Part shown: positions 1 to 64,000 of the stretch, piece by piece | Position numbering within the stretch: position 1 is the first letter of the stretch | Layout of the letters: each line of letters starts with the position of its first letter | Virus record (IMG/VR): IMGVR_UViG_2934470325_000001 | Span: 44,623-108,622 of that record | Origin: a virus | Taxonomy: Duplodnaviria; Caudoviricetes | DNA length: 64,000 nucleotides | Direction: 5' to 3' (one strand) | The notes under the pieces: generated by a model | Databases searched by the model: none | Told to the model about the DNA's origin: nothing | What the model saw: the letters and a program-made list of their open reading frames with translations, nothing else | Made by a program: the position numbers and the translations under genes

Positions 1-49
1 GAGATGGAGCGGCTCTACACCGCCGGGCGGGCAGACGGCGAATGGCGCA

Positions 50-499
50 TCACACAGACCGGCCGTTCACCGCAGGCGGCGACGGACGCCCCACCAGCCG
101 ACGCAACGCATGAATATCCGGCTCCGGCCGCCACACCTCCGCCTGCACCGACGTCAACGTGTCCGTGAACCGGCCAACCTCCCTGGTCATCCGCTTCAAG
201 CGGTCCTCCAGCTCGGTGATCTGCGCCCGCAGCCGGGCCACATCCGCGTCAGCCTCATCGCGGATCCGCTCAGCCCGATCCTCCGACTCCCGCGCTTCTT
301 TGCGGGCGGCCTGCTCACTGGCCTGCAACTGGGTCGCCCACTGCAACATCGCGTCCCTACGCGACGCCCTACCGGCAACCCGGTTGGTGATGGCGCTGAC
401 GACGATCGCCGCAGCAGCCGAGATCAAACCGACGATGACGGTGGTCGCATCCAACCCTGACGAGGCGGCAGCGAACATCAGTCCGTAGGTGGGGTCCAT
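50..499 (-). CDS. Lysis-cassette membrane protein (one N-terminal TM helix plus coiled coil)
   Basis: Start moved to ATG at 499 (MDPTYG). Hydrophobic VIVGLISAAAAIVVSAI is followed by a charged heptad region. Lies downstream of the holin. Confidence 0.7.
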   Translation of the reverse strand: MDPTYGLMFAAASSGLDATTVIVGLISAAAAIVVSAITNRVAGRASRRDAMLQWATQLQASEQAARKEARESEDRAERIRDEADADVARLRAQITELEDRLKRMTREVGRFTDTLTSVQAEVWRPEPDIHALRRLVGRPSPPAVNGRSV

Positions 500-909
500 G
501 CTGGTTGTCCTTTGCTGGTGACCGGCTCTGGCCAGCCCGCGATCAACCACACACACATCGCGAACGCACCCCACACCGCCGCCGACACCCAGCCATCCGG
601 CACGTTGCCGAGGACCCAGCCGGACAGGTACAGGGAGAACCAGAGGACTTTGATTCCGATGGCCGCGCCGAACGCCAACCTGTCGCAGTCCCGCACCGAC
701 CCCAGGGTGCAGGCGACAGCGATGGCGATCCACAGAGCAGCCCACGGCCACAACGGCATGATGCCGTGCAGCCAGGCGTAAAACGGCTGGGCGTCGGGCT
801 GGGCGGTGGCGAGACGCAGCCCGTAGGCGACGTCGAGGCCGGCGAACACCAGTAGGGCTATGCCTCGCCGGCCGACCCGGTGCTGCAACCGTGCGACCGC
901 CCTACCCAT
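478..909 (-). CDS. Putative holin (about 4 TM helices)
   Basis: 143 aa, mostly hydrophobic, translationally coupled (TGATG) to the endolysin. Confidence 0.7.
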   Translation of the reverse strand: MGRAVARLQHRVGRRGIALLVFAGLDVAYGLRLATAQPDAQPFYAWLHGIMPLWPWAALWIAIAVACTLGSVRDCDRLAFGAAIGIKVLWFSLYLSGWVLGNVPDGWVSAAVWGAFAMCVWLIAGWPEPVTSKGQPAWTPPTD

Positions 910-1850
910 CAGGACATGCTGCCGTCGGAGACGCGGCCGGTGAACGTGAACGTCGCCGGCAGTTCCAGACGTCCCGCCGGCCCCTGCGGACCGGGGTCAC
1001 CCTTCGGCCCCTGCGGACCCGCCGGACCCTGAGGTCCCTGCGGGCCGGCAGGACCGGGCTGGCCAGCACCGCCGTACCGCTTCGCCATGCACATCTGGAG
1101 TTGCACGTAGCCCCACGCATCGAACTTGTCGCCGGAGGTGGCGGTGCTGCCGACCGACTTGCGCATCCGCAGCACCGCCGCCGACGTGCCCGACCCGTAG
1201 ACGCCATCCTCATCGCCGGCCTTGAAACCGAGATAGTTGAGGGCGACCTGGAGGGCCTGCACGTGCATGCCCTTGTCGCCGACCTGGCAGAACATCAGGA
1301 GTCCCCCTGTCGAAGTCGTCAACCCGATGTACGCCAGGTAGCGGCGGAACACCGGGGTCAGATCAGTGCCGGCCTTCGTGACATCCCGGAACACGCTGGC
1401 GTGCGTGTGGGACAGGTGCGAGGTGTCGCCGCTCGACCGACGCTTAAGCCGATCCCAGCGTTTGACCGTCACCCCGTCGGGCGAGTAGATGACCTCGCGG
1501 ATCCACAAGGTGTCCGGAGCATTCGCCTCACACTCACCGACCAGCCACACGCTGAACGTGCGCAAGTTGTGCGTCCGCCCGTTGACGGTGACGCTGAACC
1601 AGCCGACGTCCAGGGCCGACGCGTAGTCGCTCAGCCCGGCCTTGTCCCGCGACGACTCGACCACCGAGTAGTCGCTGGTCACCACCCGGTCCTCGCCGCA
1701 GTGGTAGCCGCCCCGGTGGGCGCTGTCGGCGACGATACCGACCTCGTTCGGTTCGAGGTCCGCCGAGCGGGCCACACCCGGATCCATGTCCAGATGCGTG
1801 AGGAGCAGGGAACGGACCTGCATCAGGTTGGATGGTGCGCGGGTCACCAC
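909..1850 (-). CDS. Endolysin: putative Zn-peptidase-like catalytic domain, peptidoglycan-binding domain, collagen-like tail
   Basis: ALD and HxxHxH motifs; PG_binding_1-like VQALQVALNYLGF..DGVYGSGTSAAV; about 10 Gly-X-Y triplets; position after the tail genes. Confidence 0.8.
   Translation of the reverse strand: MVTRAPSNLMQVRSLLLTHLDMDPGVARSADLEPNEVGIVADSAHRGGYHCGEDRVVTSDYSVVESSRDKAGLSDYASALDVGWFSVTVNGRTHNLRTFSVWLVGECEANAPDTLWIREVIYSPDGVTVKRWDRLKRRSSGDTSHLSHTHASVFRDVTKAGTDLTPVFRRYLAYIGLTTSTGGLLMFCQVGDKGMHVQALQVALNYLGFKAGDEDGVYGSGTSAAVLRMRKSVGSTATSGDKFDAWGYVQLQMCMAKRYGGAGQPGPAGPQGPQGPAGPQGPKGDPGPQGPAGRLELPATFTFTGRVSDGSMS
972..1064 (-). repeat. Collagen-like (Gly-X-Y)x10 repeat in the endolysin
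   Basis: GQPGPAGPQGPQGPAGPQGPKGDPGPQGPAG. Confidence 0.95.
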
Positions 1851-1872
1851 ATCACCTCCGTGGGGTTGCCGG

Positions 1873-3345
1873 TCATGCGGTCATGTCCCAGGTGATGGAG
1901 TCCAGCCACACCGACTGGCCTGTGCTGAGGCTGTTGCCGAGGGTGATCTCACCGTTCGTGGCGATCTGCAACTGGGTGCCGCCGCCCGTGTACCGGGCGA
2001 TCGTCGTCACCGCCGCGAGCGGCCTGTGCGCGGTCGTCGGGATGACTGCGACCACCGCCCCGGACGACACCGCCCCGGTCGCGGTCAGCGTGCCCCGCAG
2101 CCGGCCGTTGTCGCCGCCACGGTCCAGCCGCGATGCCGCCGCCTTCGCGCCCAGCGCCATGCCTGTGCCCGCCGTCAGGGCGACGAACGAGGTGGGAGCG
2201 GCAGTGCCACCCGCCGATCCGGTCGTCCACGTGCCCGGGGTCCCGCCAGCCGTGCACAGGTAGACGGCACCGGCAGAGTCGAGCACCACGTCACCAGTCG
2301 TCCACGTGCCCGACGTCGGTGCGCCCGTCGTGGCACGCTGGCCGCGAAAGTTGACGGCGGTCAGGCTGTTGTAGGAGCCGCCCGCGCGGACACCGAGCAG
2401 GCCGGCGAGGACGCGGGTGGCCACAATCCAGCCGGGCTGGGTGGAGTGGGCGGTGCCGTACGCACCCAGCAGCGGCTCACGGTTCGCCGCGACGCTGGGG
2501 TTGGTGCTGAGTTCGAAGAACCGGCCGGTCGACGGCCCGCCCTGGTTCTCATAGAACTCGAAGAACCGGCCGCCAATCCGGTTGTTGGTCGACGGGGCCC
2601 CGCGTACCTCACCGTTGCCGTTCGCCCAGAACGTCTTGACCGCCTGGCCGCCCGACGTAGTGGAGAACAACTGGATCGTGTCCGGGTTGTTGTCGCCCGA
2701 CGAGTACGCCATCTGCATCCGCAGCCAAGGGTTACCGGACTGGCCCTGCGTCGGATCCGGGGCCGTCGCCGTCTGCCCCACATACGCGCCGCCCACCTTC
2801 GGTGGGTTGAGCAGCAGCGCACCAGCCACCTGCGACGGCGACAGCAGCGTGAACTGCCCGCCCGACCAGCCGATCACCGTGCCATCCACGCGGGCACCCA
2901 ACGCGCCAGCCGACACATCGGAGAGGTTGGCCAGACCAGTCGAGTGCGGGTTGAGGGACGCCGCATGCGCCGCCAAAGCAGCAGCGTTGTCGGCCGCCTG
3001 CTGGCCGACCTGCTGCAACCGGGGGCCCAACACGCCGACCAGCCGCACCCGAGGGCCACCACCAGCGGACGCCCACAGGTCCGTCACCTCATCGGGTGCC
3101 TGAAACGGCGGGATCTGACCCAGGCCGCGCGTGCCGGTTCCGTCAGCAGACGTGACCGTGGTGACAGGGTTGCCGGCCTCATCGAGCAGGTCGGTGTACT
3201 GGACACCGCCCGTTTCCGCACTCCACCCGGTGACCTGCTGCCCGCCCACCACCACCGACTGCGCGCCGGTGACCGTGCCGACCGTCACCTCGTCGCCTAC
3301 GGTGATCGTGTAGTCGGCGGCCCCACCGCCAAACCAGTACCGCAC
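1873..3345 (-). CDS. Minor tail protein / tail fibre (candidate receptor-binding protein)
   Basis: Gly/Thr-rich 490 aa with a fibre-like motif (APTSGTWTTGDVV..YLCTAGGTPGTW); last tail gene. Confidence 0.8.
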   Translation of the reverse strand: MRYWFGGGAADYTITVGDEVTVGTVTGAQSVVVGGQQVTGWSAETGGVQYTDLLDEAGNPVTTVTSADGTGTRGLGQIPPFQAPDEVTDLWASAGGGPRVRLVGVLGPRLQQVGQQAADNAAALAAHAASLNPHSTGLANLSDVSAGALGARVDGTVIGWSGGQFTLLSPSQVAGALLLNPPKVGGAYVGQTATAPDPTQGQSGNPWLRMQMAYSSGDNNPDTIQLFSTTSGGQAVKTFWANGNGEVRGAPSTNNRIGGRFFEFYENQGGPSTGRFFELSTNPSVAANREPLLGAYGTAHSTQPGWIVATRVLAGLLGVRAGGSYNSLTAVNFRGQRATTGAPTSGTWTTGDVVLDSAGAVYLCTAGGTPGTWTTGSAGGTAAPTSFVALTAGTGMALGAKAAASRLDRGGDNGRLRGTLTATGAVSSGAVVAVIPTTAHRPLAAVTTIARYTGGGTQLQIATNGEITLGNSLSTGQSVWLDSITWDMTA

Positions 3346-3368
3346 TATGACTCCTCAAGGGGTGGTGG

Positions 3369-4301
3369 CTACAGGGGCCAGGACTTGCTGCCGCGTGCGA
3401 TGACGCCGGCAGCCATCGGCTCGTCAGCGCGGAGCTGCATGGTTCCGGAAGGCGCGAAGTGCGCGACGGCCGTTGCGCCGCCGAGCAGGTCGCACGACTC
3501 GCTCATACCGACGGTCGTCCGGTACTCGGCGGGAACTAGGAACGCGGTGGACAGCGCACCGGCGGCGACCGTGCTGCCGACCCGGTGGGTGTCCCACCGG
3601 CACCACACGGTGCCGTTCTTGGCGCGAATCTTGATGCTTGTACTCGCACCCGTCCAACCGGCCTCGGCCGTCAGATCGAGCCAGCCGGTGTCGGCGAGCA
3701 GCAGCACCCATGTGGTGCCGTTCGACTCGTAGGAGCGGCCCGTGTCCAGTTCCCGGATCTTGCGACCCAGTTCATGCGGGGGCCGGGTGCTGGAGGTGCA
3801 GTTGATTTGCCCGTCGGAGCCCACATACCAGGCCAGCGGCACGCACTGGCCGGCGTCGGTCGCCGTGTCGTTGTAGGGCACGGTGACCTCGGCGAGCGGC
3901 AGTTCCCACACGCCCGTCGAGGTGTCCTCGCCGTAGGTGGGGGAGGGGGTGGTGGGGGTGGCGAGCGCCGAACCCTTCACGACGGCGAGGCCGATCGTCC
4001 ACGGGTTGCGGGACAGCCGCAGCACGATCAGGTCTTTGCGGGTGGTGCCCGGTGTCGTGTTGGCGTCCACTGTCAGGCTGACCTCGGTGTCGCCGGAGTC
4101 CCACCGCAGGCCCCGCAACAGCGCCGACCGCGACGCCCGCACCTTCACCCCGAGCAGGGTGCTGTCGGCGTACACCAGCGGTGTCAAAGCAGGCGATCCG
4201 ATGAGCCCATCCGGGGCCATCGGGTGCATCAAGTCTTCGTACTCGCGGGGCGTCACAGCACGCGAGTTGTGGGCGGTGGTGGGGTACGCGTAGCCAGCCA
4301 T
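3369..4301 (-). CDS. Minor tail / baseplate protein
   Basis: RKDLIVLRL and WELPLAEVTV motifs typical of actinophage minor tail proteins; synteny. Confidence 0.8.
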   Translation of the reverse strand: MAGYAYPTTAHNSRAVTPREYEDLMHPMAPDGLIGSPALTPLVYADSTLLGVKVRASRSALLRGLRWDSGDTEVSLTVDANTTPGTTRKDLIVLRLSRNPWTIGLAVVKGSALATPTTPSPTYGEDTSTGVWELPLAEVTVPYNDTATDAGQCVPLAWYVGSDGQINCTSSTRPPHELGRKIRELDTGRSYESNGTTWVLLLADTGWLDLTAEAGWTGASTSIKIRAKNGTVWCRWDTHRVGSTVAAGALSTAFLVPAEYRTTVGMSESCDLLGGATAVAHFAPSGTMQLRADEPMAAGVIARGSKSWPL

Positions 4302-4319
4302 CCGCGCCTCCCCTCAGGG

Positions 4320-5516
4320 CTAGAGCGGAACTTCGACGGTCGCGCCACGACGGGCGAGCTGCCGGAGAATGTCGCGCTGCACAGCGGCAGCAGGGTTGAG
4401 CATCTGCGCGGAGCCGACGCCGATGACCGGCCGGATCGTCTCCCCGTCATCAGGGCTGGCCTCGATCTCGACCGCACTGATCACGTCGGGCACGTCCGGT
4501 AGGCCCGGATACGCCTCCACCGCCACCAGGTCGCCGAGCTGGTAGTTGACGCCGTACCGCTGGCCGTCGATGTCGGCGGCCACCACGGCGAGGCGTTGCA
4601 CCTCAGCCGACCCGGCCAGCTCGTCATCGACGGCGGCCTCAAGCTCGGTCAAGTTGTCAGAGCCGGCCGCGTCTACGAACGTTTCAAGCCGCCACCAGTC
4701 GCCCGGGTCGCCGCGTTCGACGATGATCCGGTTGACTCCGGCGTCTTTGCCGCCGCCGATGCCGACCGTCGCCGACGGCGCTTCCGGCTCATGTTTGATC
4801 GACAGGAGGTTGCCCATGCTGCGGGAGAACCAGATCCCGCCGGTCTTGTCCTCGGGGCCGTACACCTGGAACTCGATGGTCTGACCGACCTGCTGGGTGC
4901 GGAACCCGACCCTGCCACCGGCCAAGTTGACGATGCCACGCAGGTCGTCGGTCACCGGGGCGAACCGCGTCGACCACGACACTGCCGCTCCGCCGAGCCC
5001 CGCCGGATCACCGAGAACCAGTTGCGGTATCCGCCTCGCAGGCAGCGCACCCGGCCCCGCGTTGAAGTTGACCAGGGCGCGCATCAGGTTCTCTGCTGTG
5101 TCCGTTGCGGTCCACTTGGCGACGTCCTGCGCGGTCGCTGCGAGCGCCGGATTGGGGTAGGACAGCCGTCCGGCGATCAGCGCCAGGTCGTCGGCGAACC
5201 TCACCGTCAGGTCGCCGTAGCCGTCGTCGCCGTGTGTGGCCGCCGACCAGTCCAGCGCCCCCGCGTACTCGATTGGTCCGGCCAGCAGGATGACCCCGTT
5301 GCGTTCGACGACCGCCCGAGCCTTGGGTGTGCGAACCGCCGTAACCACGTCCGGGTACGCGGGCACCGTGAACTCGCCGGAGCTGACCTCGTTGAACCGG
5401 AGCGTGACTGACAGGGACGTCCAGTCGTCTACCTGCTGCGAGATGACGTTGAGGTTGTGGTCGGTGATCCAGATGACGTACTCAGCAGGGGTAGGTGCGG
5501 GGCCGTGAACGCCCAC
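4320..5516 (-). CDS. Minor tail (hub) protein, ReqiPepy6 Gp37-like
   Basis: RLETFVDA and RYGVNYQLGDLVAV motifs; follows the Dit-like gene. Confidence 0.8.
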   Translation of the reverse strand: MGVHGPAPTPAEYVIWITDHNLNVISQQVDDWTSLSVTLRFNEVSSGEFTVPAYPDVVTAVRTPKARAVVERNGVILLAGPIEYAGALDWSAATHGDDGYGDLTVRFADDLALIAGRLSYPNPALAATAQDVAKWTATDTAENLMRALVNFNAGPGALPARRIPQLVLGDPAGLGGAAVSWSTRFAPVTDDLRGIVNLAGGRVGFRTQQVGQTIEFQVYGPEDKTGGIWFSRSMGNLLSIKHEPEAPSATVGIGGGKDAGVNRIIVERGDPGDWWRLETFVDAAGSDNLTELEAAVDDELAGSAEVQRLAVVAADIDGQRYGVNYQLGDLVAVEAYPGLPDVPDVISAVEIEASPDDGETIRPVIGVGSAQMLNPAAAVQRDILRQLARRGATVEVPL

Positions 5517-5526
5517 AAGCCACCCC

Positions 5527-6474
5527 CTACGCGGTGTTGTAGTGGGGGTAGAACTCGACGGTGATCGTGGTCCCCGGCCCCGAGCCGGCCACCGTGAACG
5601 TCAAGTCGTTGACGCCCGGCCTCAACCGCCACAACGTCGAACCCGGCCGTTGCAGCGCGCCGCCGAGCATCTCCCCGGACGGGCCGAGAACTCGCCCCGG
5701 GTCGGTGGTGATGGTGATCGTCTGCCCGGACCCCAGCGCGTAGTTGATGGTGAACTGCTGGCCAAGGGTGTTGTTGGTTGCCACCAGTTGCGTAGCTGGC
5801 CCCGTCAACGTCCAGGTAGGCCACGCGGCAACCTTGCCCGGGTTGGTCATCTCGGTTGCGCCGAGCACGTCGCCGGAGCTGATGTTGGGGAACGGGTTGA
5901 GGTAGTCGACGGTTTCCCCGTAGGCGCGGGACAGGGTGATGGGCTGCGAGTCCCGCCACAACCCATCAGGGCAGAACAGCGACAGGACCGGGGAGTCCTC
6001 CGTCTGCCCCTGCCCGGGTTCGCCTTCCCACCCGGACTGGTAGTAGGCGATCACCTCACGGGCGGTGCCGTCCGGGCGGACCAGGCGGAACAGTCCCGGC
6101 CCGTCCCACATGGTCAGGGCGAACGACTCCGCTAAATCCCGCCACCTCCGTAGGAATTCGAGGTGTGTGCGGCCTCTGATTCGCACCGGCCACGTCAGGT
6201 TGCGGGCCTGCCGGCGCACCCCCGTCACCTGGACCCCACCACGTGCGGCAGGACGCGACTGGATAGCGATGGGGGTGAGCCCGTAGCCGGTGACCGCGTT
6301 CAACGTGAACAGGTCCCGGCCGGGCGGGTTGAGAGGCCACTCCACCCCTGCCGGGTCGATCCACAACGGCACATACTCGCCCGGATCAAACCGGGGCAAC
6401 GGAACCGGTAGCGGCCTCGGCGGGGGCGGCTCAACGGGTGGTGTGGTGGGGGCAGCCCCAATGATCAGCGGCAC
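5527..6474 (-). CDS. Distal tail (Dit-like) protein
   Basis: Immediately after the tape measure gene; NPGKVAAWPTWTLTGP and LRPGVNDL motifs. Confidence 0.85.
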   Translation of the reverse strand: MPLIIGAAPTTPPVEPPPPRPLPVPLPRFDPGEYVPLWIDPAGVEWPLNPPGRDLFTLNAVTGYGLTPIAIQSRPAARGGVQVTGVRRQARNLTWPVRIRGRTHLEFLRRWRDLAESFALTMWDGPGLFRLVRPDGTAREVIAYYQSGWEGEPGQGQTEDSPVLSLFCPDGLWRDSQPITLSRAYGETVDYLNPFPNISSGDVLGATEMTNPGKVAAWPTWTLTGPATQLVATNNTLGQQFTINYALGSGQTITITTDPGRVLGPSGEMLGGALQRPGSTLWRLRPGVNDLTFTVAGSGPGTTITVEFYPHYNTA

Positions 6475-6495
6475 CAGCCACCCCCAACCACCTGA

Positions 6496-9400
6496 TTAGC
6501 CCTTGCGTCCGACGCGGGCGCGGGCATCCATCTGCCGCTGGAGTGCCGACATCTCCGACAGAGACGGCGGACCGCCCTGCGAGTTGACGGTCAGGTTGTT
6601 GGTGACCTGCGTCGACACACCCGACCCTTGGCCGCCGCGCACGAACCGGCCGCCGTACCAGCCTGCGCCGATGGACAGCAGATCCTCACCCCGCCGCCGG
6701 CTACCGAGACGTGGCAGGAACAGCTCACCGCCCGTCTCCGGCTCGGCGAACCCGTACAGGGTCTTGGCGCTGTCGAACAGGCCGCCCTCCGACAGGCTGA
6801 GCAGCCCCGATGGGGAACCCATGTACACGCCGCCGACCGCGTTCGGGGTGAGCACGATCTTCCCGTACTGCTTGAGCAGCGAATCGATCTGCGACTTCGA
6901 CATGCCCGACCCCGACAGGATCGTCCGTAGCTGGGCCACGTACGAGTCGTAGACGCCGGTCGCCTTCTTCTTGTCGCCGGTCTGCTCCAACACGGCCTGC
7001 GCCGCATCTTGCGCATCCTTCAAGAAGCGGAACAGGGCGGTCAAGTTCTCCCTGCCTGTTTCGTCCTTCACATCGAAGATCGGCTTGTTCAAGCTGAACA
7101 GGTCCGTGATCGACGCCAAAGACCCCTCGGCGGAGATCGCCGCCTGCGCGGCAGCGATGTTCTTCTCCGACCCCACCGGACCCGGCGTGTCATAGGTTGG
7201 CCGGGCTGCCAGCTTCTTCATCAGCGAATCGATGGTCGAAGCCGACACCTTCTGCTGCTTGAGCGTCGCCCGCAGCTTCGCGATGTGGGCGTCGTACTCC
7301 TTGTTCGCCGCCTTCACCGACCCGGTCTCGCGGAACTTCGCCTGCGCGGCCTCCTCGGCAGCCTTCACCGACGAGATGACGGCGCTGTAGTTCTCCCGGC
7401 CCTTCTTCGTCGACAGGGAGAAGCTGCGGCCGTTCTCCTTGAGGCTTTCGTTCAACCTCTGGATGGCGTCCCGGGCCTGGATGTACGCCTCCACCGACTC
7501 CAGCGGGCTACCCCGATCCGTGGACGTGGCAGACGCCGACGCGCCGTAGGCAACCAGCCCCGACGCCGCCGCAACCATGCTGCCCCCGGCGATCACACCA
7601 CCAGCAGCCATCGGCACCACCCGCGCGTTGTTCCACGACGCCGCCTCAGCCAGAATAGACAGGCTCCGGTTCCGGTCCCCCTTTCGGGGAATGTACGCCT
7701 CCCCGCCCGTCTCCGGCTCCGCGAACTTCACCAGCGGCGGGTTCGACGCCGGATAGATGCCGGCCTCCAACGTGCCACCGGCAGCCATCGGAATCGGCCG
7801 GTCGATGCCACCCCACCGCTTGAGCTGCGTGCCACCCGGCACTTTCAGGTTGCCGCTGCTCGTCCACCGAACCTGCCCGGTGATCGTGAAATGCCGGTCC
7901 CGGAACGAGTTCAGCACAGCTTTCGCGGCACGCATGTCCGCCATCGCCTGCGCCGTTTTCGCCCCGATCAACACGACCTTGCCGTTCGGCAACTGGCGGA
8001 TCTGGTAGAGCACCCCGCCGACCTGGCTGGCGGCGTTCGTCGCACCAGGGGCAGTCACCGGCGTGGTGACCGCAGGCGGCATCATCCCGTACCGTTCGAT
8101 CAGTGCGTCGATCTGCTCGTCGGTGAGCTTCGCCCCGTGCAGGGTCTTTCGCAGCGCCTCAATGTACTTGTCGTACACCCCGGCGGCCTGCTCCACCGAC
8201 CCCGTTTCCTCGTACTTCTTCTGCGCAGCTTCCGCGCCGGCCTGAATGAGATCGAGGGTGAGTTGCTTGTTTTCCCGGCCCTTCTCGTTGGCGATGTCGA
8301 AGTCGGTGCCCTGCTTGTTGAGGGCCCGCCCGTTCTCCTTCAACGCCTCCGATAGCCGGTCGATGCTCTCCTCAGCTTTGATCTCCGCCTCAGCGGAGCC
8401 AATCGCCGCCCCGTTCAGCTCGTTGAACACGTCGATCAGGTCACGGCCCGATGTGACCGCGCCCTGCAAGCCCTCGCCGAGGGTCTTCGCCCGAGCCTCC
8501 AACGCAGCCAGCGACCCGGCACCGCTGTTCGCGGCCCCGTTCAGCCGCTCCATCTGGCCGACGGTCTGCGGCATGATCTTCGCAAGCTCACCCGCGTCCA
8601 GCCCCGAAGCCGACAAGATCCGATTCCAGGCGGCGTTGACACCCGCCGTGTTGTTGGTTGTCTTCGCATACTGGGCGACCGCCGAATCCAGGGCTTGAAT
8701 GCGCTCCTTACCGCCGGTGAAACTGTCCCCGTAGATCAGCTCATTCAGGGACTTCGCTGGTGGCAACAGCGACTCGATCGACCGGCCCAAGTTCGGGAAC
8801 CACTTGTCACCTGCCGTCTCAGCCGACAGGTTGAGCCCCTCCAGGCTGTCGCCGAACACCCGGGTTAGTTCACCTGTCGCCCGGCCAGTCTCGGCGAACT
8901 CCTGAACCGACTTGGTGAGCCGGTCCACGTCGGCGATCGGGTCTACGAACTGGTCGAGCACCGCACCGGCGAGCTGCAACGCGATGAGCGCCGTCACAGC
9001 CTTGTTGGCTGCTGACGCGAACCCGGTCATTCCCTTAGCCGCCAACGTTCCGGCGGGACCCATCGCTGCAACCTTCACCGCAGCGCCTTGGGCCGCAATA
9101 CCTAGGGTGGCGACTGCGCCGCTGGTCTTCTTCGCTACCGCACCCAGCGCGAGCGCAGCGATGACGAACGACTGGAACTCGTCACCGAGCGCGTTGAACA
9201 GGTCGAACACCACGCGCAGCGCGGCGGAGCCAGTGGCGAGGATGTCGAACATGGTGGCGAGGCCCTCGCGGGTGCCCGGATCCGCGAGCGCGTCGCGGGC
9301 GACACCGGCGAGGGGCCCCAGCACTTCCGCCATGCCCTCGTAGGCGGTGGTCAGGGTGTCGACGATGCCGGCGATGTCCTCCGCGCCCTGCCCTGACGCC

Positions 9401-10725
9401 ATGTAGGCGTCGAGGGCCCGCGCCGTCCCGACGATCGCGCTGTTCTGGTTGTTGACGGCGCTGATGACGTTGCCGATGATCGACGCCAAATCCCCGGTGA
9501 TCGACAGCAGCGCGCTCGCCGACTCGGCACCCGCCGCGAAGAACTCAGCGAGGTCGCCGGTGGAGCGGGCACGAGCGATGCCGGCGGTCATCGAGTCGAT
9601 GGCACCCGCAAGCCGATCGCCGATGACCCGCACCAGCGGATCGGCGGCGACAGCAACCGACGACAGCGCCCGCGCCACCGGCTGGATCCGCACCACCAGT
9701 TGGTCGAAGATCCGATCGGCGGTGGCGGTGACCTGCTGGAATCCGCCGAGGATCATCGGGTCGGTGGCGGCGTCGGTGATCGCCGTCATCGCGAGCGACC
9801 AGTCGTGGGCGAGGATCTGCGCCTGACGGCTCACCGCCGGCAGCGTGTCGGTGGCGAGCCGGTCCAGGTTCCCTGCCGCCGACGCGTACGCCGCATCCTG
9901 GAGTGACTGCTGCAATCCGACCAGTTGCGGCTTGAGCCGGCCAACCTCCTGCACGAGGGCTTTCGCCGACGGGCTGAGCTGGGTAAACGGGTCGTCGACT
10001 TCGAACATGTCGTCGAGGGCGTCACTCAACCCGATGGAGGCCACCTTGACGGTGCCCATTGCGGCAGCGGCCCCACCGAGGATCCCCGGCAGGGTCCCGG
10101 CAGCAGCACCAGCAGCCACGGCAGCCGGGGCAATGTACTGGATTGCGCCACCCGCAGCCGCAGCGGCAGACGTTGTGATCGTCAGCACCGTGCCTGCGCG
10201 CTTACCCAGCTCACTGAGGGCGTTACCGGCTTTGTCGGCGTCGCGGGCTACCTTCTCGACCCCGCCGCCGAACGACACCGTGCCCAGCCGGCCAGCGGCA
10301 GCCTCGTGGGTGCGGGCGGCTTTAGCGAACTGCTCCGCCGACGCAACCCACCGGGCGGTGCCGGCCTCGTACCGCTTAGATGCCCGGTCGTGGCGGCCCG
10401 CCGACTGCTGCGCCGTCTTCGACGCAGCAGCCAGCTTGTCGGCTGCCTCGCCGGCCCGGCCCGCGTGCTGTTCCCACAGCGTCGTCGTCGACGCGAAACG
10501 CTGCGACGAACCTTCGTACATGGTTGCTGCGGCGTCGAACTTTTTGGCGGCGGCGGTGACCTTCCGGCCTGCCGCGTCGAGGTTCTTGCCGACCCCGGCC
10601 GCTTCCCGCTCTAGGCGGGCGAGCTGGTCGGCGAGCCGGTTGGTTGCCCTTGCTGCCTGCGCCGCACCTGAGGTGTAGTCGTGCACCTGCATGCGGAGAC
10701 GCACCGACACAGTCCGGTCGGCCAT
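6496..10725 (-). CDS. Tape measure protein
   Basis: 1409 aa, Ala-rich and helical, N-terminus MADRTVSVRL, hydrophobic central stretches, follows the tail chaperones. Confidence 0.95.
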   Translation of the reverse strand: MADRTVSVRLRMQVHDYTSGAAQAARATNRLADQLARLEREAAGVGKNLDAAGRKVTAAAKKFDAAATMYEGSSQRFASTTTLWEQHAGRAGEAADKLAAASKTAQQSAGRHDRASKRYEAGTARWVASAEQFAKAARTHEAAAGRLGTVSFGGGVEKVARDADKAGNALSELGKRAGTVLTITTSAAAAAGGAIQYIAPAAVAAGAAAGTLPGILGGAAAAMGTVKVASIGLSDALDDMFEVDDPFTQLSPSAKALVQEVGRLKPQLVGLQQSLQDAAYASAAGNLDRLATDTLPAVSRQAQILAHDWSLAMTAITDAATDPMILGGFQQVTATADRIFDQLVVRIQPVARALSSVAVAADPLVRVIGDRLAGAIDSMTAGIARARSTGDLAEFFAAGAESASALLSITGDLASIIGNVISAVNNQNSAIVGTARALDAYMASGQGAEDIAGIVDTLTTAYEGMAEVLGPLAGVARDALADPGTREGLATMFDILATGSAALRVVFDLFNALGDEFQSFVIAALALGAVAKKTSGAVATLGIAAQGAAVKVAAMGPAGTLAAKGMTGFASAANKAVTALIALQLAGAVLDQFVDPIADVDRLTKSVQEFAETGRATGELTRVFGDSLEGLNLSAETAGDKWFPNLGRSIESLLPPAKSLNELIYGDSFTGGKERIQALDSAVAQYAKTTNNTAGVNAAWNRILSASGLDAGELAKIMPQTVGQMERLNGAANSGAGSLAALEARAKTLGEGLQGAVTSGRDLIDVFNELNGAAIGSAEAEIKAEESIDRLSEALKENGRALNKQGTDFDIANEKGRENKQLTLDLIQAGAEAAQKKYEETGSVEQAAGVYDKYIEALRKTLHGAKLTDEQIDALIERYGMMPPAVTTPVTAPGATNAASQVGGVLYQIRQLPNGKVVLIGAKTAQAMADMRAAKAVLNSFRDRHFTITGQVRWTSSGNLKVPGGTQLKRWGGIDRPIPMAAGGTLEAGIYPASNPPLVKFAEPETGGEAYIPRKGDRNRSLSILAEAASWNNARVVPMAAGGVIAGGSMVAAASGLVAYGASASATSTDRGSPLESVEAYIQARDAIQRLNESLKENGRSFSLSTKKGRENYSAVISSVKAAEEAAQAKFRETGSVKAANKEYDAHIAKLRATLKQQKVSASTIDSLMKKLAARPTYDTPGPVGSEKNIAAAQAAISAEGSLASITDLFSLNKPIFDVKDETGRENLTALFRFLKDAQDAAQAVLEQTGDKKKATGVYDSYVAQLRTILSGSGMSKSQIDSLLKQYGKIVLTPNAVGGVYMGSPSGLLSLSEGGLFDSAKTLYGFAEPETGGELFLPRLGSRRRGEDLLSIGAGWYGGRFVRGGQGSGVSTQVTNNLTVNSQGGPPSLSEMSALQRQMDARARVGRKG

Positions 10726-11195
10726 TATCGCCCCTTCCGTCTGCGTCGGGGCGGCTTAGCGACACGCACAACCGTGTGGATCATGTAGGGGGCCTGGTCA
10801 GGGTCGTTCTTCGACCACTTCTCTTCGCTGCGCACCAACGCCTTGCAGCTAAAACACTCGGTGGGGTCCTCGGCCACGTACTGGCTGGTGGCGTCAGGGT
10901 TGTCCGGGTCGTTGTCCGGGTCCGTGCACTCGGCGAGGGGCTGCCCGCACTTGCGACACAACGTGCCCTCGTACAGATCGAGGGCGAGCATCCACGCCCG
11001 CTCCCGGCTATCCCACTCCACCTCGCGGGACGTCACCCACCGAGAAGGACGGCCCTGCTCATCCCACGCCGTGACCTGTGTAGCCTCGCGGGGCTCCCAC
11101 CCGTCCAGCCGTTTCAAGCTGACACCGAGACTCCGGGCGACGCTCAGCTTCCGTCGGAGTTCCGGCGATCCGGCGAGCTGGTCAGCGAGAAAGGG
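10725..11195 (-). CDS. Tail assembly chaperone C-terminal (gpT-like) frame, reached by -1 frameshift
   Basis: Frame is open from the slippery site at 11195 to the stop at 10725 and has no convincing start of its own; contains a CxxC...CxxC motif. Confidence 0.85.
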   Translation of the reverse strand, partial: PFLADQLAGSPELRRKLSVARSLGVSLKRLDGWEPREATQVTAWDEQGRPSRWVTSREVEWDSRERAWMLALDLYEGTLCRKCGQPLAECTDPDNDPDNPDATSQYVAEDPTECFSCKALVRSEEKWSKNDPDQAPYMIHTVVRVAKPPRRRRKGR

Positions 11196-11707
11196 ATGTC
11201 ATCATCCGCCCGGTTGAGGTTCCAGGCGGCCGTGGCCAGCTTGTCGAACTGGGCGTCGGAGATGCGGTCGTACAGCTTGGCCCACCGGTTGCCCGACAGT
11301 TCCGGCGACACGATCGACGCCCTCACCAGTTCCGGGAAGAACGTCGTCGAGTTGACGCCGAGTCCGTCTCGCGGGTCCCGCTTCCCGGTCTGACGGTCGG
11401 TGCGCGGCGAGTGGTCGGCGAACAGCTTCGTCCACTCCGGTCGGGGCAGCGCCCGCAGCGTGAACTCCACCGTGTGCCGGCGCATCTCTTCCGCGAGGCG
11501 GTCCAGTTCCGGCTGGTCCGGGTCCGGGGTGGGGCCCCGCGATGCGAGCCGGTCATCACCGGGAAGCCCGCCAGCCTCGGCCTGCGCGGAGCGCTCGTCG
11601 ATCGCAGTCTTGAGCCGCTCGTACTCGGCGCGCAGCCGTCCGTTGAGGCATAGCGGCACGGTGGTTTCGGCGAGGGTCGCCTGATCGAGGATGCTGTCGA
11701 AATCCAT
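11144..11707 (-). CDS. Tail assembly chaperone (gpG-like)
   Basis: Between the tail tube and tape measure genes; RBS GGGGAG upstream. Confidence 0.9.
   Translation of the reverse strand: MDFDSILDQATLAETTVPLCLNGRLRAEYERLKTAIDERSAQAEAGGLPGDDRLASRGPTPDPDQPELDRLAEEMRRHTVEFTLRALPRPEWTKLFADHSPRTDRQTGKRDPRDGLGVNSTTFFPELVRASIVSPELSGNRWAKLYDRISDAQFDKLATAAWNLNRADDDIPFSLTSSPDRRNSDGS
11189..11195 (-). other. Programmed -1 frameshift heptamer C-CCT-TTC
   Basis: X XXY YYZ pattern in the correct phase (ATC CCT TTC). The -1 frame reads LADQLAGSPELRRKL..KRLDGWEPRE into the next ORF. Confidence 0.85.
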
Positions 11708-11744
11708 GGTTGGTCGCTCCCCAGCGAATCAGTCGGGTGTGGGA

Positions 11745-11777
11745 GCGGGCCGCACCCGACAGTGGGATGCGGCCCGC
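11745..11777 (-). terminator. Hairpin between the tail tube and chaperone genes
   Basis: GCGGGCCGCA-CCC..GGG-A-TGCGGCCCGC inverted repeat. Confidence 0.6.
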
Positions 11778-11800
11778 GAAGAAGAAGGGGCGAGCAGGGG

Positions 11801-12307
11801 TTACGGGCCGGCGACGACCGCCACGTCACGCTGCACCGAGCCGATGATGAAAGGCTTCTGCGTGATCTTGTGAACCGAGTTGCGGGCCGGCGTGTTCTTC
11901 CGCTGGATGCCCATCTCCACCGGGTACACGTCCACCAGGTCCCCGACGGCGATCGCGTCCTCGAAGTCCACCGCCCAGCGCAACACGATGTTGCCCTGGG
12001 TGCCCGGCGCGAGGGCGATACGCGCCTCGTCGTCGTCCGGGGACGCCGGGTTGAAGACGTAGGTCAACTCCATCGTGTCGGTGAAGTCGCCGCGCGCCTC
12101 GAAGATCTGCTTGCTGCACAGGCGCGGGTCGTCGATCGTGTTCTCCGACGTCTCCGTGGTCAGGCCGTCGCCGGTCAGGTAGCAGGACAGGTCGAGGACC
12201 GTGCCCGCGTTCAACTCCGTGACCTTCGGCGCGGCGGTGTTGGCGATGGCCGGCACCCACAGCGCCGTCATCGTCCCATTTGTGTTGACTGCGATGGGCT
12301 GACTCAT
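11801..12307 (-). CDS. Major tail (tube) protein
   Basis: WVPAIANTAAPKVTELNAG..DLSCYLT..DPRLC motif of actinophage tail tubes. Confidence 0.9.
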   Translation of the reverse strand: MSQPIAVNTNGTMTALWVPAIANTAAPKVTELNAGTVLDLSCYLTGDGLTTETSENTIDDPRLCSKQIFEARGDFTDTMELTYVFNPASPDDDEARIALAPGTQGNIVLRWAVDFEDAIAVGDLVDVYPVEMGIQRKNTPARNSVHKITQKPFIIGSVQRDVAVVAGP

Positions 12308-12654
12308 CAGCGCCTACCGCCCTTCGTGCTGGTCGTGGACGTGCTGGGGGCGGTGGTGTCCTCGGTGGCGCTCGCGGTGTCGGTGCCGGTGGGCGTGTCG
12401 CCTCGGCCTTCACCGGCGGTGCCGTCGCCCTTCGGTGCGGCGTCGCTGCCGGCGAGGTCGGTGCGGTACTTCGCCGGTCGGGCGCGGCGGCCCCAGTTGA
12501 GTGGGTAGTCCGGCACGGGGGTCATGCCGTCACGGATCGCGGTCTGCGGCACGTCGTAGCGGTGACCGGTGTCGGCGTCCTCCACCCAGACGAACGGCAC
12601 CTTGCCGGTCGTGTCGCGTGGCGTCCGCCGGCCGCCGAGGCGGTCGTCAGCCAT
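12307..12654 (-). CDS. Hypothetical protein (neck/tail region)
   Basis: ORF coupled to the tail tube gene; Thr-rich C-terminus. Confidence 0.65.
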   Translation of the reverse strand: MADDRLGGRRTPRDTTGKVPFVWVEDADTGHRYDVPQTAIRDGMTPVPDYPLNWGRRARPAKYRTDLAGSDAAPKGDGTAGEGRGDTPTGTDTASATEDTTAPSTSTTSTKGGRR

Positions 12655-12665
12655 TACTGGTCCTC

Positions 12666-13118
12666 TCAGGTCGTGCTTCGGTTAGGTGAGCTGTGCAGGG
12701 TGAAGAAGACCGGCGCGAAGTAGATGCGCCTGCCATCCGGGCTCTTGACGTTCGGATCGACGGAGGGCGGGCCGGGGATGCCGGGCTCCTGCTCGATGTC
12801 GCCGCAGCGCCGGCCGGGGATAGTGGGCCGTTTGCGGTGCAGCACCCGCCGGGCGCGGTCGGCAGCACCGAGCACGTCCATGGGGGTCAGGCCGACACAG
12901 GTGATTTGGGTGCGGGTCCACACCTCGCCGCCGTCCCCGGCTATCCGCTCCACCACCGGACTGCCCACCGCACCCCACACCACGTAGTGCGGGAAGGTGA
13001 GTTCGGCGTCGGGCACGTTGACGTCGCCCTCATGCACCTGAAAGGCGGTACCGGTACGCAGCATCTCCGCGACGGCCTGGGCGTGATCGACGGACGGCTC
13101 AACCGAAGGGGCAGTCAC
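12666..13118 (-). CDS. Tail terminator-like protein
   Basis: Start moved to GTG at 13118; PHYVVW..TQITCVG pattern; synteny. Confidence 0.7.
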   Translation of the reverse strand: MTAPSVEPSVDHAQAVAEMLRTGTAFQVHEGDVNVPDAELTFPHYVVWGAVGSPVVERIAGDGGEVWTRTQITCVGLTPMDVLGAADRARRVLHRKRPTIPGRRCGDIEQEPGIPGPPSVDPNVKSPDGRRIYFAPVFFTLHSSPNRSTT

Positions 13119-13134
13119 CGGCGGCCACCCCCGA

Positions 13135-13500
13135 TCAGTCGAACGGGTCGCCGATCGCCTCACATGCAGCGATGAAGCCCGGGGTGATGGCGTCGAGCGA
13201 TGGGCCAACGAACGGCTGAGGGGCCATACGGGACGTGCCGCGCTCTACGAAATGGCTGTACGAAGCCTCCGGCCCCCACTCGCCTTCCAGGCCGTCACCA
13301 CTGAACTCGTGACTGACAGACGACCGCATGAACCCGGTGTCCACCGCCGCAAGGCTCTTGGCTATCGCCTCACCGGCGAGCGTTGACTTGCGCACCACCT
13401 GGGCACCCTTCGGCCCGATGTGTTTCTCGGCGGTGCGGAGCTGCACTTCGATGGTGGTCAGCTCTGCCCATCCGTCAACGGAGATGGAGGCCACGGTCAC
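13135..13500 (-). CDS. HK97 gp10-family tail completion protein
   Basis: AVDTGFMRSS..YSHFVERGTSRMAPQPFVGP motif. Confidence 0.9.
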   Translation of the reverse strand: MTVASISVDGWAELTTIEVQLRTAEKHIGPKGAQVVRKSTLAGEAIAKSLAAVDTGFMRSSVSHEFSGDGLEGEWGPEASYSHFVERGTSRMAPQPFVGPSLDAITPGFIAACEAIGDPFD

Positions 13501-13928
13501 CCCCGCCGGTTGATCGGCTCCTCAACGTCGCAGCCGACATTCCGCTGCCAACTGAGGCCGGAGCGGGGCACATCCACCACCCGCAGCCGCACACCGAGCA
13601 GAGACGGGTCGCCGTCGCATCCATCGACCACCCACACATCCCGCACATGCGGCACAGGAGTGTCAGCGGGCAGGATCAGCAGGTAGCCGCCGACCGCCAC
13701 AATCCGGTCGGCCTGCACGCCCTGCGCCCCGCTGTTCGCGCGTATCCGCGCCCGACCCGAGTAGATGAGCACCGGATTGGGAAACGTCGTGGTGCCGGTC
13801 CCCGGATCGCGGGTACCCGTCTCGGAGGGGCGCAGCAGACGACCGAACACGGTCATCGCCGCCTCAGACACCGGCCGGTGATGAGACTCGAAGCGTGGAT
13901 GAATCAGGCGGTGGTTGGGCAGCGGCAT
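13497..13928 (-). CDS. Head closure / head-tail adaptor (DUF6093-like)
   Basis: IYSGRARI..DGDPSLLGVRLRV pattern; synteny. Confidence 0.75.
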   Translation of the reverse strand: MPLPNHRLIHPRFESHHRPVSEAAMTVFGRLLRPSETGTRDPGTGTTTFPNPVLIYSGRARIRANSGAQGVQADRIVAVGGYLLILPADTPVPHVRDVWVVDGCDGDPSLLGVRLRVVDVPRSGLSWQRNVGCDVEEPINRRG

Positions 13929-13939
13929 TCCGGCACCCC

Positions 13940-14596
13940 CTACAGGTACGAGTCGCCCCAGCTGACAGGCTCGGGGAACGCGTACAGCGGCAGCAATGCC
14001 TGACCGGGCGCGGTGCCGCCGTCCTGTTCCTCGTCGGCCGCCTGCTCCCGCAGCATCTTCGCCAACGCCCTCAGTTCGGCGGCAACGGCAGCGCCGTTCG
14101 TCGTCAAGTCTTGCGTGCTGATGACCTTGGATATCAACACCTCTGACCCGGCGATGATCTCCAACGCGGCGGCTGCACCCCGCTTGACGCTGCCGCCCTC
14201 TGCCGTGATCAGTGCGGCAAGCTGGGCGTCCTCGAAAAGCGGGGCTGCCTCGTCGAGGTCGGAGATTCGCAGTCGCACCATGCCAACAGGGGTGGCCGGG
14301 TCAACGGCGATGGGCGGGAGGCCAACCAAGTCGCGGGCGGCCACGAACTTGCCTTGCACCGCATCTTCGGCGGTGCCGGTCGCGGTGAGGCTGTACGTGT
14401 GGGTGCCGGCGGCTGCAACCTGGTAGACGGCCCGGTAGGTGCTGCCGTCAGCGGTGACCGTCATGGCAGCGGTCGTGCCGTCGGGGCGGGTCACGTCGCC
14501 CGCCACGGTCGCGCCCGTCACCGGGTCGCCGTCGACACCGCGCAGTGCCCATTCGGCGACGAACTGCTGCCCCTGCCAGTAGACGCGTGCGCTCAC
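13940..14596 (-). CDS. Head-to-tail connector with an extra N-terminal Ig-like domain
   Basis: C-terminal half (DPATPVGMVRLRISD..LFEDAQL) is connector-like; N-terminal ~90 aa are beta-rich. Confidence 0.75.
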   Translation of the reverse strand: MSARVYWQGQQFVAEWALRGVDGDPVTGATVAGDVTRPDGTTAAMTVTADGSTYRAVYQVAAAGTHTYSLTATGTAEDAVQGKFVAARDLVGLPPIAVDPATPVGMVRLRISDLDEAAPLFEDAQLAALITAEGGSVKRGAAAALEIIAGSEVLISKVISTQDLTTNGAAVAAELRALAKMLREQAADEEQDGGTAPGQALLPLYAFPEPVSWGDSYL

Positions 14597-15927
14597 AGCA
14601 GGGTCACCTCCGACCGTTGAGGCGTGGAGACTGTGCTGCCAGCGGGGATACGAACCTCACCCCGGGCGGGCGGTGGGAGCGCGACGTCTGCAACCGACCA
14701 TCCGGTGCTGGTAGCCCCGTCCACCGTGGCTGCTGTTGACCAGACTGCGGTCAGGGATCCGCCTGCGGGTGCGGTGACCGACCAGCCGGTGGTGATCACA
14801 CCCGACGTGAGGGCGGCAACATCCCACACGGTGGCGCTGCTACCAGTGGCCGTTGACCGCACCGACCAGGAGGTGCCCGCGTTGCCGCTGGCTGTGGCCG
14901 AGGTATCCCAGCCGGTGGAGACGCTGCCTGCCGCCGCAGCTAAAGCCGACCACGCGGTGCTGACGCTGCCGCCCGTCGGACTGGCCGTCGCCCAGCCTGT
15001 TGCCGTGCTGCCTGACACCTGCGCGGCCACATCCCACGAGGTGTTGACCGCGCCGCCGGCCGCAGCGTCAACCGCCCAGTCGGTGGCGACCGCACCCGAC
15101 GCGGTGGATGCCACAGACCAGCCGGCTGCTGTCGACCCGGACGCCGTTGACGTGACCGACCATGCCGTGGCCGCCGCGCCGGACAGCGGGGAAGCCACCG
15201 ACCACGTTGTACTTGCGCCACCCGTGACCGGAGCCGACACCGACCATGCGGTTCCAACCGTCCCCGACACCGGCGTGGTAGTCGCAGTCGGGGCAACCTC
15301 CACCAGCAGACCGATCATGGAGCTGCTGACATCGGAGGTGACAGTCTCCCCGCCGTAACTGCCCGTCGACCCGACCAGTACGTACCCGGCTGCCGCACGC
15401 ACGTTCGCGTTCGTCGTCGCCCGAGACGTGCTGTGGTCGACGACCTCCGTGTAGGAGCCGTCGAGGTTGATGTTGGTGGGGATGGTGCCGGACCCGACGC
15501 GGCTGTGCGCGTCCACCAGCAGCGCCGCCCCGGCCGTCACCCCTGTCAAGGTGGGCAGGGTGACCGTCGTGCCGGTCGCGTTGGCGGCGGCGGCCTGCGC
15601 GATGCTGTCCGCCCCGCGCACCACCAGCAGTTCCCAACCGCCCGTCACGCTGCCGGAGTTCGTGATTGTCGGCGCGGTGTCCCCGGATTGCAGAACCCGA
15701 TGCCAGGCGTACACCCGGGATGCGGACCCATCCGCGTACGGCCACGTCACCCCGGGCAGCAACGTCCACCCGGCAGGCGTCGACATGGTGAGGGATCCGC
15801 CGGACACGTGCCCGACGAGTAGGCCGATGTCGCCGGCCGCCCATCCGACAGGAAAGGTGGTGACAAAGCTGGTCGCGGTCGCCGAGCCAGGGTTGCCGGA
15901 GGCGACACCCACGTAGGAGACCGCCAC
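14593..15927 (-). CDS. Putative virion fibre with a 14-aa Trp-periodic repeat stalk
   Basis: N-terminal beta domain (TPAGWTLL) followed by 14 tandem 14-aa repeats. Confidence 0.75.
   Translation of the reverse strand: MAVSYVGVASGNPGSATATSFVTTFPVGWAAGDIGLLVGHVSGGSLTMSTPAGWTLLPGVTWPYADGSASRVYAWHRVLQSGDTAPTITNSGSVTGGWELLVVRGADSIAQAAAANATGTTVTLPTLTGVTAGAALLVDAHSRVGSGTIPTNINLDGSYTEVVDHSTSRATTNANVRAAAGYVLVGSTGSYGGETVTSDVSSSMIGLLVEVAPTATTTPVSGTVGTAWSVSAPVTGGASTTWSVASPLSGAAATAWSVTSTASGSTAAGWSVASTASGAVATDWAVDAAAGGAVNTSWDVAAQVSGSTATGWATASPTGGSVSTAWSALAAAAGSVSTGWDTSATASGNAGTSWSVRSTATGSSATVWDVAALTSGVITTGWSVTAPAGGSLTAVWSTAATVDGATSTGWSVADVALPPPARGEVRIPAGSTVSTPQRSEVTLL
14680..15267 (-). repeat. 14 x 42-bp degenerate coding repeat (consensus SGSVxTxWSVAAxA)
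   Basis: Trp every 14 residues, from SGTVGTAWSVSAPV to DGATSTGWSVADVA. Confidence 0.95.
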
Positions 15928-15943
15928 TGCGACCTCCTGCCCG

Positions 15944-16870
15944 TCAGCGCATCAGGTCGACGAACGCAGCCCGCTCGCGGTCCCGCACGTACGTCCGCCC
16001 GTCGGGGTAGGTCAGGGTCGCGTCGAGGTGGCAGTTGCCCCGGTAAAACCACGCGACGTACGGCACATCACCCTGCGCCCGCAGGTACGCCATGTTGTCC
16101 CGCATCGCCTGCGCGCAGACCGCCCCGTCAGGGTCGTAAGCAGCGCCGGACTTGAGCGCCGGTTTCCGCTGAATACCCCACTCGGGAACCACTAGCGGCT
16201 TGCTGACCTGGCGGGCCACAGACAGGGCGAAGTCGTTCCGCTCGACCGGGCTGCGATACCGCTCGTATCCGGTGTCGTAGATGTCGAACCCGACGGCGTC
16301 CACCCCAGCGAGCGCTGCCACCTGCCCGAAGTCCTGCCACCATGCGTTGTTGCGGCGCGCGGCGTACTCGGTGAACACGGGCACCAACCACACCTCACGC
16401 CGTCGCGGATGGTCAGCGAGCGCTTCGATCAGCTCCTTCCATCCCTGCCGGTACTCGGCGGGGGTTGGGTCGCCAGATTCCTGCTGCTCAGGCTCGTGGT
16501 CAAGGGTCAGCAGGTCCACCACGCCGCGTCGTACCACCGGCCGCGTCGACAACCAGTCCCGGATCAGCGCCGGGGAGGTGGCGCGAGACCAGTCCTTGAA
16601 CGAGTAGTGCAGCACCGTGTCCGCTGGCACCTGGGCGAGCATCCCCGACGACCACGGCGCGACGCCCTTTCCCGGTGCACTGTAGAGCCGCATCAGTCGG
16701 GGTTGCGGGTAGCGGGCCGCCATGCGCTGAATGTCTGTCACAGTGCTGTCCGGCGGGCACCAGCCGAGCAGGGTCGGCCGGTCCTGCACGGTAACCGTCG
16801 TCGCCGTGACGGTCGTGTGGCCGGCGGCGTCACGTACCCGCCCGGTCAACACGACCGTGCGGGCAGCCAT
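15944..16870 (-). CDS. Glycoside hydrolase, clan GH-A (GH26-like), probably virion-associated
   Basis: Start at ATG 16870 (TGATG overlap). HEPE acid/base, GFDIY and VPEWG nucleophile motifs; no signal peptide. Confidence 0.8.
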   Translation of the reverse strand: MAARTVVLTGRVRDAAGHTTVTATTVTVQDRPTLLGWCPPDSTVTDIQRMAARYPQPRLMRLYSAPGKGVAPWSSGMLAQVPADTVLHYSFKDWSRATSPALIRDWLSTRPVVRRGVVDLLTLDHEPEQQESGDPTPAEYRQGWKELIEALADHPRRREVWLVPVFTEYAARRNNAWWQDFGQVAALAGVDAVGFDIYDTGYERYRSPVERNDFALSVARQVSKPLVVPEWGIQRKPALKSGAAYDPDGAVCAQAMRDNMAYLRAQGDVPYVAWFYRGNCHLDATLTYPDGRTYVRDRERAAFVDLMR

Positions 16871-17142
16871 CAGGCGACCGAGACTGTGAACCGGCCGGGG
16901 GCCGACGGGTCCGCGACGATCGTCACGCCCGGGTCGTTTGCGGTCAGCTCGTAGGTGAGCGGATCCCCGACCGTGACCGTGGTCGTAGCGGATGCGGTGA
17001 CACCGTTGGCGTCGGTGACACTGCCGGACAGGGTGATGGTGCGGGCGTCCGGGTCGAACGCGTCGATCCACACCTGCACGGCCTGTCCGGGCTGCACCGT
17101 GTCCAGGGAAGCAGAGATGGAGCGGATGATCGGGGCGGCCAT
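16870..17142 (-). CDS. Small Ig-like structural protein
   Basis: Start at ATG 17142; 90 aa with alternating beta-strand pattern. Confidence 0.75.
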   Translation of the reverse strand: MAAPIIRSISASLDTVQPGQAVQVWIDAFDPDARTITLSGSVTDANGVTASATTTVTVGDPLTYELTANDPGVTIVADPSAPGRFTVSVA

Positions 17143-17162
17143 GCGGGTTCCTATCTGAATCA

Positions 17163-17699
17163 TCAGAGGGTGTCGCCGAGCCACGCGAACGTCGCGCCGT
17201 CGGCGGCGAGAGCGGCGGTGTTGGCGGCGGTGCGCCGCACCCAGAACGCCTTCACCTGTCCGGGGCCGATGTCGCCGAGACTGAGCGCGGCCCCGCTCGT
17301 GGTCGGGGTGGAGAACGTGACCCCAGCGGGGGCGGTCGTGTCGTTGGCGATCTGCACCGCCTGAGCCGACGACGACCCGACAGCGGACGCGGCGGTCGGA
17401 TCCACGCCGATCGCCACCGACGCACCACCCGACACCTCGGCGGAGATGTACACCTTCGCTGACTGGAGCGTCAGGCTGCCATGAGTGTTGTGCACGAACA
17501 CGCAGGCGTAGTCGACCTGCGATACAGCGTTCTCCGCACCCGTGATGTTGGGGAACAACCCGTTGGTGCTGCCGTCGGCGACGACGGTCATCGACACGTA
17601 CTTACCGAGCGACGCCCCCACAACCCCGGCGGTGGTGTTACCCGCAGAACCCGAGACGACGGACAGTTTGAACACAATGTCGGACGCGACGATCGCCAC
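17163..17699 (-). CDS. Virion structural protein (beta-rich, candidate collar/decoration)
   Basis: Strong RBS AGGAGG; LFPNITGAEN..DYACVFVHN..LSLGDIGPGQVKAFWVRR pattern. Confidence 0.75.
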   Translation of the reverse strand: MAIVASDIVFKLSVVSGSAGNTTAGVVGASLGKYVSMTVVADGSTNGLFPNITGAENAVSQVDYACVFVHNTHGSLTLQSAKVYISAEVSGGASVAIGVDPTAASAVGSSSAQAVQIANDTTAPAGVTFSTPTTSGAALSLGDIGPGQVKAFWVRRTAANTAALAADGATFAWLGDTL

Positions 17700-17759
17700 G
17701 ACACACCTCCTACGGGCGGGTTGCGATCACGAGAACCTGCGCTGCGTGTGACTGCTGGA

Positions 17760-17795
17760 CACCCCGGCCGCCCGGGGAGATGGGCGGCCGGGGTG
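17760..17795 (-). terminator. Perfect 14-bp stem hairpin after the capsid genes
   Basis: CACCCCGGCCGCCC-N8-GGGCGGCCGGGGTG. Confidence 0.75.
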
Positions 17796-17803
17796 AACGG
17801 GGG

Positions 17804-18301
17804 CTACTGCTGCCGCTGCTGGGCGAGCTTGACCAGGTCGGCCTTGTCCTGCTTGGCGAGGTCGTCGTAGTTGCCGCCCTGCGCGACATGCCACTCCACC
17901 CACACCGGCTGGCCGGCGTTCGGGTGCGGCGCGGACCCGTCCTTGGGCAGCTTCGCCTGCGCGGCGGCCCTCTTGGTGTCAGTCGAGTCAGCGCCGGACT
18001 GGTCACCGGTGGGCTGCTCACCCGACGAGTAGGTGGAGGTGAGCACGCCGTCGCTGTCGCGGCGCGGCGCGTCGCCGTCGAGGTCGTCCGCCTCCGTCGC
18101 GGTGAGTCCGTCGGCGTTCACCCCGCCCGTCTCGCCCCCGCCCACCTTGACGACGAGGCCGGAGTCGAGCAGGTGCTTCAGTTCGGGGGCGTTGCCCGGG
18201 ACGAGCGCGCCCTTGTACATCAGGACGCGGGTGCGGCCGGACGGGGTGTCGGTGGACACGTAGGCGCATTCGCCAACGATCTGGTAGGTCGTGTCACTCA
18301 T
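17804..18301 (-). CDS. Hypothetical head-associated protein (C-terminal helix-extension-helix-like)
   Basis: Follows the capsid gene; acidic linker; WVEWHVAQG..DKADLV tail. Confidence 0.7.
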   Translation of the reverse strand: MSDTTYQIVGECAYVSTDTPSGRTRVLMYKGALVPGNAPELKHLLDSGLVVKVGGGETGGVNADGLTATEADDLDGDAPRRDSDGVLTSTYSSGEQPTGDQSGADSTDTKRAAAQAKLPKDGSAPHPNAGQPVWVEWHVAQGGNYDDLAKQDKADLVKLAQQRQQ

Positions 18302-18316
18302 CGGTCATCCGTCCTG

Positions 18317-19252
18317 TCAGCCCAGCGCGCCAGTGCCGGTGATCTTGATGGCGGCACCCGGCTCCTGGATGACCGGCACCGTGATGCGGCGGGCCCAGAT
18401 GTCCCAGGCGTCCCGCTCGTCGATCCGCTTCGTCTTGTACTGGAGCCCGTTGTCGAGGGTCGCGTAGCCCGGGTCCACGTCGGTCTCGTCGGCCATGCCG
18501 CCCAGCTCGTCCCGGTCGAACACCCACACATCGTCCGACGGGAGGTTCGCCACGGCGGTGGCGATGATCTCGTACTTGCCGAGACGGTCGATCTCGCCGC
18601 CGTAGATCGGGTTGTCGGAGGTTTCCCGACGCCGCAGCGCCGCGATCGCCGGATCGGTCACCAGCATCGCGTACTTGGTGGTGGACATGAGCACCGCGTT
18701 CGGGTTGTAGCCCTGGTTCAGGTCGACGATCTTCGCCGCCGCGACCTCCACGTCGCGGAACAGGGCCGGCGACGCGGCGTTCCACGCGGCAGCCGCCGCC
18801 GACGTGTTGGTGACCGCCGACGCCATCGCCGCCGTCGACAGCTTGTCGACCTTCGAGATGACCGTGTTCGCGGTCTTCCGCAGCGCCCGGTTCACCTCCT
18901 GGCCCATGTACACGCTGCGCTTCAGCTTCTCGTCGGTGAGTTGGACCGCCTGACCCCACTTGCTGACGGCAGCCAGCGCGGCGGTGCCCTCGGCGGGCGT
19001 GTCACGCGGGTACTCGGAGCCGGGGGCCACCGACTCGATGGCCCGGCTGTTCATGATCGGCTCGGACATCTCGTAGGCGACCGCGCCGCCCTGGGTGCGG
19101 ATGCGGTTGGTGAGGATCCGGTCCGCGACGAACCGCAGTTCGTCGATGGTGCGCAGCCGACGCTGAAGGCGGGTCGGGTCCTGGAGGAGACGGTGGATGG
19201 TGAGCAGGTCGCCGGCCAGCGTGGGGGCGGCCGGAGGGTAAGCGCCCGGCAT
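18317..19252 (-). CDS. Major capsid protein (HK97 fold)
   Basis: 311 aa; VAPGSEYP..KWGQAVQLTDE motif; synteny. Confidence 0.9.
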   Translation of the reverse strand: MPGAYPPAAPTLAGDLLTIHRLLQDPTRLQRRLRTIDELRFVADRILTNRIRTQGGAVAYEMSEPIMNSRAIESVAPGSEYPRDTPAEGTAALAAVSKWGQAVQLTDEKLKRSVYMGQEVNRALRKTANTVISKVDKLSTAAMASAVTNTSAAAAAWNAASPALFRDVEVAAAKIVDLNQGYNPNAVLMSTTKYAMLVTDPAIAALRRRETSDNPIYGGEIDRLGKYEIIATAVANLPSDDVWVFDRDELGGMADETDVDPGYATLDNGLQYKTKRIDERDAWDIWARRITVPVIQEPGAAIKITGTGALG

Positions 19253-19391
19253 TCGGGGGTTCCTTCCATGGTTGCCCGGCTGGCGGGCACGACGAAGAGG
19301 CCCGGCACGCGGGTGCGCGTGGGGCCGTAGGTGTGTGCGGGTGTTCCGGTGGTGCCCGCCGCCGGTCAGGTCGGCGGGCTACCGGGGCGGG

Positions 19392-19751
19392 TCAGATTTC
19401 CATCCACTCCACGGCCGCGCCGTCGGCGGCGGTGGTCAGGGCGATCCCGACGTTCGTGACGGCGGCAGTACCGGACGCGACAGTCCCGGCGGCACCGGAG
19501 TCGACGCGGGCGGCGGCGGTGATCGCGCCCGAGGCGGTGGACACGTGGACCTTGCCGCGCGGGAAGTAGGACACGCGGGCCCCGGACGCGGCGTCGAACG
19601 CCGCGACACCGACGACAGCAGCCGACGCGGCACCAGCCGGGCCGACGGTGCCGTTGCCGGCCACGGCGAGCACCTGCCCGCCGGTGATCGCCGTGGCGGC
19701 CGTGCCGGTGATCTGGTCGCCGTACAGGAACTTCGGCTCGTAGGCACCCAT
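19392..19751 (-). CDS. Capsid cement/decoration protein (DUF2190-like)
   Basis: Ala/Gly-rich, VVGVAAFDAASG..VGIALTTAADG. Confidence 0.85.
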   Translation of the reverse strand: MGAYEPKFLYGDQITGTAATAITGGQVLAVAGNGTVGPAGAASAAVVGVAAFDAASGARVSYFPRGKVHVSTASGAITAAARVDSGAAGTVASGTAAVTNVGIALTTAADGAAVEWMEI

Positions 19752-19753
19752 GG

Positions 19754-20308
19754 TCAGTTACCCCCGGTCGTGGCGGTCGGGCCGTCGAGGGCGGCCATCT
19801 GGCGCTCCCACTCGGCGTCCAGGTCGACGGTGGTGTCCGCACTGCCCGTGTAGCCGGACACGCCGGTCGGAACGGCGGTGCCGTCGGCGATCGAGTTGAG
19901 GACGTCGGCGATCACGTCGGGGGCCTTGTCGTACCGGGTCTCCCACGACTTCCGGTCAGCCGGCTTGATCTTCCCGGCCTTGACGGCGGCGTCGAGGATC
20001 GCGTTCTTCTTGTTCGCGGCCTCCCGGGACCGGATCTCGGCGAGTTCCGCCGACACGCGGGCCAGCTCGGCGGCGAACGGGTTGTCCGCCGGGGCGGCCG
20101 GCGTCTGCGGCGCGGCCGGGGCCGGGTTCGGCTGGGGGGTGGGCGACGGGACGGGGTTCGGCTCGGGGGCCGGCTCCTGCGTGGTCTCGTCGGGGTCGGG
20201 GTTCGGCTCATCGGACGGCAGACGCTCGTCGAGGGCCGCCAGGATGGCAGTCTCGTCGGCGGTGTCGTCCAGGCCGAGCCGGGAGCGGATCGCGCTCAGG
20301 TCGGACAC
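19754..20308 (-). CDS. Nested in-frame scaffold protein (internal start)
   Basis: AAGGGGG RBS just before the in-frame GTG at 20308 (VSDLSAIRSRLGL). Confidence 0.6.
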   Translation of the reverse strand: MSDLSAIRSRLGLDDTADETAILAALDERLPSDEPNPDPDETTQEPAPEPNPVPSPTPQPNPAPAAPQTPAAPADNPFAAELARVSAELAEIRSREAANKKNAILDAAVKAGKIKPADRKSWETRYDKAPDVIADVLNSIADGTAVPTGVSGYTGSADTTVDLDAEWERQMAALDGPTATTGGN

Positions 20309-21070
20309 AGGGTCCCCCTTCGGTTCGGGATTGGTTGCTTCCGGCTCGGCGGCCGGGAGTTCATCGGCGGTCGGCGTCTCGGTGACAGCAGCGACCGGGC
20401 GTGGCAGCCGGGGCGGGGGTGCGGCATCCCGACCGGCATAGTTGAAGATCGACAGATCCCAGCCGTTGCGGGCCGGCTCGGCGGGCTGCTTGTCGGTGTC
20501 CTGCTGCACCTCGTGCATCAGGCCGGCGGCGACCGCCTCAGCGGGGGAGTACCACGTTTCGGCGCGCATCGCGGCACGCCACTCGTCGACCTCACCCCCG
20601 GCGCGGGTGGCGTAGATGGAGGCGATGTTCGCCGACACGCGGTCGAGTTCGTCGACCATCTTGCCCATGTCGGCGGCGTTGCCGATGCACATCCCCCACG
20701 CCTCGTGGATCATCACCATGCCGTGGGGGGCGATGACCCGCTTGTCCCCGGCGAGGGCGATGAACGACGCCGACGACGCAGCCAGCGAATCCACGTACGT
20801 GGTGATGGACGCCTTGTGGTTCCGCAGCGCCTGGAAGATGGCGACGGCATCGAACACGTCTCCACCAGGGCTGCTGATGTGCACGTCGAGCCGGTCTGCG
20901 GTGATGGCGTTCACGTCGCGGATGAAGTCTTGGGCGCTGACCCCGAACCAGCCGATCTCGTCGTAGATCCACACTTCGGCGGCCCCCGTGGAGGCCAAGT
21001 TGTTGATCCGGTACCAGTCGCGGCGCGACCCATCAGCGCGAGCCAACGGCCGCGCGGTTCTCGGCTTCAC
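19754..21070 (-). CDS. ClpP-type head maturation protease fused to scaffold
   Basis: Start at GTG 21070 (RBS GGAGG). ISSPGGDVF, AASSAS, MIH and ETW motifs of S14/S49 proteases; Pro-rich linker and helical C-terminus. Confidence 0.92.
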   Translation of the reverse strand: MKPRTARPLARADGSRRDWYRINNLASTGAAEVWIYDEIGWFGVSAQDFIRDVNAITADRLDVHISSPGGDVFDAVAIFQALRNHKASITTYVDSLAASSASFIALAGDKRVIAPHGMVMIHEAWGMCIGNAADMGKMVDELDRVSANIASIYATRAGGEVDEWRAAMRAETWYSPAEAVAAGLMHEVQQDTDKQPAEPARNGWDLSIFNYAGRDAAPPPRLPRPVAAVTETPTADELPAAEPEATNPEPKGDPVSDLSAIRSRLGLDDTADETAILAALDERLPSDEPNPDPDETTQEPAPEPNPVPSPTPQPNPAPAAPQTPAAPADNPFAAELARVSAELAEIRSREAANKKNAILDAAVKAGKIKPADRKSWETRYDKAPDVIADVLNSIADGTAVPTGVSGYTGSADTTVDLDAEWERQMAALDGPTATTGGN

Positions 21071-21075
21071 AGCCG

Positions 21076-23142
21076 CTACCTCCAAATCGGGAACACGTAG
21101 CCACGGCACCGCAACCCGCCCTCGCAGGCGTGGTAGCCGGCGACCGGGTAGGCGGCCTGCGCTTCGACGACGGTGGTGAACTCGGTGCCGTCGATGTCGC
21201 GGCACGGCCGGCAGGTGTTGGAGTCGAGTTCTTCGACAGCCCTGAACCCGGCAGGGCGCGGATCGGCGGCGTCGAGGGCGGCGAGCCGGCCCGCGTTCTG
21301 CGCTGCCGTCAGCAGGGCACCCACGTTGTCGGCCACCCAACCCCGCCTGGCGGTGGAAAGCCCGTCGAGGTGGGCGCGTACCGCGTCGGCGACCTGCCTG
21401 GGGTCGCTGCTCGGGCCTGCGTGCAGCAGCCCGGCACGTCCCGCCCCGGTCGCATATCCGGCGGCCAGAATGCCGGCCGTGGCGTGCGCGGCGGCCTCCG
21501 CCTGTTCGCGGCCCGCGCCGTCAGGAACATTGAGCGTGACACCCTGCGCGGCGGCCTCCGCTACGACCTGGGCGACCGCCCCGGCGGCGAGCGTGGAAGC
21601 CCACCCGGCCAGGAACACGCCAAGCGCCGCGACCACCGCAGCGGACACGGCCAGGGTGCCGAGCGCCCCCAGGTCGGAGTCCTCGGCCGCCACCTCAGCC
21701 TGCCCCGCCAACTCGTCCACCATCGGCTGCGCCTGCTCCGGCCATTCGGCAAGCACATCGGCGCGCGCCTGCTCCCACGCCTCCTGAACAGCGGCCGGGT
21801 CAGGTTCCGGATCGGCAGCGTTGAACAGGGAAAGCTGACCGGTGCTCTGCCTGCGCCGAGCCCTGGACCGGGGACGCACCGCTGACGGCGGTGGTGTAGC
21901 CGACGGCGGACTGGCTGGGGTCGGCGGAGGAGCCTGCTGCGTGCGCTCCGGCAGCCGATACTCGCGGCGCACCCACGCTTCCAACGCCGGATCCGCCGAC
22001 AGGGCACCCGACGTCAACAGCAGTTGCAGCGACTCGGCAGTCACCTCACGCCGCGACCCGACGCCAGACACCACCACGCGGGGCACCGGCTCGGTCTCGC
22101 CCCAGTTCCAGTCCACGATTCGGGCGGCGATCTGCCGAGTAGCCGTATCCGCGATGGCTTCACCGATCGACTCCAAGGCCAGCGTCCAAGAGTCGATGAA
22201 CGCGGACCCGAGAGCACGCGACCCGGAATCCGTCGACCCGAGGTCCATGTGCTGCATCAGCACACTGCGGCTCATCTCCTGATTCAGGAACTTGATGAAC
22301 CCGAGCGTGTCCGGCACCGACCCCGACAGTCCGATGATCTTCGCGGTGAACCCCGGTGGTGTAACCAGCCCGGCTTGGTCGCCGGCCCGCGCCGCCGACA
22401 TCATCTGCTGCGCTTCCTGCATCTGCGCAAACGATGGGACGGTGCCGGGCAGCGCCTCAGCCACCGGGACACCCGCACCCCAACGCCGGTTCGAGATGGC
22501 GTTGACCCGCAACATCTCCCGCTTGATCAACCAAGCGGCGAAGGCAGGACGCAGCAGCGACGTGCCCTGCCACGACGCGCCCTCCCGGTCGTGGCAGTAC
22601 CAGACAAGCCGGCTGGCCGGGATCTGCGGCGACTGGTCTCCCCGCATCACCAACTGGTCGATGCCCAGCAGGGCACCGGTCTTCGGGTCGGCGTGGATCT
22701 CAGCGATCGTGCCCGGGATACGTTCCGCGAGCGCGGCCAGCCGGGCACGACCATCCACGATCTCAGCGGCAACCTCGAAGCCGTAGTGGCCCCACACGAG
22801 GCACAACAGCGCCGACCGCAGATGCTCCGACCACGACAAGCCTTGCCTGCGGAACGCCGACGGCGAATCGTCGCCAGCCACATTCAAGCCCATGCAGTCC
22901 GCGACGAACCCGGTCACCTCAGGGCGGCATCCGGTGCCGTCGAGCTGCCACTGCGCCCGCCGCAGTTGGAGCGTGTACCCGCCGTAAGCCCCGGAGAGTT
23001 GGGGATCACGGCGCATCTGCGCGTACATCTCTACCGATGCCGGATAGACCAGGTCGGGAACTGTCTCGTAGACGTCGTTGACCAGCGTCCCGTACTGGCG
23101 GTCATCGACCACGCCAAGCAGTCGGGTGGGGGGCGACGCCAC
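21076..23142 (-). CDS. Portal protein (DUF935-like) fused to a MuF-like minor head domain
   Basis: GTSLLRPAFAAWLIK portal motif; C-terminal DSNTCRPC..CEGGLRCRG. Confidence 0.85.
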   Translation of the reverse strand: MASPPTRLLGVVDDRQYGTLVNDVYETVPDLVYPASVEMYAQMRRDPQLSGAYGGYTLQLRRAQWQLDGTGCRPEVTGFVADCMGLNVAGDDSPSAFRRQGLSWSEHLRSALLCLVWGHYGFEVAAEIVDGRARLAALAERIPGTIAEIHADPKTGALLGIDQLVMRGDQSPQIPASRLVWYCHDREGASWQGTSLLRPAFAAWLIKREMLRVNAISNRRWGAGVPVAEALPGTVPSFAQMQEAQQMMSAARAGDQAGLVTPPGFTAKIIGLSGSVPDTLGFIKFLNQEMSRSVLMQHMDLGSTDSGSRALGSAFIDSWTLALESIGEAIADTATRQIAARIVDWNWGETEPVPRVVVSGVGSRREVTAESLQLLLTSGALSADPALEAWVRREYRLPERTQQAPPPTPASPPSATPPPSAVRPRSRARRRQSTGQLSLFNAADPEPDPAAVQEAWEQARADVLAEWPEQAQPMVDELAGQAEVAAEDSDLGALGTLAVSAAVVAALGVFLAGWASTLAAGAVAQVVAEAAAQGVTLNVPDGAGREQAEAAAHATAGILAAGYATGAGRAGLLHAGPSSDPRQVADAVRAHLDGLSTARRGWVADNVGALLTAAQNAGRLAALDAADPRPAGFRAVEELDSNTCRPCRDIDGTEFTTVVEAQAAYPVAGYHACEGGLRCRGYVFPIWR

Positions 23143-23160
23143 GGCGACACCCCCGTCCAA

Positions 23161-24486
23161 TCACATCGCAACCGTGTTGAAGTCGATCCCGCTGTCGGTG
23201 CCGCGCGGACGCCACTGCAACGGGTCGACGGCGTTCGGCCGCCGCCACGTTCCCTCCGTCGTGTGGACCGCGTACCGCAGCGCGTCTAGCCCGTGGTCGT
23301 CAACCTTGATGGGGGCGTCCAAACCCTGCTGCGCCTTGGTCGCATCCCACGAATACGACGGGAACTCGTCCACCAGCGCTTTGCACGAACGGTGAACCTT
23401 CAACTTGCCCGCAGCCAGCAACGTCGACAACGTGCGGATCCCGTCAGCAACCGCGTTACTAGCCGGCGTAGGAGCCCACCCGTCACGCCAAAGCTGCTGC
23501 ATGAACGACGCCGCCGACGGATCCACCACCACCGCCTCGGGACGAACCCCCACCGGGCCAACTGCGTCACCGGGCGAGCGGTAGCCGCCGAGCCACTTCC
23601 CGAACTCCGCCGAATACTCGGCGTCGGTCAGCGAACGGCGGTGCAGCTTCGAGTCGTACCGGTACTCACTCGCCACGTACAGGGTCTGCGACGCATCCAT
23701 GCCGACCAGCAGCCCGTGGAACGGGTTGGTGGTGCCGTAGTCGATGCCGACGGCGATCCACTTCCAGATCGGCGGGACGATGTCGATGACATGCTTGTCG
23801 GCGTCCCACATGTCGTAGATCGCGCCCTCGGCCATGCACCACTCGCCGAGCACGAACCGGCGGTAGAACAGGCCGACGTACTCGGCTTTGATGGCAGCCA
23901 CATACTCGGGGTCAAGCGCCGGGTTGTCGTCGAGGGTGAAGTGGAAGTTCGCGATACCCAGCTCGGCGGCGCGGAGGATGAAGTTCTTCCGCAGCCAGTG
24001 GCCCGGCCCATCCGGGTTCGTGGTGATCAAACACTTGGCACCCGGCACGGACAGGCGAGCCAGAAGCTGGTTGAAGAACGCCTCCGGGACCAGCGTGCCC
24101 TCATCGAGCAACGCCAAGCATGCCGTCAACCCCCGAAGCCGACCCTCAGCGCGCGCATCCGAAGCACCAATCAGGTGCACCGTCCGCCCAAGGATCGACG
24201 CCGTAGGCGCACCCCTGGTGTGATGCACCAAGTCGGCGACCGGCCCGAACAACGCCGGATCCTGCAACGGCTCCAGAATGTTCCGCTCGATCGTCTGCAA
24301 CGTCCGCCCGCAGATCAGCACCAGCCCCGACGGCGGTGCCTGCGCCACCTGAATGAGGAACGCGACCAGAGACGCAATAGTCTTCCCCGACCGGACTGCC
24401 CCTGACCAGATCGTCACCCGAGCGTGGGATGAGCCAGCGATCGACAGCACCTGCTTGCGGGACAGCGGCAGCGCATCGAGGTTCAC
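23161..24486 (-). CDS. terL: Terminase large subunit (PBSX-like)
   Basis: Walker A GAVRSGKT, Walker B LLDE, TTNP coupling motif, nuclease IDYG and DDHGLDALRY. Confidence 0.97.
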   Translation of the reverse strand: MNLDALPLSRKQVLSIAGSSHARVTIWSGAVRSGKTIASLVAFLIQVAQAPPSGLVLICGRTLQTIERNILEPLQDPALFGPVADLVHHTRGAPTASILGRTVHLIGASDARAEGRLRGLTACLALLDEGTLVPEAFFNQLLARLSVPGAKCLITTNPDGPGHWLRKNFILRAAELGIANFHFTLDDNPALDPEYVAAIKAEYVGLFYRRFVLGEWCMAEGAIYDMWDADKHVIDIVPPIWKWIAVGIDYGTTNPFHGLLVGMDASQTLYVASEYRYDSKLHRRSLTDAEYSAEFGKWLGGYRSPGDAVGPVGVRPEAVVVDPSAASFMQQLWRDGWAPTPASNAVADGIRTLSTLLAAGKLKVHRSCKALVDEFPSYSWDATKAQQGLDAPIKVDDHGLDALRYAVHTTEGTWRRPNAVDPLQWRPRGTDSGIDFNTVAM

Positions 24487-24986
24487 GGCTGTTCGCCGAC
24501 CGCACGGGCAGCGTCGTCTAGGGCCTGCGCGAGCTGACCGAGCATCGACTTCGCGCCCTCAGCGCCCCGGTCGGCGTCGAACTTCTCCAAGTCCAGATGG
24601 CGTTGGATGGAGATGCCGATGGCGACGTACGCCTCTTTGGCGTCCTTGAGCGGCGGCTGTTCGAGGGTGACCAACTCGGGTCCTTCGATGCCGCGCTCAT
24701 AGTACTTGTACGTCGACCACGCCCGCTCGCGGAACCGCTCCGCATCGTCGAGTAGCGCGGCGGCAAGTTTGGCCCGACGTGACCGGCTGTCCTCTACGAC
24801 CGCGCGCGTAGCTTTTTCGGTTTGCGACCGGTCGAACGCATCGGTCGCACCGGCCGCTTTGGCGATGTTGGTGACGGTGCTGACGGACACTTGGTGGTCG
24901 CGGGCTATCTGGTTGCGGCCTTTGGTGCCGGCTTTGATGTCGGCGAGGATCGCGGCGCGTGTGGTGTCGGGGATGCGGGGTGGCAC
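24483..24986 (-). CDS. Terminase small subunit
   Basis: N-terminal HTH (RNQIARDHQVSVSTVT); overlaps the terL start. Confidence 0.8.
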   Translation of the reverse strand: MPPRIPDTTRAAILADIKAGTKGRNQIARDHQVSVSTVTNIAKAAGATDAFDRSQTEKATRAVVEDSRSRRAKLAAALLDDAERFRERAWSTYKYYERGIEGPELVTLEQPPLKDAKEAYVAIGISIQRHLDLEKFDADRGAEGAKSMLGQLAQALDDAARAVGEQP

Positions 24987-25021
24987 ACGTCCTCACCTCC
25001 GCTCGGCGGGTTGCGGGCGGT

Positions 25022-25061
25022 GTTCCCGGCCCGGGGCCACCCGCATGTCCGGGCCGGGAAC
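25022..25061 (-). terminator. 13-bp stem hairpin upstream of the terminase small subunit gene
   Basis: GTTCCCGGCCCGG-N14-CCGGGCCGGGAAC. Confidence 0.6.
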
Positions 25062-25076
25062 GTCTGTGGGTGTCGG

Positions 25077-25409
25077 TCAGCGGAAGGTGTCGGTGTCCGG
25101 CTCAGTCGGCTCGGTGGGGGTGTCGGAGCCGTCGGCGTCGCCGACCTCCGTGTCGAAGGCGTCGAGCTTGGCGTTGGCGGCGTCGAGGGCGGCCTGGCCG
25201 TCGGGGGTGAGGTTTTCCCGTTCGGCGTTCATGGCGTCGCGGAAGGCGCGGAAGTCGGCGGCGATGTCGTCGACTTTGGCGGACAGGTTGTTGATCTGCT
25301 CGGCTGCGGTGGCCATGGCGGACTCCATTCGGTTGAGTTGGTTGTGTAGGTGGTGGTCGCGCAGGTTGGAGCGCAGCCAGTCCCAGAGGGTGAGGCGCGG
25401 GTGGGTCAC
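25077..25409 (-). CDS. Hypothetical coiled-coil protein
   Basis: GTGA overlap with the upstream gene; acidic helical sequence. Confidence 0.75.
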   Translation of the reverse strand: MTHPRLTLWDWLRSNLRDHHLHNQLNRMESAMATAAEQINNLSAKVDDIAADFRAFRDAMNAERENLTPDGQAALDAANAKLDAFDTEVGDADGSDTPTEPTEPDTDTFR

Positions 25410-25627
25410 TGGCTGCTCCTATCTGGGTCGTCGTGTTGGGCTTCGTGGACTTGGGAGGCGGTGAGCAGCGAGGCCGACTCGATGATGATGGCTAGGAAGG
25501 AGAGGCCGAGTACGACGGGTGGTTCGTCGCGGGCGAGCCAGAACGCGCTGAGGGGCCAGCCGGTGAGGGAGCCGATTAGCAATGCCCAGGCGGTGATGGT
25601 GCGGGCGCGGCGCATGCGGGCGGCCAT
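25406..25627 (-). CDS. Small 2-TM membrane protein
   Basis: RBS GGGAGG; two hydrophobic helices. Confidence 0.75.
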   Translation of the reverse strand: MAARMRRARTITAWALLIGSLTGWPLSAFWLARDEPPVVLGLSFLAIIIESASLLTASQVHEAQHDDPDRSSQ

Positions 25628-25643
25628 GGGTGCCTCCCGGTAT

Positions 25644-25688
25644 GCCGAAAGCCCGCCGAGCGGTGAGGCTCAAGGCGGGCTTGTCGGT
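25644..25688 (-). terminator. Leader terminator-like hairpin of the late operon
   Basis: On the minus strand AAGCCCGCC-TT-GAGC-N6-GCTC-GGCGGGCTT followed by T. Confidence 0.65.
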
Positions 25689-25729
25689 GGGTCGAAGTTG
25701 ACCGAAGAGACACTTCGGGTGCTGGCGGG

Positions 25730-25758
25730 AGCGTACATGTTGCGGTTCGCAAGAGCAA
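25730..25758 (-). promoter_or_regulatory. Candidate late promoter (-35 TTGCTC, 17 bp, -10 TACGCT)
   Basis: HrdB/SigA-like hexamers with canonical spacing in the intergenic gap ahead of the morphogenesis genes. Confidence 0.55.
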
Positions 25759-26166
25759 CTATGTGGTGGCGTGGGTGTCTTCTGTTTGCCGGTTGTGTTC
25801 GCGGGGGCGGCCGTTTTGGAGGTTGCGGAGGTCGCCGACTCGGTATTTCCAGCCGGCCCCGGTTTCGTGGCCGTTGAGTCTGCCGGCGAGGCGGAGTCGG
25901 CGAATGTTGGCGGTGGAGGTGCAGAGGAAGTCGGCGGCGTCGGCGGGGTCGAGTAGGTCGTCGTCTTCTGCGGTGACGACTTTCGGGATGACCCAGGTTT
26001 CGCCGAACTGTTGGGCGGTGGCGTCGGCGTCGTCGCATGCGTTGGGGTTGAGGGCGCGGAGTCGGGCCCGGTACATCTGGGCGATTTTGCGGGCGCGGAC
26101 CAAGGGGTTGTCGCCAGGGTGGGGCCACCGGTTACGTCCGGGCTGCCGGTCGAGTTCGGGGTTCAC
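25759..26166 (-). CDS. DNA-binding protein with C-terminal MerR/excisionase-like HTH
   Basis: LLDPADAADFLCTSTANIRRLRLAGRL..WKYRVGDL. Confidence 0.8.
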   Translation of the reverse strand: MNPELDRQPGRNRWPHPGDNPLVRARKIAQMYRARLRALNPNACDDADATAQQFGETWVIPKVVTAEDDDLLDPADAADFLCTSTANIRRLRLAGRLNGHETGAGWKYRVGDLRNLQNGRPREHNRQTEDTHATT

Positions 26167-26903
26167 GCGGCGGCTCCGGCGCGTTGCGGCCACACGAGGT
26201 TGGTGACGTACTGCTGGTAGTCGTCGTGGGGCCAGGTGGTGTGGCAGTTGTTGCAGTACACGTCGCAGGGGTCACCTTCGTGGCGGGGGTCGTCGCGGTG
26301 GAGTTCGTCGAGTCCGCAGCCGGAGCAGGTGCCGGGTAGGTGGGTGGTGCGGTGGGTGCGGCCGAGCATGCCGCGTGCGCGTTGGTGGAGGTGCTGTAGG
26401 TGGTGGATGGCTTCCCAGCCGGCGACGGCGGTGATGGTGTCTTCGCAGCCGGTGGGGTACACGTCGGTGTCTGCGAGGTTGGCGAGCTGGCGGAGGCGTG
26501 GGGTGAGGATGGTGATGGCTTGTTGGAGGGCGGCTCCGGGCCGTGGGGGGTGGTCGGGCTGCCAGGTGGAGAGGCCGCAGTGGTCGCGGATGACTTCTTC
26601 CCACGTGGTGGTGACGTGCACGATTTCTGCCTGTAGGGCTTCGGCGGCACCGTTCAACGGCATGGGGGGTGCGGCTTTGCCGGTGGGCTGCATGTGGATG
26701 GCCTGTGACAGGCTGGGGGCTTGGAGTTGTTCGAGGTCGACGTAGTCGTAGACGAGCGCCCGGATGTCGCGTTCAGCGGCGGTGAGGCAGGCGTCGCAGA
26801 GGGGCCCGCTGGTGGTGTCTGCGGGCAGGCGGGTGGTCGGCGTCCAGGCGCGGCACCGGGTGTCGGAGACGCAGTGTCCGGTGGTGGGGGTGGTGTCGTG
26901 CAT
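26163..26903 (-). CDS. Zn-finger protein, candidate late-gene regulator
   Basis: CxxC motifs at both ends (LCDAC, CSGC, CNNC); sits just upstream of the late promoter. Confidence 0.7.
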   Translation of the reverse strand: MHDTTPTTGHCVSDTRCRAWTPTTRLPADTTSGPLCDACLTAAERDIRALVYDYVDLEQLQAPSLSQAIHMQPTGKAAPPMPLNGAAEALQAEIVHVTTTWEEVIRDHCGLSTWQPDHPPRPGAALQQAITILTPRLRQLANLADTDVYPTGCEDTITAVAGWEAIHHLQHLHQRARGMLGRTHRTTHLPGTCSGCGLDELHRDDPRHEGDPCDVYCNNCHTTWPHDDYQQYVTNLVWPQRAGAAA

Positions 26904-27005
26904 GTGGGTGGTCTCCGTTCACGTGGGTACGATCGCGGTGACCTTCACGCGGGGGCGTGGTGGCTTGTTGGCGGCGGTCGGGTGAGGGTCCGGCCGCCGT
27001 CGCCG

Positions 27006-27740
27006 TCAGGTGATGTTGAGGTCCCGGAAGATGCGCTGAGGATCGACGACGGTCCAGATCGGCGCGGTGAGAAGCCGTTGCACCTCGTTTTCCTGGCCTG
27101 TTGGCGGCTGTGGCGGCGTGGCCGGGGTGGCAAGTAGACGTGTCGGGTAGCCCATGACGTCGGCCCACGGGTCGTCGGGGTCGTTTCGGTCACCGATGCC
27201 GAGGATGCCGGCGATTTCGCTGGCGGACATGAGCTGTTCGTTGACCCATCGGTCCAATGCCTCGATCGGCAAGGTGCAGCGCGCCGGGTGGTCGTCTGGT
27301 TCGAGGTGGCGGGTGTTGCCGAGCTCCCGTTCGAGCCGCGCCCATCTGTCCCGCATCAGCGCCGTGAAGTCAGCGGCGTCGAATAGTTCGTCTTCGGTGA
27401 TGTCGAGTCCGACGTAGCGGTGTCCGTCGTCGAGGCGGAGATGCCACATGCCGGGCCGGTCGCGGTGCTTGTACACGTTGGCGTTGTGGGGGCCGGTGTA
27501 TCCGCCGTGTGGGTCGCCGAATGCGGTGGCGGGGATCAGGTGGCTGTCGTCGGTGGCGGTGACGAGGTCGGGTCGCCAGCGCATGGGTGTGGCGTAGTGG
27601 CCATTTGTGCTGGTGTCGGTGTCTTCGGCGATGTGTGTGGGTTCGCAGTCGGCCGAGCAGTAGGGAGAGCCGGTGCGGGGTGCCGCTCCGCACGGGCACA
27701 GGTTGTGGAGGGTGGCGTCGATGCGGTCGAGGATGCTCAT
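27006..27740 (-). CDS. Hypothetical protein with N-terminal Cys cluster
   Basis: Start at ATG 27740; CPCG..YCSADC. Confidence 0.7.
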   Translation of the reverse strand: MSILDRIDATLHNLCPCGAAPRTGSPYCSADCEPTHIAEDTDTSTNGHYATPMRWRPDLVTATDDSHLIPATAFGDPHGGYTGPHNANVYKHRDRPGMWHLRLDDGHRYVGLDITEDELFDAADFTALMRDRWARLERELGNTRHLEPDDHPARCTLPIEALDRWVNEQLMSASEIAGILGIGDRNDPDDPWADVMGYPTRLLATPATPPQPPTGQENEVQRLLTAPIWTVVDPQRIFRDLNIT

Positions 27741-27753
27741 GGTGTCTCCAGGG

Positions 27754-27948
27754 CTACCGGGGTGGCAGGCCAGACCTGATGCGGGTAAGCCGTAGTTGAT
27801 GTGCCGCCTCGTTGCGCGCTGTGTCTGCCTTGAAGTATGCAAACAGGGCGCAGAAGAGGAACCCCCACACCCCGAGGAACAGCAGGGTGAAGACGGTGAG
27901 GGTGACGGCCAGCCAGATCGGCATTCCGGGCAGAACTTCCGCGTTCAC
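27754..27948 (-). CDS. Small membrane protein
   Basis: GTGA-coupled; long hydrophobic helix. Confidence 0.65.
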   Translation of the reverse strand: MNAEVLPGMPIWLAVTLTVFTLLFLGVWGFLFCALFAYFKADTARNEAAHQLRLTRIRSGLPPR

Positions 27949-28142
27949 TGCGCCTCCATGATTCGCCGCCAGGTGGTGTGGCTGTCGGCAGTGAGCTGTT
28001 CGGGGGTGGGCGGTGTGGTGGCGTGCTGGTGGTCGCCGGGCGGCCAGTTGTAGATGAGGTTGGGGTGTGGTTTGCCGAGCTGCCAGTCTTCGATTACCGC
28101 GTCGGGGGTGGCCCCGCACCACCAGCAGCGGGCCTCGGTCAC
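27945..28142 (-). CDS. Hypothetical protein (CWWC motif)
   Basis: GTGA-coupled at both ends. Confidence 0.65.
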   Translation of the reverse strand: MTEARCWWCGATPDAVIEDWQLGKPHPNLIYNWPPGDHQHATTPPTPEQLTADSHTTWRRIMEAQ

Positions 28143-28375
28143 GGCGTCGAACCGCTGCGAGGTGCGCCTTGGGCCACCTGTCGGGCTCGGTTCCGCCGGT
28201 AGGCGTGATGGCCGAACAGGGCGGTAGCGACCGTGTAGGTGAGGACGATTGCCCACGTCGGGGGATGCACGATCCATGCCCACAGGGCCAGTAGGGTTGC
28301 CATGGCCAGGTACAGCACAGTGAGTGCCGCGATTCTTGGGCTGTTGTCTCGCAGCCAGAGGCGGGTGTTGGTCAC
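28139..28375 (-). CDS. Small 2-TM membrane protein
   Basis: GTGA-coupled; two hydrophobic helices. Confidence 0.65.
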   Translation of the reverse strand: MTNTRLWLRDNSPRIAALTVLYLAMATLLALWAWIVHPPTWAIVLTYTVATALFGHHAYRRNRARQVAQGAPRSGSTP

Positions 28376-28818
28376 TGTGGGCTCCATTCGGGTCGGTATC
28401 CGGGCTCGGTCGAGAATGCGGCGGCGACAGTGCGGACGGTCGGGCAGGGCCACAGTCCGTCGACTGGGTCATCGCAGGCGAGGCCGCTATCCGAGTGGCA
28501 CAGTTCGTCGCAGTGTTCGCACTGGGTCACGGCGGGCCGATACATGACTTTGTCGACCGCCGAGTATGCGGCGGGCAGGGCGCGAGGTGCGTGCAGTTCG
28601 AGGATGCGCCGCTGGGCGTCGAGTTCGGCGAGCCGTTCCCGGCAGACCCGTTCCACGGCGGGCCAGTCGTGCCAGCCGGGGATGTACTTGCCCAGCAGCT
28701 TCGGGTCTTTCAGGGTGAGGGTTGTCTGCTGCGCCCAGTAGAGGAGTTCCCGGGTGCGGGTTTCGGCCGCCGTGATCTGCTGGCCGAGCCACACGTGCAG
28801 TTCGTCGGTCGCGGTCAT
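28372..28818 (-). CDS. DUF6221-like protein (paralog 1)
   Basis: WLGQQI..LAELDAQRRILELH..WPCPTVR..PGYRPEWSP. Confidence 0.75.
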   Translation of the reverse strand: MTATDELHVWLGQQITAAETRTRELLYWAQQTTLTLKDPKLLGKYIPGWHDWPAVERVCRERLAELDAQRRILELHAPRALPAAYSAVDKVMYRPAVTQCEHCDELCHSDSGLACDDPVDGLWPCPTVRTVAAAFSTEPGYRPEWSPQ

Positions 28819-29009
28819 CGTCCGTCCATCCAGCGCATGAAACCGGCGATGCTGTAGAGCAGCGTGCCGCCGATTGCGGCACCGATGATGGCCGGTGTGA
28901 CATCGAAGGCGACGCCGAAGAGTGCAATGGGCACGCTGGTGGCGGTGGCGACGATGGCGAGTTCCCCCGATGGGCTGATACGGGACTGGTTCGGGGTGGG
29001 GTGGGTCAT
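28815..29009 (-). CDS. Small 2-TM membrane protein
   Basis: ATGA-coupled; hydrophobic. Confidence 0.65.
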   Translation of the reverse strand: MTHPTPNQSRISPSGELAIVATATSVPIALFGVAFDVTPAIIGAAIGGTLLYSIAGFMRWMDGR

Positions 29010-29425
29010 GGTCGCCACTCCTCTCGGTAGCCCTCCCTGTCAGCGTGCGGCAGGGCGAGCGTTTTCAGCAGCAATTCCGAAGCGCTTGGGTTCGGGTAGT
29101 TGGAGAACTCCTGCCAGATCGTCTCTTCGAGCTTGACGGCCTCCGGGTACACGGTGTCAAGGATGCGCCGCGTGGCTTCCACCTCGGCCAGGGCGCTAGC
29201 CGGGTCGTTGTCGGCGATGTGTTCGGCGGTGGCTTCACCGAGGCTGCCCCATCCGGCGGCGTCTGCGACGGGGTTGCTGTCGATGGGGTTGGCTGGTCCG
29301 ACGCTGCCGTGGCGTGCTTCCCAGTGGAGCCCGGTGTTGCCGGGGTATTCGGCGGCTGCGGCTCGGGCGCGTGCTTCGCGAGCGTCGAGCTGGGCGTGCA
29401 GCCAGACGATCAGTGCGTCGAGCAT
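29006..29425 (-). CDS. DUF6221-like protein (paralog 2)
   Basis: WLHAQLD..HIADNDPASALAEVEATRRIL..LALPHADREGYREEWRP. Confidence 0.8.
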   Translation of the reverse strand: MLDALIVWLHAQLDAREARARAAAAEYPGNTGLHWEARHGSVGPANPIDSNPVADAAGWGSLGEATAEHIADNDPASALAEVEATRRILDTVYPEAVKLEETIWQEFSNYPNPSASELLLKTLALPHADREGYREEWRP

Positions 29426-29718
29426 CGCTCTGCCCTGCCCGTGAACGTCAGCCGGTGAGCGATCGTCTCTGGTGGGCGGACTGCCATCGGCACGGTCACC
29501 TTGTCGCACAGCACCGTGTCCCCGTCGACCACCATGTTGCTGTCGCGGCGTACGAAGCGGTCGGTGGTGATGGTGCCGGCGTTCTCGTCAACGGTGATGG
29601 TGGCGTCTACGGGGATGTCTTCGGGGTTGAGGTTGTTGGCGGTCAGCCAGTCGAGTAGGGCGGGGCGGAGCGGATAGTTGGGCTGCTCGAACAGCCACAC
29701 CGCGTGGTCGTTGGTCAT
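29410..29718 (-). CDS. Hypothetical protein
   Basis: ATGA-coupled to the upstream gene. Confidence 0.65.
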   Translation of the reverse strand: MTNDHAVWLFEQPNYPLRPALLDWLTANNLNPEDIPVDATITVDENAGTITTDRFVRRDSNMVVDGDTVLCDKVTVPMAVRPPETIAHRLTFTGRAERCSTH

Positions 29719-30140
29719 GGCTGGCTCCACATTTCCTGGTAGCCGGGGCGGTCGTCGTACACGGCGGCTAGTGCGTGCCGTTCAGGGCAGTCGTTGACGT
29801 TCCCCACAACGGGGTCGTCGCAGTCGCCTTCGTAGCCGCAGCCGTGGCAGCAGTCATCGAACGTGCCGCCTGGCTGGCCGGTGATGTCGGCGCGTCGTCG
29901 GTGGATGGCGAGGATGCGCCGTTTGAGCCCAGCTTCACGCAGGGCGCGGTTCGGGTCGTTGAGGACCATGTGTTCGGCTGCACCTTCGATGTACACCCAG
30001 TCGACCACGTCGTCCGTCGAGCTGCCGGAGCGGATGGTGCCATCGAGGGTCCACGTGCGGTCTTTCTCAGGCACTCTGAGGGCGGTGCGTTCATCTTCGT
30101 CTATTTGCGCGTGAAGCCACGCCGCCTGCTCGTCGGTCAC
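29715..30140 (-). CDS. DUF6221-like protein (paralog 3)
   Basis: WLHAQIDEDER..HMVLNDPNRALREAGLKRRIL..LAAVYDDRPGYQEMW. Confidence 0.8.
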   Translation of the reverse strand: MTDEQAAWLHAQIDEDERTALRVPEKDRTWTLDGTIRSGSSTDDVVDWVYIEGAAEHMVLNDPNRALREAGLKRRILAIHRRRADITGQPGGTFDDCCHGCGYEGDCDDPVVGNVNDCPERHALAAVYDDRPGYQEMWSQP

Positions 30141-30412
30141 TGCGCCTCCGATCGGGACGCGCCGATCACGGGTACGGGCTCCGGCACTTCCTCCGGTTCG
30201 CGGGTGGTGCCGTAGCCGCCCCAGCCGTATTCCATGCCCTCCGGTGGCGGGCCGGGGCAGGTCTGCTTCCAGCCGTCCGGCCAGCAGTGTTCGCAGAAGA
30301 AGAACCCGCACACGGTGCAGCAGGGCCCGTTGTGGCCTCGCCCTTCAAACTCAACATCGTGGGCGAAGTTGTCGGGGCGGCCCTTGGCGTCGGTCTGCCA
30401 GGTGTGGCTCAT
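30137..30412 (-). CDS. Small Cys-rich hypothetical protein
   Basis: HNGPCCTVCGFFFCEHC; coupled at both ends. Confidence 0.7.
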   Translation of the reverse strand: MSHTWQTDAKGRPDNFAHDVEFEGRGHNGPCCTVCGFFFCEHCWPDGWKQTCPGPPPEGMEYGWGGYGTTREPEEVPEPVPVIGASRSEAQ

Positions 30413-30597
30413 GGTCGCCATCCTCGTTTCCAGTGCCGCAGCGCGTATGCGAGCAGGATGCGGATCATCTCGGAGCGGTTGGGGTTGCCGTGGCGGTCGA
30501 GGACGCCTTCGTCGTGGGCGAGTTGTTCGAGTATGCCGATGGCGGGTTTCGACGCCCGGAAGTAGACGGGTTGGCGTTCTTTCCCGCCGGTGGACAT
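30409..30597 (-). CDS. Ribbon-helix-helix DNA-binding protein
   Basis: VYFRAS..LEQLAHDEG..NRSEMIRILL; RBS GGGAGG. Confidence 0.75.
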   Translation of the reverse strand: MSTGGKERQPVYFRASKPAIGILEQLAHDEGVLDRHGNPNRSEMIRILLAYALRHWKRGWRP

Positions 30598-30615
30598 AGG
30601 GCACCTCCCGTTCAC

Positions 30616-30624
30616 ATTTTACCA
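30616..30624 (-). promoter_or_regulatory. Extended -10 promoter TGG-TAAAAT upstream of the RHH gene
   Basis: AT-rich patch in a GC-rich genome, matching TGnTAnnnT. Confidence 0.55.
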
Positions 30625-30636
30625 GTTCAGCACGCG

Positions 30637-30879
30637 TTACAGATCATGGTGGGGGCTGTTGTTGGGTGCCTTTTCTGGGCTGTTTTCGTGGGCGGCGTCG
30701 AACAGGTCGGGGCCGGTCTGTCCCGGCGTGCGGGGTCGGGGGATGCGGGGTGGGAGTACACCGCGCTGCCGGGCGCACGTCTCCCCGAGGCCGTCGTGCA
30801 GCACACCGGTGGGGACTGGGCGGTGGCAGCATCGGCATCGGGCAGGCTGGGGTGCGCCCGGCAGCAGCGGCAAGGTCAT
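30637..30879 (-). CDS. DUF6011-like small Zn-finger protein
   Basis: RCRCCHRP..GLGETCA. Confidence 0.7.
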   Translation of the reverse strand: MTLPLLPGAPQPARCRCCHRPVPTGVLHDGLGETCARQRGVLPPRIPRPRTPGQTGPDLFDAAHENSPEKAPNNSPHHDL

Positions 30880-30883
30880 CGGT

Positions 30884-31369
30884 TCAGAGCGTCTGTGCGG
30901 GGTTGGGGGTGGCCTCGGGTGCCGGGGCGGCGCGTTCGGCCGCCACAGGCGCGCTCAGCGGGCCGGCGGTGGCGTCGAACATGTTCACGACCCGCTGCCA
31001 GCGGGCAAAAGCCTCCTCATGGTCGTGAACGGTGACGGTCAACGGTGTCACCTCAAAGCGTTCGCCGCGCACGATCGCCGCGCGGCTGGGTATCCGCACG
31101 GTGTTGGTGGCGAGCCACTGGTTGTGCACGTCGGCAATGTGTTCGGCGATCTCCCGGGACCACACCATGTCCGCAGCGATCACGCCACCGGATGCGAGTG
31201 TGCGACCGTCGGTGGTGACAGCCCAGCCGCCGATCTCGTTGTTGGGGACAGCCGTCCAGGCGGCGGCGAGCATGTGGGTGGTGCGGTCGTCTGTGTGCTG
31301 TGTCTGGGCGAGTCGGCAGCCGTCCCCGTTGAGGGGTAGGCAGATCGCGTGCGAACAGCCGTCGGTCAC
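30884..31369 (-). CDS. Hypothetical protein
   Basis: Coupled ORF; IAEHIADVHN motif. Confidence 0.65.
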   Translation of the reverse strand: MTDGCSHAICLPLNGDGCRLAQTQHTDDRTTHMLAAAWTAVPNNEIGGWAVTTDGRTLASGGVIAADMVWSREIAEHIADVHNQWLATNTVRIPSRAAIVRGERFEVTPLTVTVHDHEEAFARWQRVVNMFDATAGPLSAPVAAERAAPAPEATPNPAQTL

Positions 31370-31737
31370 GGGGTCACCTCCGGAATGGGTTCGATCTCGT
31401 GTTCGGGCACGCCGAGCATCGCGGCAACGTCCTCCCCGGCGGCTTCGAGCCCTCGCGCGAACGCCCGGTGCATGGCGGCTTGCCGCTTGTCGCGGGCGTC
31501 ACCGGTCTTGGCGCGTTCCTGCGACCGCTGGTAGGTGTTGGCGGCCCGGTATTCGTCGGCGTGCCGCCGCAGATGCCAGTACAGGTGGGTGAGGGTGGCC
31601 GTGTAGGCGGCGTCGGCTGCCGCCCGGAAGCCTTCACCGGTGCCGAGCCCTTCGCGGTCGACGTACGCGTCATGAGTGGCGGCGTGGATCGCCTCGGGGG
31701 CGGTCGCGCGCAGCGGCGTGGTGGCGTTGTCGGTCAC
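31366..31737 (-). CDS. Hypothetical protein
   Basis: GTGA-coupled helical ORF. Confidence 0.65.
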   Translation of the reverse strand: MTDNATTPLRATAPEAIHAATHDAYVDREGLGTGEGFRAAADAAYTATLTHLYWHLRRHADEYRAANTYQRSQERAKTGDARDKRQAAMHRAFARGLEAAGEDVAAMLGVPEHEIEPIPEVTP

Positions 31738-32048
31738 GGCTGCACCTGCGCCGGCATCGCATCCGCCCCGAAGACCTCGCCGAGATGCGCAACCTGCTCG
31801 GCCCGGCTGCGCGGGTCGTTCTCGCAGTTCCACAACATGACGTGCTCGGGCCGCTCGGCGTGGATGTTGATGAGGGCAAAGAACCGGTAGCCGATCTCCT
31901 TGCCGAGCAGCCAGCAGGGAATGTGGATGTTGTCTCGGGCGAACGTGACCTGGTCGAAGTCAGTGGCGGGGATGATCAGGGTGATCGTGTTGTCGTCGAT
32001 GGCGGCGAGGCGGACCACGGTGCGGTAGAGCGCGTTGGAGTCGGTCAT
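31734..32048 (-). CDS. Hypothetical protein
   Basis: RBS GAGGAG; globular composition. Confidence 0.7.
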   Translation of the reverse strand: MTDSNALYRTVVRLAAIDDNTITLIIPATDFDQVTFARDNIHIPCWLLGKEIGYRFFALINIHAERPEHVMLWNCENDPRSRAEQVAHLGEVFGADAMPAQVQP

Positions 32049-32058
32049 GGGTGTCTCC

Positions 32059-32322
32059 TCAGGCGGTGGGTCGGTTGATCGGCGGAACGTACGAGGCGTC
32101 GAGGGCGGCAGACCGGCCCTCCTCGGTCAGCCACACCTGCACCGCACGCGGGGCGGGCGACGACTTCCACACGACCAGGCCGGCAACGTTGAGGGCGGCT
32201 ACGGCGGTGCGGATGCTGGGCCGGGAGGGGAACGTCCAGCAGGGTTCGCCGAGGCGGTGGCGGGCGGCGAGGACTTCGAGGATCAGCCATTGGGTGGGTG
32301 GCAGGGTGTCGGTGTCGATCAC
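32059..32322 (-). CDS. Small winged-helix-like protein
   Basis: LPPTQWLILEVL..LNVAGLV..VWLTEEGR. Confidence 0.7.
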   Translation of the reverse strand: MIDTDTLPPTQWLILEVLAARHRLGEPCWTFPSRPSIRTAVAALNVAGLVVWKSSPAPRAVQVWLTEEGRSAALDASYVPPINRPTA

Positions 32323-32334
32323 GGGTGGTCCTCC

Positions 32335-32937
32335 TCAGGCGGGGATGAGTGGTTCGGGTGCGGTCGGACACAGCAGGCGTGCGAGGCCGGTGCGGGACGG
32401 CAGCGTGACCGTGCGGGCCTCCGGGTTGATGTGGATGACGGGCAGGCCGGCGCGGTGGGCTTTCGTCAGCGCCGAGTAGGTGCCGCCGTCGAGCTTCGAC
32501 GGGCACCACACGGCCACCACGGCGTTGGAGGCGGCGAGCAGCCCGTCGTTGCGTTTGTGTAGCAGCCGCACCACCACCCGCTTCCGGGCGTGCTCGGCCA
32601 GTCCGGCGAGGTCCCCGTACACCACCTCACGGTCGGCGTGGGCGCGCAGCCGCTCCCATTCGGCGACAGCCTGCGGGTTGCTGCGCCGCCACGGGTCGGG
32701 CTGCTGCGGGAACGGAATGTGCGCGGCGTACGGCACTTCGGCCAGGTGCAGCGACTGCGCCCACCACATGTCCGCACCCAACGCCATGCCGGTGATGCCG
32801 GTGGTGAGGCCGTGGTGGTCGCGGAGTTTCACCGCGAGCCGGTCGAGTTCGCCGCGCACCCAGTCTTCGGTTCCGGCGGCCAGGTGTTGGGGGCGGTGGC
32901 CGGTCACCATCACCGACGGCCACACCGAGGCGGTCAC
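32335..32937 (-). CDS. YspA/DUF1273-like SLOG-family protein
   Basis: VTGHRP, TGMALGADMW, RNDGLL and GGT motifs. Confidence 0.85.
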   Translation of the reverse strand: MTASVWPSVMVTGHRPQHLAAGTEDWVRGELDRLAVKLRDHHGLTTGITGMALGADMWWAQSLHLAEVPYAAHIPFPQQPDPWRRSNPQAVAEWERLRAHADREVVYGDLAGLAEHARKRVVVRLLHKRNDGLLAASNAVVAVWCPSKLDGGTYSALTKAHRAGLPVIHINPEARTVTLPSRTGLARLLCPTAPEPLIPA

Positions 32938-33977
32938 GGCAGGATCCCCCGCCGCCGCTGCTGCGCCTCCCACAGCAAGTCCCCGGCGACCGGAGAAAGC
33001 GATGTGCCCCCACCCGACAGGTCCCCGCCGATGCAGCCGCCCCCACGCCCCCGGTAGCCGCAGTCGAAACCCGGCCGCGCGTACGCGCCCTCGTTGCCGG
33101 CCAGTTCGACCCGGTTCCAGCAGGGCGTCTCCTGCCGGTACCCGGACGGCCCGTGCAGGCCAGTGCAGAACGGGCCGGCGGTGCATTCGATGCGCTGCTC
33201 GGCGGGCATGCCGTGCCGCTCGTGGATGAACGTGATCCCTGGACACGAGGCGATCCGGGGCACATCCGGGTTGTCGGCGAGCCTGCCGGCTCGCTCGTAC
33301 TCTTCGGCCCCACCCCAGCAGGCGGCCCGACCGGCGTGGAACGTGGGCCCGGGCGCTCCCGGCACAAGCCGTGACTCCTCCGGGAAGGTCACCGTCTTCT
33401 GCCGGGTGGTGATCGGCTCAAGGCAGTGGGCGCACACCCCCGGCTGGGCGGTCGCCATCAGCCGGTCCATCTTCCTCAACTGGTGTTGGGTGAGAACCGC
33501 CCGGTCGATCTCCTGGCACGGCCACGGATGCCCGTGGCACGAGCACGTTTGGTAGGGGTCCGGCAGGCGGTGCCACTGGTTGCGGTGCGGCCAAGACGTG
33601 AAGTGAATCTCGCGGGTGCCGTCGTGGAGCCTGATGAACCCGCGCTCCTCACCCGGCTTGATGATCAGCGGTCCGTTGTGGTGGCGCAGCACGAGGTGGA
33701 ACGGCCGGTTACGGGCGTAGGCGAGGTCGCGCTTCTCGCCGGTCAGGGGGGCAACGGACGCATCGAGCTTCGCCTGCCGCTTGTCGGTCAGATCGACGTC
33801 GAGGTAGGGGCGGGTTTCGTGGACGAGCCACGCCGCGTATCGCCACGCCACCAAGTCGCCGACCTCGGGGCGGGTGCAGCCGTACGAGTCGCGGCGGTTG
33901 CTGCGCGCCGGGGCCCACTGGTCGGGGTCTTGTGCACCGTTGTTGTGCAGGCCGGGCAGGGGCAGTTCCTCGGTCAC
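32934..33977 (-). CDS. Cys/His-rich hypothetical protein
   Basis: CSCHGHPWPC, CAHC and further Cys/His clusters; coupled. Confidence 0.7.
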   Translation of the reverse strand: MTEELPLPGLHNNGAQDPDQWAPARSNRRDSYGCTRPEVGDLVAWRYAAWLVHETRPYLDVDLTDKRQAKLDASVAPLTGEKRDLAYARNRPFHLVLRHHNGPLIIKPGEERGFIRLHDGTREIHFTSWPHRNQWHRLPDPYQTCSCHGHPWPCQEIDRAVLTQHQLRKMDRLMATAQPGVCAHCLEPITTRQKTVTFPEESRLVPGAPGPTFHAGRAACWGGAEEYERAGRLADNPDVPRIASCPGITFIHERHGMPAEQRIECTAGPFCTGLHGPSGYRQETPCWNRVELAGNEGAYARPGFDCGYRGRGGGCIGGDLSGGGTSLSPVAGDLLWEAQQRRRGILP

Positions 33978-34243
33978 GACGTCGCCTCCCCGGCGTACCA
34001 CTCCATCGCGCGGCGGGCGGCCTCGCCACGGCGTACCGCCCTTCCAAGCACCTGCCGCACAGCAGCCAGCAGTTCCCCGTACTCGGGGTCCGTGTCATCG
34101 GTGGGCACCAGCAGCGACCCGCGCAGCTCAGCCGAACCGGGCCAGCCCATCCGCGTGTAGCCGCGACCGTGGCCGGCAGTCGTGAACCCGGCGGCGGTCA
34201 GGGCGGCAACCAGGCGGGTGCCCTCGTTCTCCGGGGCGCTCAC
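33974..34243 (-). CDS. Hypothetical protein
   Basis: GTGA-coupled. Confidence 0.65.
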   Translation of the reverse strand: MSAPENEGTRLVAALTAAGFTTAGHGRGYTRMGWPGSAELRGSLLVPTDDTDPEYGELLAAVRQVLGRAVRRGEAARRAMEWYAGEATS

Positions 34244-34830
34244 GCGGCGGCCCTCCGCTCCGCCACGACACCCATGCCGACGGCACACGCCTCGCACCGG
34301 GGAACCCCGAACCGGTCCCGGCCGCCGCCCGACGGGCGCATGCACGACACGCACACCCCCAGCAGCGGCAGCGGCGAGAGAAACACGGCGTGCTCCCGCA
34401 TCACCCACGCGAACGCCTCCGCGAAACTCATCCGGGACGGCAGCGGCGTGTACGGGGACCGCCACGGCGACGACGGCGTGCAGTACAACGGACGCCACCC
34501 GTACGCCATCAGGAACGCGCGCCGGCCCTCCCGTCGCACACCCCGGGCAACCAGGCTGGCAGGCGTGCCCTCGGTCAGCCGGGCGTGGACGGCGCGGGCC
34601 GCGTCGGCGGCGTGGTCGGCATCGGCGAGACGGGCGGCGCTGATCCGGGTGGCGTCGGCGACCCTGCGCGGGTGGGCGGAGACACTCCGCGCGCCGTCCA
34701 GGCACGACCGGCGGGATGCCGCCCCGCACGTCAGGCAGGAGATGTCGGAGGCGCGCACGGCGGGGTACGCGGTCAGGTGGAGGGTGCGCGTGTGATCGGC
34801 GTACTGGTCGGCGGTGATCGTGTCGCTCAT
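34240..34830 (-). CDS. Zn-finger protein
   Basis: CLTCGA..C..HPRR and C-terminal CxxC..CxxC. Confidence 0.7.
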   Translation of the reverse strand: MSDTITADQYADHTRTLHLTAYPAVRASDISCLTCGAASRRSCLDGARSVSAHPRRVADATRISAARLADADHAADAARAVHARLTEGTPASLVARGVRREGRRAFLMAYGWRPLYCTPSSPWRSPYTPLPSRMSFAEAFAWVMREHAVFLSPLPLLGVCVSCMRPSGGGRDRFGVPRCEACAVGMGVVAERRAAA

Positions 34831-35027
34831 GCGGCAGCCTCCATCCGGACGGTCTGGGCAGGTGTCAGCGGCGGGCAATCCTGCGGGTCGTGCCCGCACA
34901 CACCCGGCACCAGGACGGTGATCCCGTCACGGGCAGCCGTCACACGGCCATCCGGGCGGAAGATCACCTCGTAGTCGTGGCGGGCCAGGAAGTCGCCCGC
35001 AAGCCACACTCCACATGCGGTGGTCAT
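34827..35027 (-). CDS. Hypothetical protein
   Basis: Coupled small ORF. Confidence 0.6.
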   Translation of the reverse strand: MTTACGVWLAGDFLARHDYEVIFRPDGRVTAARDGITVLVPGVCGHDPQDCPPLTPAQTVRMEAAA

Positions 35028-35443
35028 CACGCGACCCCTGTCGCTTCCCGCGCCGACCCGTGCTCCTGCGCCACCCGGTGCAGAAGACCCATCCAGTTCG
35101 TCGCGTTGAACCAGTTCTTCTCGTACAGGTGGGCCGTCCACTTCACCAGTGCGTAGATCGTTTGGCACTGCCGCAGGTCAATCGAGTAGCAGCCGCAGCA
35201 GTTGTGCACGCAGCCGGCGCAATGCACCTGCCAGCGGGCCGGCTGCGGCATCAGCATCAGGCTCGCCAGGGACACCATCTCGGCGTCCCGGCTGCGGCCC
35301 TGCTCGTAGTCGGAGAACGACTTCTCGGCGGCGCTCACCGTCTGCAAGTCGATGTGGATGCACCCGGTGGTGGTTACGGCGCGACAGGTGTCGCACCGCC
35401 ACGTGATCCGTCCGGGCAGGTCGTCTGAGGGGTTCATGGTCAC
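35027..35443 (-). CDS. Cys-rich hypothetical protein
   Basis: WRCDTC..WQVHCAGC..WTAHLYEKNW. Confidence 0.7.
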   Translation of the reverse strand: MTMNPSDDLPGRITWRCDTCRAVTTTGCIHIDLQTVSAAEKSFSDYEQGRSRDAEMVSLASLMLMPQPARWQVHCAGCVHNCCGCYSIDLRQCQTIYALVKWTAHLYEKNWFNATNWMGLLHRVAQEHGSAREATGVA

Positions 35444-36804
35444 TTCCCGTCCCACTGGGCCATAGACACGAAACGGTTCAGGTGCAGTTGGGCGGCGACT
35501 TCGATGCTGCCGCGAGCCCCACCACGGTTCTTCTCGACGATCAGATCGGCCTCGCCGATCCGCTTCGTCTTGTCGAACTGCTCCTCCCGGTGCACGAAGA
35601 TCACCACGTCGGCGTGGGCTTCGATGCCGCCGGACTCCTTCAAGTCGGTGAGCACAGGCCGCTTGTCGGCGCGCTGCGCGTAGTTGCGGTTCATCTGTGC
35701 GAGCAGCACCACCGGCAGGTCCAGTTCACCGGCGAGGTTCTTCGCCGACCGGGCCAGCTCGTCGATCTGCTGGTTGCGGGGTGCCCCGCTGCGGGTTTCG
35801 ATCAGCCCGACGTAGTCGATGACGACCAGGCCGAGGTCGTGCTGCTGCTTCAACCGGCGGGCACGCACCCGAATGTCGGCCATCGTGATCCCCTTGGTCT
35901 CGTCGATCCAGAGGGGGGCTTCGCCGGTGTCACCGACCATGCGTGCGATGGCCGTCCAGTCCCGGTCGTCGAGCGTCCCGTCGGCGATCTTGTCGGAGGG
36001 CACCTGCGCCTCCGCGCACACCAGCCGGTTGAACAGTTCCTGCTTCGTCATCTCCAGCGACCACACGCCGGTCGGAACCTTGTGGTGGAACGCGGCCGAC
36101 CGGACGAAATCTCCCGCGCCGAGCGTTGACTTGCCGCCGCCCGGGATGCCGGCCACCACGTACAGGCGCTGCTTCTGCAACCCGTGGATCAGCCTGTCCA
36201 GATCCGGGAGGCCGGTGGGGATGCCCGGGGGGCCGGCCCCTTCTTCGCAGGCCCGGTCGATGGCGTCGAGGGCCGGTTCGATGATGTCCTTCCACCGTTC
36301 CGGGCCGCCCTGCCCGACCACCCGCAACCCCAGGTCGGAGATCATGTTGCGGGCCCGCTCCAACAGGTCAGCGGGGGTGCCGCCGCCGCCGGAACGCATC
36401 GTCGACCGGATGTCCGCCAGCGACGTGTCCAAGTCCCGCAGCAGCGCCTTGTCGGCGACCGTACGCGCGTAGTGGACTGCCTGCGCGGTGGAGGCGATAC
36501 CCCCGACCACAGCCACCAGCTTGTGCAGGTAAAGGGCCCCATCGGGGTCCGGCAGTTGGTGCAGCTTCCCTTCGTCGGCGAGATACCCGGCGACACTGAT
36601 CGGGTCAGTCTTTCCGCCCGACTCCCGTAGGCGACTGATCGCCGAGAAGATCACCGGGTGGGCCGGCTTGTGAAACGACCGCGCAGACAGGAACGCCTCC
36701 ACCTCGCCGATGATCAGCGGGTCGAGCAGCATCGCCCCCAACACGGCCTGCTCGGCGGGGTGGTCGTAGAAGACGGTCACCTCAGCGGCGCGATCGTCGG
36801 TCAC
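35440..36804 (-). CDS. dnaB: Replicative DNA helicase
   Basis: AEQAVLGAML N-domain, Walker A GIPGGGKS, SLEM, IDYVGL, LKESGGIEAHAD, KNRGG. Confidence 0.97.
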   Translation of the reverse strand: MTDDRAAEVTVFYDHPAEQAVLGAMLLDPLIIGEVEAFLSARSFHKPAHPVIFSAISRLRESGGKTDPISVAGYLADEGKLHQLPDPDGALYLHKLVAVVGGIASTAQAVHYARTVADKALLRDLDTSLADIRSTMRSGGGGTPADLLERARNMISDLGLRVVGQGGPERWKDIIEPALDAIDRACEEGAGPPGIPTGLPDLDRLIHGLQKQRLYVVAGIPGGGKSTLGAGDFVRSAAFHHKVPTGVWSLEMTKQELFNRLVCAEAQVPSDKIADGTLDDRDWTAIARMVGDTGEAPLWIDETKGITMADIRVRARRLKQQHDLGLVVIDYVGLIETRSGAPRNQQIDELARSAKNLAGELDLPVVLLAQMNRNYAQRADKRPVLTDLKESGGIEAHADVVIFVHREEQFDKTKRIGEADLIVEKNRGGARGSIEVAAQLHLNRFVSMAQWDGK

Positions 36805-37487
36805 TGCTGGCCTTCCTCACGACGCCGGTCGGTGCCCTTCAACGCCACCTGCACGTTCGTTGACAGGCGGGACACGACCCGCTCGTCCGCGTTGGCGCGC
36901 AACGAGCCGGCGTCCAGGTTGGTGGTGGTGATCGTCGGTAACTGCCGTGCCCACCGGGTGTCCACCAGCCGATACAGGGTGTCCTCGGTCCAGTCCGACG
37001 ACTTGCCTGCGCCCAGGTCGTCGAAGACGAGCAGATCAACGGTTTGGAAGTCCTCCAACGCGCGCAGGTGTCGGTCGTCCGGCTGGGGGCGCATGGCCGC
37101 GTTGAACTCGGGGTGGCTGGTCACCGCGTAGGTGATGCGCCGGCACCTCTTGGCGCACTCCAACGCCACCCGCCGCAGCGCCCCGAACGCCTGATGCGAC
37201 TTGCCGGTGCCGACGGGGCCGAGCAGCAGCAGGCCGGGGCAGGTTTTCGGGTCGGCGAGGTAGCGGCCGATCCACTGCCGCACCTCCGGCACATCGGGTT
37301 CGGCGTGCCGGAACCGTGGCGGCAGGATCAGGTCGAGGGTGGCGTTGGCCTGGTCGGTGAGGTGGTCGGCGAGGTTGAACGGTGCCGGTGGGGGCGCGAT
37401 GGTCGGGTCGATGCCGCGTCGGGCGAGCACGTCGCGGGCGACGGCACCGAGGTCGGTGGTGCGGATGTCCACTGGCCCTCCTTTCAC
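36801..37487 (-). CDS. DnaC/IstB-like helicase loader ATPase
   Basis: GPVGTGKS, LLVFDDLG, TTN and RVVSRL motifs. Confidence 0.92.
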   Translation of the reverse strand: MKGGPVDIRTTDLGAVARDVLARRGIDPTIAPPPAPFNLADHLTDQANATLDLILPPRFRHAEPDVPEVRQWIGRYLADPKTCPGLLLLGPVGTGKSHQAFGALRRVALECAKRCRRITYAVTSHPEFNAAMRPQPDDRHLRALEDFQTVDLLVFDDLGAGKSSDWTEDTLYRLVDTRWARQLPTITTTNLDAGSLRANADERVVSRLSTNVQVALKGTDRRREEGQQ

Positions 37488-38449
37488 AGTTTCACGTCGT
37501 AGCGGTCTTGGTTTTCGTGGCTGTTGCGCAGGATGCGGGGGTTGCTGGCACGCATCCCGCCGTTGAGGCGGCCCTGCTGGTCGCGTTCTTCTTCGGCTTC
37601 CATGCGCAGCCGCAGTTGATCGAACTTCGCGCGGAGCTTGGGAATCGAGAGAACGTTTCCCCGCCAGAACGGGTTGGTCTGCGAGAAGCGGATGACCCGG
37701 CGAATGTCTTCGAGGCTGCGCCCGTCGAGGTCGATCATCCGTCGGGCTTCAGCGCGCCATTCGTCGTTGATGGTCGGCCGCTTGCACTTGTTTTTGACGA
37801 TCCATTCGGCGAGGTAGTTGCAGACTCGGTCGACGTCTTCCCGGTACGGCTCGGCCTTCTTCGGCTTCGTTGCCCGCTTCTTCGGCTTGGTCGTTGCCTC
37901 CCCGTCGAGGGGAGGGGTGAAGGTTGGGTTGGTTGTAGAACTCTCCGTAGGAGAGTTCATAAAGAGGAGGGGCACGTCTGGCGTATCGCCTAGCGGCATG
38001 CTCCCGTATCGCCTAGCGGCATGCTCCGTATCGCCTAGCGGCATGACAGGCTCGGTCACCCGTGCCGCCTGGCGATACGCTCCATCGCCGTCCATCGCTT
38101 CGCGGGGGGCGGGGATCAACGCCTCGGGGCTGTCCTTCACAGCTCGCTTGCGCGGCGCTCGACGCGCGTTCGGATCGCCCACGAAAAGCGCGTAACCCGT
38201 CTTCGACTCGCCCTCAACAATCAGCTTGCTGACCCAGCCCGCGTCAGTCAGAGCGCGCATCCATTCGACCAGCGTGGATCGGGAGGCGCTCGTAATCTGC
38301 TCCAGCTCCGTGTAGGTCGGGGCGTGTTTTGGTGGAATCTCGGCGGTGCTGGTGTCGGTCAGCGACAGCAGCAGCATGAGGATGCCCTTGCCGGTGATGT
38401 CGATGCGCGACGCCCTCACGGCCTTCTCCACCTCCCACCGTGTGGTCAC
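37484..38449 (-). CDS. Replication initiator (lambda O-like)
   Basis: GTG at 38449 with AGGAGG; N-terminal winged helix; C-terminal FWRGNVLSIPKLRAKFDQL; carries iterons. Confidence 0.88.
   Translation of the reverse strand: MTTRWEVEKAVRASRIDITGKGILMLLLSLTDTSTAEIPPKHAPTYTELEQITSASRSTLVEWMRALTDAGWVSKLIVEGESKTGYALFVGDPNARRAPRKRAVKDSPEALIPAPREAMDGDGAYRQAARVTEPVMPLGDTEHAARRYGSMPLGDTPDVPLLFMNSPTESSTTNPTFTPPLDGEATTKPKKRATKPKKAEPYREDVDRVCNYLAEWIVKNKCKRPTINDEWRAEARRMIDLDGRSLEDIRRVIRFSQTNPFWRGNVLSIPKLRAKFDQLRLRMEAEEERDQQGRLNGGMRASNPRILRNSHENQDRYDVKL
37938..38079. repeat. Iterons / replication origin inside the initiator gene
   Basis: CGTATCGCCTAGCGGCATG at 37982, 38005 and 38027; degenerate inverted copy at 38061-38079; palindrome GAACTCTCC-GTA-GGAGAGTTC at 37938-37958. 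Confidence 0.85.
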
Positions 38450-38482
38450 AGGGGTGCCTCCTGGTTGCCTCGCGTTCGGTGC

Positions 38483-38497
38483 TGTACACACTGTACA
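38483..38497. promoter_or_regulatory. Tandem TGTACA palindromes (candidate operator) between divergent genes
   Basis: TGTACA-CAC-TGTACA in the 74-bp gap; overlaps a leftward TACAGT -10-like element. Confidence 0.6.
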
Positions 38498-38523
38498 CTC
38501 TGAGCAGAAGTTACCGTAAGGGC

Positions 38524-38748
38524 ATGCAGGGGAGCGAGCGCATGGGAATCGTGGAGTTCCGAGAGAAGGTCGGGAAGCGGGTGGACGCTGCCCACTACCT
38601 GGAAGAAGTCACGTTCGTGACCAAGGGCAAGCCGGGTGAGCTGCGTGCCGTGCTGATCCCGCCGAAGTACTACGAGGCGTTGGAGCGGGCCCTTGCTGAG
38701 CAGGGGATCACCCTCCCGAGCGCCACCATGCAGGTAGGCGACGAGTGA
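38524..38748 (+). CDS. Orphan Phd/YefM-like DNA-binding protein
   Basis: MGIVEFREKVGKRVD..FVTKGKP..AVLIPPKYYEAL fits the Phd pattern; TACCGT-N6-ATG suggests a leaderless transcript. Confidence 0.8.
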   Translation: MQGSERMGIVEFREKVGKRVDAAHYLEEVTFVTKGKPGELRAVLIPPKYYEALERALAEQGITLPSATMQVGDE

Positions 38749-38816
38749 GCCCGTAGCCATCGCCGAACCGCCGAGCCCGTCGCCCCCGCAGCGTCGGGCT
38801 TTCGTGCTGCCCGCCC

Positions 38817-38999
38817 TCACCGCACACCCCCGCGCCGCTTCACCACAGTCCGGTTGTGCCAATGCCCCGCACACAGGTACGGCTCCAACCGGTCGAAGTC
38901 GTGGCGCAGGTTGCCGACCTTCCCGGCAGCCAGGGCAGCGGCGATGCGGTCCCGGTAGCGGATCTTCCGGGGTGTCGGGCACACCCGAGGGGCGCTCAC
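38817..38999 (-). CDS. Small basic Cys/His protein
   Basis: CPTPRKIRY..PYLCAGHWH; GTGA-coupled. Confidence 0.65.
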   Translation of the reverse strand: MSAPRVCPTPRKIRYRDRIAAALAAGKVGNLRHDFDRLEPYLCAGHWHNRTVVKRRGGVR

Positions 39000-39640
39000 G
39001 CCGCCACCCGCTTCGACCGTCCCCGCGCTGTGCCGTTGCGGCGACGAACCGCCTGCATGATCCGGTGTCCCTCCGTGCGGCTGCCGGCCCGCTCGTTCAA
39101 CCACACCCGCGACGGGGTTTCACCCTCATGCCACAGGCGGAAAAATCGGCGGCGCACCTCTTTCATGCGGGAGGTGACCGTCCGGTAGGGGACACCAAGA
39201 AGGTTGGCGGCGGCTTGAGGGCTGCGCCCGGCGGCCATCGCAGCCACGGTCGCCTGCTGCCGTGCGGTGAGGGCGGCGAGGATCTGTCGGGTGGCGTGCC
39301 GTTCCACCACGGACGTTTCGGGGCTTGGTGTGGTGCGGGCCGCCCACTGCCAGTACATGACGTAGCGGGGTGTCTGCGAGTGCTGTCCGATGTTCCGGTC
39401 GGGAAGCCCGTGGGAGCGTCGGATGGCTGCTTCTTCGCGGAGGATGGCGCTGCGGCCGGCGGTGACAAGGTCGTGGCGGGCGGGCGGGTTGGTGGTCGTG
39501 TAGAGGTGTTCGGCGATGGCGGACCAGGCGGTGTCGTAGCGTTCGTGGAAGTCGGCGGCGCGGGCTCCGACGCCGAGGGCTGCGTCTCGGGCTGCCGTGT
39601 TGATGTCGGCGAGGGTCCAGCCGTGGCGGAGGGCGGTCAT
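38996..39640 (-). CDS. ECF sigma-factor-like protein
   Basis: SPETSVVER..LAALTARQQ..AAANLLGVPYRTVTSRMKEVRRRF (sigma4-like HTH). Confidence 0.7.
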   Translation of the reverse strand: MTALRHGWTLADINTAARDAALGVGARAADFHERYDTAWSAIAEHLYTTTNPPARHDLVTAGRSAILREEAAIRRSHGLPDRNIGQHSQTPRYVMYWQWAARTTPSPETSVVERHATRQILAALTARQQATVAAMAAGRSPQAAANLLGVPYRTVTSRMKEVRRRFFRLWHEGETPSRVWLNERAGSRTEGHRIMQAVRRRNGTARGRSKRVAA

Positions 39641-40755
39641 GCTGCGATCCCGTCGAACAGGTCGAGCTGCTGCGGGGCGGCGAGGCAGAGCGCGGCCGGC
39701 GAGGCGGCTGTGGGCCGGGTGTGGTCCCAGTCGTCACCGGTGAAACTGGCCCCGGGCAGGTCGGCGAGGTGCGGGTGGGTGCTGGCGTAGGTGGCGCGGT
39801 CGACCTTGCCGAGGAGCAGACTGTCGGCCACCCCGACGCGGGGGATCAGGTCGCGGGGAATCGTGTCCAACCGCAGCGGGCCGGTGGCGTAGCCGGCTTG
39901 GTGGGCGAGATGGGCGGCATAGACGGTGCAGCGGAGGCGTGCGACGGCGGCGGTGAGCGGGTCGATCTCGATGCCGTCCACGGACGCGACGACCCGGGGT
40001 AGGGCGTGCTGCGGGTCGATGCGGGTGCCGCCGGTCGCGGCCGGGCCCCCGACGGCTTGCCGGGGCCGGAGGGTGCCGGTGGTGTACCACTCCCACAGGT
40101 AGTCCATGGCGCGGATGAGCATGTGGCCGGTGCCGGCGGTGGGGTCGATGGTGCGGATCAACCGCTGGGTGCGGAACTCGGCGCAGGCGGGGATGAGGGT
40201 CCGGTCGAGCAGGAAGTCGCAGATCCACCACGGCGTCTGGGCGAGCGCGAACCCTTTGCGCCGCTCGTCGGTGATCGTCTGAAGGAGGTCGCCGATGAGC
40301 CAGCCGCTGATCGACGGCGGCTCGGCTGTCACCTCGTAGGCGAGGCTGGGTGCGTCGGCGGCCCACCAGTCGGCGAGTGCCTGCACCGCGTCATCTGACG
40401 GTGTGCCCTCGTGGAGGTCCGTGTTGTAGGCGGGGTGCATCAGCCACTGGGTGGCCGGGTGCACGGTGAGGTTGCCCATGGCCTGGGCGAGGGCGACGAC
40501 GGGCCGGGCGGTGCCGGTGGTGTAGCGGGCGGGCACATCGCGCAGGCCGGCGTGGAGGGTCACGTCGATCAGGTGGTGGTCTTCGGCCCAGGCGACGATC
40601 GCGGACAGGTACACCCAGGCGGCGGCGATGCGCTGCCGGCGCTGGTGCCCGTCGTGGGTTCGAGGGCCGGGAATGCTGTCGGCGAGCCGGTCGGTGTGGC
40701 GGTGCAGCGCCTTGACGAGGGGGTTGACGAAGGTGCGGTCGTCGACTGGGTTCAT
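39637..40755 (-). CDS. Truncated BREX-2 PglX-like methyltransferase homolog (SAM-binding half only)
   Basis: AAAWV..AEDHHLI, IGDLLQ..RKGFALAQTP..FLLDRTL, IDPTAGTGH, GIEIDPLTAAVARLR, VADSL; no NPPY; ends QLDLF. Confidence 0.8.
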   Translation of the reverse strand: MNPVDDRTFVNPLVKALHRHTDRLADSIPGPRTHDGHQRRQRIAAAWVYLSAIVAWAEDHHLIDVTLHAGLRDVPARYTTGTARPVVALAQAMGNLTVHPATQWLMHPAYNTDLHEGTPSDDAVQALADWWAADAPSLAYEVTAEPPSISGWLIGDLLQTITDERRKGFALAQTPWWICDFLLDRTLIPACAEFRTQRLIRTIDPTAGTGHMLIRAMDYLWEWYTTGTLRPRQAVGGPAATGGTRIDPQHALPRVVASVDGIEIDPLTAAVARLRCTVYAAHLAHQAGYATGPLRLDTIPRDLIPRVGVADSLLLGKVDRATYASTHPHLADLPGASFTGDDWDHTRPTAASPAALCLAAPQQLDLFDGIAA

Positions 40756-40782
40756 GGTGACCTCCGTCGGTGTAAGGGGTGG

Positions 40783-40816
40783 GGGTGCGGTCCGTCCACG
40801 ACGGCGGACCGCACCC
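40783..40816 (-). terminator. Hairpin upstream of the PglX-like gene
   Basis: GGGTGCGGTCCGTC-N6-GGCGGACCGCACCC. Confidence 0.6.
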
Positions 40817-40825
40817 GTGACAAAG

Positions 40826-41671
40826 TCAGGCTGCGAGGCTGTAGGTGGGTAGCGGCCGGTGTGCCAGCTCGTTGACGTAGCTGCCGGACATGCGTAGGGC
40901 GCGTTGGATGGCGGCGAGGGTCATGCCGGCCTGCTGGCCCCGGTGTACGGCGTGGTGCCGCTCCAGGCGCGTCAGGTTGGCTGGCTCGCCGCTGAGGGCT
41001 CGGCGGATGGCCTCCCAGTCGACGATCCGGGCATCGCCGGCCGGGTCCGCGTCGTAGGGGGTGCCGTCTGGGTCGTCGAGGGCGGCGTCGTCCCACGCGA
41101 GAGGCGGTGCCCACCCGTTGCGGCGGCCGGTGTTGCGGGCACGCACGTTGGTACCGGGGGTGAGGGACCACCGGTCGTACAGGTCGCAGACGGCACGATG
41201 CGTGTCGACGGTGACCATCTGCTGCTTCGCCCACGCCCACTCCCACACTGCCTGGAGTTGCTTGTCGAGTCCCCGGGCGACGGCGGTGAGGCTGTAGCCG
41301 GCGGCCACCAACGCGCGGATGCGGCGGGTGACGCCGACTGCGTGGACCATGCCGGCGGGCAGGGTGGCGGCAGGCTGCACGGCGAGAACGAGAGCAGCAG
41401 TGGTGGCGCGGATGGTCTTGCGGCGTTCGTGAACGACCGAGTAGAGGGTGCGGGGAGCAACCCCGGCGGCTCTCGCGACAGACGCGAGGGACATGCCGCT
41501 GTCGCGGAGCTGTTCGACGTGGGTGAGCACGTTCCCGACGGGTACCGGGTGCTGCCATTTGCCTTCGGCGATGAGGCGGCGTCGCCGCCGGTCGTAGTGG
41601 GAGTCGACGCGTTGGCAGCCTCGGCAGCCGGCGGTGTAGGTGCGGTGCTGTCCGCAGTTGAAGCCGGCCAT
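40826..41671 (-). CDS. Multi-HTH DNA-binding protein
   Basis: GCRGCQ N-terminus, several HTH units, RRIRALVAAGY and GWAPPLAWDD motifs common in actinophages. Confidence 0.8.
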   Translation of the reverse strand: MAGFNCGQHRTYTAGCRGCQRVDSHYDRRRRRLIAEGKWQHPVPVGNVLTHVEQLRDSGMSLASVARAAGVAPRTLYSVVHERRKTIRATTAALVLAVQPAATLPAGMVHAVGVTRRIRALVAAGYSLTAVARGLDKQLQAVWEWAWAKQQMVTVDTHRAVCDLYDRWSLTPGTNVRARNTGRRNGWAPPLAWDDAALDDPDGTPYDADPAGDARIVDWEAIRRALSGEPANLTRLERHHAVHRGQQAGMTLAAIQRALRMSGSYVNELAHRPLPTYSLAA

Positions 41672-42810
41672 CAGCGGGAGACCCGGATCGGCATGATGAG
41701 GTACCGGTAGCCGGGGACGGGCTGCCCGTCGTCTCCGGCGGGGGTGATGACGGCCGGCTTGAACGCGTTCGTGGACGCGAAGTGGGCGTCACGGCTGCCG
41801 AGCTGCTGGAGTCCTTCGGTGAGGTACTGCGGGTTGAAGCCGATGGTGAGCGGGTCACCGGTGAACGTGGCCTCCATGGCCTCGGAGGCGCGGGCGTCTT
41901 CGGTGCCGCCAGCTTCCACGATGAGGCTGTCCGGGCTGAACGACAGCAGCACGGGGGTGGCGCGGTCGGCGACGAGGGCCACCCGCTTCACGACCTCAAC
42001 CAGTGCGGCGACGGGGACGACTGCGGTGGCGGCGACCGCCTCCGGCTTCGGGAACAGCGACCGGACGGGCGGGTAGTTGGCCCCGTCGAGCAGCCGGGAG
42101 GTGGTGCGGCGGCCGTCCCGGGCGAAGCCGATCATCCCTTCGCCGGCGTTCTCCTGCGCCAACGCGATCGTGACCTCACCGCCAAGCGGGCCGAGGGCCT
42201 TCGCCGTGTCATGGAGGGTGCGCGCGGGGACGAGGGCGTTGATGTTCACGTCGGGGTTGTCCGGCGTCCACCGCATCTCCCGCACGGCCAGCCGGTACCG
42301 GTCGGTGGCGAGCAGCGCCATCGTGTTGCCGGCGAGTTCGACGCGGACGCCGGTCATCATCGGCAGCGTCTCGTCCCGGCCGGCGGCCACGGCGACCTGG
42401 GCGACGGCGGTAGCGAACGCGGCGGCGTCCACCGTCCCCGCCGGTGCCGGCATCGCCGGTAGCGCCGGGTAGTCCTCCACCGGCATCGTCGGCAGGGTGA
42501 ACCGGGCCGAGCCGCACACCAACTCCAGGTGCGCGCCGACGCTGGCGAGGCTTACCGGCTTGTGCGGTAGCGCCTTGGTGATCTCGGCGAGCAGCCGGCC
42601 CGACACGAGCACGCCGCCGGGGTCGGTGACGGTGCCGCGAACGTGCACCTCGGTCGACACCTCGTAGTCGAACGAGCTGACAGTCACCCCGTTGTCGTCG
42701 GCGATCAGTCGTACCCCGGCGAGGACGGGCACGGACGGGCGGTTCGGTAGGGCCTTCGCGGCGTCGTGAACGGCGTCGGCGAACGCGCCGCGCTCAACGG
42801 TCAGCTTCAC
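41671..42810 (-). CDS. dnaN: DNA polymerase III beta sliding clamp (phage-borne)
   Basis: RPSVPVLAGV, FDYEVS, ATDRYRL, GFNPQYL, YLIMPIR; full length. Confidence 0.97.
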   Translation of the reverse strand: MKLTVERGAFADAVHDAAKALPNRPSVPVLAGVRLIADDNGVTVSSFDYEVSTEVHVRGTVTDPGGVLVSGRLLAEITKALPHKPVSLASVGAHLELVCGSARFTLPTMPVEDYPALPAMPAPAGTVDAAAFATAVAQVAVAAGRDETLPMMTGVRVELAGNTMALLATDRYRLAVREMRWTPDNPDVNINALVPARTLHDTAKALGPLGGEVTIALAQENAGEGMIGFARDGRRTTSRLLDGANYPPVRSLFPKPEAVAATAVVPVAALVEVVKRVALVADRATPVLLSFSPDSLIVEAGGTEDARASEAMEATFTGDPLTIGFNPQYLTEGLQQLGSRDAHFASTNAFKPAVITPAGDDGQPVPGYRYLIMPIRVSR

Positions 42811-43427
42811 GGGGCGACTCCTTCGCTAGTGGTGGTCGGGGTGGTGGGCCAGGTGCGCCAGCCGATGTGGCTGCGGGATGCGACAGGGCCTCGCGGCTGC
42901 TGCTGGTAGTGGGACGCCAACCCATCCGACCCGTACGGGCGACTGGAGGCGCTGGTGAGCTGGAACAGGCAAAGCTGACCGATGCGCATGCCCGGGTGCA
43001 GCAGGATCGGCCGGGGAGCGTGGTTGACCAGCTCCAACGTGATGTGCCCGGAGAAGCCGGGATCGATGAAACCGGCCGTGATGTGTGTTGCCAGCCCGAG
43101 ACGGCCCATGCTGCTGCGGCCTTCCACGCGGGCGGCGAGGGTGGCGTCGAGGGTGATGTGCTCGACGGTGGAAGCCAGCACCATCTGGCCAGGCGCGATG
43201 AGCGCTCCCCTGTCGCTGATCTCGACGGGCATCATCGGGTTCTCGGCGGCCGGGTCGATGTAGTCGTCGACATACCAGATGTCGGGGTGACGCTCTGGCC
43301 ACATCAGCAGGTGCTGGTCGAGTCGCACGTCAATGGATGACGGCTGGATCAGGGACGGCTCGTGTGGGGTGATGCGGAGCCGGCCGGAGTCGATGGCGCT
43401 GGCAATGTCGGTGTCGGAGAGCAGCAT
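42807..43427 (-). CDS. dcd: dCTP deaminase
   Basis: MLLSDTDI, QPSSIDVRL, EGRSSMGRLGL..HITAGFIDPGFSGHITLEL. Confidence 0.95.
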   Translation of the reverse strand: MLLSDTDIASAIDSGRLRITPHEPSLIQPSSIDVRLDQHLLMWPERHPDIWYVDDYIDPAAENPMMPVEISDRGALIAPGQMVLASTVEHITLDATLAARVEGRSSMGRLGLATHITAGFIDPGFSGHITLELVNHAPRPILLHPGMRIGQLCLFQLTSASSRPYGSDGLASHYQQQPRGPVASRSHIGWRTWPTTPTTTSEGVAP

Positions 43428-43561
43428 CACGACTCCTCCGATCTGGTGGGGGTGGGCGTCTCGCTGGAGTCGCAGACGGGGCAGGTCTGCCCGTGGGCGG
43501 CGTGCCGGCGGCGGGCACTGTCGGTGCCGCACGGCAGGACGGCGTTGGGGTGCAGGCTCAC
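43427..43561 (-). CDS. 44-aa Cys/His peptide (not in the ORF track)
   Basis: VSLHPNAVLPCGTDSARRRHAAHGQTCPVC..; overlaps both neighbours (GTGA/TGATG). Confidence 0.6.
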   Translation of the reverse strand: MSLHPNAVLPCGTDSARRRHAAHGQTCPVCDSSETPTPTRSEES

Positions 43562-44094
43562 GCGGCCACCGCCCCAACCGGTCGAAGGCTCTCCACCCCG
43601 AGCCACAACCAGCCGCCCAACGGCCGGCAGTACCGCTGCACCGACCCGAACAACGGCACATGCGGGCTGCGCTCAAACTCACCCAGCGCGTTCTCCGTCG
43701 TGCCCAGCAGCCGGGCGAGGCTGGCCTGTGTGTGTCCGCACGCCCGGCGTGCCGTCACCAGACCGGACATGAGGTGCTGCTGGTCCCAGACGGACGCCGC
43801 CGTGAACTCGGCGGGACGGAAGGCGAGCATCGCCGGGTCGTCGTACGGTCCGCCGGGTACACCGTCAGGGAACATGACGATGCGTAGCCCGAGGTGGTGG
43901 GCAATGCGTCGGGCCGGGTTGATGCGCTGAAACTCGCCCAGCTCGTAGCGAGCTACAGCGGTTTGGGTGCATCCGAGGATCGCGGCGAGTGACGCTTGGC
44001 TGTGCCCTGCCTCCTTTCGGGCTGTGATGAGGAGTGCCCGTAGGGCGAGGCGTGCTTCCCGGTCGTCGGGGTGCAGGTCGGTGGGGGCGCGCAT
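43558..44094 (-). CDS. Tandem XRE-HTH regulator
   Basis: Two copies of ARxxxGHxQASLAxxLGxTxxA. Confidence 0.85.
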   Translation of the reverse strand: MRAPTDLHPDDREARLALRALLITARKEAGHSQASLAAILGCTQTAVARYELGEFQRINPARRIAHHLGLRIVMFPDGVPGGPYDDPAMLAFRPAEFTAASVWDQQHLMSGLVTARRACGHTQASLARLLGTTENALGEFERSPHVPLFGSVQRYCRPLGGWLWLGVESLRPVGAVAA

Positions 44095-44414
44095 CAGGCG
44101 GCCTCGGCGTGGAACAGGGCGGCCGGGTGGGCGCGGTCGGGGCGCGGGGTGACCGCCTGCCACCGCCGGGCGGTCATGGTGGCGTGTACGTGGCTGCCGG
44201 CGAGGTCAACCATGCCGAGGTCGTCGGCGGCGTACACGAGGTCGTCGAGGCTGGCCCCGGTCATGGTGTCGATGTAGCCGTGGCGGGTGGTGTGGTGGAC
44301 TCGGCCGGTGTCGGCGAGGTTGAGCAGGTGGTGCAGGTCGGTGTCGTTCATGGCGGTCCTGTCGGGGTGGGGGCCCGCCCCGGTGGTGGGGCGGGCCGTC
44401 GTACGGGAGGTCAT
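44094..44414 (-). CDS. Hypothetical protein
   Basis: Coupled at both ends. Confidence 0.6.
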   Translation of the reverse strand: MTSRTTARPTTGAGPHPDRTAMNDTDLHHLLNLADTGRVHHTTRHGYIDTMTGASLDDLVYAADDLGMVDLAGSHVHATMTARRWQAVTPRPDRAHPAALFHAEAA

Positions 44415-45001
44415 GCGGCGTCGGCCCGCAGCACGCGGAGCCCGCCACGGCGCTTGACGGCGCGGCGCTCGTCCTCGGACATGCCACCCCAAACGCCGTC
44501 GTCAACCCCACCGCTAAGCGCCCACTGCAAGCACTGGTCAACGACAGGGCAGCGGCGGCAGACGGCCTTGGCCTGCTCGATCTGAGTGAGAGCCGGGCCG
44601 GACGTGCCGACGGCAAAGAACAACTCCGGGTCCTCGTCGCGGCAGATGCCACGGCTGTGGAAGTCGTCTTCGGCGGCGGGCCGGCGGATGCTCACGACGA
44701 CGCGGGGCTGTCCGGTCGGGTTGGCGGCAGGGGCCGTCGGGGCGGGCCGCACCGTCTCCGTGTTGCCGAGCGTGCCGCTGCCGCCCGGAGGGAGCCCCAG
44801 CATGTCCAGCACCTCAGCCCATGCGTGTGCGGCGGCGTGCTCGGCGTTGGGGTCGCCGTCGCGTGCCCCGAACTTGTCGGCGGCGATACCGGAGAGGACG
44901 TTGCGGGCGGCTTCCTGCTTGCGCTTCTGGTCGGCGGCGTCGGTGCCGGTGCCGCTGAGGCGGGTGGTGGCGAGCCCGCCGTCGATGCCGAGCGCGGCCA
45001 T
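44411..45001 (-). CDS. whiB: WhiB-family (WhiB1-like) Fe-S regulator with N-terminal extension
   Basis: CRDEDPELFF..AKAVCRRCPVVDQC..GVWGGMSEDERR. Confidence 0.93.
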   Translation of the reverse strand: MAALGIDGGLATTRLSGTGTDAADQKRKQEAARNVLSGIAADKFGARDGDPNAEHAAAHAWAEVLDMLGLPPGGSGTLGNTETVRPAPTAPAANPTGQPRVVVSIRRPAAEDDFHSRGICRDEDPELFFAVGTSGPALTQIEQAKAVCRRCPVVDQCLQWALSGGVDDGVWGGMSEDERRAVKRRGGLRVLRADAA

Positions 45002-45381
45002 CAGGCGTCCCGGCCGTTGGCGAGGTGGAGCAGGTGATCGGCGTGGCACGGCTGGCCGTCCGGGCACCAGCACGCGAGGTCCCGACCCGCAAGGTCACGG
45101 CGCAACTCGGCGAGGGTGTCGGCGTCGTACTCGTAGTTGCCCATCGGGCCGGTGTGCAGAATGAACAGTTCGACGGCGCGGCGGCGACCCCACGTCGGGT
45201 CGGTGGACTGGCCGATGAACCGGTCGCCTTCCCACACCTCCGACTTGGTGGCGGTAGCGACGGCGGTGAACGGGTTACCCCAGCGGGTGGGCCGTCCGAC
45301 GTACTTTGCGTTCTCGGGCATCCGCCATCCGACGGAACGCTTGCGCTGGATGCGCTTCGGCAGGGTGGTCGCGGCGGTCAC
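45001..45381 (-). CDS. DUF4326 protein
   Basis: YVGRPTRWGNPF..LAGRDLACWCP..CHAD. Confidence 0.9.
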   Translation of the reverse strand: MTAATTLPKRIQRKRSVGWRMPENAKYVGRPTRWGNPFTAVATATKSEVWEGDRFIGQSTDPTWGRRRAVELFILHTGPMGNYEYDADTLAELRRDLAGRDLACWCPDGQPCHADHLLHLANGRDA

Positions 45382-46340
45382 GCGGTCACCGCCACACGCT
45401 CGGCCGGGTACTCGCGGATCCGCAGATCAGCAGGCCAGTTGTCCCAGTTGCCGCCCTTCGGATCGGTACGGGCGACCGCCTGCCCACCCACATGCCAGTC
45501 CTGCGCCCACACCGAGCCGAGCTGCTTCACAAACACGGCCGTTCCTGCATTCTGAGCCTTGACGATCAGGTCGCGCACCCAGCCGAGGTTGAGCGGCCTG
45601 GAGCCGGAGCCGGACTCGCCGCCGAGGATCAGCCAGTCGATGCCGGTCAGGTCGAGCGACGGGAGCGGACCGATCAGCGGCTCGGCGGAGATGAACCGGA
45701 CGGCGGCGGGGGTGTTGCGGAGGGCGTCGGCGCGGCTGGCGTACTTGTCCAGCTCGATGGACGTGCCCAGCCACACGTTCGGCAGGGGCAGCAGTTCGTC
45801 TTTCCAACTCTCGGCGAGGCGGCCCGTCTTGGGCGTGAGGCCGGGCACGTACGTCGGGCTGTGCGAGGTCGCCGCCCACTCCATCGACGACTTGAGGTGG
45901 ACGCCGGGCCGGTGTCCACCGCCGCAGTCGCACAGGTCCGTCAGCATCCGAGCCATTCGCTCCGGCCGCTTGGTGAGGATCTGGTAGGTGTGCTGCGGGG
46001 TGGCGGCCATGACGGCGAAGACGCGGGCGACGAACTCGCGGGGCACCCGGGCGTGGAACAGGTCCGACATCGAGTTGACGAACACCGTTCGGGGCTTGCG
46101 CCAGGCGAGCGGCAGCCGCAGCGCGTCGGCGTGCACGGCCAGCCCGAAGCCGGGGCCGGAGGTGCGCGGGTCGCCGTCGGTCTGGTACTTCGCCGACCCC
46201 ATGCCCTTGAGCCGCTTGGCGAGGGTGAGGGCGTAGCAGTTGTCGCAGCCGGCGGAGATCTTGTCGCATCCGGTAGTGGGATTCCAGACAGCGCCGGTGG
46301 TGCCGGGGCGCTGCGTCCACTCGATGTTGGTGTCAGCCAT
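45378..46340 (-). CDS. DUF5131 (Gp37/Gp68) radical-SAM-like protein
   Basis: IEWT..WNPTTGCDKISAGCDNCYA, FVNSMSDLFH, LTKRP, SAEPL, GGESG, FVKQLG. Confidence 0.92.
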   Translation of the reverse strand: MADTNIEWTQRPGTTGAVWNPTTGCDKISAGCDNCYALTLAKRLKGMGSAKYQTDGDPRTSGPGFGLAVHADALRLPLAWRKPRTVFVNSMSDLFHARVPREFVARVFAVMAATPQHTYQILTKRPERMARMLTDLCDCGGGHRPGVHLKSSMEWAATSHSPTYVPGLTPKTGRLAESWKDELLPLPNVWLGTSIELDKYASRADALRNTPAAVRFISAEPLIGPLPSLDLTGIDWLILGGESGSGSRPLNLGWVRDLIVKAQNAGTAVFVKQLGSVWAQDWHVGGQAVARTDPKGGNWDNWPADLRIREYPAERVAVTA

Positions 46341-46536
46341 GGTGGGCCTCCTGCGGGGTGGTGTGGTTGAGGGTGGTGATCTGGACGGCGACAGCGAGGG
46401 CAGCCGACAGATCCAAGGCGTCCAGCGGGTCGAAGCGGCGACCGTTGAGGTAGACCCAGCCGTCGGTGACGGTGACGGTGTCTCCGCGCTGGCCGACGAA
46501 CGGCAGGCGTGTGCGGGTCAGAGTCCGCTCAGCCAC
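46333..46536 (-). CDS. Hypothetical protein
   Basis: Small overlapping ORF. Confidence 0.6.
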   Translation of the reverse strand: MAERTLTRTRLPFVGQRGDTVTVTDGWVYLNGRRFDPLDALDLSAALAVAVQITTLNHTTPQEAHHG

Positions 46537-47041
46537 GCCGCACCGCAGACAGGTCAGTGATCGTCACCGTCAGGCCGCCGTACTTCGAGTCCAGCCGTCG
46601 GGCAGTCAGCAGATCCACACCGGCGATCACGTCACGCCACAGCGGGCCGATCGCCAGAGACGTGGACTCCAAGAACTCGGGGGTGTCGTTGGGAATCAAC
46701 GTCCAGCCGGGGGCCGCCGCACCCTTCGGCTTCTTCGCAGTGGGTGCCTGCACGAACGGCGGCCCGAACGCGTCGATGACGGGCTTGGCGGTGTCGGCGT
46801 AGTTGAGGGCGTCCCGGTGGTGGTTGGTTTGGAAGTGGAAGACAAATCCGAGGCGGATGCGGGCGAGGTTGCGGGGGAGCCGGTGGAGTTGCGCGGCTTC
46901 GTAGCCGGCTTTCCGCCATGCGGCGCGGTTGGCGGAGCTGGCGCGGGGGCCGTGCCGGTGGGAGTCGTTGGCGGACCACAGGGCGACGGGGGCGGGGATG
47001 AGTAGCGTCCACGTGCGGACGTCGGTCGCGGTCATGGTCAT
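46529..47041 (-). CDS. RusA-like Holliday junction resolvase
   Basis: SAN..W..RDALNYADTAKPVIDA..IPNDT. Confidence 0.75.
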   Translation of the reverse strand: MTMTATDVRTWTLLIPAPVALWSANDSHRHGPRASSANRAAWRKAGYEAAQLHRLPRNLARIRLGFVFHFQTNHHRDALNYADTAKPVIDAFGPPFVQAPTAKKPKGAAAPGWTLIPNDTPEFLESTSLAIGPLWRDVIAGVDLLTARRLDSKYGGLTVTITDLSAVRRG

Positions 47042-47538
47042 CGGGCCGCCGCCTCGGCCATCTCGTAGCGGACCCGCTCGACCGTGGAATCGGTCGGCGT
47101 CCACAACCCGAGGGCACCCCGGGCGGGAACCGGATTCCGCAACCGTCGCACGTTCGCCAACACCAGGTGCTTCGCCGTGCGGATCCCGTGGAGACGCTGC
47201 CCCCACGGTTCGCAGCAGGTGCCCGGCTCCCCGGTGAGGGTGGGGATGGTGTCGGCGTCGTGCACATCCACCAGGTCGGCGACCGCGATGATGACGCCGA
47301 GGGTGAAGTCGGCGGCTATGTAGTCGATGACCTTGTCGGTGAAGTCGGTGCGACCCCACAGGGCCTGGCGGACGAGGTTGTTGTTGCAGGCGGGCAGGTC
47401 GACCCGCTGGCTGGTGTGGATGAAGACCGGGCCTCGGTAGGCGGTACCGGACGCGCGATTCTCAACGGTCTTCGCGCCGGTGGCGATCGCCGATGCCCAG
47501 GGCTCGCGGATGGTGATGGCGCGGACGACGGCGGTCAT
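47038..47538 (-). CDS. ASCH-domain protein
   Basis: ITIREPWASAIATGAKTVENR..YRGPVFIH..ARGALGLW. Confidence 0.9.
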   Translation of the reverse strand: MTAVVRAITIREPWASAIATGAKTVENRASGTAYRGPVFIHTSQRVDLPACNNNLVRQALWGRTDFTDKVIDYIAADFTLGVIIAVADLVDVHDADTIPTLTGEPGTCCEPWGQRLHGIRTAKHLVLANVRRLRNPVPARGALGLWTPTDSTVERVRYEMAEAAAR

Positions 47539-47792
47539 CGCGGGCTTCCCTTCAGGATTCGCCGCTGGGCGCGGTTCGTGTGGGTGACGGTTCCCCTCCG
47601 GGCCTGCCGGTTGGGCGGCTGCCCGTGGTCGAATCCAGCGGTGCAGTTGGTCGGGCCGTCGGCGTCCCAGGCGAGATGCTTGCGGGTGTCGCAGTGGTGT
47701 CCGTCGTGGCCGTTGCGGCGGGTGCACTCGGCGAGGGTGGGGAAGTCCTCGTCGTTGGAGGCGAGGCAGAAGACGGCGATCGTGTCGGTCAT
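47535..47792 (-). CDS. Small Cys/His protein
   Basis: CTRRNGHDGHH motif; coupled. Confidence 0.6.
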   Translation of the reverse strand: MTDTIAVFCLASNDEDFPTLAECTRRNGHDGHHCDTRKHLAWDADGPTNCTAGFDHGQPPNRQARRGTVTHTNRAQRRILKGSPR

Positions 47793-48019
47793 CGGCCCGC
47801 CTCCCGAACGTCGAAGCGCAACACAACCTCGCCGTCGCCCGCGTACACCCGCAGCCAGCCACCGTCGTTCGGGGCCGCATCCTCGGGCAGGCCGTGCACC
47901 CGCCGGTACGTGGCGAGCGCAGCAGCCCATGCCTTGTCGAACTCGTCGGCGACGCAGCCGTTGGGGACGGCCCATTCGTAGGTGCGGGTGGTGTACTCGC
48001 GGGCGTCGTAGATGGCCAT
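47789..48019 (-). CDS. Hypothetical protein
   Basis: Coupled ORF. Confidence 0.65.
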   Translation of the reverse strand: MAIYDAREYTTRTYEWAVPNGCVADEFDKAWAAALATYRRVHGLPEDAAPNDGGWLRVYAGDGEVVLRFDVREAGR

Positions 48020-48342
48020 CAGGCGTCCACCGCCGCCGGCTGTCCGGTCTCGTCCATGTACGCCTGAGCGAGGCTGCGCAGGGCGTTGCGGGCTGCCGCG
48101 CACTGCTCGTACAGGCGGTCACGCTGGGCGGCAACCTCGGCGACCTCGCCACCGAGAAACGCAACCACCTGGGCGGTGTCGGCGTCGTCGAGCACGACGG
48201 AAACGCCGTCGTTGCCGCCGGGTGGGGCGATCCACGCCGACAGGCTGCCGGTGTCGGTGCGCTCCACGTTGAGGGTCGCCCCGGCCTTGTCGGCGATGGT
48301 GAGGGCGGTGAACGTGTCACCGTTCACGAGGTGGGCGGTCAC
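48019..48342 (-). CDS. Hypothetical protein
   Basis: Coupled ORF. Confidence 0.65.
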   Translation of the reverse strand: MTAHLVNGDTFTALTIADKAGATLNVERTDTGSLSAWIAPPGGNDGVSVVLDDADTAQVVAFLGGEVAEVAAQRDRLYEQCAAARNALRSLAQAYMDETGQPAAVDA

Positions 48343-48758
48343 GCCGCCACCTCCGCCCGGTAGACGCCGTCGGCCGGCACGCCCTGCTTGATCTGCTCCC
48401 AGTCGACCGCCGGCATCCCGGCGCGCTCCGCAAGGCCAGTGGCGAAGATGCGGATCATCTCCGCCCGGCCGTTGTTCTTCGCGTAGTCGACGTCGCTGCC
48501 CGCCGCGCGTGCGGCCACGATCGCCTGCCGGTACTCGTCGGGGGCGAGCGCCAGCATGTGAAGCACCGCCGTCTCGATCAAGGCGAGCCGGTCCCGGTCG
48601 GCGAGGATGCGCTGTGCGTTGCGGAGCGCGTTCTCGCCGTAGGTGGCACGCCACTGCTCCAGCTCGGCGCGCATCTCGTCCGCGTCGAAGTTGTGGAGTC
48701 CCTGCGCGGTGGGGTGGATGGTGCAGTCGCCGCCGTGGGTGCAGTTGCTGGTGGTCAC
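48339..48758 (-). CDS. Hypothetical protein
   Basis: Coupled ORF. Confidence 0.65.
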   Translation of the reverse strand: MTTSNCTHGGDCTIHPTAQGLHNFDADEMRAELEQWRATYGENALRNAQRILADRDRLALIETAVLHMLALAPDEYRQAIVAARAAGSDVDYAKNNGRAEMIRIFATGLAERAGMPAVDWEQIKQGVPADGVYRAEVAA

Positions 48759-49120
48759 GCGGTCACCCCCGCCGCGTCGGACCCGGTGATCCGCGCCGCA
48801 TCGTTGAACTCGGCAGCCCCACCAAACCGGACACCGATCCACTGGTCGTGCGTCGAACCGTCCTCGTACCGCTGGTCGAACAGGGCAACGAACCGGGCCC
48901 GATAGTCGTCGCCGTCGTCGCTGGTGTCCCATCCCTCCTTTGATCCGTCGGGCAGAAAGACGTACGACAGGTAGCCGTTCGTGATGGACCGCACCGGGCC
49001 GATGACAAGTGGCTGAAACTCGGGCGGCAGAGACGCCCGGAACGCGTCAATGTCGGGGAGCCCGCCGGGACGGCAGTCCGAGGTGGTGACGATGATGGCG
49101 TCGTGCGCGATGTAGCCCAT
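48755..49120 (-). CDS. Hypothetical protein
   Basis: RBS AGGAGG; PDGSKEGWDTSD motif. Confidence 0.7.
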   Translation of the reverse strand: MGYIAHDAIIVTTSDCRPGGLPDIDAFRASLPPEFQPLVIGPVRSITNGYLSYVFLPDGSKEGWDTSDDGDDYRARFVALFDQRYEDGSTHDQWIGVRFGGAAEFNDAARITGSDAAGVTA

Positions 49121-49122
49121 GG

Positions 49123-49680
49123 TCAGATCGCCTCCTGGTAGGTGAGGTCACGGTTGGGGGTGTGGTTGTTGAATGCGCCGTCGACGGTGAGCAGCACCCA
49201 GCCGTGAGCGGCGTGAAGAACAGGCATCGCAGCCGGGTCGTCGGCCTGGCGGATCGCCCACCCGAACTCGCGAGCCTCCGCCCGGTGCCGCTCGACGTGG
49301 TGGTGGCAGCCGGTCGTTGCGGACCCGCACAGCACGATCAGGTTGTGGGCTTGGTTCGTGTCCGAGCGCGTGGTTCCGCCAGCGCCACGGGCACGCCGGT
49401 GCTGCACCGAGAAGTCCAGGCCGCGAACGCCGGTGAGGACGCCCCCGCAGCGCACGCACCGGCCGCCGTCCCGCTGCCACGCCAGGGCGACCGTCGCCGC
49501 AGTCGGGCCGGTGTCGCCGGGCCGGCGCTTGGGTGCGGGTGCCGCCAGGCGCGGCGACATGCCACGCCCGACGGCGGCCCCGTTGGTGAGGGTTGAGAAC
49601 GGGTTCGGGTTGCCCTGCTCGGCGAACGCGGCGCGGCGCTTAGCCGACATCCGGGCGATGGGGGTGCGGCGCTCCATCAC
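49123..49680 (-). CDS. HNH endonuclease
   Basis: RDGGRCVRCG..HRRARGAGG..NLIVLCG..GCHHHVE. Confidence 0.85.
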   Translation of the reverse strand: MMERRTPIARMSAKRRAAFAEQGNPNPFSTLTNGAAVGRGMSPRLAAPAPKRRPGDTGPTAATVALAWQRDGGRCVRCGGVLTGVRGLDFSVQHRRARGAGGTTRSDTNQAHNLIVLCGSATTGCHHHVERHRAEAREFGWAIRQADDPAAMPVLHAAHGWVLLTVDGAFNNHTPNRDLTYQEAI

Positions 49681-50030
49681 CGCTCCCCAACCCCAGCCAC
49701 CGCGAACATCGCCCGCATCGACGCCCCCACCGACTGGAGCGCACGCAGCTCGTTCTCCAACGCCTTTGCCTGACGGTCCGCGTAGCGGTAGGCGGCGTCC
49801 GCGACATCCCGCGCCTCACGCTCGGCACCCGTCGCCAACTCCGCCGCGTACTTACGTTCGTGGGCAGCCCCTGGGTACGCCATGTAGGCGCGGGCAAACG
49901 CGGCGTCGTAGGCGCGGTCAGCGGCGAGGAACAGCCGGTACCGCTCGTCGCACACAGCGACGCCCTTGCCGATCCGGTTGGACACCTCACGGATCGCGTC
50001 TTCCACAGCGACCGGGTTTACGACAGTCAC
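49677..50030 (-). CDS. Helical hypothetical protein
   Basis: NPVAVEDAIRE..LRALQSVGASMR; coupled. Confidence 0.7.
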   Translation of the reverse strand: MTVVNPVAVEDAIREVSNRIGKGVAVCDERYRLFLAADRAYDAAFARAYMAYPGAAHERKYAAELATGAEREARDVADAAYRYADRQAKALENELRALQSVGASMRAMFAVAGVGER

Positions 50031-50908
50031 CGGGCACCACCGAACGGGCGGATCGGCCACTCGACGCTCACACCGTCGGCGCGCGCACGCAGGTCGGCGG
50101 CGTCCTGCGTGAGCGTGGCCCGCTCCGCGTCGTCCCCGGCACGCCCAGCCCGGTACTCCAGCTCGTTGGCCTGCCGCAGCCAGTAGGCAGCCAGCCCTTT
50201 CGCCTGCTCCGCATACCAGCCCACCTGGGCGTCGTGCAGCTCAGCGAGCGTCAGCTTCCCGAACTCCTGAAACCCGCGCACGATCCGCTCCGGGTACCGG
50301 CGGTCCCGGTAGATGTCGGCCACGCTCATGGCGTGCGACGTGGCCTGCTGGGCGCGCTGACCCAACCGGTACGCCACCCGGGCCGCAGCCAACGCGTCAG
50401 CCGTGCAGTCGTGGGCGTTGTCGATCAGCGCCCCGTAGGTGGCGCACAGGTCGGTCAGCTTCCGCTTGCCCGGCCGGTACCGGTCGAGAGCCTTGTCGAT
50501 GACCATCGGATCGATGACCGGGCTGAGCGTGGCACCGTTCAGACGGTCGGTGACGGTCGGCAGGCCGTGCCGGCGGGCTTCCCGGTCCAGCAGCGTCAGG
50601 TCGTAGGGGGCGTTCGCCACGACCAGCGGCACGCCGGCCGTGACCGCTCCGGCCAGGGCGTTGACGATCCACGCCACCTCGGCGGCCGGCGGCTTACCTT
50701 CGGCCTGCACCCGTTCGGTCGTCCAGCCGTGCACCTCGGCGGCGGCGTCGGGCACGTCCACGCCGGGGTTGATGACCGTGGAACGGATCTGCGGCGCGGC
50801 ACCCGGTTCGATCATGACGACGGCGGCGGTGACGATCCGGTCCGCCTCGACGTCCACGCCGGTCGTCTCGCAGTCGTAGGCCAGCATCGGGCCGAGATGC
50901 CAACTCAT
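50027..50908 (-). CDS. DnaQ-like (DEDDh) 3'-5' exonuclease
   Basis: DCETTG, NAPYD and AHDCTADA motifs. Confidence 0.93.
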   Translation of the reverse strand: MSWHLGPMLAYDCETTGVDVEADRIVTAAVVMIEPGAAPQIRSTVINPGVDVPDAAAEVHGWTTERVQAEGKPPAAEVAWIVNALAGAVTAGVPLVVANAPYDLTLLDREARRHGLPTVTDRLNGATLSPVIDPMVIDKALDRYRPGKRKLTDLCATYGALIDNAHDCTADALAAARVAYRLGQRAQQATSHAMSVADIYRDRRYPERIVRGFQEFGKLTLAELHDAQVGWYAEQAKGLAAYWLRQANELEYRAGRAGDDAERATLTQDAADLRARADGVSVEWPIRPFGGAR

Positions 50909-52080
50909 GCGATGGATCCCTTCTCGACCTCGACGAGGAACGCCTCCATGTCGAAGCCGTTCATCTCGTCGGACACCTTCTTGAACCGGCTGTAGATGCG
51001 CTCCTCAAGAGCCGCTGAGTTCCACTTCCGCTTCCCGGCGGCACCCTGGATTTGCACCCACAGGGCGTCCTTGTCCGGCTCGATCTCCGCGTCAACCGGC
51101 TCGCCCTGCGAGTCCGACGCGGAGACAGTCGGCGCGGCAGGATTCGCGGGATCCGACTGGGCGGCAGGGGCAAGATCCTTTGCCCGCCCCTCCAACACCT
51201 TCTTCGTCGCGTCGGTCAACGCACCGTCCCGAGCGGCGTCCTTCCAGAGGGCCTGCAACTGGGGAATGGTCTTGACCATGCCGGCCAGCCGCACCACCTC
51301 CGACTCGGTCAGCTTCTCCGAGTCCTGCGGCGTCTCCGGCGCGGCACCGATCGCGGCAAGATGCTGGGCGACCATCGCCTGCCGGGCGGCGTGGGCGATC
51401 TGCCCGCCGAACGCCTGCGCGGGAGTGACGAACTCGAAGTGCAGCACCGGCACCATGAACGTCCGCGACTCGATCTGCTCGTTCTGCGGCCGGTTCGGGT
51501 GGAACAGCTTCTTCTCCCGCAACTGCAACTCCAGGCGGGCGGGGATCGGCTGGGCGGCGGCAGCAATCGACTCGGCGAGCATCGGCAGTTCGGCGGCGGC
51601 ATTCCAGCCGTGGCTCTCAAGCTTCCAGGTGCCCAGCGACGGCACGTCGGCGAGCATCAGCGACATGCGGGTGGTCGGCTTGCACGCCTCGGCCGGCTTC
51701 AACTCCCGTCCGGCGGCGCGGGCGGCGGCACACAGGCACGCCTGCTGGCGGATCCGCTCGGTTTCCCCGTCGCACATGCGGCTGCGGAAGCCGTTGCCCC
51801 ACAGTTCGTAGTTCGGGTCGATCTGCTGCGGCGGCACCAGCACCGGAATGTTCTTCGCCTGGGTGACCACCTCGAACTGGGGTCCGGTGTTGTGCTGCCA
51901 CGGCTTCACCGCACCCCCGTACAGGGAGGCGACGGCCTCGATGAGGGTCTGTGAAGGGGAGGTGAAGCGGAGAGTTTCCAGCTTGGCCGGGTAGTTTTTA
52001 CCGCGCTGGGAGACGCGCTGCTCGCCGAGGCGGATGACACCAACCTGGGTGAGGCGACGCTGCAAGGTCTTGATGGGCAT
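50905..52080 (-). CDS. phiC31 gp3-like recombination directionality factor / recombination protein
   Basis: GVIRLG..PAKLETLRFTS..ELW..CDGE..CKPTTRMSLML..LGTWKLESHGWNAAAEL. Confidence 0.7.
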   Translation of the reverse strand: MPIKTLQRRLTQVGVIRLGEQRVSQRGKNYPAKLETLRFTSPSQTLIEAVASLYGGAVKPWQHNTGPQFEVVTQAKNIPVLVPPQQIDPNYELWGNGFRSRMCDGETERIRQQACLCAAARAAGRELKPAEACKPTTRMSLMLADVPSLGTWKLESHGWNAAAELPMLAESIAAAAQPIPARLELQLREKKLFHPNRPQNEQIESRTFMVPVLHFEFVTPAQAFGGQIAHAARQAMVAQHLAAIGAAPETPQDSEKLTESEVVRLAGMVKTIPQLQALWKDAARDGALTDATKKVLEGRAKDLAPAAQSDPANPAAPTVSASDSQGEPVDAEIEPDKDALWVQIQGAAGKRKWNSAALEERIYSRFKKVSDEMNGFDMEAFLVEVEKGSIA

Positions 52081-52098
52081 GGAAGTCTCCTCGGAAGA

Positions 52099-53133
52099 TC
52101 AGGCGGCGGCGGGGGCCGGCTCGGCGGCGGACTGCTTGGCGGCCTTCCGCGCGCGGGCGGCGACGGTCTCGGGCAGCACGAACGTGTGCGACGACACGGC
52201 AGCCGGCCCCTCTTCGATCAGCCACTTCGTGAGGCCGAGCGCGTACAGGAATCCCCGCCGGTAGGTGCGTTCGGTGGTTACCGCCAAGCGGGGCGTGACC
52301 CCGTCGGGGCGAAGCTGGATGAGCATTCCGCCGTCGGTCGGCAGCATGGGGTGGTCAACGTCGTCGCCCTTGATCCGGATGACGGGGGCGTGCCGGTAGC
52401 CGGTCAACTGCAATGCCTGCTCCGGGTAGAACTTCGGCCCCTCACCCTCGCGGGTTTTGAAGTCGACCAGCAGATCCACGGTGAGCCCGAGTTTCACGGC
52501 GCGCTTGGCCTGAATCTGCGTCACCCGCGACACCAGCTTCGCGGCGGCCGGGGTGGCGTCGGCGCGGAACCGGATCACCCCATCGGTCGTCCCTGCATAC
52601 CCGGCACCCTTGTTGATGACGAGAGCTTCGGATGCGAGGAACGAGTCGGGGGTCAGCCCGTACTCGGCGACGAACGCCTCGAACGCCTTCACGTAGGGGG
52701 CGATGTCGGCGTCGTAGGGCTTGATCTGGCCGTGGTACGACCACCATTCGATGACGTCATGGGTGCGGGTGCCTTCGTCGGCGCGGCGAGCGGAGTGCTC
52801 GATGTGCCGTTCGGACAGCCACCGGGCGATGCACGCTTTGCATTCGTGGCAGGCGCAGTTGTCGCAGCGGGTGGTGTTGTCGTGGTCGCAGCGGCGGCCG
52901 GTGTTCCCGCACGGCTTGGTGCGGGAGGCGATGACGATGGAGGGGAGTTCGGCGAACACGGCGGCTACGGCCTGGTTCGCGGCGTACCGGAGGAGAGCGT
53001 CTTTGGCGATGACTCCGGTGACGGTGGTGCAGGACAGCAGTCGGGCGTCGCCGATGAGGTAGTAGCGCCGGTCGTCGACTTCTTCGACGCCGTGGAAGGT
53101 CGGCGAGATGCGCCGATCGACGGTGATGGTCAT
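52099..53133 (-). CDS. PD-(D/E)XK (Cas4/RecB-like) exonuclease with Cys insert
   Basis: GTRTH, YAGTTD, VDFKT and QLTGY motifs. Confidence 0.85.
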   Translation of the reverse strand: MTITVDRRISPTFHGVEEVDDRRYYLIGDARLLSCTTVTGVIAKDALLRYAANQAVAAVFAELPSIVIASRTKPCGNTGRRCDHDNTTRCDNCACHECKACIARWLSERHIEHSARRADEGTRTHDVIEWWSYHGQIKPYDADIAPYVKAFEAFVAEYGLTPDSFLASEALVINKGAGYAGTTDGVIRFRADATPAAAKLVSRVTQIQAKRAVKLGLTVDLLVDFKTREGEGPKFYPEQALQLTGYRHAPVIRIKGDDVDHPMLPTDGGMLIQLRPDGVTPRLAVTTERTYRRGFLYALGLTKWLIEEGPAAVSSHTFVLPETVAARARKAAKQSAAEPAPAAA

Positions 53134-53438
53134 CAGATCCACGCCCATTCGCGGGCCGTCTTCATCGACACCACTTCCGCCGTCGGCGGCGAATCAGGCC
53201 GGTGCTCGTGCTTCTCGCGGCACCACGGGTCGCAGCCGTCGGCGGGGCGGCGGAACAGCCACGCCCGGCCGTCAGCCGACAGGTTGAGATAGCCCCTGGT
53301 CTGCCGGTGCTTGTACTTCTCGATGACGGTGCCGTCGTCGGCGGTGGTGCGGTGCATCCACATCCAGTCGCTTCGCTCGTCGGCGGGGATGACTGCTTCG
53401 AGGGGTGCCCAGTTCGGGTTGTCGATGTCAGTCATCAC
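53133..53438 (-). CDS. Hypothetical protein
   Basis: WMWM..YKHRQTRGYLNL motif; coupled. Confidence 0.7.
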   Translation of the reverse strand: MMTDIDNPNWAPLEAVIPADERSDWMWMHRTTADDGTVIEKYKHRQTRGYLNLSADGRAWLFRRPADGCDPWCREKHEHRPDSPPTAEVVSMKTAREWAWI

Positions 53439-53656
53439 TGGTCCTGGTTGTCGAAGAGGGCGTCGTGGTCGAGGTAGGCGGTGATGCAGGCGGGCTGCCA
53501 GCAGAGGGCGAGCAGCGATCCGACCGGCCCGGTACAGGTGGGGCAGGTGTGCCCGGTGTAGGTGGGGCCGAGACGGCGCGGCATACCCGGCGGGTCACCC
53601 AGCGGGGGCAGTACCGGCAGCGGCGGCAGGTCGGGGAGGACGACGGGGACGGTCAC
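53435..53656 (-). CDS. Small Pro/Cys-rich protein
   Basis: CPTC..CWQPAC; coupled. Confidence 0.6.
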   Translation of the reverse strand: MTVPVVLPDLPPLPVLPPLGDPPGMPRRLGPTYTGHTCPTCTGPVGSLLALCWQPACITAYLDHDALFDNQDQ

Positions 53657-54024
53657 GCCTGCTCCCCGAGGTAGGCGCGAGCCACCGCGAGGGGTGCCCT
53701 GTAGTTCCGCTCAATCCAGTCGTCGTCCACCCGGTACGGCGTGTCGTCGATGCGGCACGCCTCGTCCTCAAGCCACCCGGCGACAGCGACAGCGACAGCC
53801 GGGGCCCACGAGGCGACGTGAGCACGGTTCGCGGGGGACATGGACTCGCCGATCAGGTGACCGCCGTACCCGTCGTGCGCTGGGTAGGCGTCCGTGCCGG
53901 CGGCAACGATCCCGCCGTATCGGGCGGACTGGATGGTCTCGAACCAGGGGCCGGGGGTGGCCGCGTTGGCGCGTTCGGTCATCTTCTCGGCGGCCATGCG
54001 CAGCAGGTCGGCTTGATGGCTCAT
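53653..54024 (-). CDS. Hypothetical protein (ATPGPW motif family)
   Basis: ANAATPGPW..HVASWAPAVAVAVAGWLE. Confidence 0.7.
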   Translation of the reverse strand: MSHQADLLRMAAEKMTERANAATPGPWFETIQSARYGGIVAAGTDAYPAHDGYGGHLIGESMSPANRAHVASWAPAVAVAVAGWLEDEACRIDDTPYRVDDDWIERNYRAPLAVARAYLGEQA

Positions 54025-54230
54025 GCGGCCACCGCCGGCCCGTTGGGGCAGGTGCCGCAGTCCGGGCCCGTCGAACCCTCCGGACCGCAGTAAACGCACA
54101 GGGCGTCCAGCTCGGCGGCCCGCTCCGACTCGTACTGAGTGTGCACGAACTGGTCGTACGTCTGCGGGGTGCGGGAGCGGATCGGGACGACGGTCGCCGT
54201 GGTGGCCGGCTCACCCAGGACGGCGGTCAC
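54021..54230 (-). CDS. Small Zn-finger protein
   Basis: CVYC..CGTC; coupled. Confidence 0.6.
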   Translation of the reverse strand: MTAVLGEPATTATVVPIRSRTPQTYDQFVHTQYESERAAELDALCVYCGPEGSTGPDCGTCPNGPAVAA

Positions 54231-54565
54231 TTGCCGGCCCACTCACGCACGAAGTCGAGCACCTGGCGGCCCGCGTCGGTCAGAACCCGCTTCTTGTAGT
54301 CGCACTCGACGCAGCCGTCGCCGGACAGCTCCGGCTTACGGAGATTCAACTCCTGGTAGACGGGGCTGCTCTCCCACGCCTCCGTCACGCTCCACCCCTG
54401 GTAGGAGGCGGAGAACTTCTCGTAGGCGGCCGTCTCCTCGTCCGACCAGGCGTTGTAGTCGGCGGTCATCTGCTTCCGGGCGTCCTCGGGGGTGCAGTGT
54501 GGGCAGGGCATGTCGAGCGCCGGGAGGGTCACGGCGGGAACGGTGCTGGTCTGGGTTGCGGACAT
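54227..54565 (-). CDS. Zn-binding hypothetical protein
   Basis: CPHC..CVEC..LTDAGRQVLDF. Confidence 0.7.
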   Translation of the reverse strand: MSATQTSTVPAVTLPALDMPCPHCTPEDARKQMTADYNAWSDEETAAYEKFSASYQGWSVTEAWESSPVYQELNLRKPELSGDGCVECDYKKRVLTDAGRQVLDFVREWAGK

Positions 54566-54698
54566 GCGTCATCGACTCCAGAGGTAGGAGGAGGACTTCG
54601 AGGGCTGGCGGGGAATCTCAGAACGTCTCCCCGTGTTATAACCCCACACTACATGGTTGTAGCATGATGAGACAACAGGGCTCGCCATAATCAGCCGC
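54566..54698. promoter_or_regulatory. Divergent promoter region
   Basis: AT-rich. Rightward CATAAT-N7-ATG (leaderless); leftward TTGTCT-N18-TAGTGT; palindrome CTACA-N4-TGTAG. Confidence 0.6.
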
Positions 54699-54971
54699 AT
54701 GACCGACGAGAAGGACCCCAAGGTGGAAGCGCTAGCCGAGGTTGCACGGGCATCCGAGCAGCACACGCAGGCGATCGACAACGAGGTGGCGACGCGAGAC
54801 GCCCACCACGAGGCGATCGTCAAGGCGCTGCGCGCGGGTGCAGGCCCGTCGGCCATCGAGAGAGTCAGCCGGTACGACCGGCAACACATCGACCGCATCC
54901 GGCGAGCCGCAGGCATCCCATCGAAGCGGCAGCCGACCGTGCGGTCCATGCGGAAGGAGGACCCGAAGTAG
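54699..54971 (+). CDS. Small HTH protein
   Basis: IVKALRAGAGPSAIERVSRYDRQHIDRIRR. Confidence 0.75.
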   Translation: MTDEKDPKVEALAEVARASEQHTQAIDNEVATRDAHHEAIVKALRAGAGPSAIERVSRYDRQHIDRIRRAAGIPSKRQPTVRSMRKEDPK

Positions 54972-55531
54972 TGCCGATTCAGCTTTACCCCGAGACGATG
55001 ACCAGCCTCTACAGGCTGTACGACAACGAGGGATGCCTGCTGTACGTCGGCATTGCCTACGACTTCGATGCACGGTTCGCGCAGCACGCCGCCCGAAAAC
55101 ACTGGTGGCCGCAGGTGGCCCGGAAGGACGTCACCTGGTTCAGCAACCGGATTGACGCGCTCCACGCCGAGGCCCGTGCGATTGCAGCCGAAGGGCCGAT
55201 TCACAACGTCAGGAAGGGCGCACACCCGATCGGGCTTGCTGTCATTCACCGCCACCCGCCTGCGAAGTACGCGGTTCCGCGAGGTTGGACCTACCCAAAC
55301 CCCGACCGAACGCTGCAACTCGGTGAGTCGGAGAAGCGGGCGATCGTTGAGGAAGTGAGGCGCTGGCAGTCCCACGCCGTCGTAACTGACGAGGGCGTGA
55401 TGAGCGGAGTGATGGTGCCGCTGGGCTGGTTCTTGGAGGCGAGGACTGCGCTGGGCGAACCGCTGACCCTCAATGACCTTCCGCGTGTCGAGGTCGATGA
55501 ACTCTGGGGTACATCCGAGCTGGCCCGTTAA
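54971..55531 (+). CDS. GIY-YIG nuclease-domain protein with Phd-like C-terminal domain
   Basis: LYRLYD..LLYVGI..RFAQH..AEARAIAAEGPIHN; the C-terminal assignment is tentative. Confidence 0.8.
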   Translation: MPIQLYPETMTSLYRLYDNEGCLLYVGIAYDFDARFAQHAARKHWWPQVARKDVTWFSNRIDALHAEARAIAAEGPIHNVRKGAHPIGLAVIHRHPPAKYAVPRGWTYPNPDRTLQLGESEKRAIVEEVRRWQSHAVVTDEGVMSGVMVPLGWFLEARTALGEPLTLNDLPRVEVDELWGTSELAR

Positions 55532-55602
55532 CCGATGCAGGCGCTTGGACTGGTATCGCCGGGCTCGTGAAGCCCCCGGCGACCCCACCGACCTGTAGCC
55601 GC

Positions 55603-55875
55603 TCACCGCTCGGCCCCCACCTGCGCCAGTTCGGCAGCCCACCCGGCGAGCACACCCGCCCGCTCCGCCAACCGGCCCACACACGCCGGACACCACGACA
55701 ACCCGGCCGGCGGCTGCACGGGCATCGGATCCAGGATCACCGGCTCCGAACGGCGGACACCCCACCCGTGCACACCGCACAACGACTGCCGGCCCGGAAA
55801 CCTGCCGTCTTCTCGCATGATGTGCAGCCGGGTCACGCGGGACGACTGGTAGCCCCGGTAGAAGGCGCGGGTCAC
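55603..55875 (-). CDS. Small Zn-binding protein
   Basis: LHI..LCG..WCPAC. Confidence 0.65.
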   Translation of the reverse strand: MTRAFYRGYQSSRVTRLHIMREDGRFPGRQSLCGVHGWGVRRSEPVILDPMPVQPPAGLSWCPACVGRLAERAGVLAGWAAELAQVGAER

Positions 55876-56252
55876 GGCTGCTCACCCGCCCCGGCCGCAG
55901 CCCGCAGGATCTCCTCCGCGTCCCGCAACGCCTGCACACGCGGATACAGCTCGTCGAACGGCGGGTCATAGTCGCGCTCGCCGCAACGGTCACACCAGCG
56001 GCTCCGGTAGGCGATCCCGTGGTGGTCCCGCGCAGACCAGTCGCCCCACAGATGTCCGGTGCGCTCGCACGCCGCCTTCGACAGGCACTCCGAGCAGAGC
56101 GCCCGGCCGCCGATAACACTCCATCCGGCCTGCTTCGCGTACTCGACGGCTTCGGATTCCGTGTCGAAGTGGGGGACGGCATCGTCTTCCCACGGGTTCT
56201 CGCAGCCGCCGTCGCAGACGATTTCGAAGCACGTCTTCGCCTTGAAGGTCAC
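55872..56252 (-). CDS. Cys-rich hypothetical protein
   Basis: CDGGC, CSEC, C..GH..CDRC. Confidence 0.7.
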   Translation of the reverse strand: MTFKAKTCFEIVCDGGCENPWEDDAVPHFDTESEAVEYAKQAGWSVIGGRALCSECLSKAACERTGHLWGDWSARDHHGIAYRSRWCDRCGERDYDPPFDELYPRVQALRDAEEILRAAAGAGEQP

Positions 56253-56785
56253 GGCGTCTCACCCCGCCACGGGGTCAACGGAGTCGACGCAGGCACGTAC
56301 AACGGGTGCCGAGGCTGCCCGCCCTTCGTGACACCCAGGCACACCAGCGGACGGCCAGCAGCACGAACCAGATCGGCGACCTGCGCGTCACGGCCCCGGT
56401 AGGTGGCGTGCACACCCCACGCGGCGACAACCGGGCCTGACAGCCGACCCAGCCAGTCGACGATGACAGCGTCGTTGTCCGGGCCAACCGGATCCGGATG
56501 CGTCTTGAGCGCTGCCGGGTCGGTGGAGCGCAACGCGAAACAGTTGAGGACGAGCAGCCCGCCGAACCCCCACTGCTTGGCGAAGCCGATGCAGCGGCGG
56601 ATCGTTGGGTCCAGCACCATCGCGTCGGCTGTTGACGGGTTCAGCATGAGGAACGCGACGGCCTCGGTGTCGGGCCGCCAGCGGCGGGTCAGCGAGTACC
56701 GCCACGTGCGGCACGGGGAGAACGTGGCGGTGGAGTCGTCGCCGAGCAGCGACGCGTCCCGGTCCGTGACGAGCAGGTCAGCCAC
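56249..56785 (-). CDS. DUF1643 protein
   Basis: RYSLTRRW..MLNPSTAD..DPTIRRC..AAWG..TKGGQPRHPLY. Confidence 0.9.
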   Translation of the reverse strand: MADLLVTDRDASLLGDDSTATFSPCRTWRYSLTRRWRPDTEAVAFLMLNPSTADAMVLDPTIRRCIGFAKQWGFGGLLVLNCFALRSTDPAALKTHPDPVGPDNDAVIVDWLGRLSGPVVAAWGVHATYRGRDAQVADLVRAAGRPLVCLGVTKGGQPRHPLYVPASTPLTPWRGETP

Positions 56786-57224
56786 GACGCCGCCTCTCCC
56801 GCCGCGTCGGCCGATCCGACGGCACCGGGCAAGACGGCTCCCAGCGGGCACCAACCCGCCGCCACAAACACTGACCGGCCCGACGCGCGTCAGCGGTCGA
56901 CCACCGCGACCCGTCTGCCAACGTCACACCGTCGAACGCGACCGCACCCGCAGTGGACAAGGCGACCAGCCGCCCACACCGGCACTGCGCCCCGGTCAGC
57001 AGCCGCCGCGCCAACGCCTCCGCTGCCTCCGCCGGTCCAGGCTGGTTGTCGACTTGGACGCGGGCACCCCGGTACTGGGCGTGCGCGTACCAGCCGGCTT
57101 CGGCCACGGGCACGTCGTCGTGGAGGTAGCCGATCTGGAAGTGCCGGGCCCCTGCCCTGCCCGCGAGGTCGGCGCAGGCGAGAACGGTGTCGCGCATGTG
57201 CTCGTCGTCGATGAAGTCAGCCAC
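56778..57224 (-). CDS. Hypothetical protein
   Basis: Start at GTG 57224 with RBS GGGAGG. Confidence 0.7.
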   Translation of the reverse strand: MADFIDDEHMRDTVLACADLAGRAGARHFQIGYLHDDVPVAEAGWYAHAQYRGARVQVDNQPGPAEAAEALARRLLTGAQCRCGRLVALSTAGAVAFDGVTLADGSRWSTADARRAGQCLWRRVGARWEPSCPVPSDRPTRRERRRRG

Positions 57225-57606
57225 GGCGTACCTCCCGCCGGTCGGCGAGCCGGACAGTGGCCAAGTCCAGATGTGCCCGCGCCCACTCCCGATCGGCCTC
57301 CGGCAACCCCGCCACGAGCTGCGCCAAGTCCCAGCTTCGTTGCAGCTCGGCGTCTCGCCGCAGAACACGTCGGCTCAAGATCAAGAAGCTGACATCGAAC
57401 GCGGCCGTCGCCACCCAAAGGAAGACCACCGGCAGAGACGGCGAGACGCCGCGAAGCCCTAACGCCACCGCAAGACCAACGTCGATGACGAGTGCGGCCC
57501 GGACCCAACGCAGGGTCGACGACATGGATGCAAGGAACGCCGCGATGTATGCCACCCGGAGGGGGATGGATACCATCGACAGAACTACGGCGGCACCCCA
57601 GATCAT
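57217..57606 (-). CDS. Membrane protein (about 3 TM)
   Basis: Hydrophobic helices; ATGA-coupled. Confidence 0.7.
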   Translation of the reverse strand: MIWGAAVVLSMVSIPLRVAYIAAFLASMSSTLRWVRAALVIDVGLAVALGLRGVSPSLPVVFLWVATAAFDVSFLILSRRVLRRDAELQRSWDLAQLVAGLPEADREWARAHLDLATVRLADRREVRRG

Positions 57607-57902
57607 CGGCGACCATCCCTCACGGCCGGCAGTACCGCCGTCGCATCCGGCACATCACCGGTGCGGGCGATCACCTGCGTCGGCTGCTCCACCACCCGGC
57701 GGCCCGCACCCCACACCGGCCCGGCCCGCGGCATCCGCACCACACCCGCCGCGAAGGTCGGGCCCAACTCGGCGGCATGCTCTGCGCGCATCCGGCGGCG
57801 GCCGAACCACAGCCATAGCAGGGCCGCAGCCAACAGGATCAGCAGCCCGCCCACCGCGAACCCCACCCAACCCGGGTCCGCCACCCGCACCGGCCCGATC
57901 AC
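57603..57902 (-). CDS. Single-TM membrane protein
   Basis: VGFAVGGLLILLAAALLWLWFGRRR. Confidence 0.7.
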   Translation of the reverse strand: MIGPVRVADPGWVGFAVGGLLILLAAALLWLWFGRRRMRAEHAAELGPTFAAGVVRMPRAGPVWGAGRRVVEQPTQVIARTGDVPDATAVLPAVRDGRR

Positions 57903-58192
57903 CGGTCCACCCGCAGTACAACCGTCCGGTCATCCGCCGGGGCGCACACGTACGAGGCGTGCACCGACCCACCGGACCGGGCCGGGCGCGGCAACGGCAC
58001 CGTGTCCGCCGCCTCGCCCGGCTCGGCGGGCTCAACAACCAGCGGCACGAGACGGCCGACCGCCAGATTCACCAACGCCACCAGCCCGGCCGTCAGCAGC
58101 ACCGACACCAGCAGCACCACCTGCCACCACTCGGCCAGCAGCGGCCCCAACAGCCACCAGACGGCCGCAGCCGACGTATCTCCGTCGATCAC
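57899..58192 (-). CDS. Membrane protein
   Basis: Long hydrophobic stretch; GTGA-coupled. Confidence 0.65.
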   Translation of the reverse strand: MIDGDTSAAAVWWLLGPLLAEWWQVVLLVSVLLTAGLVALVNLAVGRLVPLVVEPAEPGEAADTVPLPRPARSGGSVHASYVCAPADDRTVVLRVDR

Positions 58193-58530
58193 CGTGTCTC
58201 CTCCGGGCGGGTGTATGCGCGCACCTGCGCCGCAACGTCGGCGGGCATGCGCGGAACCAGGTCGTGGATGGCGGACAGCCGGCCGTTGAACTCGCCGACA
58301 AGGCGGGTCCGGTCGTCCACGCGGCGGAGGGCATCCACCCGCAGCGCGTCGGCCCGGTCGGCGTCCAGGCGGGCCAGGTGGAGTTGCTGCCGCAGGTCGT
58401 CGACAACCGCGTCCCGTTCGGCGAGTTCCTTCCGCGCGTCGGCGAGCTGCTGTTCCAGGTCGACGACGATGCCGTGGAGGGCGTACTGGTTGGACAGCCA
58501 CACCTTCACCCGCTGCCACCACCGCCTCAT
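58189..58530 (-). CDS. Coiled-coil protein
   Basis: Heptad repeats and an amphipathic N-terminus. Confidence 0.7.
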   Translation of the reverse strand: MRRWWQRVKVWLSNQYALHGIVVDLEQQLADARKELAERDAVVDDLRQQLHLARLDADRADALRVDALRRVDDRTRLVGEFNGRLSAIHDLVPRMPADVAAQVRAYTRPEETR

Positions 58531-59048
58531 CGGGTTGCCTTCCGGGACTCAACTAGCGGCATCCACACGGTGCGGTCGGGGTCGTTGGCGTGGGCGCGCA
58601 GTTCGGCGGCCATCCGGTCAAGGTCGTCGTAGGTGGGCCGGGAGTTCGCTCGGGCGCGGCCGGTCGCCACGGTGGGGTTGCTGCTGGCGTACCGGTTGTT
58701 GACGACCGGCCAGGCGTCGTCGGTGGTTTCGGCCGGCACGGTCGCGGTGTCCTCGGCGGTGGTGCTGGCCTCCGGTGCGGCGGCAGGGCGGGGTGCGACA
58801 ACACCTGCAACCCACACGCGGGCAGCAGTCAGCAGCGACGGACGGTTGGCGGCACGGTGCTGGGCGACAGCCGACGCGCCCTGCCAGCGGCGGGTGTCCG
58901 CCAGCACGGCGGCGTGCACCTGCTCCGTGCGGGCGTCCTCGGCGCGGCGCTCCCGCCAGTCGGTGACTACAGCGGCGGCGAACAGGGCCAGGGCGGTGGT
59001 GAGTCCGACGGCCACCGCGAACATGGCCAGCTTGTCCCCGGCGCTCAC
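58527..59048 (-). CDS. Single-TM membrane protein
   Basis: MFAVAVGLTTALALFAAAVV then a cytoplasmic tail. Confidence 0.7.
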   Translation of the reverse strand: MSAGDKLAMFAVAVGLTTALALFAAAVVTDWRERRAEDARTEQVHAAVLADTRRWQGASAVAQHRAANRPSLLTAARVWVAGVVAPRPAAAPEASTTAEDTATVPAETTDDAWPVVNNRYASSNPTVATGRARANSRPTYDDLDRMAAELRAHANDPDRTVWMPLVESRKATR

Positions 59049-59281
59049 CGGGTGACCTCCCCGTGGGCGGCGGCGATCCGGCGGCCGGCTTCGGCCACGT
59101 CGTCGAGGTCGGCGACGATGCCCCACCACTGCTCGGTTTCCCGCACCTGCGGCGGCTTCGGGTGCCGGAGGGTGCAGACGAGTCGCCACCACCGCCAGTA
59201 GTCGACGGTGAGGATGATGGAGGTGAGGACGAGTAGGCCGAGGACGACGGCGAGGGAGATCAGGTCGGCGTTGTCGGTCAC
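59045..59281 (-). CDS. Single-TM membrane protein
   Basis: LISLAVVLGLLVLTSIILTV. Confidence 0.7.
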   Translation of the reverse strand: MTDNADLISLAVVLGLLVLTSIILTVDYWRWWRLVCTLRHPKPPQVRETEQWWGIVADLDDVAEAGRRIAAAHGEVTR

Positions 59282-59532
59282 AGGGTCACCGCCCAGCGTG
59301 TCGACCGGTTGTGGGTGCTGTCGTCGTGGCGGGCGGTGTTGGTGCGTGCCACGTACGGGCGCTGCACCTGGCACGGCGGCAGGGGCACCGTGTCCGCGTC
59401 CACCGGCGGGCGGGGCTTGGCGAGCATCGAGTCCGGCACGACGTACAGGCCGGCGGTGGAACCAGAGTTGCGGGCCTTCGCGGCGCGGGTTGCCGCGTGC
59501 AAGATGCGTGCGGCGAGGCGGTCGAGAATCAT
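59278..59532 (-). CDS. Hypothetical protein
   Basis: Coupled ORF. Confidence 0.55.
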   Translation of the reverse strand: MILDRLAARILHAATRAAKARNSGSTAGLYVVPDSMLAKPRPPVDADTVPLPPCQVQRPYVARTNTARHDDSTHNRSTRWAVTL

Positions 59533-59639
59533 GAGGGGAGGGCTCCGATCCGTGAGGCGGGACGGTCAGGTGGTGGTGAAAGGTGGGGCCAACCCCGCCA
59601 CCAGGGCGGCGGCGAGGATGGCCGGCAGCCGGCAGGGAG

Positions 59640-59831
59640 TCACGGGTTGTCCCGGATGAAGAAGTGCTTCGTGGCGAGCCACTGCAACCGGACCTCGTGG
59701 CCGGGATATCGCCGGGCGTGACGTCGCCCGCGCGCATCCAGATCACTCACGGCGGGAGACGTGAGGTCGCCGCAGCGGTCGCAGACCAACCTGTGATCGA
59801 TCTCGTCGACGAAGGAGGCGACGCCGGCCAC
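59640..59831 (-). CDS. Small Zn-binding protein
   Basis: CDRC..H..H; RBS GGGAGG. Confidence 0.65.
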   Translation of the reverse strand: MAGVASFVDEIDHRLVCDRCGDLTSPAVSDLDARGRRHARRYPGHEVRLQWLATKHFFIRDNP

Positions 59832-59834
59832 CGG

Positions 59835-60026
59835 TCAGTCCTCCCGCGTGGTGGCCGGGCGTCCTGCGGGCACGATCTCCACCCGACGCAACCCCGACCG
59901 CACCGACGGCTCAGCGGACAGACGGTCACGCCACACCACTGCCTCCGACAACTGGCCGGCGGCAATCGGCACCGTCCGCACACGCCGGTTGTCGGCGGAC
60001 GCGATACGCAACACCAAGGCGGTCAT
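59835..60026 (-). CDS. Hypothetical protein
   Basis: ATGA-coupled. Confidence 0.6.
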   Translation of the reverse strand: MTALVLRIASADNRRVRTVPIAAGQLSEAVVWRDRLSAEPSVRSGLRRVEIVPAGRPATTRED

Positions 60027-60304
60027 GCAGCCACCTCGTGGCGGACGGGCGGCCATGCGGCGTCCTCCAGCCACGACACCTCAGCCGACCGATCCCGGAA
60101 CGGCACACCAGAGTTGGCGCACCCGCCGAACGGGCATCCGTGCTGCGGCACCGGGTGGGCGAGAGCGTGGGCGGCCACGTTGACGCCGTGGGCGATGGCG
60201 TTCACTAGGCCGGGCGTCCACGCGGCGTCGTCGGATGCGTTGGGAAGGGGGCGGGGGTTGGCATCCGCCGATCGGGTGGGCGGTATCGTCGTCTTGGTTG
60301 TCAT
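60023..60304 (-). CDS. Hypothetical protein
   Basis: RBS GAAGGA before ATG 60304. Confidence 0.6.
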   Translation of the reverse strand: MTTKTTIPPTRSADANPRPLPNASDDAAWTPGLVNAIAHGVNVAAHALAHPVPQHGCPFGGCANSGVPFRDRSAEVSWLEDAAWPPVRHEVAA

Positions 60305-60387
60305 CGTGGCTGTTCCTTCCGTCGGGGGATTCGGTTGCGGGGCAACCTGCGAGCGCCGCCGGGCGGAATCCGGGGGCGCTCGTCCGT

Positions 60388-60603
60388 TCAGGGGGAGGGC
60401 AAGGTGGGGTCGGCGGCTGCATGTCCTACCGACCCCACCGCCTCCCAATGCCGCCGCGAGGCGGACGACTTGGCGTGCTCGGCGAGCAGGGCGTCGGCGT
60501 GCTCACGGGTCGGCGCAAACACCGGGAAGCCGTCGGCGACCAGGCGGACCGCGTATCCGCCCGACAGCAGCCGAGACACCGAGGGCAGCGTCGGGACGGT
60601 CAC
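60388..60603 (-). CDS. Hypothetical protein
   Basis: GTGA-coupled to the antirepressor. Confidence 0.55.
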   Translation of the reverse strand: MTVPTLPSVSRLLSGGYAVRLVADGFPVFAPTREHADALLAEHAKSSASRRHWEAVGSVGHAAADPTLPSP

Positions 60604-61412
60604 CGAGAAACCTCGACAGCCTTGACCGGGTCCAGCGAGCCGTGATCGGCGATCCTCGCCACCGCCCGATCCCACGCAAACCCCTCACCAGCCGGCGTCA
60701 ACCGGGGCGACGACGCGACCTGCACGCCGTGGCTGTTCGTCTCGAACTCGGTTTCCTTCACCCGCACGTAGTCGCGTTCCACCGCCCATGCGGTCGGCTG
60801 GTTGTGGCGGAGCGTGTTGCCTCGGATGAGAAGCCGAACGTCGGCGAGAAAGTCCCACACCTGCCGGTGCAGGATCCGCGCGCCGTGTTCGCGGGCCGCC
60901 CACGCCTTGACCTTGTTGGCGAAGTCGGCGACGGAGATGAGCCCGTCGGCGGCGCGGTGGAAGTCGGCTTGCTGGGCGCGGGGTTCGAGAGCGGCAATGG
61001 CGGCCTGCTGCTGTTCGAGGGCGCGAGCCTGGTCGGCGGCCAGTTGGAGTGCGTCAGCGAACGACTTCGGGACGGCGAGTGCCATCTCGTAGCGGCCGGT
61101 CTTCCGGATGGCCGGGATGACTTCCTCGGCCAGCCAGTCCTGGAAGGCTTCCGCCGACGGCAGGGTGCTACGCATCGTGAGCCGGTATACGCCCGGCTCG
61201 TTGACGACCGAAAGTTCCTGCTGCCCGCCAGGGGTGTTGATGGGGGCAACACCCTTCATCCGGGCGGGAAGCTTCGACACAGCGTTACGAGCGCCGCCGC
61301 CGTAGCCGAGCGCGGAGCAGACGTCGCGGGCGACGAACCACGGCTCGTCGTCGATGAGGAGGGTCCGGATGGGGGTGGTGTCGTACTCGAACACCTTGGC
61401 GAGGGCGGTCAC
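60600..61412 (-). CDS. Antirepressor (Bro-N plus KilA-C/ANT)
   Basis: PWFVARDVCSALG..NEPGVYRL..FQDWLAEEVIPAIRKTGRY..PKSFADALQLAA..LTPAG. Confidence 0.93.
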   Translation of the reverse strand: MTALAKVFEYDTTPIRTLLIDDEPWFVARDVCSALGYGGGARNAVSKLPARMKGVAPINTPGGQQELSVVNEPGVYRLTMRSTLPSAEAFQDWLAEEVIPAIRKTGRYEMALAVPKSFADALQLAADQARALEQQQAAIAALEPRAQQADFHRAADGLISVADFANKVKAWAAREHGARILHRQVWDFLADVRLLIRGNTLRHNQPTAWAVERDYVRVKETEFETNSHGVQVASSPRLTPAGEGFAWDRAVARIADHGSLDPVKAVEVSR

Positions 61413-61612
61413 GCGGCTCGCCCCAACGGCGCAGCGTGGACTTGCCGAGCCGCGCGGATGGCCTGTTCGAGTTCGTCCACGGTCGGGCCGGTGGGGGTCC
61501 ACGCGAGTTCGGCGGCCTGGCGGGGCGGGAGGGCGTCGCGCATGGCGAGGCCGTTGGCGATGATCGCCCCGGCGGCGCTGATGGCGTCCAGGCGGCGCTC
61601 GGCGGCGCTCAT
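61409..61612 (-). CDS. Hypothetical protein
   Basis: Coupled between Cro and the antirepressor. Confidence 0.65.
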   Translation of the reverse strand: MSAAERRLDAISAAGAIIANGLAMRDALPPRQAAELAWTPTGPTVDELEQAIRAARQVHAAPLGRAA

Positions 61613-61902
61613 GCGGCGTCCGCTGTCATCTGCTGCGGCTTGCTGCTTCGGTCCCACGCGCGGACCCAGGCCCGGAGTTCCCGGTCTTGGCGGACGTGGA
61701 GGGTTCGTGTGTTGAGGGCTTTCGTCCAGGCGTCCATGAGGCGGTCGCTGGCGCGGCGTTTGCCCGTTTCGACGTTGCTGAGGGCGAACTTGGTGATGGA
61801 GACGCCCTGCTCGTTGATCCGGTCGGCGAGTTCGTCGAGGGTCAGGCCGAGGGCTTCACGGAGGGCTCGGAGGCTGATCTGTGGCGGCATCCCGTCGGGC
61901 AT
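61609..61902 (-). CDS. Cro-like XRE regulator
   Basis: LRALREALGLTLDELA..LSNVETGKRRAS; divergent from the repressor. Confidence 0.88.
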   Translation of the reverse strand: MPDGMPPQISLRALREALGLTLDELADRINEQGVSITKFALSNVETGKRRASDRLMDAWTKALNTRTLHVRQDRELRAWVRAWDRSSKPQQMTADAA

Positions 61903-62075
61903 ATCGCTATCTTGCGCTATCTAGCGCTTGAAAACAAGAGTCAACCGCCAGATCCTGCGGTCAGGTTTCGGGCGGGTTGGTGCGGTGACGTGGCGTTACG
62001 TGGTGAATACTGGCGCGCATGGATTCCATGCTGGGGAGCTTGGGTTTTCAACAGTTTTCAGCCAAGATGGCGAAC
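61903..62075. promoter_or_regulatory. Lysis/lysogeny switch with two outward leaderless promoters and operator-like repeats
   Basis: Left TTGTTT-N17-CAAGAT-N6-ATG; right TTGGGT-N17-CAAGAT-N7-ATG; GCGCTA-N2-TAGCGC palindrome; repeated GTTTTCA. Confidence 0.65.
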
Positions 62076-62504
62076 ATGGCGCTAGACGGCGGTGACTGGC
62101 GACGACTCGGCGAACACGTCGTACGGCGACGCGAAGAACTAGGACTAACCCAATCGGAGGTCCACGCCGCAGGCGGACCCTCCACCGCTACCATGCGCAA
62201 CATCGAGCGCGCCGTCGGCGTCAGCTACCGAGGCGGCATCCTCCGCTCCCTCGAACGCGCCCTCCAGTGGCGCACCGGCAGCGTCGAAGCCATCCTCGCC
62301 GGAGGCCACCCCCTCCCCGCAGACAGCAGCGACAGCGGCGACGCCGACTTCGACACCCTCATCACCTGGCTCACCCGCGTCGCCAACAACCCCAACCGCG
62401 AAGCACCCCTGCGCGCCTGGGCCCGCACACAAATCGACGCCCTCGCCGCCATCCGCGAAGCAGACCGCAACGAAGCCCGAGCCCGTGGGGAGGTGGCCGG
62501 CTAA
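62076..62504 (+). CDS. Immunity repressor (XRE HTH)
   Basis: WRRLGEHVVRRREELGLTQ..GGPSTATMRNIE..LERALQWRTGS; start could be 62019, 62067 or 62076. Confidence 0.88.
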   Translation: MALDGGDWRRLGEHVVRRREELGLTQSEVHAAGGPSTATMRNIERAVGVSYRGGILRSLERALQWRTGSVEAILAGGHPLPADSSDSGDADFDTLITWLTRVANNPNREAPLRAWARTQIDALAAIREADRNEARARGEVAG

Positions 62505-62506
62505 CC

Positions 62507-64000
62507 GTGCGCCCCACCTCACCACTGCGCGCCGTATCGACCACATCGGTCGGCGCGGTGCTGTACATCCGGCAATCCATCACCCGCGTCAAGAAAGACG
62601 CCCACGGCAACCGAACCACCGAACTGGACACCGTATCCCCCGAGCTGCAACAAGCCGCCGGGGAGGAATACTGCCGCCGCCACGGCTACCACGTGGAGGC
62701 CGTCGTTACCGACCTCAACCGCACCGGCCGCACCCTCAAACGCCGCTCCGTACAGAAGGCCCTCGGCTACATCGAAGAGGGCAGAGCGAAAGTCATCGTC
62801 GTCTGGAAATGGTCCCGACTCGCCCGCAACCGTCGCGACTTCAGCGTCACCTGCGACTACGTGGAGGTGAAGCTTGGTGGCCGGATCGAGTCGTCGACCG
62901 AAGCAACCGACATCACCACCGCCACCGGACGACTGAACCGGGGCATCCTCGCCGAGTTCGCCGCGTTCGAATCCGACCGCACCGGGGAGATCATCAAAGA
63001 GGTGCAGGACAACCGGGTTCGGCAAGGGCTACCCGGCAACGGGAAACCCCGCTTCGGCTATCGCAACATCGACAAACGGTTCGTGCCCGACCCCGAACTC
63101 GGCGACGTCCTCGCAGAGATGTACAGCCGGTACATCGGCGGCCTCGGCTACTCCGCCATCGCCGTCTGGCTCAACGACCGGGGCGTCCTCACCACCTACG
63201 GCGGCCACTGGCGTCACGAAACCGTCCGCTCCGTCCTCAACTCCGGGTTCGGGGCCGGACTCATGCAGCATCGCGGCGAACTGGTGCCCGGCATCCACAA
63301 GCCGGTCATCACAGGGGAAACCTGGCAACAGTATGTGGCGGCCCGCGACAGCCGGTACACCCTGTCGAGCCGGGCGAAAGCGTCCCGCTACCTGCTCGTC
63401 GGGCTGATCCGCTGCGGCCTGTGTGGCGACGTGATGACGGCCCGCCCCGACCGGTACAAGCACATCTGGTACCGGTGCAAGTCCCGTACCCTGCGCCGCT
63501 GCCCCAACGGCATGGTCAAGCTTGTCGAGGCTGAGGCGCAGGTGATGAAGTGGTTGCGTGGCCTGGTCGACGACCTCGACGCGGCGACCGAGGCGAACAC
63601 GAAACGGCAGCACCGGGTCGAGTCGGCCCAGTCGAAGGCGTCGGCGATCGACCGGAAAATCTCCGACATCGACAAGGCGCTGACCCGGCTGACCATCGAC
63701 AAGGCCCGCGATCTGATCCCCGAGCAGGCGTACGTGGACGCCAGGGACGAGCTGATGGCGTCGCGGGTTCGCCTCGCTGAGGAACTGGCGGAGGCGAAAC
63801 GGGCGGCTGCGGCGGGACCCGAGACGAACGTGACCGAGTATCGGGGCCTGCTGGTGGAGTGGGACACGCTGCCGTTGGAGGCGAGACGGGAAGCACTGCG
63901 GCGGGTCATCCGGCGGGTGTGGGTGTGGTCGGATCCCCGCCCGTGCCGGGTGACGGTTGTTCCGACGTGGGAAGAGGACGACAGCTCCGCATCGGCTTGA
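62507..64000 (+). CDS. int: Large serine recombinase (integrase)
   Basis: YIRQS catalytic Ser, SRLARN, FGY recombinase domain, Zn ribbon CGLCG..C..C, coiled coil. Confidence 0.96.
   Translation: MRPTSPLRAVSTTSVGAVLYIRQSITRVKKDAHGNRTTELDTVSPELQQAAGEEYCRRHGYHVEAVVTDLNRTGRTLKRRSVQKALGYIEEGRAKVIVVWKWSRLARNRRDFSVTCDYVEVKLGGRIESSTEATDITTATGRLNRGILAEFAAFESDRTGEIIKEVQDNRVRQGLPGNGKPRFGYRNIDKRFVPDPELGDVLAEMYSRYIGGLGYSAIAVWLNDRGVLTTYGGHWRHETVRSVLNSGFGAGLMQHRGELVPGIHKPVITGETWQQYVAARDSRYTLSSRAKASRYLLVGLIRCGLCGDVMTARPDRYKHIWYRCKSRTLRRCPNGMVKLVEAEAQVMKWLRGLVDDLDAATEANTKRQHRVESAQSKASAIDRKISDIDKALTRLTIDKARDLIPEQAYVDARDELMASRVRLAEELAEAKRAAAAGPETNVTEYRGLLVEWDTLPLEARREALRRVIRRVWVWSDPRPCRVTVVPTWEEDDSSASA

What the first reader, a model, noticed from the sequence alone, without database searches (positions are those of the whole stretch)
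16790..17050. Shared beta-hairpin between the small Ig-like protein and the hydrolase N-terminus (possible donor-strand docking)
Seen: the middle of the 90-aa protein (ARTITLSGSVTDANGVTASATTTVTVGD) closely matches the first 30 aa of the hydrolase (ARTVVLTGRVRDAAGHTTVTATTVTVQD). Inference: the small protein polymerises by swapping this hairpin into the next subunit, as pilins do by donor-strand complementation. The hydrolase has only the hairpin, so it would cap the filament. The hairpin would then be a modular tag for loading enzymes on the virion.
Basis: partly seen in the sequence, partly recalled or inferred. Interest (0 to 1): 0.72.

Follow-up and report, generated by a model that had tools for sequence, protein, structure and literature searches.

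The report
Copied hairpin tag on phage enzymes
A small Ig-like prophage protein and the sugar-cutting enzyme encoded right after it share a matching beta-hairpin, and the same pairing recurs with three unrelated enzyme types in distant phages, so the hairpin probably lets the enzyme dock onto the small protein.

Summary
Residues 33-60 of the 90-aa protein and residues 3-30 of the 308-aa hydrolase align without gaps, with 16 of 28 residues identical (0 of 2000 shuffles reach the score).

The two genes overlap by one base (TGATG). They form a conserved module:
- In 12 Micromonospora loci the same parts are one fused polypeptide (Ig-like domain, second hairpin, hydrolase), encoded among host genes.
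- In unrelated metagenomic phages (GC 0.40-0.65) a homologous small gene is followed directly by a hairpin-led enzyme of another fold: right-handed beta-helix in 4 loci, phosphoesterase in 1.
- Each enzyme's hairpin resembles its own partner's hairpin more than those of other lineages (exact permutation test, 2 of 5040).
- Synonymous sites show no excess identity (72 of 151 codons the same, 70.2 expected), so recent DNA copying does not explain the match.

Polymerisation, filament capping, pilin-like donor-strand exchange and virion loading have no support. The module often sits beside holin or endolysin genes and also occurs in host chromosomes. I found no description of this module in four literature searches.

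The parts
16870..17142 (-). Gene of the 90-aa stand-alone Ig-like protein (stop codon included)
   Evidence: Translation. 10 close homologues of 89-96 aa. A profile search finds 590 relatives, and 73 of the 150 listed are stand-alone proteins of 69-123 aa. AF2 gives six strands, pLDDT 77.8, pTM 0.46. It is in no Pfam or PHROG family above threshold.
17148..17152 (-). Shine-Dalgarno-like AGGAA, 5 nt before the ATG of the small gene
   Evidence: Read from the sequence. It supports the 90-aa start over the upstream GTG that the ORF listing gave.
16963..17046 (-). Hairpin 1: residues 33-60 of the small protein (predicted strands 35-43 and 49-57 around a D-x-x-G turn)
   Evidence: By eye, this is the most variable stretch in the consensus of 46 family members, apart from the turn.
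16868..16872 (-). TGATG stop/start overlap joining the two genes
   Evidence: The same tight junction (0-4 nt) is seen in every split locus examined.
15944..16870 (-). Gene of the 308-aa clan GH-A glycoside hydrolase (stop codon included)
   Evidence: Pfam Glyco_hydro_cc PF11790 at 26.3 bits against a cut-off of 21. AF2 pLDDT 93.5. Best Foldseek match is the GH26 lichenase 2v3g, E 1.9e-9, followed by GH53 and GH128.
16781..16864 (-). Hairpin 2: residues 3-30 of the hydrolase, the copy of hairpin 1
   Evidence: One search gives 16 of 28 identical. AF2 predicts strands 4-13 and 19-28, with block pLDDT 74, 91 and 80. By my eye about 23 of 29 aligned homologues carry a comparable N-terminus.
16493..16495 (-). 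Glu126 in the invariant H-E-P-E motif, the likely acid/base residue
   Evidence: Invariant in 29 of 29 aligned sequences. The role is inferred from the clan GH-A pattern (my knowledge) and was not tested.
16181..16183 (-). Glu230 (E-W-G), the likely nucleophile
   Evidence: Invariant in 29 of 29 aligned sequences. The role is inferred and was not tested.
17163..17699 (-). Upstream neighbour, 178 aa (context only)
   Evidence: phrog_13135, function unknown, E 6.8e-27.
14593..15927 (-). Downstream neighbour, 444 aa, repeat-rich (context only)
   Evidence: phrog_6079 'tail protein', E 5.4e-10. Homologues follow the hydrolase in L001, L005, L048 and L049.

Best explanation
The two genes are the split form of a conserved module: an Ig-like subunit plus an enzyme subunit whose first 24-28 residues copy the subunit's own central beta-hairpin.

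Proposed working:
1. The genes are translated together through the overlapping stop and start. The overlap is shown in the sequence; coupling is inferred.
2. The enzyme's N-terminal hairpin docks on the small protein. It either pairs with the small protein's equivalent hairpin or takes that hairpin's place, as a homotypic sheet or a swap. This makes a hetero-oligomer (inferred).
3. The Ig-like part supplies binding or anchoring to a glycan surface or to a particle (inferred from the family).
4. The enzyme cuts a cell-envelope polymer (inferred from the family). Here it is a retaining clan GH-A glycosidase; in other phages it is a beta-helix enzyme or a phosphoesterase.

Because recognition runs through a copied element, the tag must follow its partner's sequence. 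That would give each lineage its own matching pair.
For: 1. **Fused form.** Among the 30 loci fetched from 39 hit-bearing genomes out of 275 Micromonospora genomes searched, 12 encode one ORF holding the full small domain, a 4-residue linker, the second hairpin and the hydrolase. Another 6 hold the split pair, and 12 hold the barrel in other contexts. Representative P0045 (367 aa) has the fused build.
2. **Varied cargo.**
   - Of 8 evaluable distinct metagenome loci, 6 have a hairpin-led ORF starting within 4 nt of the small gene's stop.
   - Pfam on five hairpin-led ORFs, one read from its IMG/VR copy L052, gives Beta_helix in 4 (E 9e-10 to 1e-15) and Phosphoesterase in 1 (E 7e-28).
   - L057 and L058 have small proteins 67% identical but carry different cargo.
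3. **Co-variation** over a 24-residue window.
   - In 14 loci, cognate pairs average 12.3 identities and non-cognate pairs 9.5; 0 of 20000 permutations reach this.
   - In 7 divergent loci an exact test gives 2 of 5040.
   - Cognate pairs (9-15 identities) exceed hairpin 1 against hairpin 1 between lineages (6-14) and hairpin 2 against hairpin 2 (5-10).
4. **No recent DNA copying.** At identical residues the codon is the same in 72 of 151 cases, against 70.2 expected from codon usage.
5. **Relaxed matching in cis.** In the 12 distinct fused proteins the two hairpins share only 2-6 of 24 residues. This fits with matching being needed only in trans.
6. **Persistence of the pair.** The split pair stays together in prophage head-tail regions, next to holins, and alone among host genes.
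Against: - No physical or structural test of binding was possible.
- The AF2 hydrolase monomer already places the hairpin with pLDDT 74-91, so it may simply pack on its own barrel.
- Within the Micromonospora clade the cognate tag is not the best match (ranks 2-10 of 14). Specificity is visible only between distant lineages.
- Independent lineages are few (7), and I chose them.
- The 12 fused forms are one clade, so they count as one evolutionary event.
- Old episodic gene conversion followed by purifying selection would also give cognate similarity with saturated synonymous sites.
- Two evaluable loci (L061, L062) have a small gene with no tagged neighbour.
Confidence: 0.5

Rival explanations
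1. Historical relic. An ancestral enzyme with an N-terminal Ig-like domain underwent a partial internal duplication and later split into two genes. The second hairpin is just a structural piece of the enzyme, for example a cover on the barrel. The two products need not recognise each other through it.
For: - Fused and split forms are colinear.
- The hairpin is predicted with fair confidence in the monomer.
- Deletion variants keep an intact enzyme. P0011 lacks the C-terminal half of the small part and half a hairpin. L023 lacks hairpin 1.
- Cognate specificity is absent within the Micromonospora clade.
Against: - This does not explain why the tag heads three unrelated folds that have no common barrel.
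- It does not explain why paralogous hairpins in one locus are closer than orthologues between lineages while synonymous sites are at chance.
Confidence: 0.22
2. Common third partner. Both hairpins bind the same site on something else, such as a virion protein or a wall polymer. They stay alike because the target is shared, and the small protein and enzyme compete or sit side by side.
For: - Co-variation of the two hairpins fits a shared target as well as it fits mutual binding.
- In the window and in L048 and L049 the module lies among head-tail genes, next to a protein matching a PHROG 'tail protein' family.
Against: - No third gene is constant beside the module across loci.
- The pair persists alone among host genes.
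- The fused forms put the two hairpins in one chain.
Confidence: 0.13
3. The small protein polymerises by passing its hairpin to the next subunit, as in pilin donor-strand exchange, and the enzyme, having only the hairpin, caps the filament on the virion.
For: - The tag copies an element of the small protein, and that is what a capping subunit would need.
- The monomer model of the small protein is not compact or confident (pTM 0.46; four of five models have pLDDT 57-69).
- It matches no solved fold clearly.
Against: - There is no evidence of polymerisation.
- The domain is homologous to self-contained tandem Ig repeats.
- The shared piece is internal, not a terminal extension.
- Cis-fused host forms and lysis-cassette positions need no filament.
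Confidence: 0.06

Closest known systems
Conserved N-terminal docking peptide of the second receptor-binding protein in Klebsiella phage KP32-like branched systems (PMC13352976, passages read; PMC6872550 seen only in the search listing)
   Same: About 29 N-terminal residues of an enzyme act as a transferable docking element. Different enzymatic domains can be hung on it.
   Different: In that system the partner is a T4gp10-like branching domain inside a large tail-anchored spike, and the peptide is not a copy of part of its partner. Here the partner is a 90-aa stand-alone Ig-like protein, the tag copies the partner's own hairpin, and virion attachment is not shown.
Heteromeric endolysins: CTP1L full-length enzyme plus its own wall-binding domain made from a second start (PMC4777826, abstract start seen); PlyC made of PlyCA and PlyCB from two genes (recalled, not read)
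   Same: A small subunit and a catalytic subunit assemble after separate translation. In CTP1L the contact rests on a sequence both chains share. Several of our loci lie in lysis cassettes.
   Different: The shared piece here is only a hairpin, not a whole domain. The enzymes are not peptidoglycan hydrolases, and the small subunit is encoded by its own upstream gene.
Chaperone-usher pilus donor-strand complementation (my knowledge)
   Same: A beta element from one chain may complete or extend an Ig-like sheet of another.
   Different: Pilins have an incomplete Ig fold, a terminal single-strand donor, signal peptides, and chaperone and usher genes. None of these is seen here.
Ig-like domains displayed on phage structural proteins (recalled: Fraser and colleagues 2006, not read); T5 pb10 (PMC5292684, listing only)
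   Same: An accessory Ig-like domain of the bacterial Ig / PKD / cadherin-like kind in a phage, thought to give weak surface binding.
   Different: Those domains are appended to capsid or tail proteins. This one stands alone and is paired with a tagged enzyme.

Membership tests
Glyco_hydro_cc (PF11790) / clan GH-A (beta/alpha)8 glycosidases | Profile match above the curated cut-off | tested here: met
   26.3 bits against a cut-off of 21, E 6.6e-6, residues 126-281.
Glyco_hydro_cc (PF11790) / clan GH-A (beta/alpha)8 glycosidases | TIM-barrel fold like solved clan GH-A enzymes | tested here: met
   AF2 pLDDT 93.5. Foldseek finds the GH26 lichenase 2v3g at E 1.9e-9 (TM 0.58-0.65), then GH53, GH128 and GH5. 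The exact CAZy family is not settled.
Glyco_hydro_cc (PF11790) / clan GH-A (beta/alpha)8 glycosidases | Two catalytic glutamates, after strands 4 and 7 | tested here: inconclusive
   E126 and E230 are invariant in 29 of 29 sequences. Their positions on the strands were not checked on coordinates, and no activity was tested.
Bacterial Ig-like domains (Big_9 / He_PIG / PKD-like) | Profile match above the curated cut-off | tested here: not met
   Big_9 scores 12.9 bits against a cut-off of 23.6. Among 46 family members only scattered weak hits to Big_6, Big_13, TIG and PKD appear.
Bacterial Ig-like domains (Big_9 / He_PIG / PKD-like) | Homology to tandem Ig repeats of large surface proteins | tested here: met
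   The family profile hits proteins of 800-4900 aa with 5-31 matched stretches at E down to 1e-29. Two such proteins carry Big_9 or HYR Pfam domains. Atlas neighbours are Big_9 / He_PIG at score 0.87, a lead only.
Bacterial Ig-like domains (Big_9 / He_PIG / PKD-like) | Closed beta-sandwich fold | tested here: inconclusive
   AF2 gives six strands and pTM 0.46. Foldseek finds nothing at E <= 1e-3. VIA best Z is 4.1, over residues 1-60 only, against Ig-like domains of GH2 enzymes.
Chaperone-usher donor-strand complementation | Donor is a terminal single-strand extension of each subunit, and the acceptor fold lacks its last strand | tested here: not met
   The shared element is an internal two-strand hairpin, residues 33-60 of 90. 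Strands are predicted after it at 73-77 and 85-89.
Chaperone-usher donor-strand complementation | Chaperone and usher genes, and secretion signals | not tested
   No such genes were noticed among the neighbours scanned. The whole window was not scanned, and no signal-peptide predictor was run. By eye, all small proteins start M-A-A-P with no hydrophobic leader.
KP32-type branching domain / conserved peptide docking | Short N-terminal peptide on the docked enzyme | tested here: met
   A 24-28-residue N-terminal hairpin is conserved ahead of three cargo folds.
KP32-type branching domain / conserved peptide docking | T4gp10-like branching domain on a tail-anchored primary spike as the partner | tested here: not met
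   The partner is a 90-aa Ig-like protein with no such Pfam or PHROG match.
Two-gene heteromeric lysin (PlyC-like) | Peptidoglycan-cleaving catalytic subunit plus a ring of small wall-binding subunits | tested here: not met
   The cargo enzymes are GH-A, Beta_helix or Phosphoesterase, not peptidoglycan hydrolase families. The oligomeric state of the small protein could not be tested with these tools.

The most novel reading that the evidence does not exclude
The hairpin is a self-mimicry address code. The small protein forms a homo-oligomer through its central hairpin, and any enzyme carrying a copy of that hairpin slots in as a pseudo-subunit. The hairpin is the most variable part of the family, yet it is matched within each locus. 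Each phage lineage would therefore have a private, evolvable docking code on which cargo enzymes can be exchanged by recombination just after the tag.
Probability: 0.3. Interest if true: 0.85.

Novelty: new variant of a known kind. Interest (0 to 1): 0.72.

Why it matters
- **A simple assembly principle.** If the docking reading holds, a protein recruits partners that carry a copy of one of its own hairpins. This would explain how envelope-degrading enzymes of unrelated folds are swapped onto one small adaptor in uncultivated phages.
- **An engineering handle.** It would give a short, portable and lineage-specific tag for attaching enzymes. This is comparable in use to the Klebsiella docking peptide, but with a 90-residue partner.
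- **An undescribed family.** It defines a large family of small Ig-like proteins that has no Pfam or PHROG family. The profile search found 590 cluster representatives at E <= 1e-3, and 73 of the 150 best hits listed are stand-alone proteins of 69-123 aa.
- **Natural controls.** Fused, split and deletion forms exist in nature and offer ready-made comparisons for experiments.

Tried and rejected
**Structure and binding**
- The small-protein model gave no clear fold match: Foldseek found nothing at E <= 1e-3 and VIA reached Z <= 4.1.
- No solved relative was found by sequence. The best hit for the family profile was 3.5e-4, to a designed Ig, and P0045 gave none.

**Looking for more lineages**
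- Three alignments were too diverse to scan with.
- IMG/VR scans with A8, A9, P0075, P0072 and P0088 gave nothing, or one partial match.
- The family profile found no hit in the 400 other Actinomycetota genomes sampled.
- The 'longer' search from P0001 found only two weak tandem-Ig proteins and missed the fused forms.

**Ideas rejected**
- Programmed frameshift or readthrough joining the two genes. The cargo frame relative to the small gene is -1 (window, L055), +1 (L052) or 0 with one stop (L057, L059), by my arithmetic on the coordinates. No slippery site is evident at the window junction. There is no uniform recoding signal, though readthrough in the frame-0 loci is not excluded.
- Recent duplication or gene conversion.
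- The alternative roughly 220-aa N-terminal domain of P0014 and P0019 being homologous to the 444-aa neighbour. No similarity was found; that domain matches phrog_26064 instead.

**Other steps**
By eye, the lineage-specific matches cluster in the first strand and the turn.
- Four literature searches found no description of this module.
- Supplementary files were not consulted.

Full report
**The observation**

The window is part of a 108,622-base provirus record. Its closest protein relatives are from Micromonospora. The structural genes run on the minus strand in this order:
- portal-size ORF;
- ClpP-like ORF;
- cement protein;
- major capsid protein;
- a 165-aa protein;
- a 178-aa protein;
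- the 90-aa protein;
- the 308-aa hydrolase;
- a 444-aa repeat-rich protein (phrog_6079, 'tail protein');
- a 218-aa protein;
- further on, a 1409-aa ORF of tape-measure size.

The 90-aa protein is encoded at 16870-17142 and the hydrolase at 15944-16870. The stop and start share one base.

Residues 33-60 of the small protein align without gaps to residues 3-30 of the hydrolase, with 16 of 28 identical. The local score of 71 was reached by 0 of 2000 shuffles of either protein. No shuffle of the 28-mer (0 of 20000) gave 16 identities. BLASTP with composition correction keeps only the first 15 residues (E 0.003). A profile of the small-protein family hits the hydrolase N-terminus at i-E 6.3e-5 and hits nothing else in the provirus. 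At DNA level only 50 of 84 bases agree, and 13 of 28 at third positions. The likeness is real and old.

**The parts**

The hydrolase is a clan GH-A (beta/alpha)8 enzyme:
- It matches Pfam Glyco_hydro_cc above its cut-off.
- The AF2 model has pLDDT 93.5.
- Its best structural matches are a GH26 lichenase, then GH53 and GH128.
- H-E-P-E and E-W-G motifs are invariant in 29 of 29 homologues.
- Its first 30 residues are predicted as a long hairpin, strands 4-13 and 19-28.

The small protein is predicted with moderate confidence as six strands, and the shared stretch forms the central hairpin. It has no clear solved counterpart.

A profile search over 1.84 billion representatives found 590 relatives of the small protein. 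Of the 150 listed, 73 are stand-alone proteins of 69-123 aa with the same N-terminal start. Most of the rest are very large proteins with 5-31 tandem copies of the domain. The small protein is therefore a stand-alone member of the bacterial Ig-like repeat world (Big_9 / He_PIG / PKD-like). It is in no Pfam or PHROG family itself.

**Fused and split forms**

I searched 275 Micromonospora genomes with the hydrolase profile and 39 had a hit. The 30 loci fetched fell into three groups:
- 6 hold the split pair.
- 12 hold a single ORF of about 367 aa. It begins at the small protein's own start and contains the whole small domain, a four-residue linker, a second hairpin, and a distant (about 29% identical) hydrolase of the same family.
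- 12 hold only the barrel, inside larger ORFs.

I fetched eight of the fused loci with 9-kb flanks. All sit in one conserved host neighbourhood. In the locus I scanned, the neighbours are GDE-like, GH88, DinB, 2'-5' RNA ligase and MEDS/STAS families. The split pair also occurs alone among host genes such as a methyltransferase, DUF3099 and PfkB.

Two natural deletion forms exist:
- P0011, in a second M. rubida prophage, joins the N-terminal half of the small protein through a single strand to the hydrolase.
- L023 lacks the first hairpin but keeps the second.

The fusion shows that the two window genes are parts of one functional unit. It also shows that the doubled hairpin is an old, built-in feature.

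**Varied cargo**

An IMG/VR locus of GC 0.47 (L052) and metagenome loci of GC 0.40-0.65 carry homologous small genes. Of 9 distinct metagenome loci, 8 could be evaluated. In 6 of these the next ORF starts within 4 nt of the stop and opens with a hairpin like that of its own small protein. In 2 (L061, L062) it does not. The tagged enzymes are right-handed beta-helix proteins (L052/L060, L055, L057, L059) and a phosphoesterase-family protein (L058). L057 and L058 have small proteins 67% identical yet carry different cargo. Exchange therefore happens just after the tag.

**Co-variation**

I compared a 24-residue window anchored on the turn across 14 loci.
- Cognate hairpin pairs share 12.3 residues on average, and non-cognate pairs 9.5. 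No permutation out of 20000 reached the observed sum.
- In 7 divergent loci an exact test gave 2 of 5040.
- Cognate pairs (9-15 identities) are closer than the same hairpin compared between lineages (6-14 and 5-10).
- Within the Micromonospora clade there is no cognate preference (ranks 2-10 of 14).

At residues that are identical, the codon is the same in 72 of 151 cases, against 70.2 expected from codon usage. Recent gene conversion or duplication is therefore excluded. Ancient conversion followed by purifying selection is not excluded. In the 12 distinct fused proteins the two hairpins share only 2-6 of 24 residues. This fits a matching constraint that applies only when the parts are separate chains. 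These 12 proteins are one clade, however, so this is a single evolutionary observation.

**Genomic setting**

The module's position varies:
- It lies between head and tail genes, beside the 444-aa protein or its homologues, in the window, L001, L047, L048 and L049.
- It lies directly before a holin in L050 and L051 (phrog_9752).
- It lies before an M15 peptidase and a holin in L052.
- It lies after a weak GH25 match in L003.
- It lies next to a gene that by eye looks like a dCMP deaminase in L055 (not tested).

Virion loading is therefore neither shown nor excluded. A role at lysis is equally possible.

**Interpretation**

The best-supported reading (confidence 0.5) is a two-part enzyme. The N-terminal hairpin of the catalytic chain is a docking tag that engages the Ig-like chain through the element it copies. 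Shown here are the match, the coupling signal, the fusion, the cargo variety and the co-variation. Inferred are the physical contact, its geometry, and the roles of the Ig-like part and of the enzymes.

The nearest known system is the 29-residue docking peptide of the second receptor-binding protein of Klebsiella phage KP32, which binds a branching domain of the first (PMC13352976, passages read). Heteromeric endolysins share the logic of a small and a large chain that hold a common sequence (PMC4777826, abstract start). The module fails the defining features of pilin donor-strand exchange.

**Limits**
- No binding test was possible.
- There are few independent lineages, and I selected them.
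- Several neighbour functions were read by eye.
- The count of hairpin-bearing hydrolase homologues (about 23 of 29) is also by eye.

Noticed in passing
window 13940-14596 (-): The 218-aa protein combines an N-terminal Ig-like stretch (weak Filamin, YtkA and MBG hits, E 0.02-0.2) with a C-terminal phrog_18316 domain (E 2.8e-20). Its N-terminal part contains a similar strand-D-x-x-G-strand pattern, but the small-protein profile did not hit it.
   Followed up: partly
window 14593-15927 (-): The 444-aa protein has many near-regular repeats ending in W-S-V-like triplets and matches phrog_6079 ('tail protein'). Homologues of 377-381 aa follow the hydrolase in other prophages (L005, L048, L049).
   Followed up: partly
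L005 1498-2427 (-), protein P0011: A natural deletion form in a second M. rubida prophage. The first ~35 residues of the small protein are joined by one strand to the hydrolase, and there is no separate small gene.
   Followed up: partly
L023 1255-2340 (+): A fused form in which the first hairpin is deleted from the Ig-like domain while the second hairpin and the enzyme are intact.
   Followed up: no
L039-L046 (fused host loci): The fused 367-aa gene has no signal peptide by eye. It sits in a conserved host neighbourhood with a GH88, a glycogen-debranching-like enzyme and MEDS/STAS regulators. This raises the question of what a leaderless Ig-glycosidase does in the host.
   Followed up: partly
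protein P0054 (358 aa): Here the small domain is at the C-terminus, preceded by about 270 residues of an unassigned domain. An internal Met lies exactly where small proteins normally start. This is either a reverse-order fusion or a merged gene call.
   Followed up: no
proteins P0014, P0019, P0021, P0023: The same hydrolase core also occurs behind a ~220-aa domain matching phrog_26064 (E 1e-43), or behind a hydrophobic leader plus a Pro/Thr-rich linker. The barrel is thus combined with at least three kinds of N-terminus.
   Followed up: partly
L050 158-1048 (+) and about 5270-6112 (+): This provirus carries two copies of the distant hydrolase type. One is near tail-fibre-like genes and the other is tagged, behind the small gene and just before the holin.
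   Followed up: no
window 19754-21340 (-) and 19392-19751 (-): A long ORF with ClpP-like protease features by eye and a Pro/Ala-rich tail is followed by a Phage_cement_2 protein (E 8.8e-6) ahead of the capsid gene. The start of the long ORF is uncertain.
   Followed up: no

Follow-up and report, generated by a model that had tools for sequence, protein, structure and literature searches.

The best-described relative of the protein reported here is PglX of BREX-2 and the Streptomyces Pgl system (NF033451, PDLC02529; S. coelicolor SCO6627), a protein of ~1200 aa that is encoded with pglW, pglY and pglZ and carries an NPPY motif, motifs V–VIII, a target-recognition domain and a C-terminal region. 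In S. coelicolor PglX, the NPPY occupies residues 378–381, its tyrosine is reported to be needed for Pgl function, and PglX and PglZ show a genetic toxin/antitoxin interaction (PMC4365076). A 2026 comparative study places 1039 of 1309 BREX-2 taxa in actinomycetes and gives the function of the PglX N-terminal domain as unknown, suggesting an interface to other BREX components (PMC12839542). Solved structures are available for type 1 relatives of PglX (8C45, 8Q56 and 9EWZ).

Phage-expressed inhibitors of BREX have been reported, among them T7 Ocr, a DNA mimic that binds PglX, and the T3 SAM lyase; ICP1 OrbA is reportedly a further phage anti-BREX protein. Terminal clamp-binding motifs have been described on the phage proteins T4 gp33/gp55, which work with gp45, and Mu C, which works with the host clamp. 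Catalytically dead methyltransferase paralogues, such as DNMT3L and METTL14, act as partners.

The 372-aa phage protein described here, half-PglX, differs from PglX in that the NPPY, motifs V–VIII, the target-recognition domain and the C-terminal region are found in PglX only, whereas half-PglX ends in a clamp-type tail and is encoded in a phage replication module, with no pglZ in the record. The role proposed for it is that of Ocr, the SAM lyase and OrbA, but none of these is related to it in fold or sequence, its structural matches being methyltransferases. It shares the terminal clamp-binding motif of T4 gp33/gp55 and Mu C and is associated with a sigma-like factor, but its fold is unrelated to theirs. 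Like DNMT3L and METTL14, it retains the methyltransferase fold without catalysis, although they keep the complete fold and half-PglX only half of it. The literature searched, outside which lay the supplementary tables of PMC12839542 and the EVADES preprint, describes no truncated phage PglX and no clamp-tailed methyltransferase relative, and among the anti-BREX modes described in the papers found there is none that uses a shortened version of a subunit of the defence itself.

We conclude with high confidence that half-PglX is a non-catalytic PglX relative with a predicted-disordered tail tipped by a consensus clamp motif, that it belongs to a conserved mobile-element family of actinomycetes, and that it is made from a phage replication module together with a sigma-like protein.

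Location and organization of the gene

The window (the whole 64-kb stretch that was analysed) is part of a 108.6-kb IMG/VR record. The gene had been read as phage-encoded, and this was borne out: the record is a provirus with a CheckV completeness of 93%, and among the phage genes of the window are those for the tape measure, terminase, portal, protease and major head protein, which share the strand of the half-PglX gene. The prophage host is a Micromonospora-like actinomycete. No tRNA genes were detected within the window. The gene sits in a replication module with dnaN, dnaB, a dnaC-like gene and a replication initiator. The statement in the initial annotation that no other pgl/brx genes are present held across the 108.6-kb record for the two models covered, PglZ and PglX: PglZ (PF08665) gave no match, and PDLC02529 matched the half-PglX gene only. 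The features of the locus are as follows.

38996–39640, (−) strand: downstream coupled gene for a 214-aa, two-domain, ECF-type sigma-factor-like protein (ATGA overlap, weak profile and Foldseek matches)
39637–40755, (−) strand: half-PglX gene, complete ORF including the stop codon, 372 aa (PADLOC, NF033451, AlphaFold2)
40761–40765, (−) strand: ribosome-binding site GGAGG, 5 nt ahead of the ATG at 40753–40755
40783–40816, (−) strand: GC-rich hairpin, stem of 12 bp, in the 70-nt gap that precedes the half-PglX gene (folding of 40756–40830)
41671–42810, (−) strand: phage beta sliding clamp gene dnaN, two genes upstream of half-PglX (three DNA_pol3_beta domains, E 1.7e-40 to 1.4e-25)

The 372-aa ORF proved intact, as first described, with an ATG start and a frame open throughout, and both the ribosome-binding site and the ATGA coupling were located; the stop TGA (39637–39639) overlaps the ATG of the ORF at 38996–39640. 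Its GC content by codon position (GC3 0.93, GC2 0.53) has the values of a real gene in this genome. The region 40756–40830 folds at −36.1 kcal/mol (z −3.4), with none of 200 shuffles folding as well. The hairpin within it has no trailing T-run, was not called a terminator by the pattern scan, and is a possible terminator or regulatory element. Promoter and terminator pattern scans of 38800–42000 found nothing.

Relationship to PglX

The PADLOC PglX model PDLC02529 matched half-PglX at E 1.7e-31 (residues 38–320 on profile positions 59–326 of 1189), and NCBIfam NF033451 (BREX-2 PglX) did so at E 8.2e-30 (residues 38–320 on positions 54–322 of 1185), with a score of 103.3 bits against a curated cut-off of 400, which is below the threshold for PglX membership. 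No Pfam family was matched, even at E ≤ 1. Searching 1.84 billion representatives with a profile of the short family yielded 1465 matches at E ≤ 0.001: a few short-family rows, followed by proteins of ~1150–1320 aa matched at their residues ~57–325 with E ~1e-32. A word search for longer relatives, which is a weak test, scored none, and the profile search did recover such proteins. Identity between the half-PglX family and PglX is only ~30%, and the family lies on a long branch.

Half-PglX spans the front third of PglX, retaining the N-terminal helical domain and SAM-binding motifs X and I–III. The PglX blocks named in the initial annotation were recovered in order and are conserved, both in the family alignment and in the comparison with full-length PglX. 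They comprise A44/W47 and E58-D59..L62 in the N-terminal domain; G155-D156-L157..Q159 and A170..Q173-T174-P175 before motif I; and D204-P205..G208-T209-G210-H211, G261..D265-P266..R273..R275 and D311-S312-L313 from motif I on. There is no [ND]PP[YFW] motif in the ORF, which stops ~60 residues past motif III, and the target-recognition domain, the C-terminal region and motifs IV–VIII are missing; motif search and model coverage both upheld the earlier view that the protein halts before NPPY and has no target-recognition domain. Judged by its sequence, half-PglX cannot on its own be a DNA methyltransferase, because motif IV and the target-recognition domain are missing.

An AlphaFold2 model (pLDDT 87.5, pTM 0.87) divides the protein into the following parts.

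40306–40755, (−) strand: N-terminal helical bundle, residues 1–150, equivalent to the PglX/BrxX and HsdM N-terminal domains
39751–40305, (−) strand: SAM-binding half of a gamma-class N6-adenine methyltransferase fold, residues 151–335 (model strands, conserved columns)
40123–40146, (−) strand: motif I, D204-P-T-A-G-T-G-H211 (D204, G208, T209 and G210 invariant in 45 sequences)
39640–39750, (−) strand: tail with predicted disorder and a linker that varies among relatives, residues 336–372 (pLDDT < 50 at 350–366 and 369–372)
39655–39669, (−) strand: Q363-L-D-L-F367, consensus beta-clamp-binding motif, five residues from the C-terminus (read from the DNA)

Residues 151–335 hold motif X (QTPWW), motif I (DPTAGTGH), the motif II region (DGIEIDP) and motif III (ADSLL). 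Motifs X and I are matched in sequence by CamA, LlaGI and PglX, and the D, P, G, G and H of motif I are common to 53 full-length PglX representatives. The model has three beta-strands only (202–204, 259–263 and 306–309), as against the complete seven-stranded fold of active gamma-class enzymes, and this half-sheet probably has an open edge. Structural comparison agreed with the proposed PglX homology: the best matches were PglX/BrxX, MmeI-type enzymes and type I M subunits, in their N-terminal part only, with model residues 3–337 covering only residues 1–494 of BrxX.

A conserved family in actinomycetes

At E ≤ 0.001, half-PglX has 208 relatives in actinomycetes, the 120 listed being 303–439 aa long; among the matches listed, all records are actinomycete except one metagenome bin labelled Gemmatimonadales. 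Twenty-nine columns are invariant across 45 short-family sequences, and the nine closest pairs (80–91% identical) have dN/dS values of 0.22–0.33. By these measures, the family is conserved and under purifying selection: the homologues show no random truncation or decay and form a conserved clade of the same length.

A tree was built from residues 38–320 of 23 of the 45 short-family sequences (every second), 18 of the 53 full-length sequences (every third) and 9 intermediate or compact forms. The short family forms one clade apart from full-length PglX (support 100/99); the tree is rooted at its midpoint, and the root does not fix the order of events. Strong conservation was found at 109 family positions, 48 of them common to the 53 full-length PglX proteins (in the N-terminal domain these include A44, W47, E58-D59 and L62) and 61 the family's own; the family therefore has constraints of its own.

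Family members occupy the replication or early regions of several unrelated phages as well as a second, non-phage-like context, and a nested subgroup has a different tail ('LPGAAFPLxDFxWP') and a different gene context. A tblastn search of 50,697 phage records with the half-PglX protein gave no match, and megablast of 20 kb of the window gave only a 163-bp match, to a mycobacterial prophage methyltransferase region.

Clamp-tailed relatives can be arranged in a graded series that runs from a full catalytic core to proteins without NPPY. It includes compact forms of ~440–480 aa with NPPY and a complete catalytic core (L021, L056, L073 and L075) and forms of ~394 aa that retain NPPY and ~45 further residues (L019, L071 and L072). 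The compact PglX-like adenine methyltransferases of actinomycete mobile elements (~436–480 aa) comprise the four just listed and the Streptomyces group L023-L059. Their N-terminal domain and the order of their motifs are those of half-PglX; some have clamp-type tails (QPTLFDL, QLNLFDL, QLALF and QPPLFDL), and some lie beside the same sigma-like gene. They differ from it in keeping NPPY and the whole catalytic core and in forming a separate clade (support 100/100), and may have enzymatic activity. The literature found gives them no name.

The C-terminal half was sought by tblastn around the family loci, and 27 of 31 had no match at E ≤ 1e-3 within 10 kb in any frame. Since L004/L064 and L013/L065 are the same elements in two collections, the independent count is 25 of 29. 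In the four loci with matches (L019, L020, L071 and L072), the extra residues lie inside the gene itself. A split enzyme with an adjacent partner was also considered and rejected: when the 108.6-kb record was searched by tblastn with the C-terminal halves of eight relatives that bear NPPY, no convincing match emerged, the best (E 0.013) being a 17-residue stretch antisense to another gene. A frameshifted pseudogene was ruled out by the missing C-terminal half and the conserved position of the stop.

The C-terminal tail and a possible block of Pgl/BREX-2

Clamp-binding motifs are described as being of the Q-aliphatic-x-[L/M]-[F/L] type in disordered terminal or loop regions, with QLDLF as the strongest consensus pentapeptide (PMC11139829). 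Half-PglX has such a sequence, Q363-L-D-L-F367, in its predicted-disordered tail, a feature absent from the initial annotation. The linker before it varies in length and sequence among relatives, and in 35 motif-bearing relatives Q363, L364 and L366 do not vary and F367 hardly does. Among the 120 relatives listed of the 208, QL[DSNG]LF occurs within the last 30 aa in 37 and elsewhere in none, and a looser clamp-type tail is present in 55. In contrast, other ORFs of the same loci contain the strict motif in 0 of 1197 cases and the loose one in 2 of 1197, and no full-length PglX representative (0 of 53) has a clamp-type tail. The QLDLF tail looks like a putative sliding-clamp anchor, and the phage DnaN, ~75% identical to the chromosomal DnaN of Micromonospora, is a candidate docking partner.

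Our preferred reading, held tentatively, is that clamp-tethered half-PglX blocks Pgl/BREX-2 on replicating phage DNA by competing with host PglX. The QLDLF tail would hold the protein on clamps, formed by phage or host DnaN, that are loaded on replicating phage DNA. Its PglX-like N-terminal domain would compete with host PglX for Pgl/BREX-2 partner proteins, for example PglZ, and Pgl/BREX-2 would then fail to assemble or act at the phage replication fork. Clamp binding, SAM binding, contact with Pgl proteins and an effect on defence are all steps that we infer.

A decoy role against Pgl is plausible on several grounds. Homology is confined to the first third of PglX, and the part retained is the N-terminal domain for which an interface role has been suggested. 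The genetic interaction of PglX with PglZ described above means that a PglX-like surface has a plausible target. The family is a separate, conserved clade shaped by purifying selection; its tails are enriched in the clamp motif, which follows a predicted-disordered linker, and a phage dnaN lies two genes upstream. The family, like BREX-2, is concentrated in actinomycetes and is spread over several unrelated phages and a second context; such spread over unrelated elements is usual for anti-defence genes.

Other observations weigh against it. Among 151 host-family genomes, full or fragmentary PglX was found in 4 of 9 carriers of the short form and in 27 of 142 non-carriers, a weak co-occurrence that is not significant (odds ratio 3.4, Fisher p 0.086), and 2 of the first 5 carrier genomes examined had no full-length PglX. 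The low identity to PglX, the long branch and the 61 of 109 conserved positions that are the family's own also count against a decoy, and the shared positions are mostly cofactor motifs or possibly core residues, leaving a shared partner surface conjectural. A clamp-type tail is present in fewer than half of the relatives listed, and clamp binding is read from the motif itself. The plain decoy model explains neither the QLDLF tail nor the near invariance of the SAM-binding motifs, nor why a sigma-like neighbour recurs. In its broadest form, the proposal is that a defence methyltransferase was turned by the phage into a clamp-riding pseudo-enzyme that blocks Pgl/BREX-2 at the fork, and that the defence itself works on replicating DNA loaded with clamps, or is licensed by it; we regard this as possible but doubtful.

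Alternative functions

The 214-aa protein encoded by the overlapping gene has sigma-type matches. In Pfam these were weak (Sigma70_r4_2 and HTH_23), of region-4 type only and below the cut-offs; SigM and SigK regions matched at E 0.003, and Atlas leads were also sigma-like. Nearly all of the 50 Foldseek matches listed are sigma factors, the best being M. tuberculosis sigma L at E 3.1e-3, and none of those listed has E ≤ 0.001. The model (pLDDT 70.9, pTM 0.42, alignment of 11 rows) shows two folded domains and a low-confidence linker at residues 83–112. Of 31 related loci, 7 have a homologue immediately beside the half-PglX gene, before or after it, and homologues also adjoin the separate-clade compact NPPY-bearing relatives L056 and L027/L074. 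The sigma-like protein is a possible functional partner of half-PglX.

With such a partner, half-PglX could couple replication to transcription, the clamp-bound protein and the sigma-like factor activating middle or late promoters only on replicating DNA. The ATGA overlap, the sigma-type structural and weak region-4 matches and the recurrent adjacency, which extends to two compact relatives, point in this direction, and there are precedents for clamp-linked transcription in Mu C, which uses a QHDLF motif with the host clamp, and in T4 gp45/gp33/gp55 (bioRxiv 10.1101/2025.01.04.631326). We nevertheless consider this function unlikely, given that only about one locus in four has the two genes side by side and that the sigma assignment is weak by the Foldseek, pTM and alignment values above; a methyltransferase-derived, SAM-motif-bearing domain serving as co-activator would also be left unexplained. 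In a bolder variant of the preferred anti-Pgl reading, the same clamp-bound protein would also deliver the sigma-like factor to RNA polymerase and thereby couple late transcription to replication.

The near invariance of motifs X, I, II and III, despite impossible catalysis, would be accounted for if the half-fold docked on a host or phage adenine methyltransferase, possibly PglX, and recruited or activated it at the fork so that nascent phage DNA was marked as 'self', a hijack rather than a blockade. The probable open edge of the three-stranded half-sheet would suit such docking, and so would the graded series of clamp-tailed relatives with and without NPPY. We judge this decidedly unlikely: neither the record nor the surroundings of most family loci hold a C-terminal half, and Pgl methylation in S. 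coelicolor is thought to mark phage for restriction, not protection (PMC4365076).

The tail might instead act by itself, filling the cleft of the host clamp and halting or redirecting host replication and repair, with the PglX-like body as a scaffold. QLDLF is of the consensus, highest-affinity type, overexpression of a QLDLF peptide is reported to inhibit E. coli growth (PMC11139829), and the gene lies in a replication module beside dnaN, dnaB, the dnaC-like gene and the replication initiator. The 330 residues of the body are under purifying selection and their cofactor motifs are invariant, which far exceeds what this would need, and the body is kept in close relatives without the motif; we consider such a role very improbable.

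The conserved cofactor-binding motifs, together with the requirement of BREX defence for SAM (bioRxiv 10.1101/2023.02.27.530186), could suggest that half-PglX sequesters S-adenosylmethionine, leaving less of it for defences that depend on SAM, a possibility raised in the initial annotation. Titration by a stoichiometric binder is unlikely, as draining a metabolite pool would presumably take the protein in very large amounts; phages are known to solve this with an enzyme, SAM lyase, and the clamp tail would have no role, so that we give this explanation hardly any weight. A decaying, functionless remnant of a phage methyltransferase gene, suggested by NPPY-bearing relatives in the same clade, within which the catalytic part may have been lost, can be practically dismissed in view of the same-length relatives across several actinomycete genera, the low dN/dS, the invariant columns, the intact frame, the ribosome-binding site and the translational coupling.

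Biological significance

How BREX and Pgl stop phage replication is an outstanding question, and the role of the PglX N-terminal domain is described as open (PMC12839542). A natural protein that combines this domain with the cofactor half and a candidate replisome anchor is a ready-made probe, which could reveal the Pgl partner of the N-terminal domain and whether the replication fork is where the defence operates. If half-PglX does inhibit BREX-2, it would be, as far as the literature was searched, the first anti-defence protein to have arisen from one of that system's subunits. It could also aid work with Pgl+ actinomycetes, such as bringing phages or plasmids into strains that produce antibiotics. 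Should its role instead be to connect the clamp with a phage sigma factor, the replication-coupled late transcription of T4 and Mu would be extended to actinophages. Under either reading, half-PglX is a clear example of a half-Rossmann pseudo-enzyme that selection has maintained.

The half-PglX gene within the phage replication module

The half-PglX protein, a 372-aa product homologous to the N-terminal third of BREX-2 PglX, is encoded in a provirus record of 108.6 kb with an estimated completeness of 93%. Its gene lies on the same strand as the tape-measure, terminase, portal, protease and major-head genes of the window, and the minus-strand order (dCTP deaminase, dnaN, an HTH protein of PHROG 1590, half-PglX, a 214-aa HTH protein, a replication-initiator O-like gene, dnaC-like and dnaB) places it within the phage replication module. 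The relevant features are as follows.

39637-40755, minus strand: half-PglX gene, 372 codons open from ATG
38996-39640, minus strand: sigma-like gene (214 aa), directly downstream of the half-PglX gene and translationally coupled to it
40783-40816, minus strand: GC-rich hairpin with a perfect 12-bp stem, in the 70 nt separating the half-PglX gene from the HTH gene
41671-42810, minus strand: phage dnaN, two genes upstream of the half-PglX gene
44411-45073, minus strand: WhiB-like ORF, early-region gene
52099-53148, minus strand: exonuclease (PHROG 298), early-region gene
60600-61502, minus strand: Ant-type anti-repressor (PHROG 130, E 1.4e-53), early-region gene

The codon-position GC of the half-PglX gene (GC3 0.93, GC2 0.53) is as in real genes of this high-GC genome, GGAGG lies 5 nt ahead of the start codon, and the stop codon shares ATGA with the start of the next ORF. 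The hairpin upstream (-36 kcal/mol for a 75-nt stretch, z -3.4) is not followed by a T-run and could be an actinomycete-type factor-independent terminator or a regulatory element. The WhiB-like ORF clusters with short-family neighbours in five other loci, or four elements once the duplicate pair L004/L064 is counted once. Outside the window, towards the beginning of the provirus record (near position 24436, plus strand), an ORF of at least 280 codons carries the motif ...LILNPPYQRGAVWD..., a motif typical of DUF262/GmrSD-type N-terminal domains and not of a methyltransferase.

A conserved PglX homolog lacking the catalytic part

Residues 38-320 of the half-PglX protein matched the PADLOC PglX model PDLC02529 (profile positions 59-326 of 1189, E 1.7e-31) and the NCBIfam BREX-2 PglX equivalog NF033451 (positions 54-322 of 1185, E 8.2e-30), the latter scoring 103 bits where the cut-off is 400; a Pfam search returned no match. 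A profile built from 45 short-family members and run against 1.84 billion representatives recovered 1465 proteins (E ≤ 0.001), headed by a few members of the short family; the list is otherwise mostly proteins of ~1150-1320 aa, aligned at their residues ~57-325 with E ~1e-32. DrdV and MmeI were also among the matches of the half-PglX protein. Motifs X (QTPWW), I (DPTAGTGH), the II region (DGIEIDP) and III (ADSLL) are retained, with almost no variation across the short family. The NPPY-type motif is absent, and only ~60 residues follow motif III. In S. coelicolor PglX, NPPY occupies residues 378-381, and its tyrosine is needed for Pgl function (PMC4365076, in part). The initial annotation, which had described an intact 372-aa ORF with a ribosome-binding site and ATGA coupling, carrying N-terminal PglX blocks and stopping before NPPY, was correct on every point checked.

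It had also proposed a search for same-length homologs and an estimate of dN/dS, and both point to a selected family and not a fragment. Word-based searching yielded 208 relatives (E ≤ 0.001), of which the 120 listed span 303-439 aa and 47-100% identity; the named sources are Micromonospora, Streptosporangium, Glycomyces, Phytohabitans, Spongiactinospora and Dactylosporangium. An alignment of 45 relatives contains 29 invariant columns, and dN/dS (NG86) was 0.22-0.33 in the nine closest pairs, which share 80-91% identity and have unsaturated dS values of 0.16-0.46. The half-PglX protein is real, conserved and non-catalytic.

A midpoint-rooted maximum-likelihood tree of residues 38-320 was built from 50 rows (23 of 45 short-family, 18 of 53 full-length and 9 intermediate or compact sequences). 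It resolved full-length PglX, compact enzymes of 436-480 aa and the short family, each with 100/99 or 100/100 support; on this sequence comparison, the short family is an old, separate clade. Since that clade includes L019 and L072, two loci whose products keep NPPY and ~45 more residues ahead of the tail, the forms make a graded series: compact proteins with the whole catalytic core, proteins of ~394 aa ending after motifs IV and V, and the half-PglX protein ending before motif IV. At L019, sigma-like paralogs (9231-9971 and 11441-12178) flank the NPPY-bearing gene on both sides.

The C-terminal half is not encoded elsewhere in the 108.6-kb record. At 27 of the 31 family loci (25 of 29 once elements fetched twice are counted singly) it is also absent, in any frame, within 10 kb. 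This argues against both a split enzyme and a frameshift.

A C-terminal clamp-type motif

The half-PglX protein ends in ...APQQLDLFDGIAA, and its predicted model has a pLDDT below 50 over about the last 23 residues. QLDLF is the consensus beta-clamp-binding pentapeptide in its strongest-binding form, and many such motifs lie in disordered C-terminal tails (2024 review, PMC11139829, in part). Among the 120 relatives listed, QL[D/S/N/G]LF occurs within the last 30 residues in 37 and a looser form in 55, usually 3-6 residues from the end and after linkers very unlike in length and sequence; the strict motif was never found outside the last 30 residues. The last 30 residues of 1197 other ORFs from the same 78 DNA stretches held no strict and two loose motifs, and 53 full-length PglX representatives contained neither the strict motif anywhere nor the loose one in their last 30 residues. 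In the other clade, several compact relatives with NPPY likewise end in clamp-type motifs, so the tail marks the mobile-element forms and not the defense enzyme. The tail sequence is probably a clamp anchor.

The phage DnaN shares ~75% identity with chromosomal DnaN of Micromonospora and 82-85% with a few further Micromonospora copies. The dnaN stop runs into the start of the following gene, and the dCTP deaminase ORF (42807-43682) overlaps dnaN likewise. The clamp gene looks as if it was acquired from a host fairly recently; given the resemblance of its product to the host protein, the tail could fit either clamp and could dock on the phage or the host one. Clamp blockade by the half-PglX protein is a rival explanation of its role.

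Ahead of the linker lies a second conserved element, LPGA(S/A)F..D(W/F)xW (residues ~332-348, window ~39712-39762; also noted in relatives P0020-P0116). In a nested subgroup without the clamp motif, 'LPGAAFPLxDFxWP' is the sole tail motif, and a third subgroup has 'IxNLG' instead. These may be alternative short docking motifs.

Genomic neighborhoods and the sigma-like gene

Loci were collected from species genomes (61) and viral contigs (16). The short family is surrounded by actinophage early and replication genes (WhiB-like, RusA, YqaJ exonuclease, dnaB, dnaC-like, dnaN and HTH proteins) in varying arrangements. Its most recurrent direct neighbor is a homolog of the sigma-like gene, which adjoins it on one side or the other in 7 of 31 loci, the window not counted. 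Such homologs also adjoin two compact relatives of the other clade, giving at least nine other loci altogether, in either order.

The sigma-like protein gave weak matches to sigma region 4, and language-model and structure leads pointed to sigma-like clusters. Its model shows two folded domains joined by a low-confidence linker, and sigma factors filled nearly every row of a 50-row Foldseek table (best E 3.1e-3). These predictions suggest that it is probably an ECF-type phage sigma factor. A role of the half-PglX protein in replication-coupled transcription is a further rival, as is that of a methyltransferase partner.

In the subgroup without the clamp motif (L001, L003, L006, L007, L008, L014 and L016), a DUF4192 protein, two unknown proteins, a prepilin-peptidase-like and a cell-wall-hydrolase-like protein are encoded ~2-9 kb downstream, and four of the five neighbors tested had no PHROG match. 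This subgroup may reside in another kind of mobile element, perhaps conjugative or otherwise non-phage. Loci L023-L059 (Streptomyces, Kitasatospora) encode a 436-aa compact PglX-like methyltransferase with NPPY and without a target-recognition domain or clamp tail. It lies in a strongly conserved block with DUF4007, an ADP-ribosylglycohydrolase-phosphatase fusion, a GNAT acetyltransferase and a weak SAD/SRA-like protein, which looks like an undescribed conserved island.

Relation to Pgl/BREX-2

The N-terminal domain of BrxX/PglX, of unknown function, is a proposed interface to other BREX components (PMC12839542, in part). Its retention in the half-PglX protein counts for an anti-Pgl reading. 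Full-length PglX shares 48 of the 109 strongly conserved family positions, several of them in this domain, which likewise speaks for it; the other 61 are the short family's own and, with its standing as an old, separate clade, count against that reading. Also in its favor, BREX-2 and the short family are both concentrated in actinomycetes (1039 of 1309 taxa for BREX-2; PMC12839542, in part), and PglZ keeps PglX in check in S. coelicolor (PMC4365076, in part). The host co-occurrence counts weigh against it: among 151 host-family genomes, 31 carry full or fragmentary PglX and 9 the short form. PglX was present in 4 of the 9 short-form carriers versus 27 of the 142 others (odds ratio 3.4, p 0.086); of the first five carrier genomes searched, three had PglX and two had none.

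The initial annotation had proposed an anti-BREX decoy. Its conserved, non-catalytic PglX homolog stands, and its interpretation is supported in part. A simple decoy needs no conserved cofactor motifs, clamp tail or sigma-like neighbor. On these points for and against, we kept the anti-defense reading in modified form: the half-PglX protein would act as a fork-tethered competitor against Pgl/BREX-2. Judged from sequence, this is tentatively the single most likely function, at clearly less than even weight.

Full-text searches covering the main papers turned up no account of a phage PglX in truncated form or of a clamp-tailed relative. The known anti-BREX proteins in that literature were Ocr and SAM lyase, and one title also names an archaeal virus virion protein. 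In kind, the half-PglX protein is akin to known things, namely a defense-derived pseudo-enzyme and a clamp-binding accessory protein. It is of good interest because it gives experiments a direct way into the mechanism of Pgl/BREX-2.

Follow-up and report, generated by a model that had tools for sequence, protein, structure and literature searches.

The provirus analyzed here encodes, within its replication operon, a 372-residue protein that appears to be the N-terminal half of a BREX-2 PglX-type methyltransferase and that ends in a disordered tail bearing a putative beta-clamp-binding motif, QLDLF, which is conserved in homologs above chance. Judging from the sequence, it is likely that this tail binds the sliding clamp. 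Our explanation of the protein as a whole, a clamp-tethered, dead PglX N-half that would blunt BREX-2/Pgl immunity, is more tentative and we give it somewhat less than an even chance. The phage is a temperate phage of actinobacteria, and the sequence studied (the window) is a 64,000 nt stretch of its 108,622 bp provirus record, IMGVR_UViG_2934470325_000001 (Table 1).

Table 1. Features in and around the PglX-like gene, with positions in the window.
Feature	Position	Strand	Description
DnaB helicase	35440-36804	(-)	replication module
DnaC/IstB-like loader	36801-37487	(-)	replication module
O-like initiator	37484-38491	(-)	replication module
sigma-region-4-like HTH protein	38996-39640	(-)	214 aa; ATG overlaps PglX-N-like stop (ATGA)
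PglX-N-like gene	39637-40755	(-)	372 aa; N-terminal helical domain, SAM-binding lobe (motifs I-III), disordered tail
C-terminal DGIAA	39640-39654	(-)	terminal -AA co-conserved with clamp motif
QLDLF, residues 363-367	39655-39669	(-)	putative beta-clamp-binding motif; 5 residues before C-terminus
linker, residues 336-362	39670-39750	(-)	variable, low-confidence; length and sequence hypervariable among homologs
motif III region, VADSLLL, residues 309-315	39811-39831	(-)	homology to NPPY-bearing relatives stops here
motif II region, DGIEIDP, residues 260-266	39958-39978	(-)	G261 invariant; E263, D265 at least 90% conserved (60 homologs)
motif I, DPTAGTGH, residues 204-211	40123-40146	(-)	D204, G208, T209, G210 invariant (60 aligned homologs)
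multi-HTH protein, phrog_1590	40826-41671	(-)	281 aa; start overlaps dnaN stop by 1 nt
dnaN, phage-borne beta sliding clamp	41671-42810	(-)	379 aa; TIGR00663 257.9 bits, cut-off 137.65
dCTP deaminase (dcd)	42807-43427	(-)	likely start M86 of long ORF; stop overlaps dnaN GTG (GTGA)

The PglX-like fragment and its fold

We assign the protein as a fragment of a gamma-class N6-adenine methyltransferase of the BREX-2 PglX type. Residues 38-320 align with positions 54-322 of the 1185-position BREX-2 PglX model NF033451 (E 8.2e-30), the score of 103.3 bits falling short of the 400-bit cut-off, which is set for the whole protein, and the PADLOC PglX model also matches (E 1.7e-31). The AF2 model of the protein (mean pLDDT 87.8, pTM 0.86) resembles PacII M (Z 13.5), BrxX and PglX (Z 12.1-12.4) and MmeI in structure, with the BrxX/PglX match covering residues 1 to about 500 of those solved chains. 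Its fold consists of the N-terminal domain (NTD) and the first three Rossmann strands.

The 372-residue ORF has no motif IV ([NDS]PP[YFWH]) at any position, and it stops at residue 372 without a target-recognition domain (TRD) or C-terminal domain (CTD). The complete Rossmann fold with motifs IV-VIII that marks an active gamma-class N6-adenine methyltransferase is therefore not found in it. NPPx is present in 35/35 full-length PglX relatives, mostly at positions 357-391, so that the tail occupies the start of what would be the catalytic half. With motif IV, TRD and CTD all gone, the protein is predicted to be catalytically dead.

Short homologs of the protein keep its start, MNPVDD. As a family they lie on a long branch, with identity to full-length PglX at only about 35%; they are thus not fresh copies of any host PglX, which makes mimicry of a particular host complex uncertain.

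The C-terminal tail and its conservation

The C-terminal sequence of the tail is ...APQQLDLFDGIAA, and the terminal residues of the 372-residue protein are ...LCLAAPQQLDLFDGIAA. The AF2 confidence falls below a pLDDT of 50 at residues 339-364 and is about 45 from there to the end, which predicts a disordered tail. The clamp-motif consensus is QL(S/D)LF, with QLDLF the strongest-binding peptide (PMC11139829). QLDLF in the phage protein combines a match to this consensus with a disordered terminus and conservation above chance. Translating the entire 108,622 bp record in all six frames gives just two occurrences of QL[SD]LF.

Conservation was scored as a strict motif, Q-phi-x-L-[FW] within the last 25 residues, in the best 120 short homologs. 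The strict motif was found in 50/120 and a loose form in 63/120, while shuffled tails gave a mean of 0.16 strict matches and a maximum of two; the tail motif is thus above chance, being enriched about 300-fold in the real tails. It extends to relatives with as little as 29% identity and is always preceded by a linker that is hypervariable in sequence and length. The tails of homologs include QLSLF, QPSLF, QLGLF, QLNLF, QLSLW, and QPSLL, which we take to be variants as seen in known clamp clients. In a tree built from the core alone, 24/24 rows of the clade to which the protein belongs bear the motif and every major clade holds it, with one nested clade of 37 rows having essentially lost it; the genes of this motif-less clade sit in island-like elements. 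Full-length PglX proteins had the motif at either end in 0/35 cases.

The initial annotation had described a PglX-like protein without its catalytic half and with QLDLF at the end of a flexible tail in that place, and had let its clamp proposal depend on the motif being conserved. The description was borne out, since the position of QLDLF was confirmed, the tail has a pLDDT below 50, NPPY is absent and the tail begins where NPPx falls in relatives; likewise the motif was retained, in 50-63 of 120 homologs and throughout the window protein's own clade.

The clamp motif is not the only conserved element of the tail, as the terminal -AA is co-conserved with it: -AA ends 25/63 motif-bearing and 6/57 motif-less short homologs and, in the NPPY-bearing sister family described below, 41/55 motif-bearing and 3/65 motif-less members. 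The ssrA-type ClpXP tags resemble such a terminus, and an alternative is that QxxLF and -AA together are a degron or some other docking peptide rather than a clamp motif, or that the gene descends from a clamp-tethered methyltransferase and is now decaying. A permissive form of the pattern also matches the protein body in 19/120 homologs, as such an alternative would allow. However, QLDLF is an exact consensus match, and the position of the motif, the disordered linker, the variants and the replication-module context all suit a clamp motif, whereas decay is at odds with the 208 homologs of constant length, the invariant residues, a GC3 of 0.93 and the confident fold. We consider this alternative improbable.

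Sister forms and the replication operon

A longer sister family, of about 450-480 aa, lacks the TRD and has NPPY in 119/120 members together with the whole Rossmann fold (AF2 pTM 0.89; at least seven sheet strands in the model). Its phage-borne members have the same Pro-rich tail with QxxLF, and across the family the motif is present in 41/120 (strict) or 55/120 (loose) members versus 0.16 in shuffled tails. An intermediate form ends in the same tail as well, and among IMG/VR contigs the motif was found in 16/20 TRD-less members; Streptomyces plasmid forms lack it. The short and NPPY-bearing families align by hhalign over the NTD and motifs I-III (probability 100, E 5e-44), with the alignment stopping at residue 316, equivalent to position 274 of the sister protein P0391, whose NPPY is at 290.

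These forms constitute a truncation series in which the NTD, the SAM-binding lobe and the putative clamp hook are all kept as the catalytic part shrinks, and the window's protein is probably the most truncated grade of this series and not a one-off decoy. As the same tail is found on NPPY-bearing, TRD-less PglX halves, the clamp tether was probably in place before catalysis was lost, and the progression from full methyltransferase domain to NPPY stub to no NPPY suggests that catalysis became dispensable. To judge from the NPPY-bearing forms, the tailed family may originally have methylated DNA at the fork.

Conservation of the SAM-binding residues is stronger than a pure decoy would need. It could be explained if the clamp-tethered N-half were a non-catalytic partner that pairs, HsdM-like and by way of its dimerisation-type NTD, with a complete methyltransferase (host PglX or another), brings that enzyme to newly made phage DNA and so marks the phage genome as self, in which case the invariant or nearly invariant SAM-lobe residues and the retention of NPPY and a complete Rossmann fold in sister forms with the same tail would be expected. 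The likening of the PglX NTD to the M.EcoKI dimerisation domain (bioRxiv 10.1101/2025.10.09.681413) points the same way, as do the plasmid forms, which adjoin a second N6_Mtase-like gene. However, no methyltransferase family was detected among the 124 scanned ORFs of the record, the phage has no NPPY-bearing partner, and no activator role is known for half a Rossmann fold. The hosts do not readily supply a partner either, as a full BREX-2 PglX was found in only 1/8 genomes hosting motif-bearing prophages, which is no enrichment. A role as methylation partner is, we believe, unlikely.

The gene lies in a replication operon with the order dcd-dnaN-HTH-PglXN-sigma-like-O-DnaC-DnaB, in which stops and starts overlap, and the BREX locus partners PglZ, PglY, and PglW are not among its neighbors. 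The dnaN product has all three clamp domains (PF00712, PF02767, and PF02768) and matches the solved mycobacterial clamp 8DJ6 (E 1e-109). It is 75% identical to a chromosomal Micromonospora DnaN and nests on a long stem within the chromosomal clade, from which we infer that it is host-derived. The segments that we take to form its peptide pocket match those of the chromosomal copies without change. In the 108.6 kb record, no member of the PolA, PolB, or Pol III alpha families was found.

These results agree with the initial annotation in that a full-length, host-like dnaN lies two genes upstream, about 1 kb away (a gap of 916 bp with one gene in between), in a phage with no polymerase gene detected. 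Its proposal that dnaN and the decoy form a module did not hold, as dnaN is present in only 2/13 related viral records, and most carriers would therefore need the host clamp. Nor are beta clamps carried by phages new, with 65 phage records already so annotated.

The overlap with the sigma-like gene is relevant to another alternative, replication-coupled transcription, in which the clamp-bound protein and the translationally coupled 214-residue sigma-like protein would activate genes of the middle or late phase as the DNA replicates. The T4 gp45-gp33-gp55 system is a parallel. Phage Mu MuC is reported to need a clamp-binding motif for late transcription (10.1101/2025.01.04.631326). A sigma-like gene is adjacent, in either order, in 10/24 motif-bearing loci and in 0/11 loci of the motif-less clade, but this leaves 14/24 motif-bearing loci without one, and the region-4 and region-2-like signals in the 214-residue protein are all below curated cut-offs. 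As this alternative also leaves the PglX ancestry and the conserved SAM lobe unexplained, we regard it as quite improbable. Least probable is that the tail fills host clamp pockets and diverts or shuts off host replication and repair, with the PglX-like body serving as a stable carrier only: the strongest-affinity consensus peptide, the early or replication-module gene position and known clamp-targeting phage proteins such as Twort Gp168 (PMC11139829) would fit, but with its pocket segments unchanged the phage's own DnaN would be blocked too, and a carrier needs none of the strong purifying selection seen at the SAM-lobe residues of the 335-residue body.

Proposed role and comparison with known systems

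In the explanation that we prefer, the clamp-tethered PglX N-half would be made from the phage replication operon, its QLDLF tail would dock in the peptide pocket of a sliding clamp (the host's and, in this phage, its own DnaN too), and the docked protein would ride the replicating phage DNA. There it would act as a dominant-negative PglX mimic that can neither read nor methylate DNA but displays the N-terminal and SAM-lobe surfaces used in the BREX/Pgl complex, so that BREX-2/Pgl-type immunity would be blunted at sites of phage DNA synthesis. According to PMC11842806, BREX depends for its function on a BrxBCXZ complex, with contacts proposed to run through the NTD. Co-occurrence offers an indirect link to BREX-2: a full BREX-2 PglX is present in 7/10 genomes of the motif-less clade, versus 30/151 genomes sampled for the family, although shared phylogeny may account for this excess, and the 1/8 found for hosts of motif-bearing prophages counts against the role. 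The anti-BREX-2 decoy role is nonetheless a tentative suggestion, in which our confidence is low. A more specific version, that BREX-2/Pgl is decided at the fork, where a clamp-bolted, dominant-negative PglX N-half interferes with formation of the PglX complex on newly made phage DNA and -AA adds control by ClpXP-type turnover, is doubtful.

Type 2 (Pgl) was the first BREX-like system to be described and, to our knowledge, it is the least understood, with the mechanism by which BREX blocks phage replication still to be settled. A widespread phage family in which the NTD and SAM lobe are tied to the clamp hints at which PglX surfaces matter and suggests that the BREX contest is fought on replicating DNA. 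If the proposal is true, the protein would be a natural case of counter-defence through a shortened copy of a defence protein, and the first defence-related or methyltransferase-like bacterial clamp client to have turned up in our literature searches, in whose listings, abstracts, and passages no other was found. Even with a different role, the family would be a new and well-conserved candidate clamp client of phages.

Relative to BREX-2 PglX (NF033451; solved relatives BrxX/PglX 8C45, 8Q56, and 9EWZ), the window's protein is homologous in the NTD and motifs I-III (E 8e-30, Z about 12), but it is encoded in a phage replication operon rather than a BREX locus and bears a clamp motif that the full-length relatives lack. 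The NTD and motifs I-III are also alike in TRD-less proteins of about 430-490 aa that are annotated "Eco57I restriction-modification methylase domain-containing" and belong to mobile elements of actinobacteria. The phage-borne ones among them share the Pro-rich QxxLF/-AA tail; these proteins retain NPPY and the whole Rossmann fold, whereas the window's protein ends just after motif III.

The anti-BREX proteins T7 Ocr, T3 SAM lyase, and ICP1 OrbA have the same proposed target pathway, and Ocr is reported to act on BrxX/PglX (PMC7261183, PMC11842806). Ocr, however, mimics DNA, and the SAM lyase is an enzyme; the three proteins have no relation in sequence or fold to the window's protein, and in literature listings no known anti-BREX protein is a PglX fragment or is described with a clamp motif. 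The eukaryotic DNMT1-PCNA pair provides a parallel for a methyltransferase on a clamp. Bacterial clamp clients, among them Pol II, Pol IV, and Hda, have a QL(S/D)LF-type motif in a disordered terminus, as here (PMC11139829), and use of such a motif by a phage protein is documented for MuC (10.1101/2025.01.04.631326). Lastly, the beta clamps of Arthrobacter and Mycobacterium phages are, like that of this provirus, siphovirus DnaN proteins with three domains (65 phage records at E<=1e-20), but they are at most 49% identical to the window's DnaN, which is far closer to the Micromonospora chromosomal copy.

The PglX-like protein and its operon

The 372-residue protein ends in ...APQQLDLFDGIAA, and QLDLF, which the initial annotation had reported from its tail, was located at residues 363–367. 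No Pfam family matched this protein, and PHROGs returned only a weak methyltransferase match (E 0.0028). Residues 38–320 aligned with positions 54–322 of the 1185 in the NCBIfam BREX-2 PglX model (E 8.2e-30), with a score of 103 bits versus a cut-off of 400, and the PADLOC PglX model matched at 1.7e-31. The AF2 model built from 60 homologues (mean pLDDT 87.8, pTM 0.86) is confident over residues 1 to about 335, and pLDDT falls below 50 from residue 339, so that the tail is predicted to be disordered. Fold comparison picked out the N-terminal portions of PacII M (Z 13.5), E. coli BrxX and Salmonella PglX (Z 12.1–12.4, chain residues 1 to about 500), MmeI and DrdV.

The protein has motifs I (DPTAGTGH), II (GIEIDP) and III (ADSLL), with key residues that either never vary across the family or are conserved in at least 90% of it; the N-terminal domain (NTD) and SAM lobe appear to be kept under strong selection. 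No NPPY-type motif was found in the 372-residue protein. NPPx is present in all 35 full-length PglX-like relatives, mostly at positions 357–391, and therefore the disordered tail starts where the catalytic half would, as had been proposed from the sequence. Since motifs IV–VIII and a TRD are lacking, the body is predicted to be unable to methylate or read DNA. The protein fails as a PglX on score, NPPY, TRD/CTD and locus, and appears to be a diverged paralogue of the PglX N-half. A split gene with an NPPY-bearing partner was also rejected, as the record holds three [NDS]PP[YFWH] matches, two of them outside the phage and none in a methyltransferase-like ORF. Nor is the "NPPA" of the sigma-like neighbour an NPPY remnant, because relatives that keep NPPY have the same neighbour.

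The window covers the rightmost 64 kb of a 108,622-bp IMG/VR provirus record and holds a siphovirus-type prophage (lysis and tail genes, capsid, Mu-type portal, terminase), with a long early and replication region on the minus strand, a recombination directionality factor, an antirepressor, a repressor and a serine integrase cut off by the record end. Judging by the 74–76% identity of the phage DnaN to chromosomal Micromonospora clamps, the most likely host is a member of Micromonospora or of a closely related group. The left 44 kb of the record (L040–L042) had no phage hallmark in 60 scanned ORFs, the sole matches being DUF6205, DUF6042, GmrSD_N and HTH_31; the prophage proper seems to be confined to the window (Table), and it seems that the record was drawn too wide or that its left part belongs to a second element.

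The 372-residue gene lies within a tightly packed minus-strand operon (Table), which also includes genes for an O-like initiator, a DnaC/IstB-like loader and DnaB. Neighbouring genes share stop and start nucleotides at dcd/dnaN (GTGA), at dnaN and the HTH gene (1 nt), and at the 372- and 214-residue genes (ATGA), the last two of which appear to be translationally coupled. In line with the initial annotation, no polymerase gene was found: a six-frame search of the whole record detected no PolA, PolB or Pol III alpha family, nor did any of these turn up among 124 record ORFs scanned with Pfam. A 293-residue RNase_T/DnaQ-like exonuclease adjoins the Gp3-like recombination directionality factor; the phage supplies a clamp and a proofreading-type exonuclease, yet no polymerase.

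Table. Coordinates of features discussed in the text (window positions unless another record is named).
Feature	Position	Strand	Remark
dCTP deaminase (dcd)	42807–43427	-	
dnaN	41671–42810	-	complete clamp
281-residue multi-HTH protein	40826–41671	-	
372-residue PglX-N-like protein	39637–40755	-	
QLDLF	39655–39669		in 372-residue protein
End with terminal -AA	39640–39654	-	in 372-residue protein
214-residue sigma-region-4-like protein	38996–39640	-	
Portal protein	21076–23160		694 residues
QLSLF	21823–21837	-	in portal protein
RNase_T/DnaQ-like exonuclease	50027–50908	-	
Gp3-like recombination directionality factor	50905–52080	-	
Prophage proper	about 478–64000		apparent extent
Left part of record	G000:C1:1–44622		left of window
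DpdA homologue	L003:8968–10422	+	related viral contig
L045	CP109208.1 67277–72770		Streptomyces linear plasmid

Conservation of the tail motif

QL(S/D)LF in disordered termini is described as a beta-clamp-binding motif, and QLDLF as the tightest natural-type clamp peptide, in the review PMC11139829. A word-index search returned 208 homologues (204–651 residues), the best 120 of which were examined. Q-[LIVMFP]-x-L-[FW] occurred in the last 25 residues of 50 of these 120, the looser Q-x-x-[LM]-[FWL] at the C-terminal end of 63, and exact QLDLF in 32. Absence of the motif in homologues would, by the initial annotation, have counted against its proposal; instead, the 50 strict matches compare with an average of 0.16, and never more than 2, when the final 60 residues of each protein were shuffled 500 times. 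The strict pattern was also found in the other ~345 residues of 19/120 homologues and is thus permissive, although the terminal enrichment is far larger. The list of accepted clamp-motif variants is an assumption of this analysis. In the aligned homologues the linker before the motif is always hypervariable in length and sequence, and a conserved motif after such a linker is the pattern expected where selection maintains a short linear motif.

In a FastTree phylogeny of the core only, with tails removed (117 short homologues and four PglX outgroups; SH-like local support only), all 24 rows of the window's clade are motif-bearing and the motif is found in all major clades. One nested clade of 37 rows (support 99) has 36 motif-less rows and one with a weak motif. 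The simplest reading would be an ancestral tail lost once, plus sporadic losses, some of which may only reflect genes called incompletely on short contigs. The motif is not a feature of PglX itself, being present at neither end of any of the 35 full-length relatives. We consider it likely that the family is tethered to the sliding clamp.

Across all six reading frames of the complete record there are just two QL[SD]LF matches, one in the 372-residue protein's tail and the other in the portal protein. The portal QLSLF, at residue 442, is just past the Portal_Mu domain (residues 44–403) in an Arg/Pro-rich stretch (...RRRQSTGQLSLFNAADPEPDPA); a rough residue-frequency estimate by hand gives ~0.02 such matches expected in the called proteome.

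Longer relatives at distant loci, together with the window's type, form a truncation series of three grades. Grade (i), about 450–480 residues, keeps NPPY and all later motifs without a TRD or CTD, with tails such as RQLALFPA, QPPLFDLLAS and RQLNLFDLLEIPDTAA; grade (ii), about 390 residues, keeps NPPY and ends soon after (AQLDLF, EQLGLFPETAA, EQLDLFTEEAPA); grade (iii), the window's type, ends after motif III. With a grade-(i) protein as query, 1275 proteins were retrieved at E<=1e-10; among the best 120, NPPx is present in 119 and the C-terminal motif in 41 (strict) or 55 (loose), whereas shuffles averaged 0.16 and never exceeded 2. Profile-profile alignment of the short and grade-(i) families (probability 100, E 5e-44) paired window residues 8–316 with grade-(i) reference positions 13–274, ending at motif III, 16 residues ahead of the reference's NPPY. 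For grade (i), AF2 modelling (pLDDT 87.7, pTM 0.89) gave a complete Rossmann sheet and, as in the 372-residue protein, a disordered tail (residues 442–458). On viral contigs the motif is present in 7/9 TRD-less grade-(i) members and 9/11 members of grades (ii) and (iii).

Forms on Streptomyces linear plasmids (434 residues, annotated "N-6 DNA methylase") are without the motif; that of L045 is TRD-less and NPPY-bearing. There the gene is followed by a 783-residue N6_Mtase-like gene and an SspB/DUF4007 homologue, an arrangement suggestive of a multi-gene modification or defence system that may have given rise to the phage forms. Separately, in two viral contigs (L016/L056 and L017/L057) an open frame with an NPPY-to-motif-VIII half precedes the NTD and motif I–III half (NPPY at 72, motif I at 383), and would be one gene with its halves permuted or else a pair of neighbouring half-genes.

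A terminal -AA, 4–8 residues past the motif, co-occurs with it. This end was found in 25/63 motif-bearing versus 6/57 motif-less members of the short family (best 120 of 208), and in 41/55 versus 3/65 members of the NPPY family (best 120 of 1275). The -AA resembles ssrA-type ClpXP tags, and may mark regulated turnover or an extended docking peptide.

The phage clamp and the gene neighbours

The initial annotation's description of a full-length, host-like dnaN was borne out. The phage DnaN has three clamp domains (TIGR00663, 257.9 bits) and matches the mycobacterial clamp 8DJ6 at E 1e-109. Nine rows of phage-type DnaN group together (support 100) on a long stem (0.25) within chromosomal Micromonospora clamps separated by just 0.01–0.05, and the phage dnaN therefore appears to have been captured from a host and to evolve at a higher rate. 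Phage-type and chromosomal DnaN are distinguished by 24 alignment columns, of which 17 are in residues 3–90 (domain I) and none is in segments 169–175, 245–254 and 368–377, taken here, after E. coli and mycobacterial structures, as the lining of the peptide pocket. The domain-I changes might affect how the dimer pairs or how the loader makes contact, and not the binding of clients. Clamps carried by phages are in themselves known already: 65 phage records (53 Arthrobacter and 8 Mycobacterium phages among them) encode one, at most 49% identical to the window's.

Gene contexts were drawn from 50 loci. The proposal that dnaN and the PglX-like gene form a module did not hold: dnaN is within 8 kb in only two (L002 and L008) of 11 close viral loci and present in 2/13 whole viral records of relatives, and we reject it as an obligatory partner. 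The recurrent neighbour is the sigma-like gene, adjacent, on either side, in 10/24 motif-bearing loci and in 0/11 loci of the motif-less clade; its 214-residue product has weak sigma-70 region-4 and region-2-like signals. An apparent 617-residue fusion of the two genes in L011 is an artefact of an open upstream frame, as the sigma-like match is in another frame. DpdA functions in 7-deazaguanine DNA modification, and in L003 a DpdA homologue (E 6e-86) directly follows the family gene, so that this locus appears to be a DNA-modification or anti-restriction neighbourhood.

The motif-less clade is accompanied by DUF4192, DprA-like, Lsr2, GGDEF, ComM-like, transposase and tyrosine-recombinase genes, a setting that appears to be an island or integrative element, not a phage. 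A full BREX-2 PglX (above cut-off) is present in 7/10 genomes with this clade, never adjacent to the family gene, versus 30/151 sampled genomes of the same taxonomic family, a background taken at family level since the genus-level sample is two genomes only; the excess may be partly phylogenetic. Among hosts of motif-bearing prophages, only 1/8 has a full PglX, which gives no support for a host-by-host match.

Possible roles and relation to known systems

BREX function is described as requiring a BrxB-C-X-Z complex, and the PglX/BrxX NTD is suspected of making protein contacts, in PMC11842806; a preprint (10.1101/2025.10.09.681413) likens the NTD to the M.EcoKI dimerisation domain. The QLDLF tail would tether the protein to the clamp at the replication fork, where the NTD and SAM lobe, without methylation or DNA reading, would act as a dominant-negative PglX mimic against BREX-2/Pgl-type systems, which are common in the host family (30/151 genomes). 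We infer this as the best-supported reading, and hold it tentatively, because the body is predicted to be inactive yet its NTD and SAM lobe are selected, and because the NTD is suspected of making contacts in the BREX complex. Counting against an anti-BREX-2 mimic are the NPPY-keeping sister forms and the weak host co-occurrence.

Alternatively, the protein may be a helper without catalysis of its own, recruiting a complete methyltransferase to phage DNA as it is made. It may also be part of a clamp-coupled transcription device with its sigma-like neighbour, for which the clamp-dependent MuC of phage Mu (10.1101/2025.01.04.631326) is the precedent; T4 gp33/gp55/gp45 is a further example. Other alternatives are clamp blockade, or a tail whose function is as a degron or in docking to a different partner.

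In searches with the 372-residue protein and a grade-(i) relative, tblastn found nothing in 50,697 isolated-phage records, and the family is so far known from prophages and metagenomes only. Within the accessible parts of the literature on PglX and clamps, on anti-BREX phage proteins and on phage clamp-binding motifs and methyltransferases, we found neither a clamp-tethered PglX fragment nor a methyltransferase with a bacterial clamp motif. The anti-BREX proteins Ocr, T3 SAM lyase and OrbA, as described in the portions of their reports available to us, are unrelated to the 372-residue protein, whose family would be a novel variant on two known kinds, the clamp client and counter-defence by mimicry.
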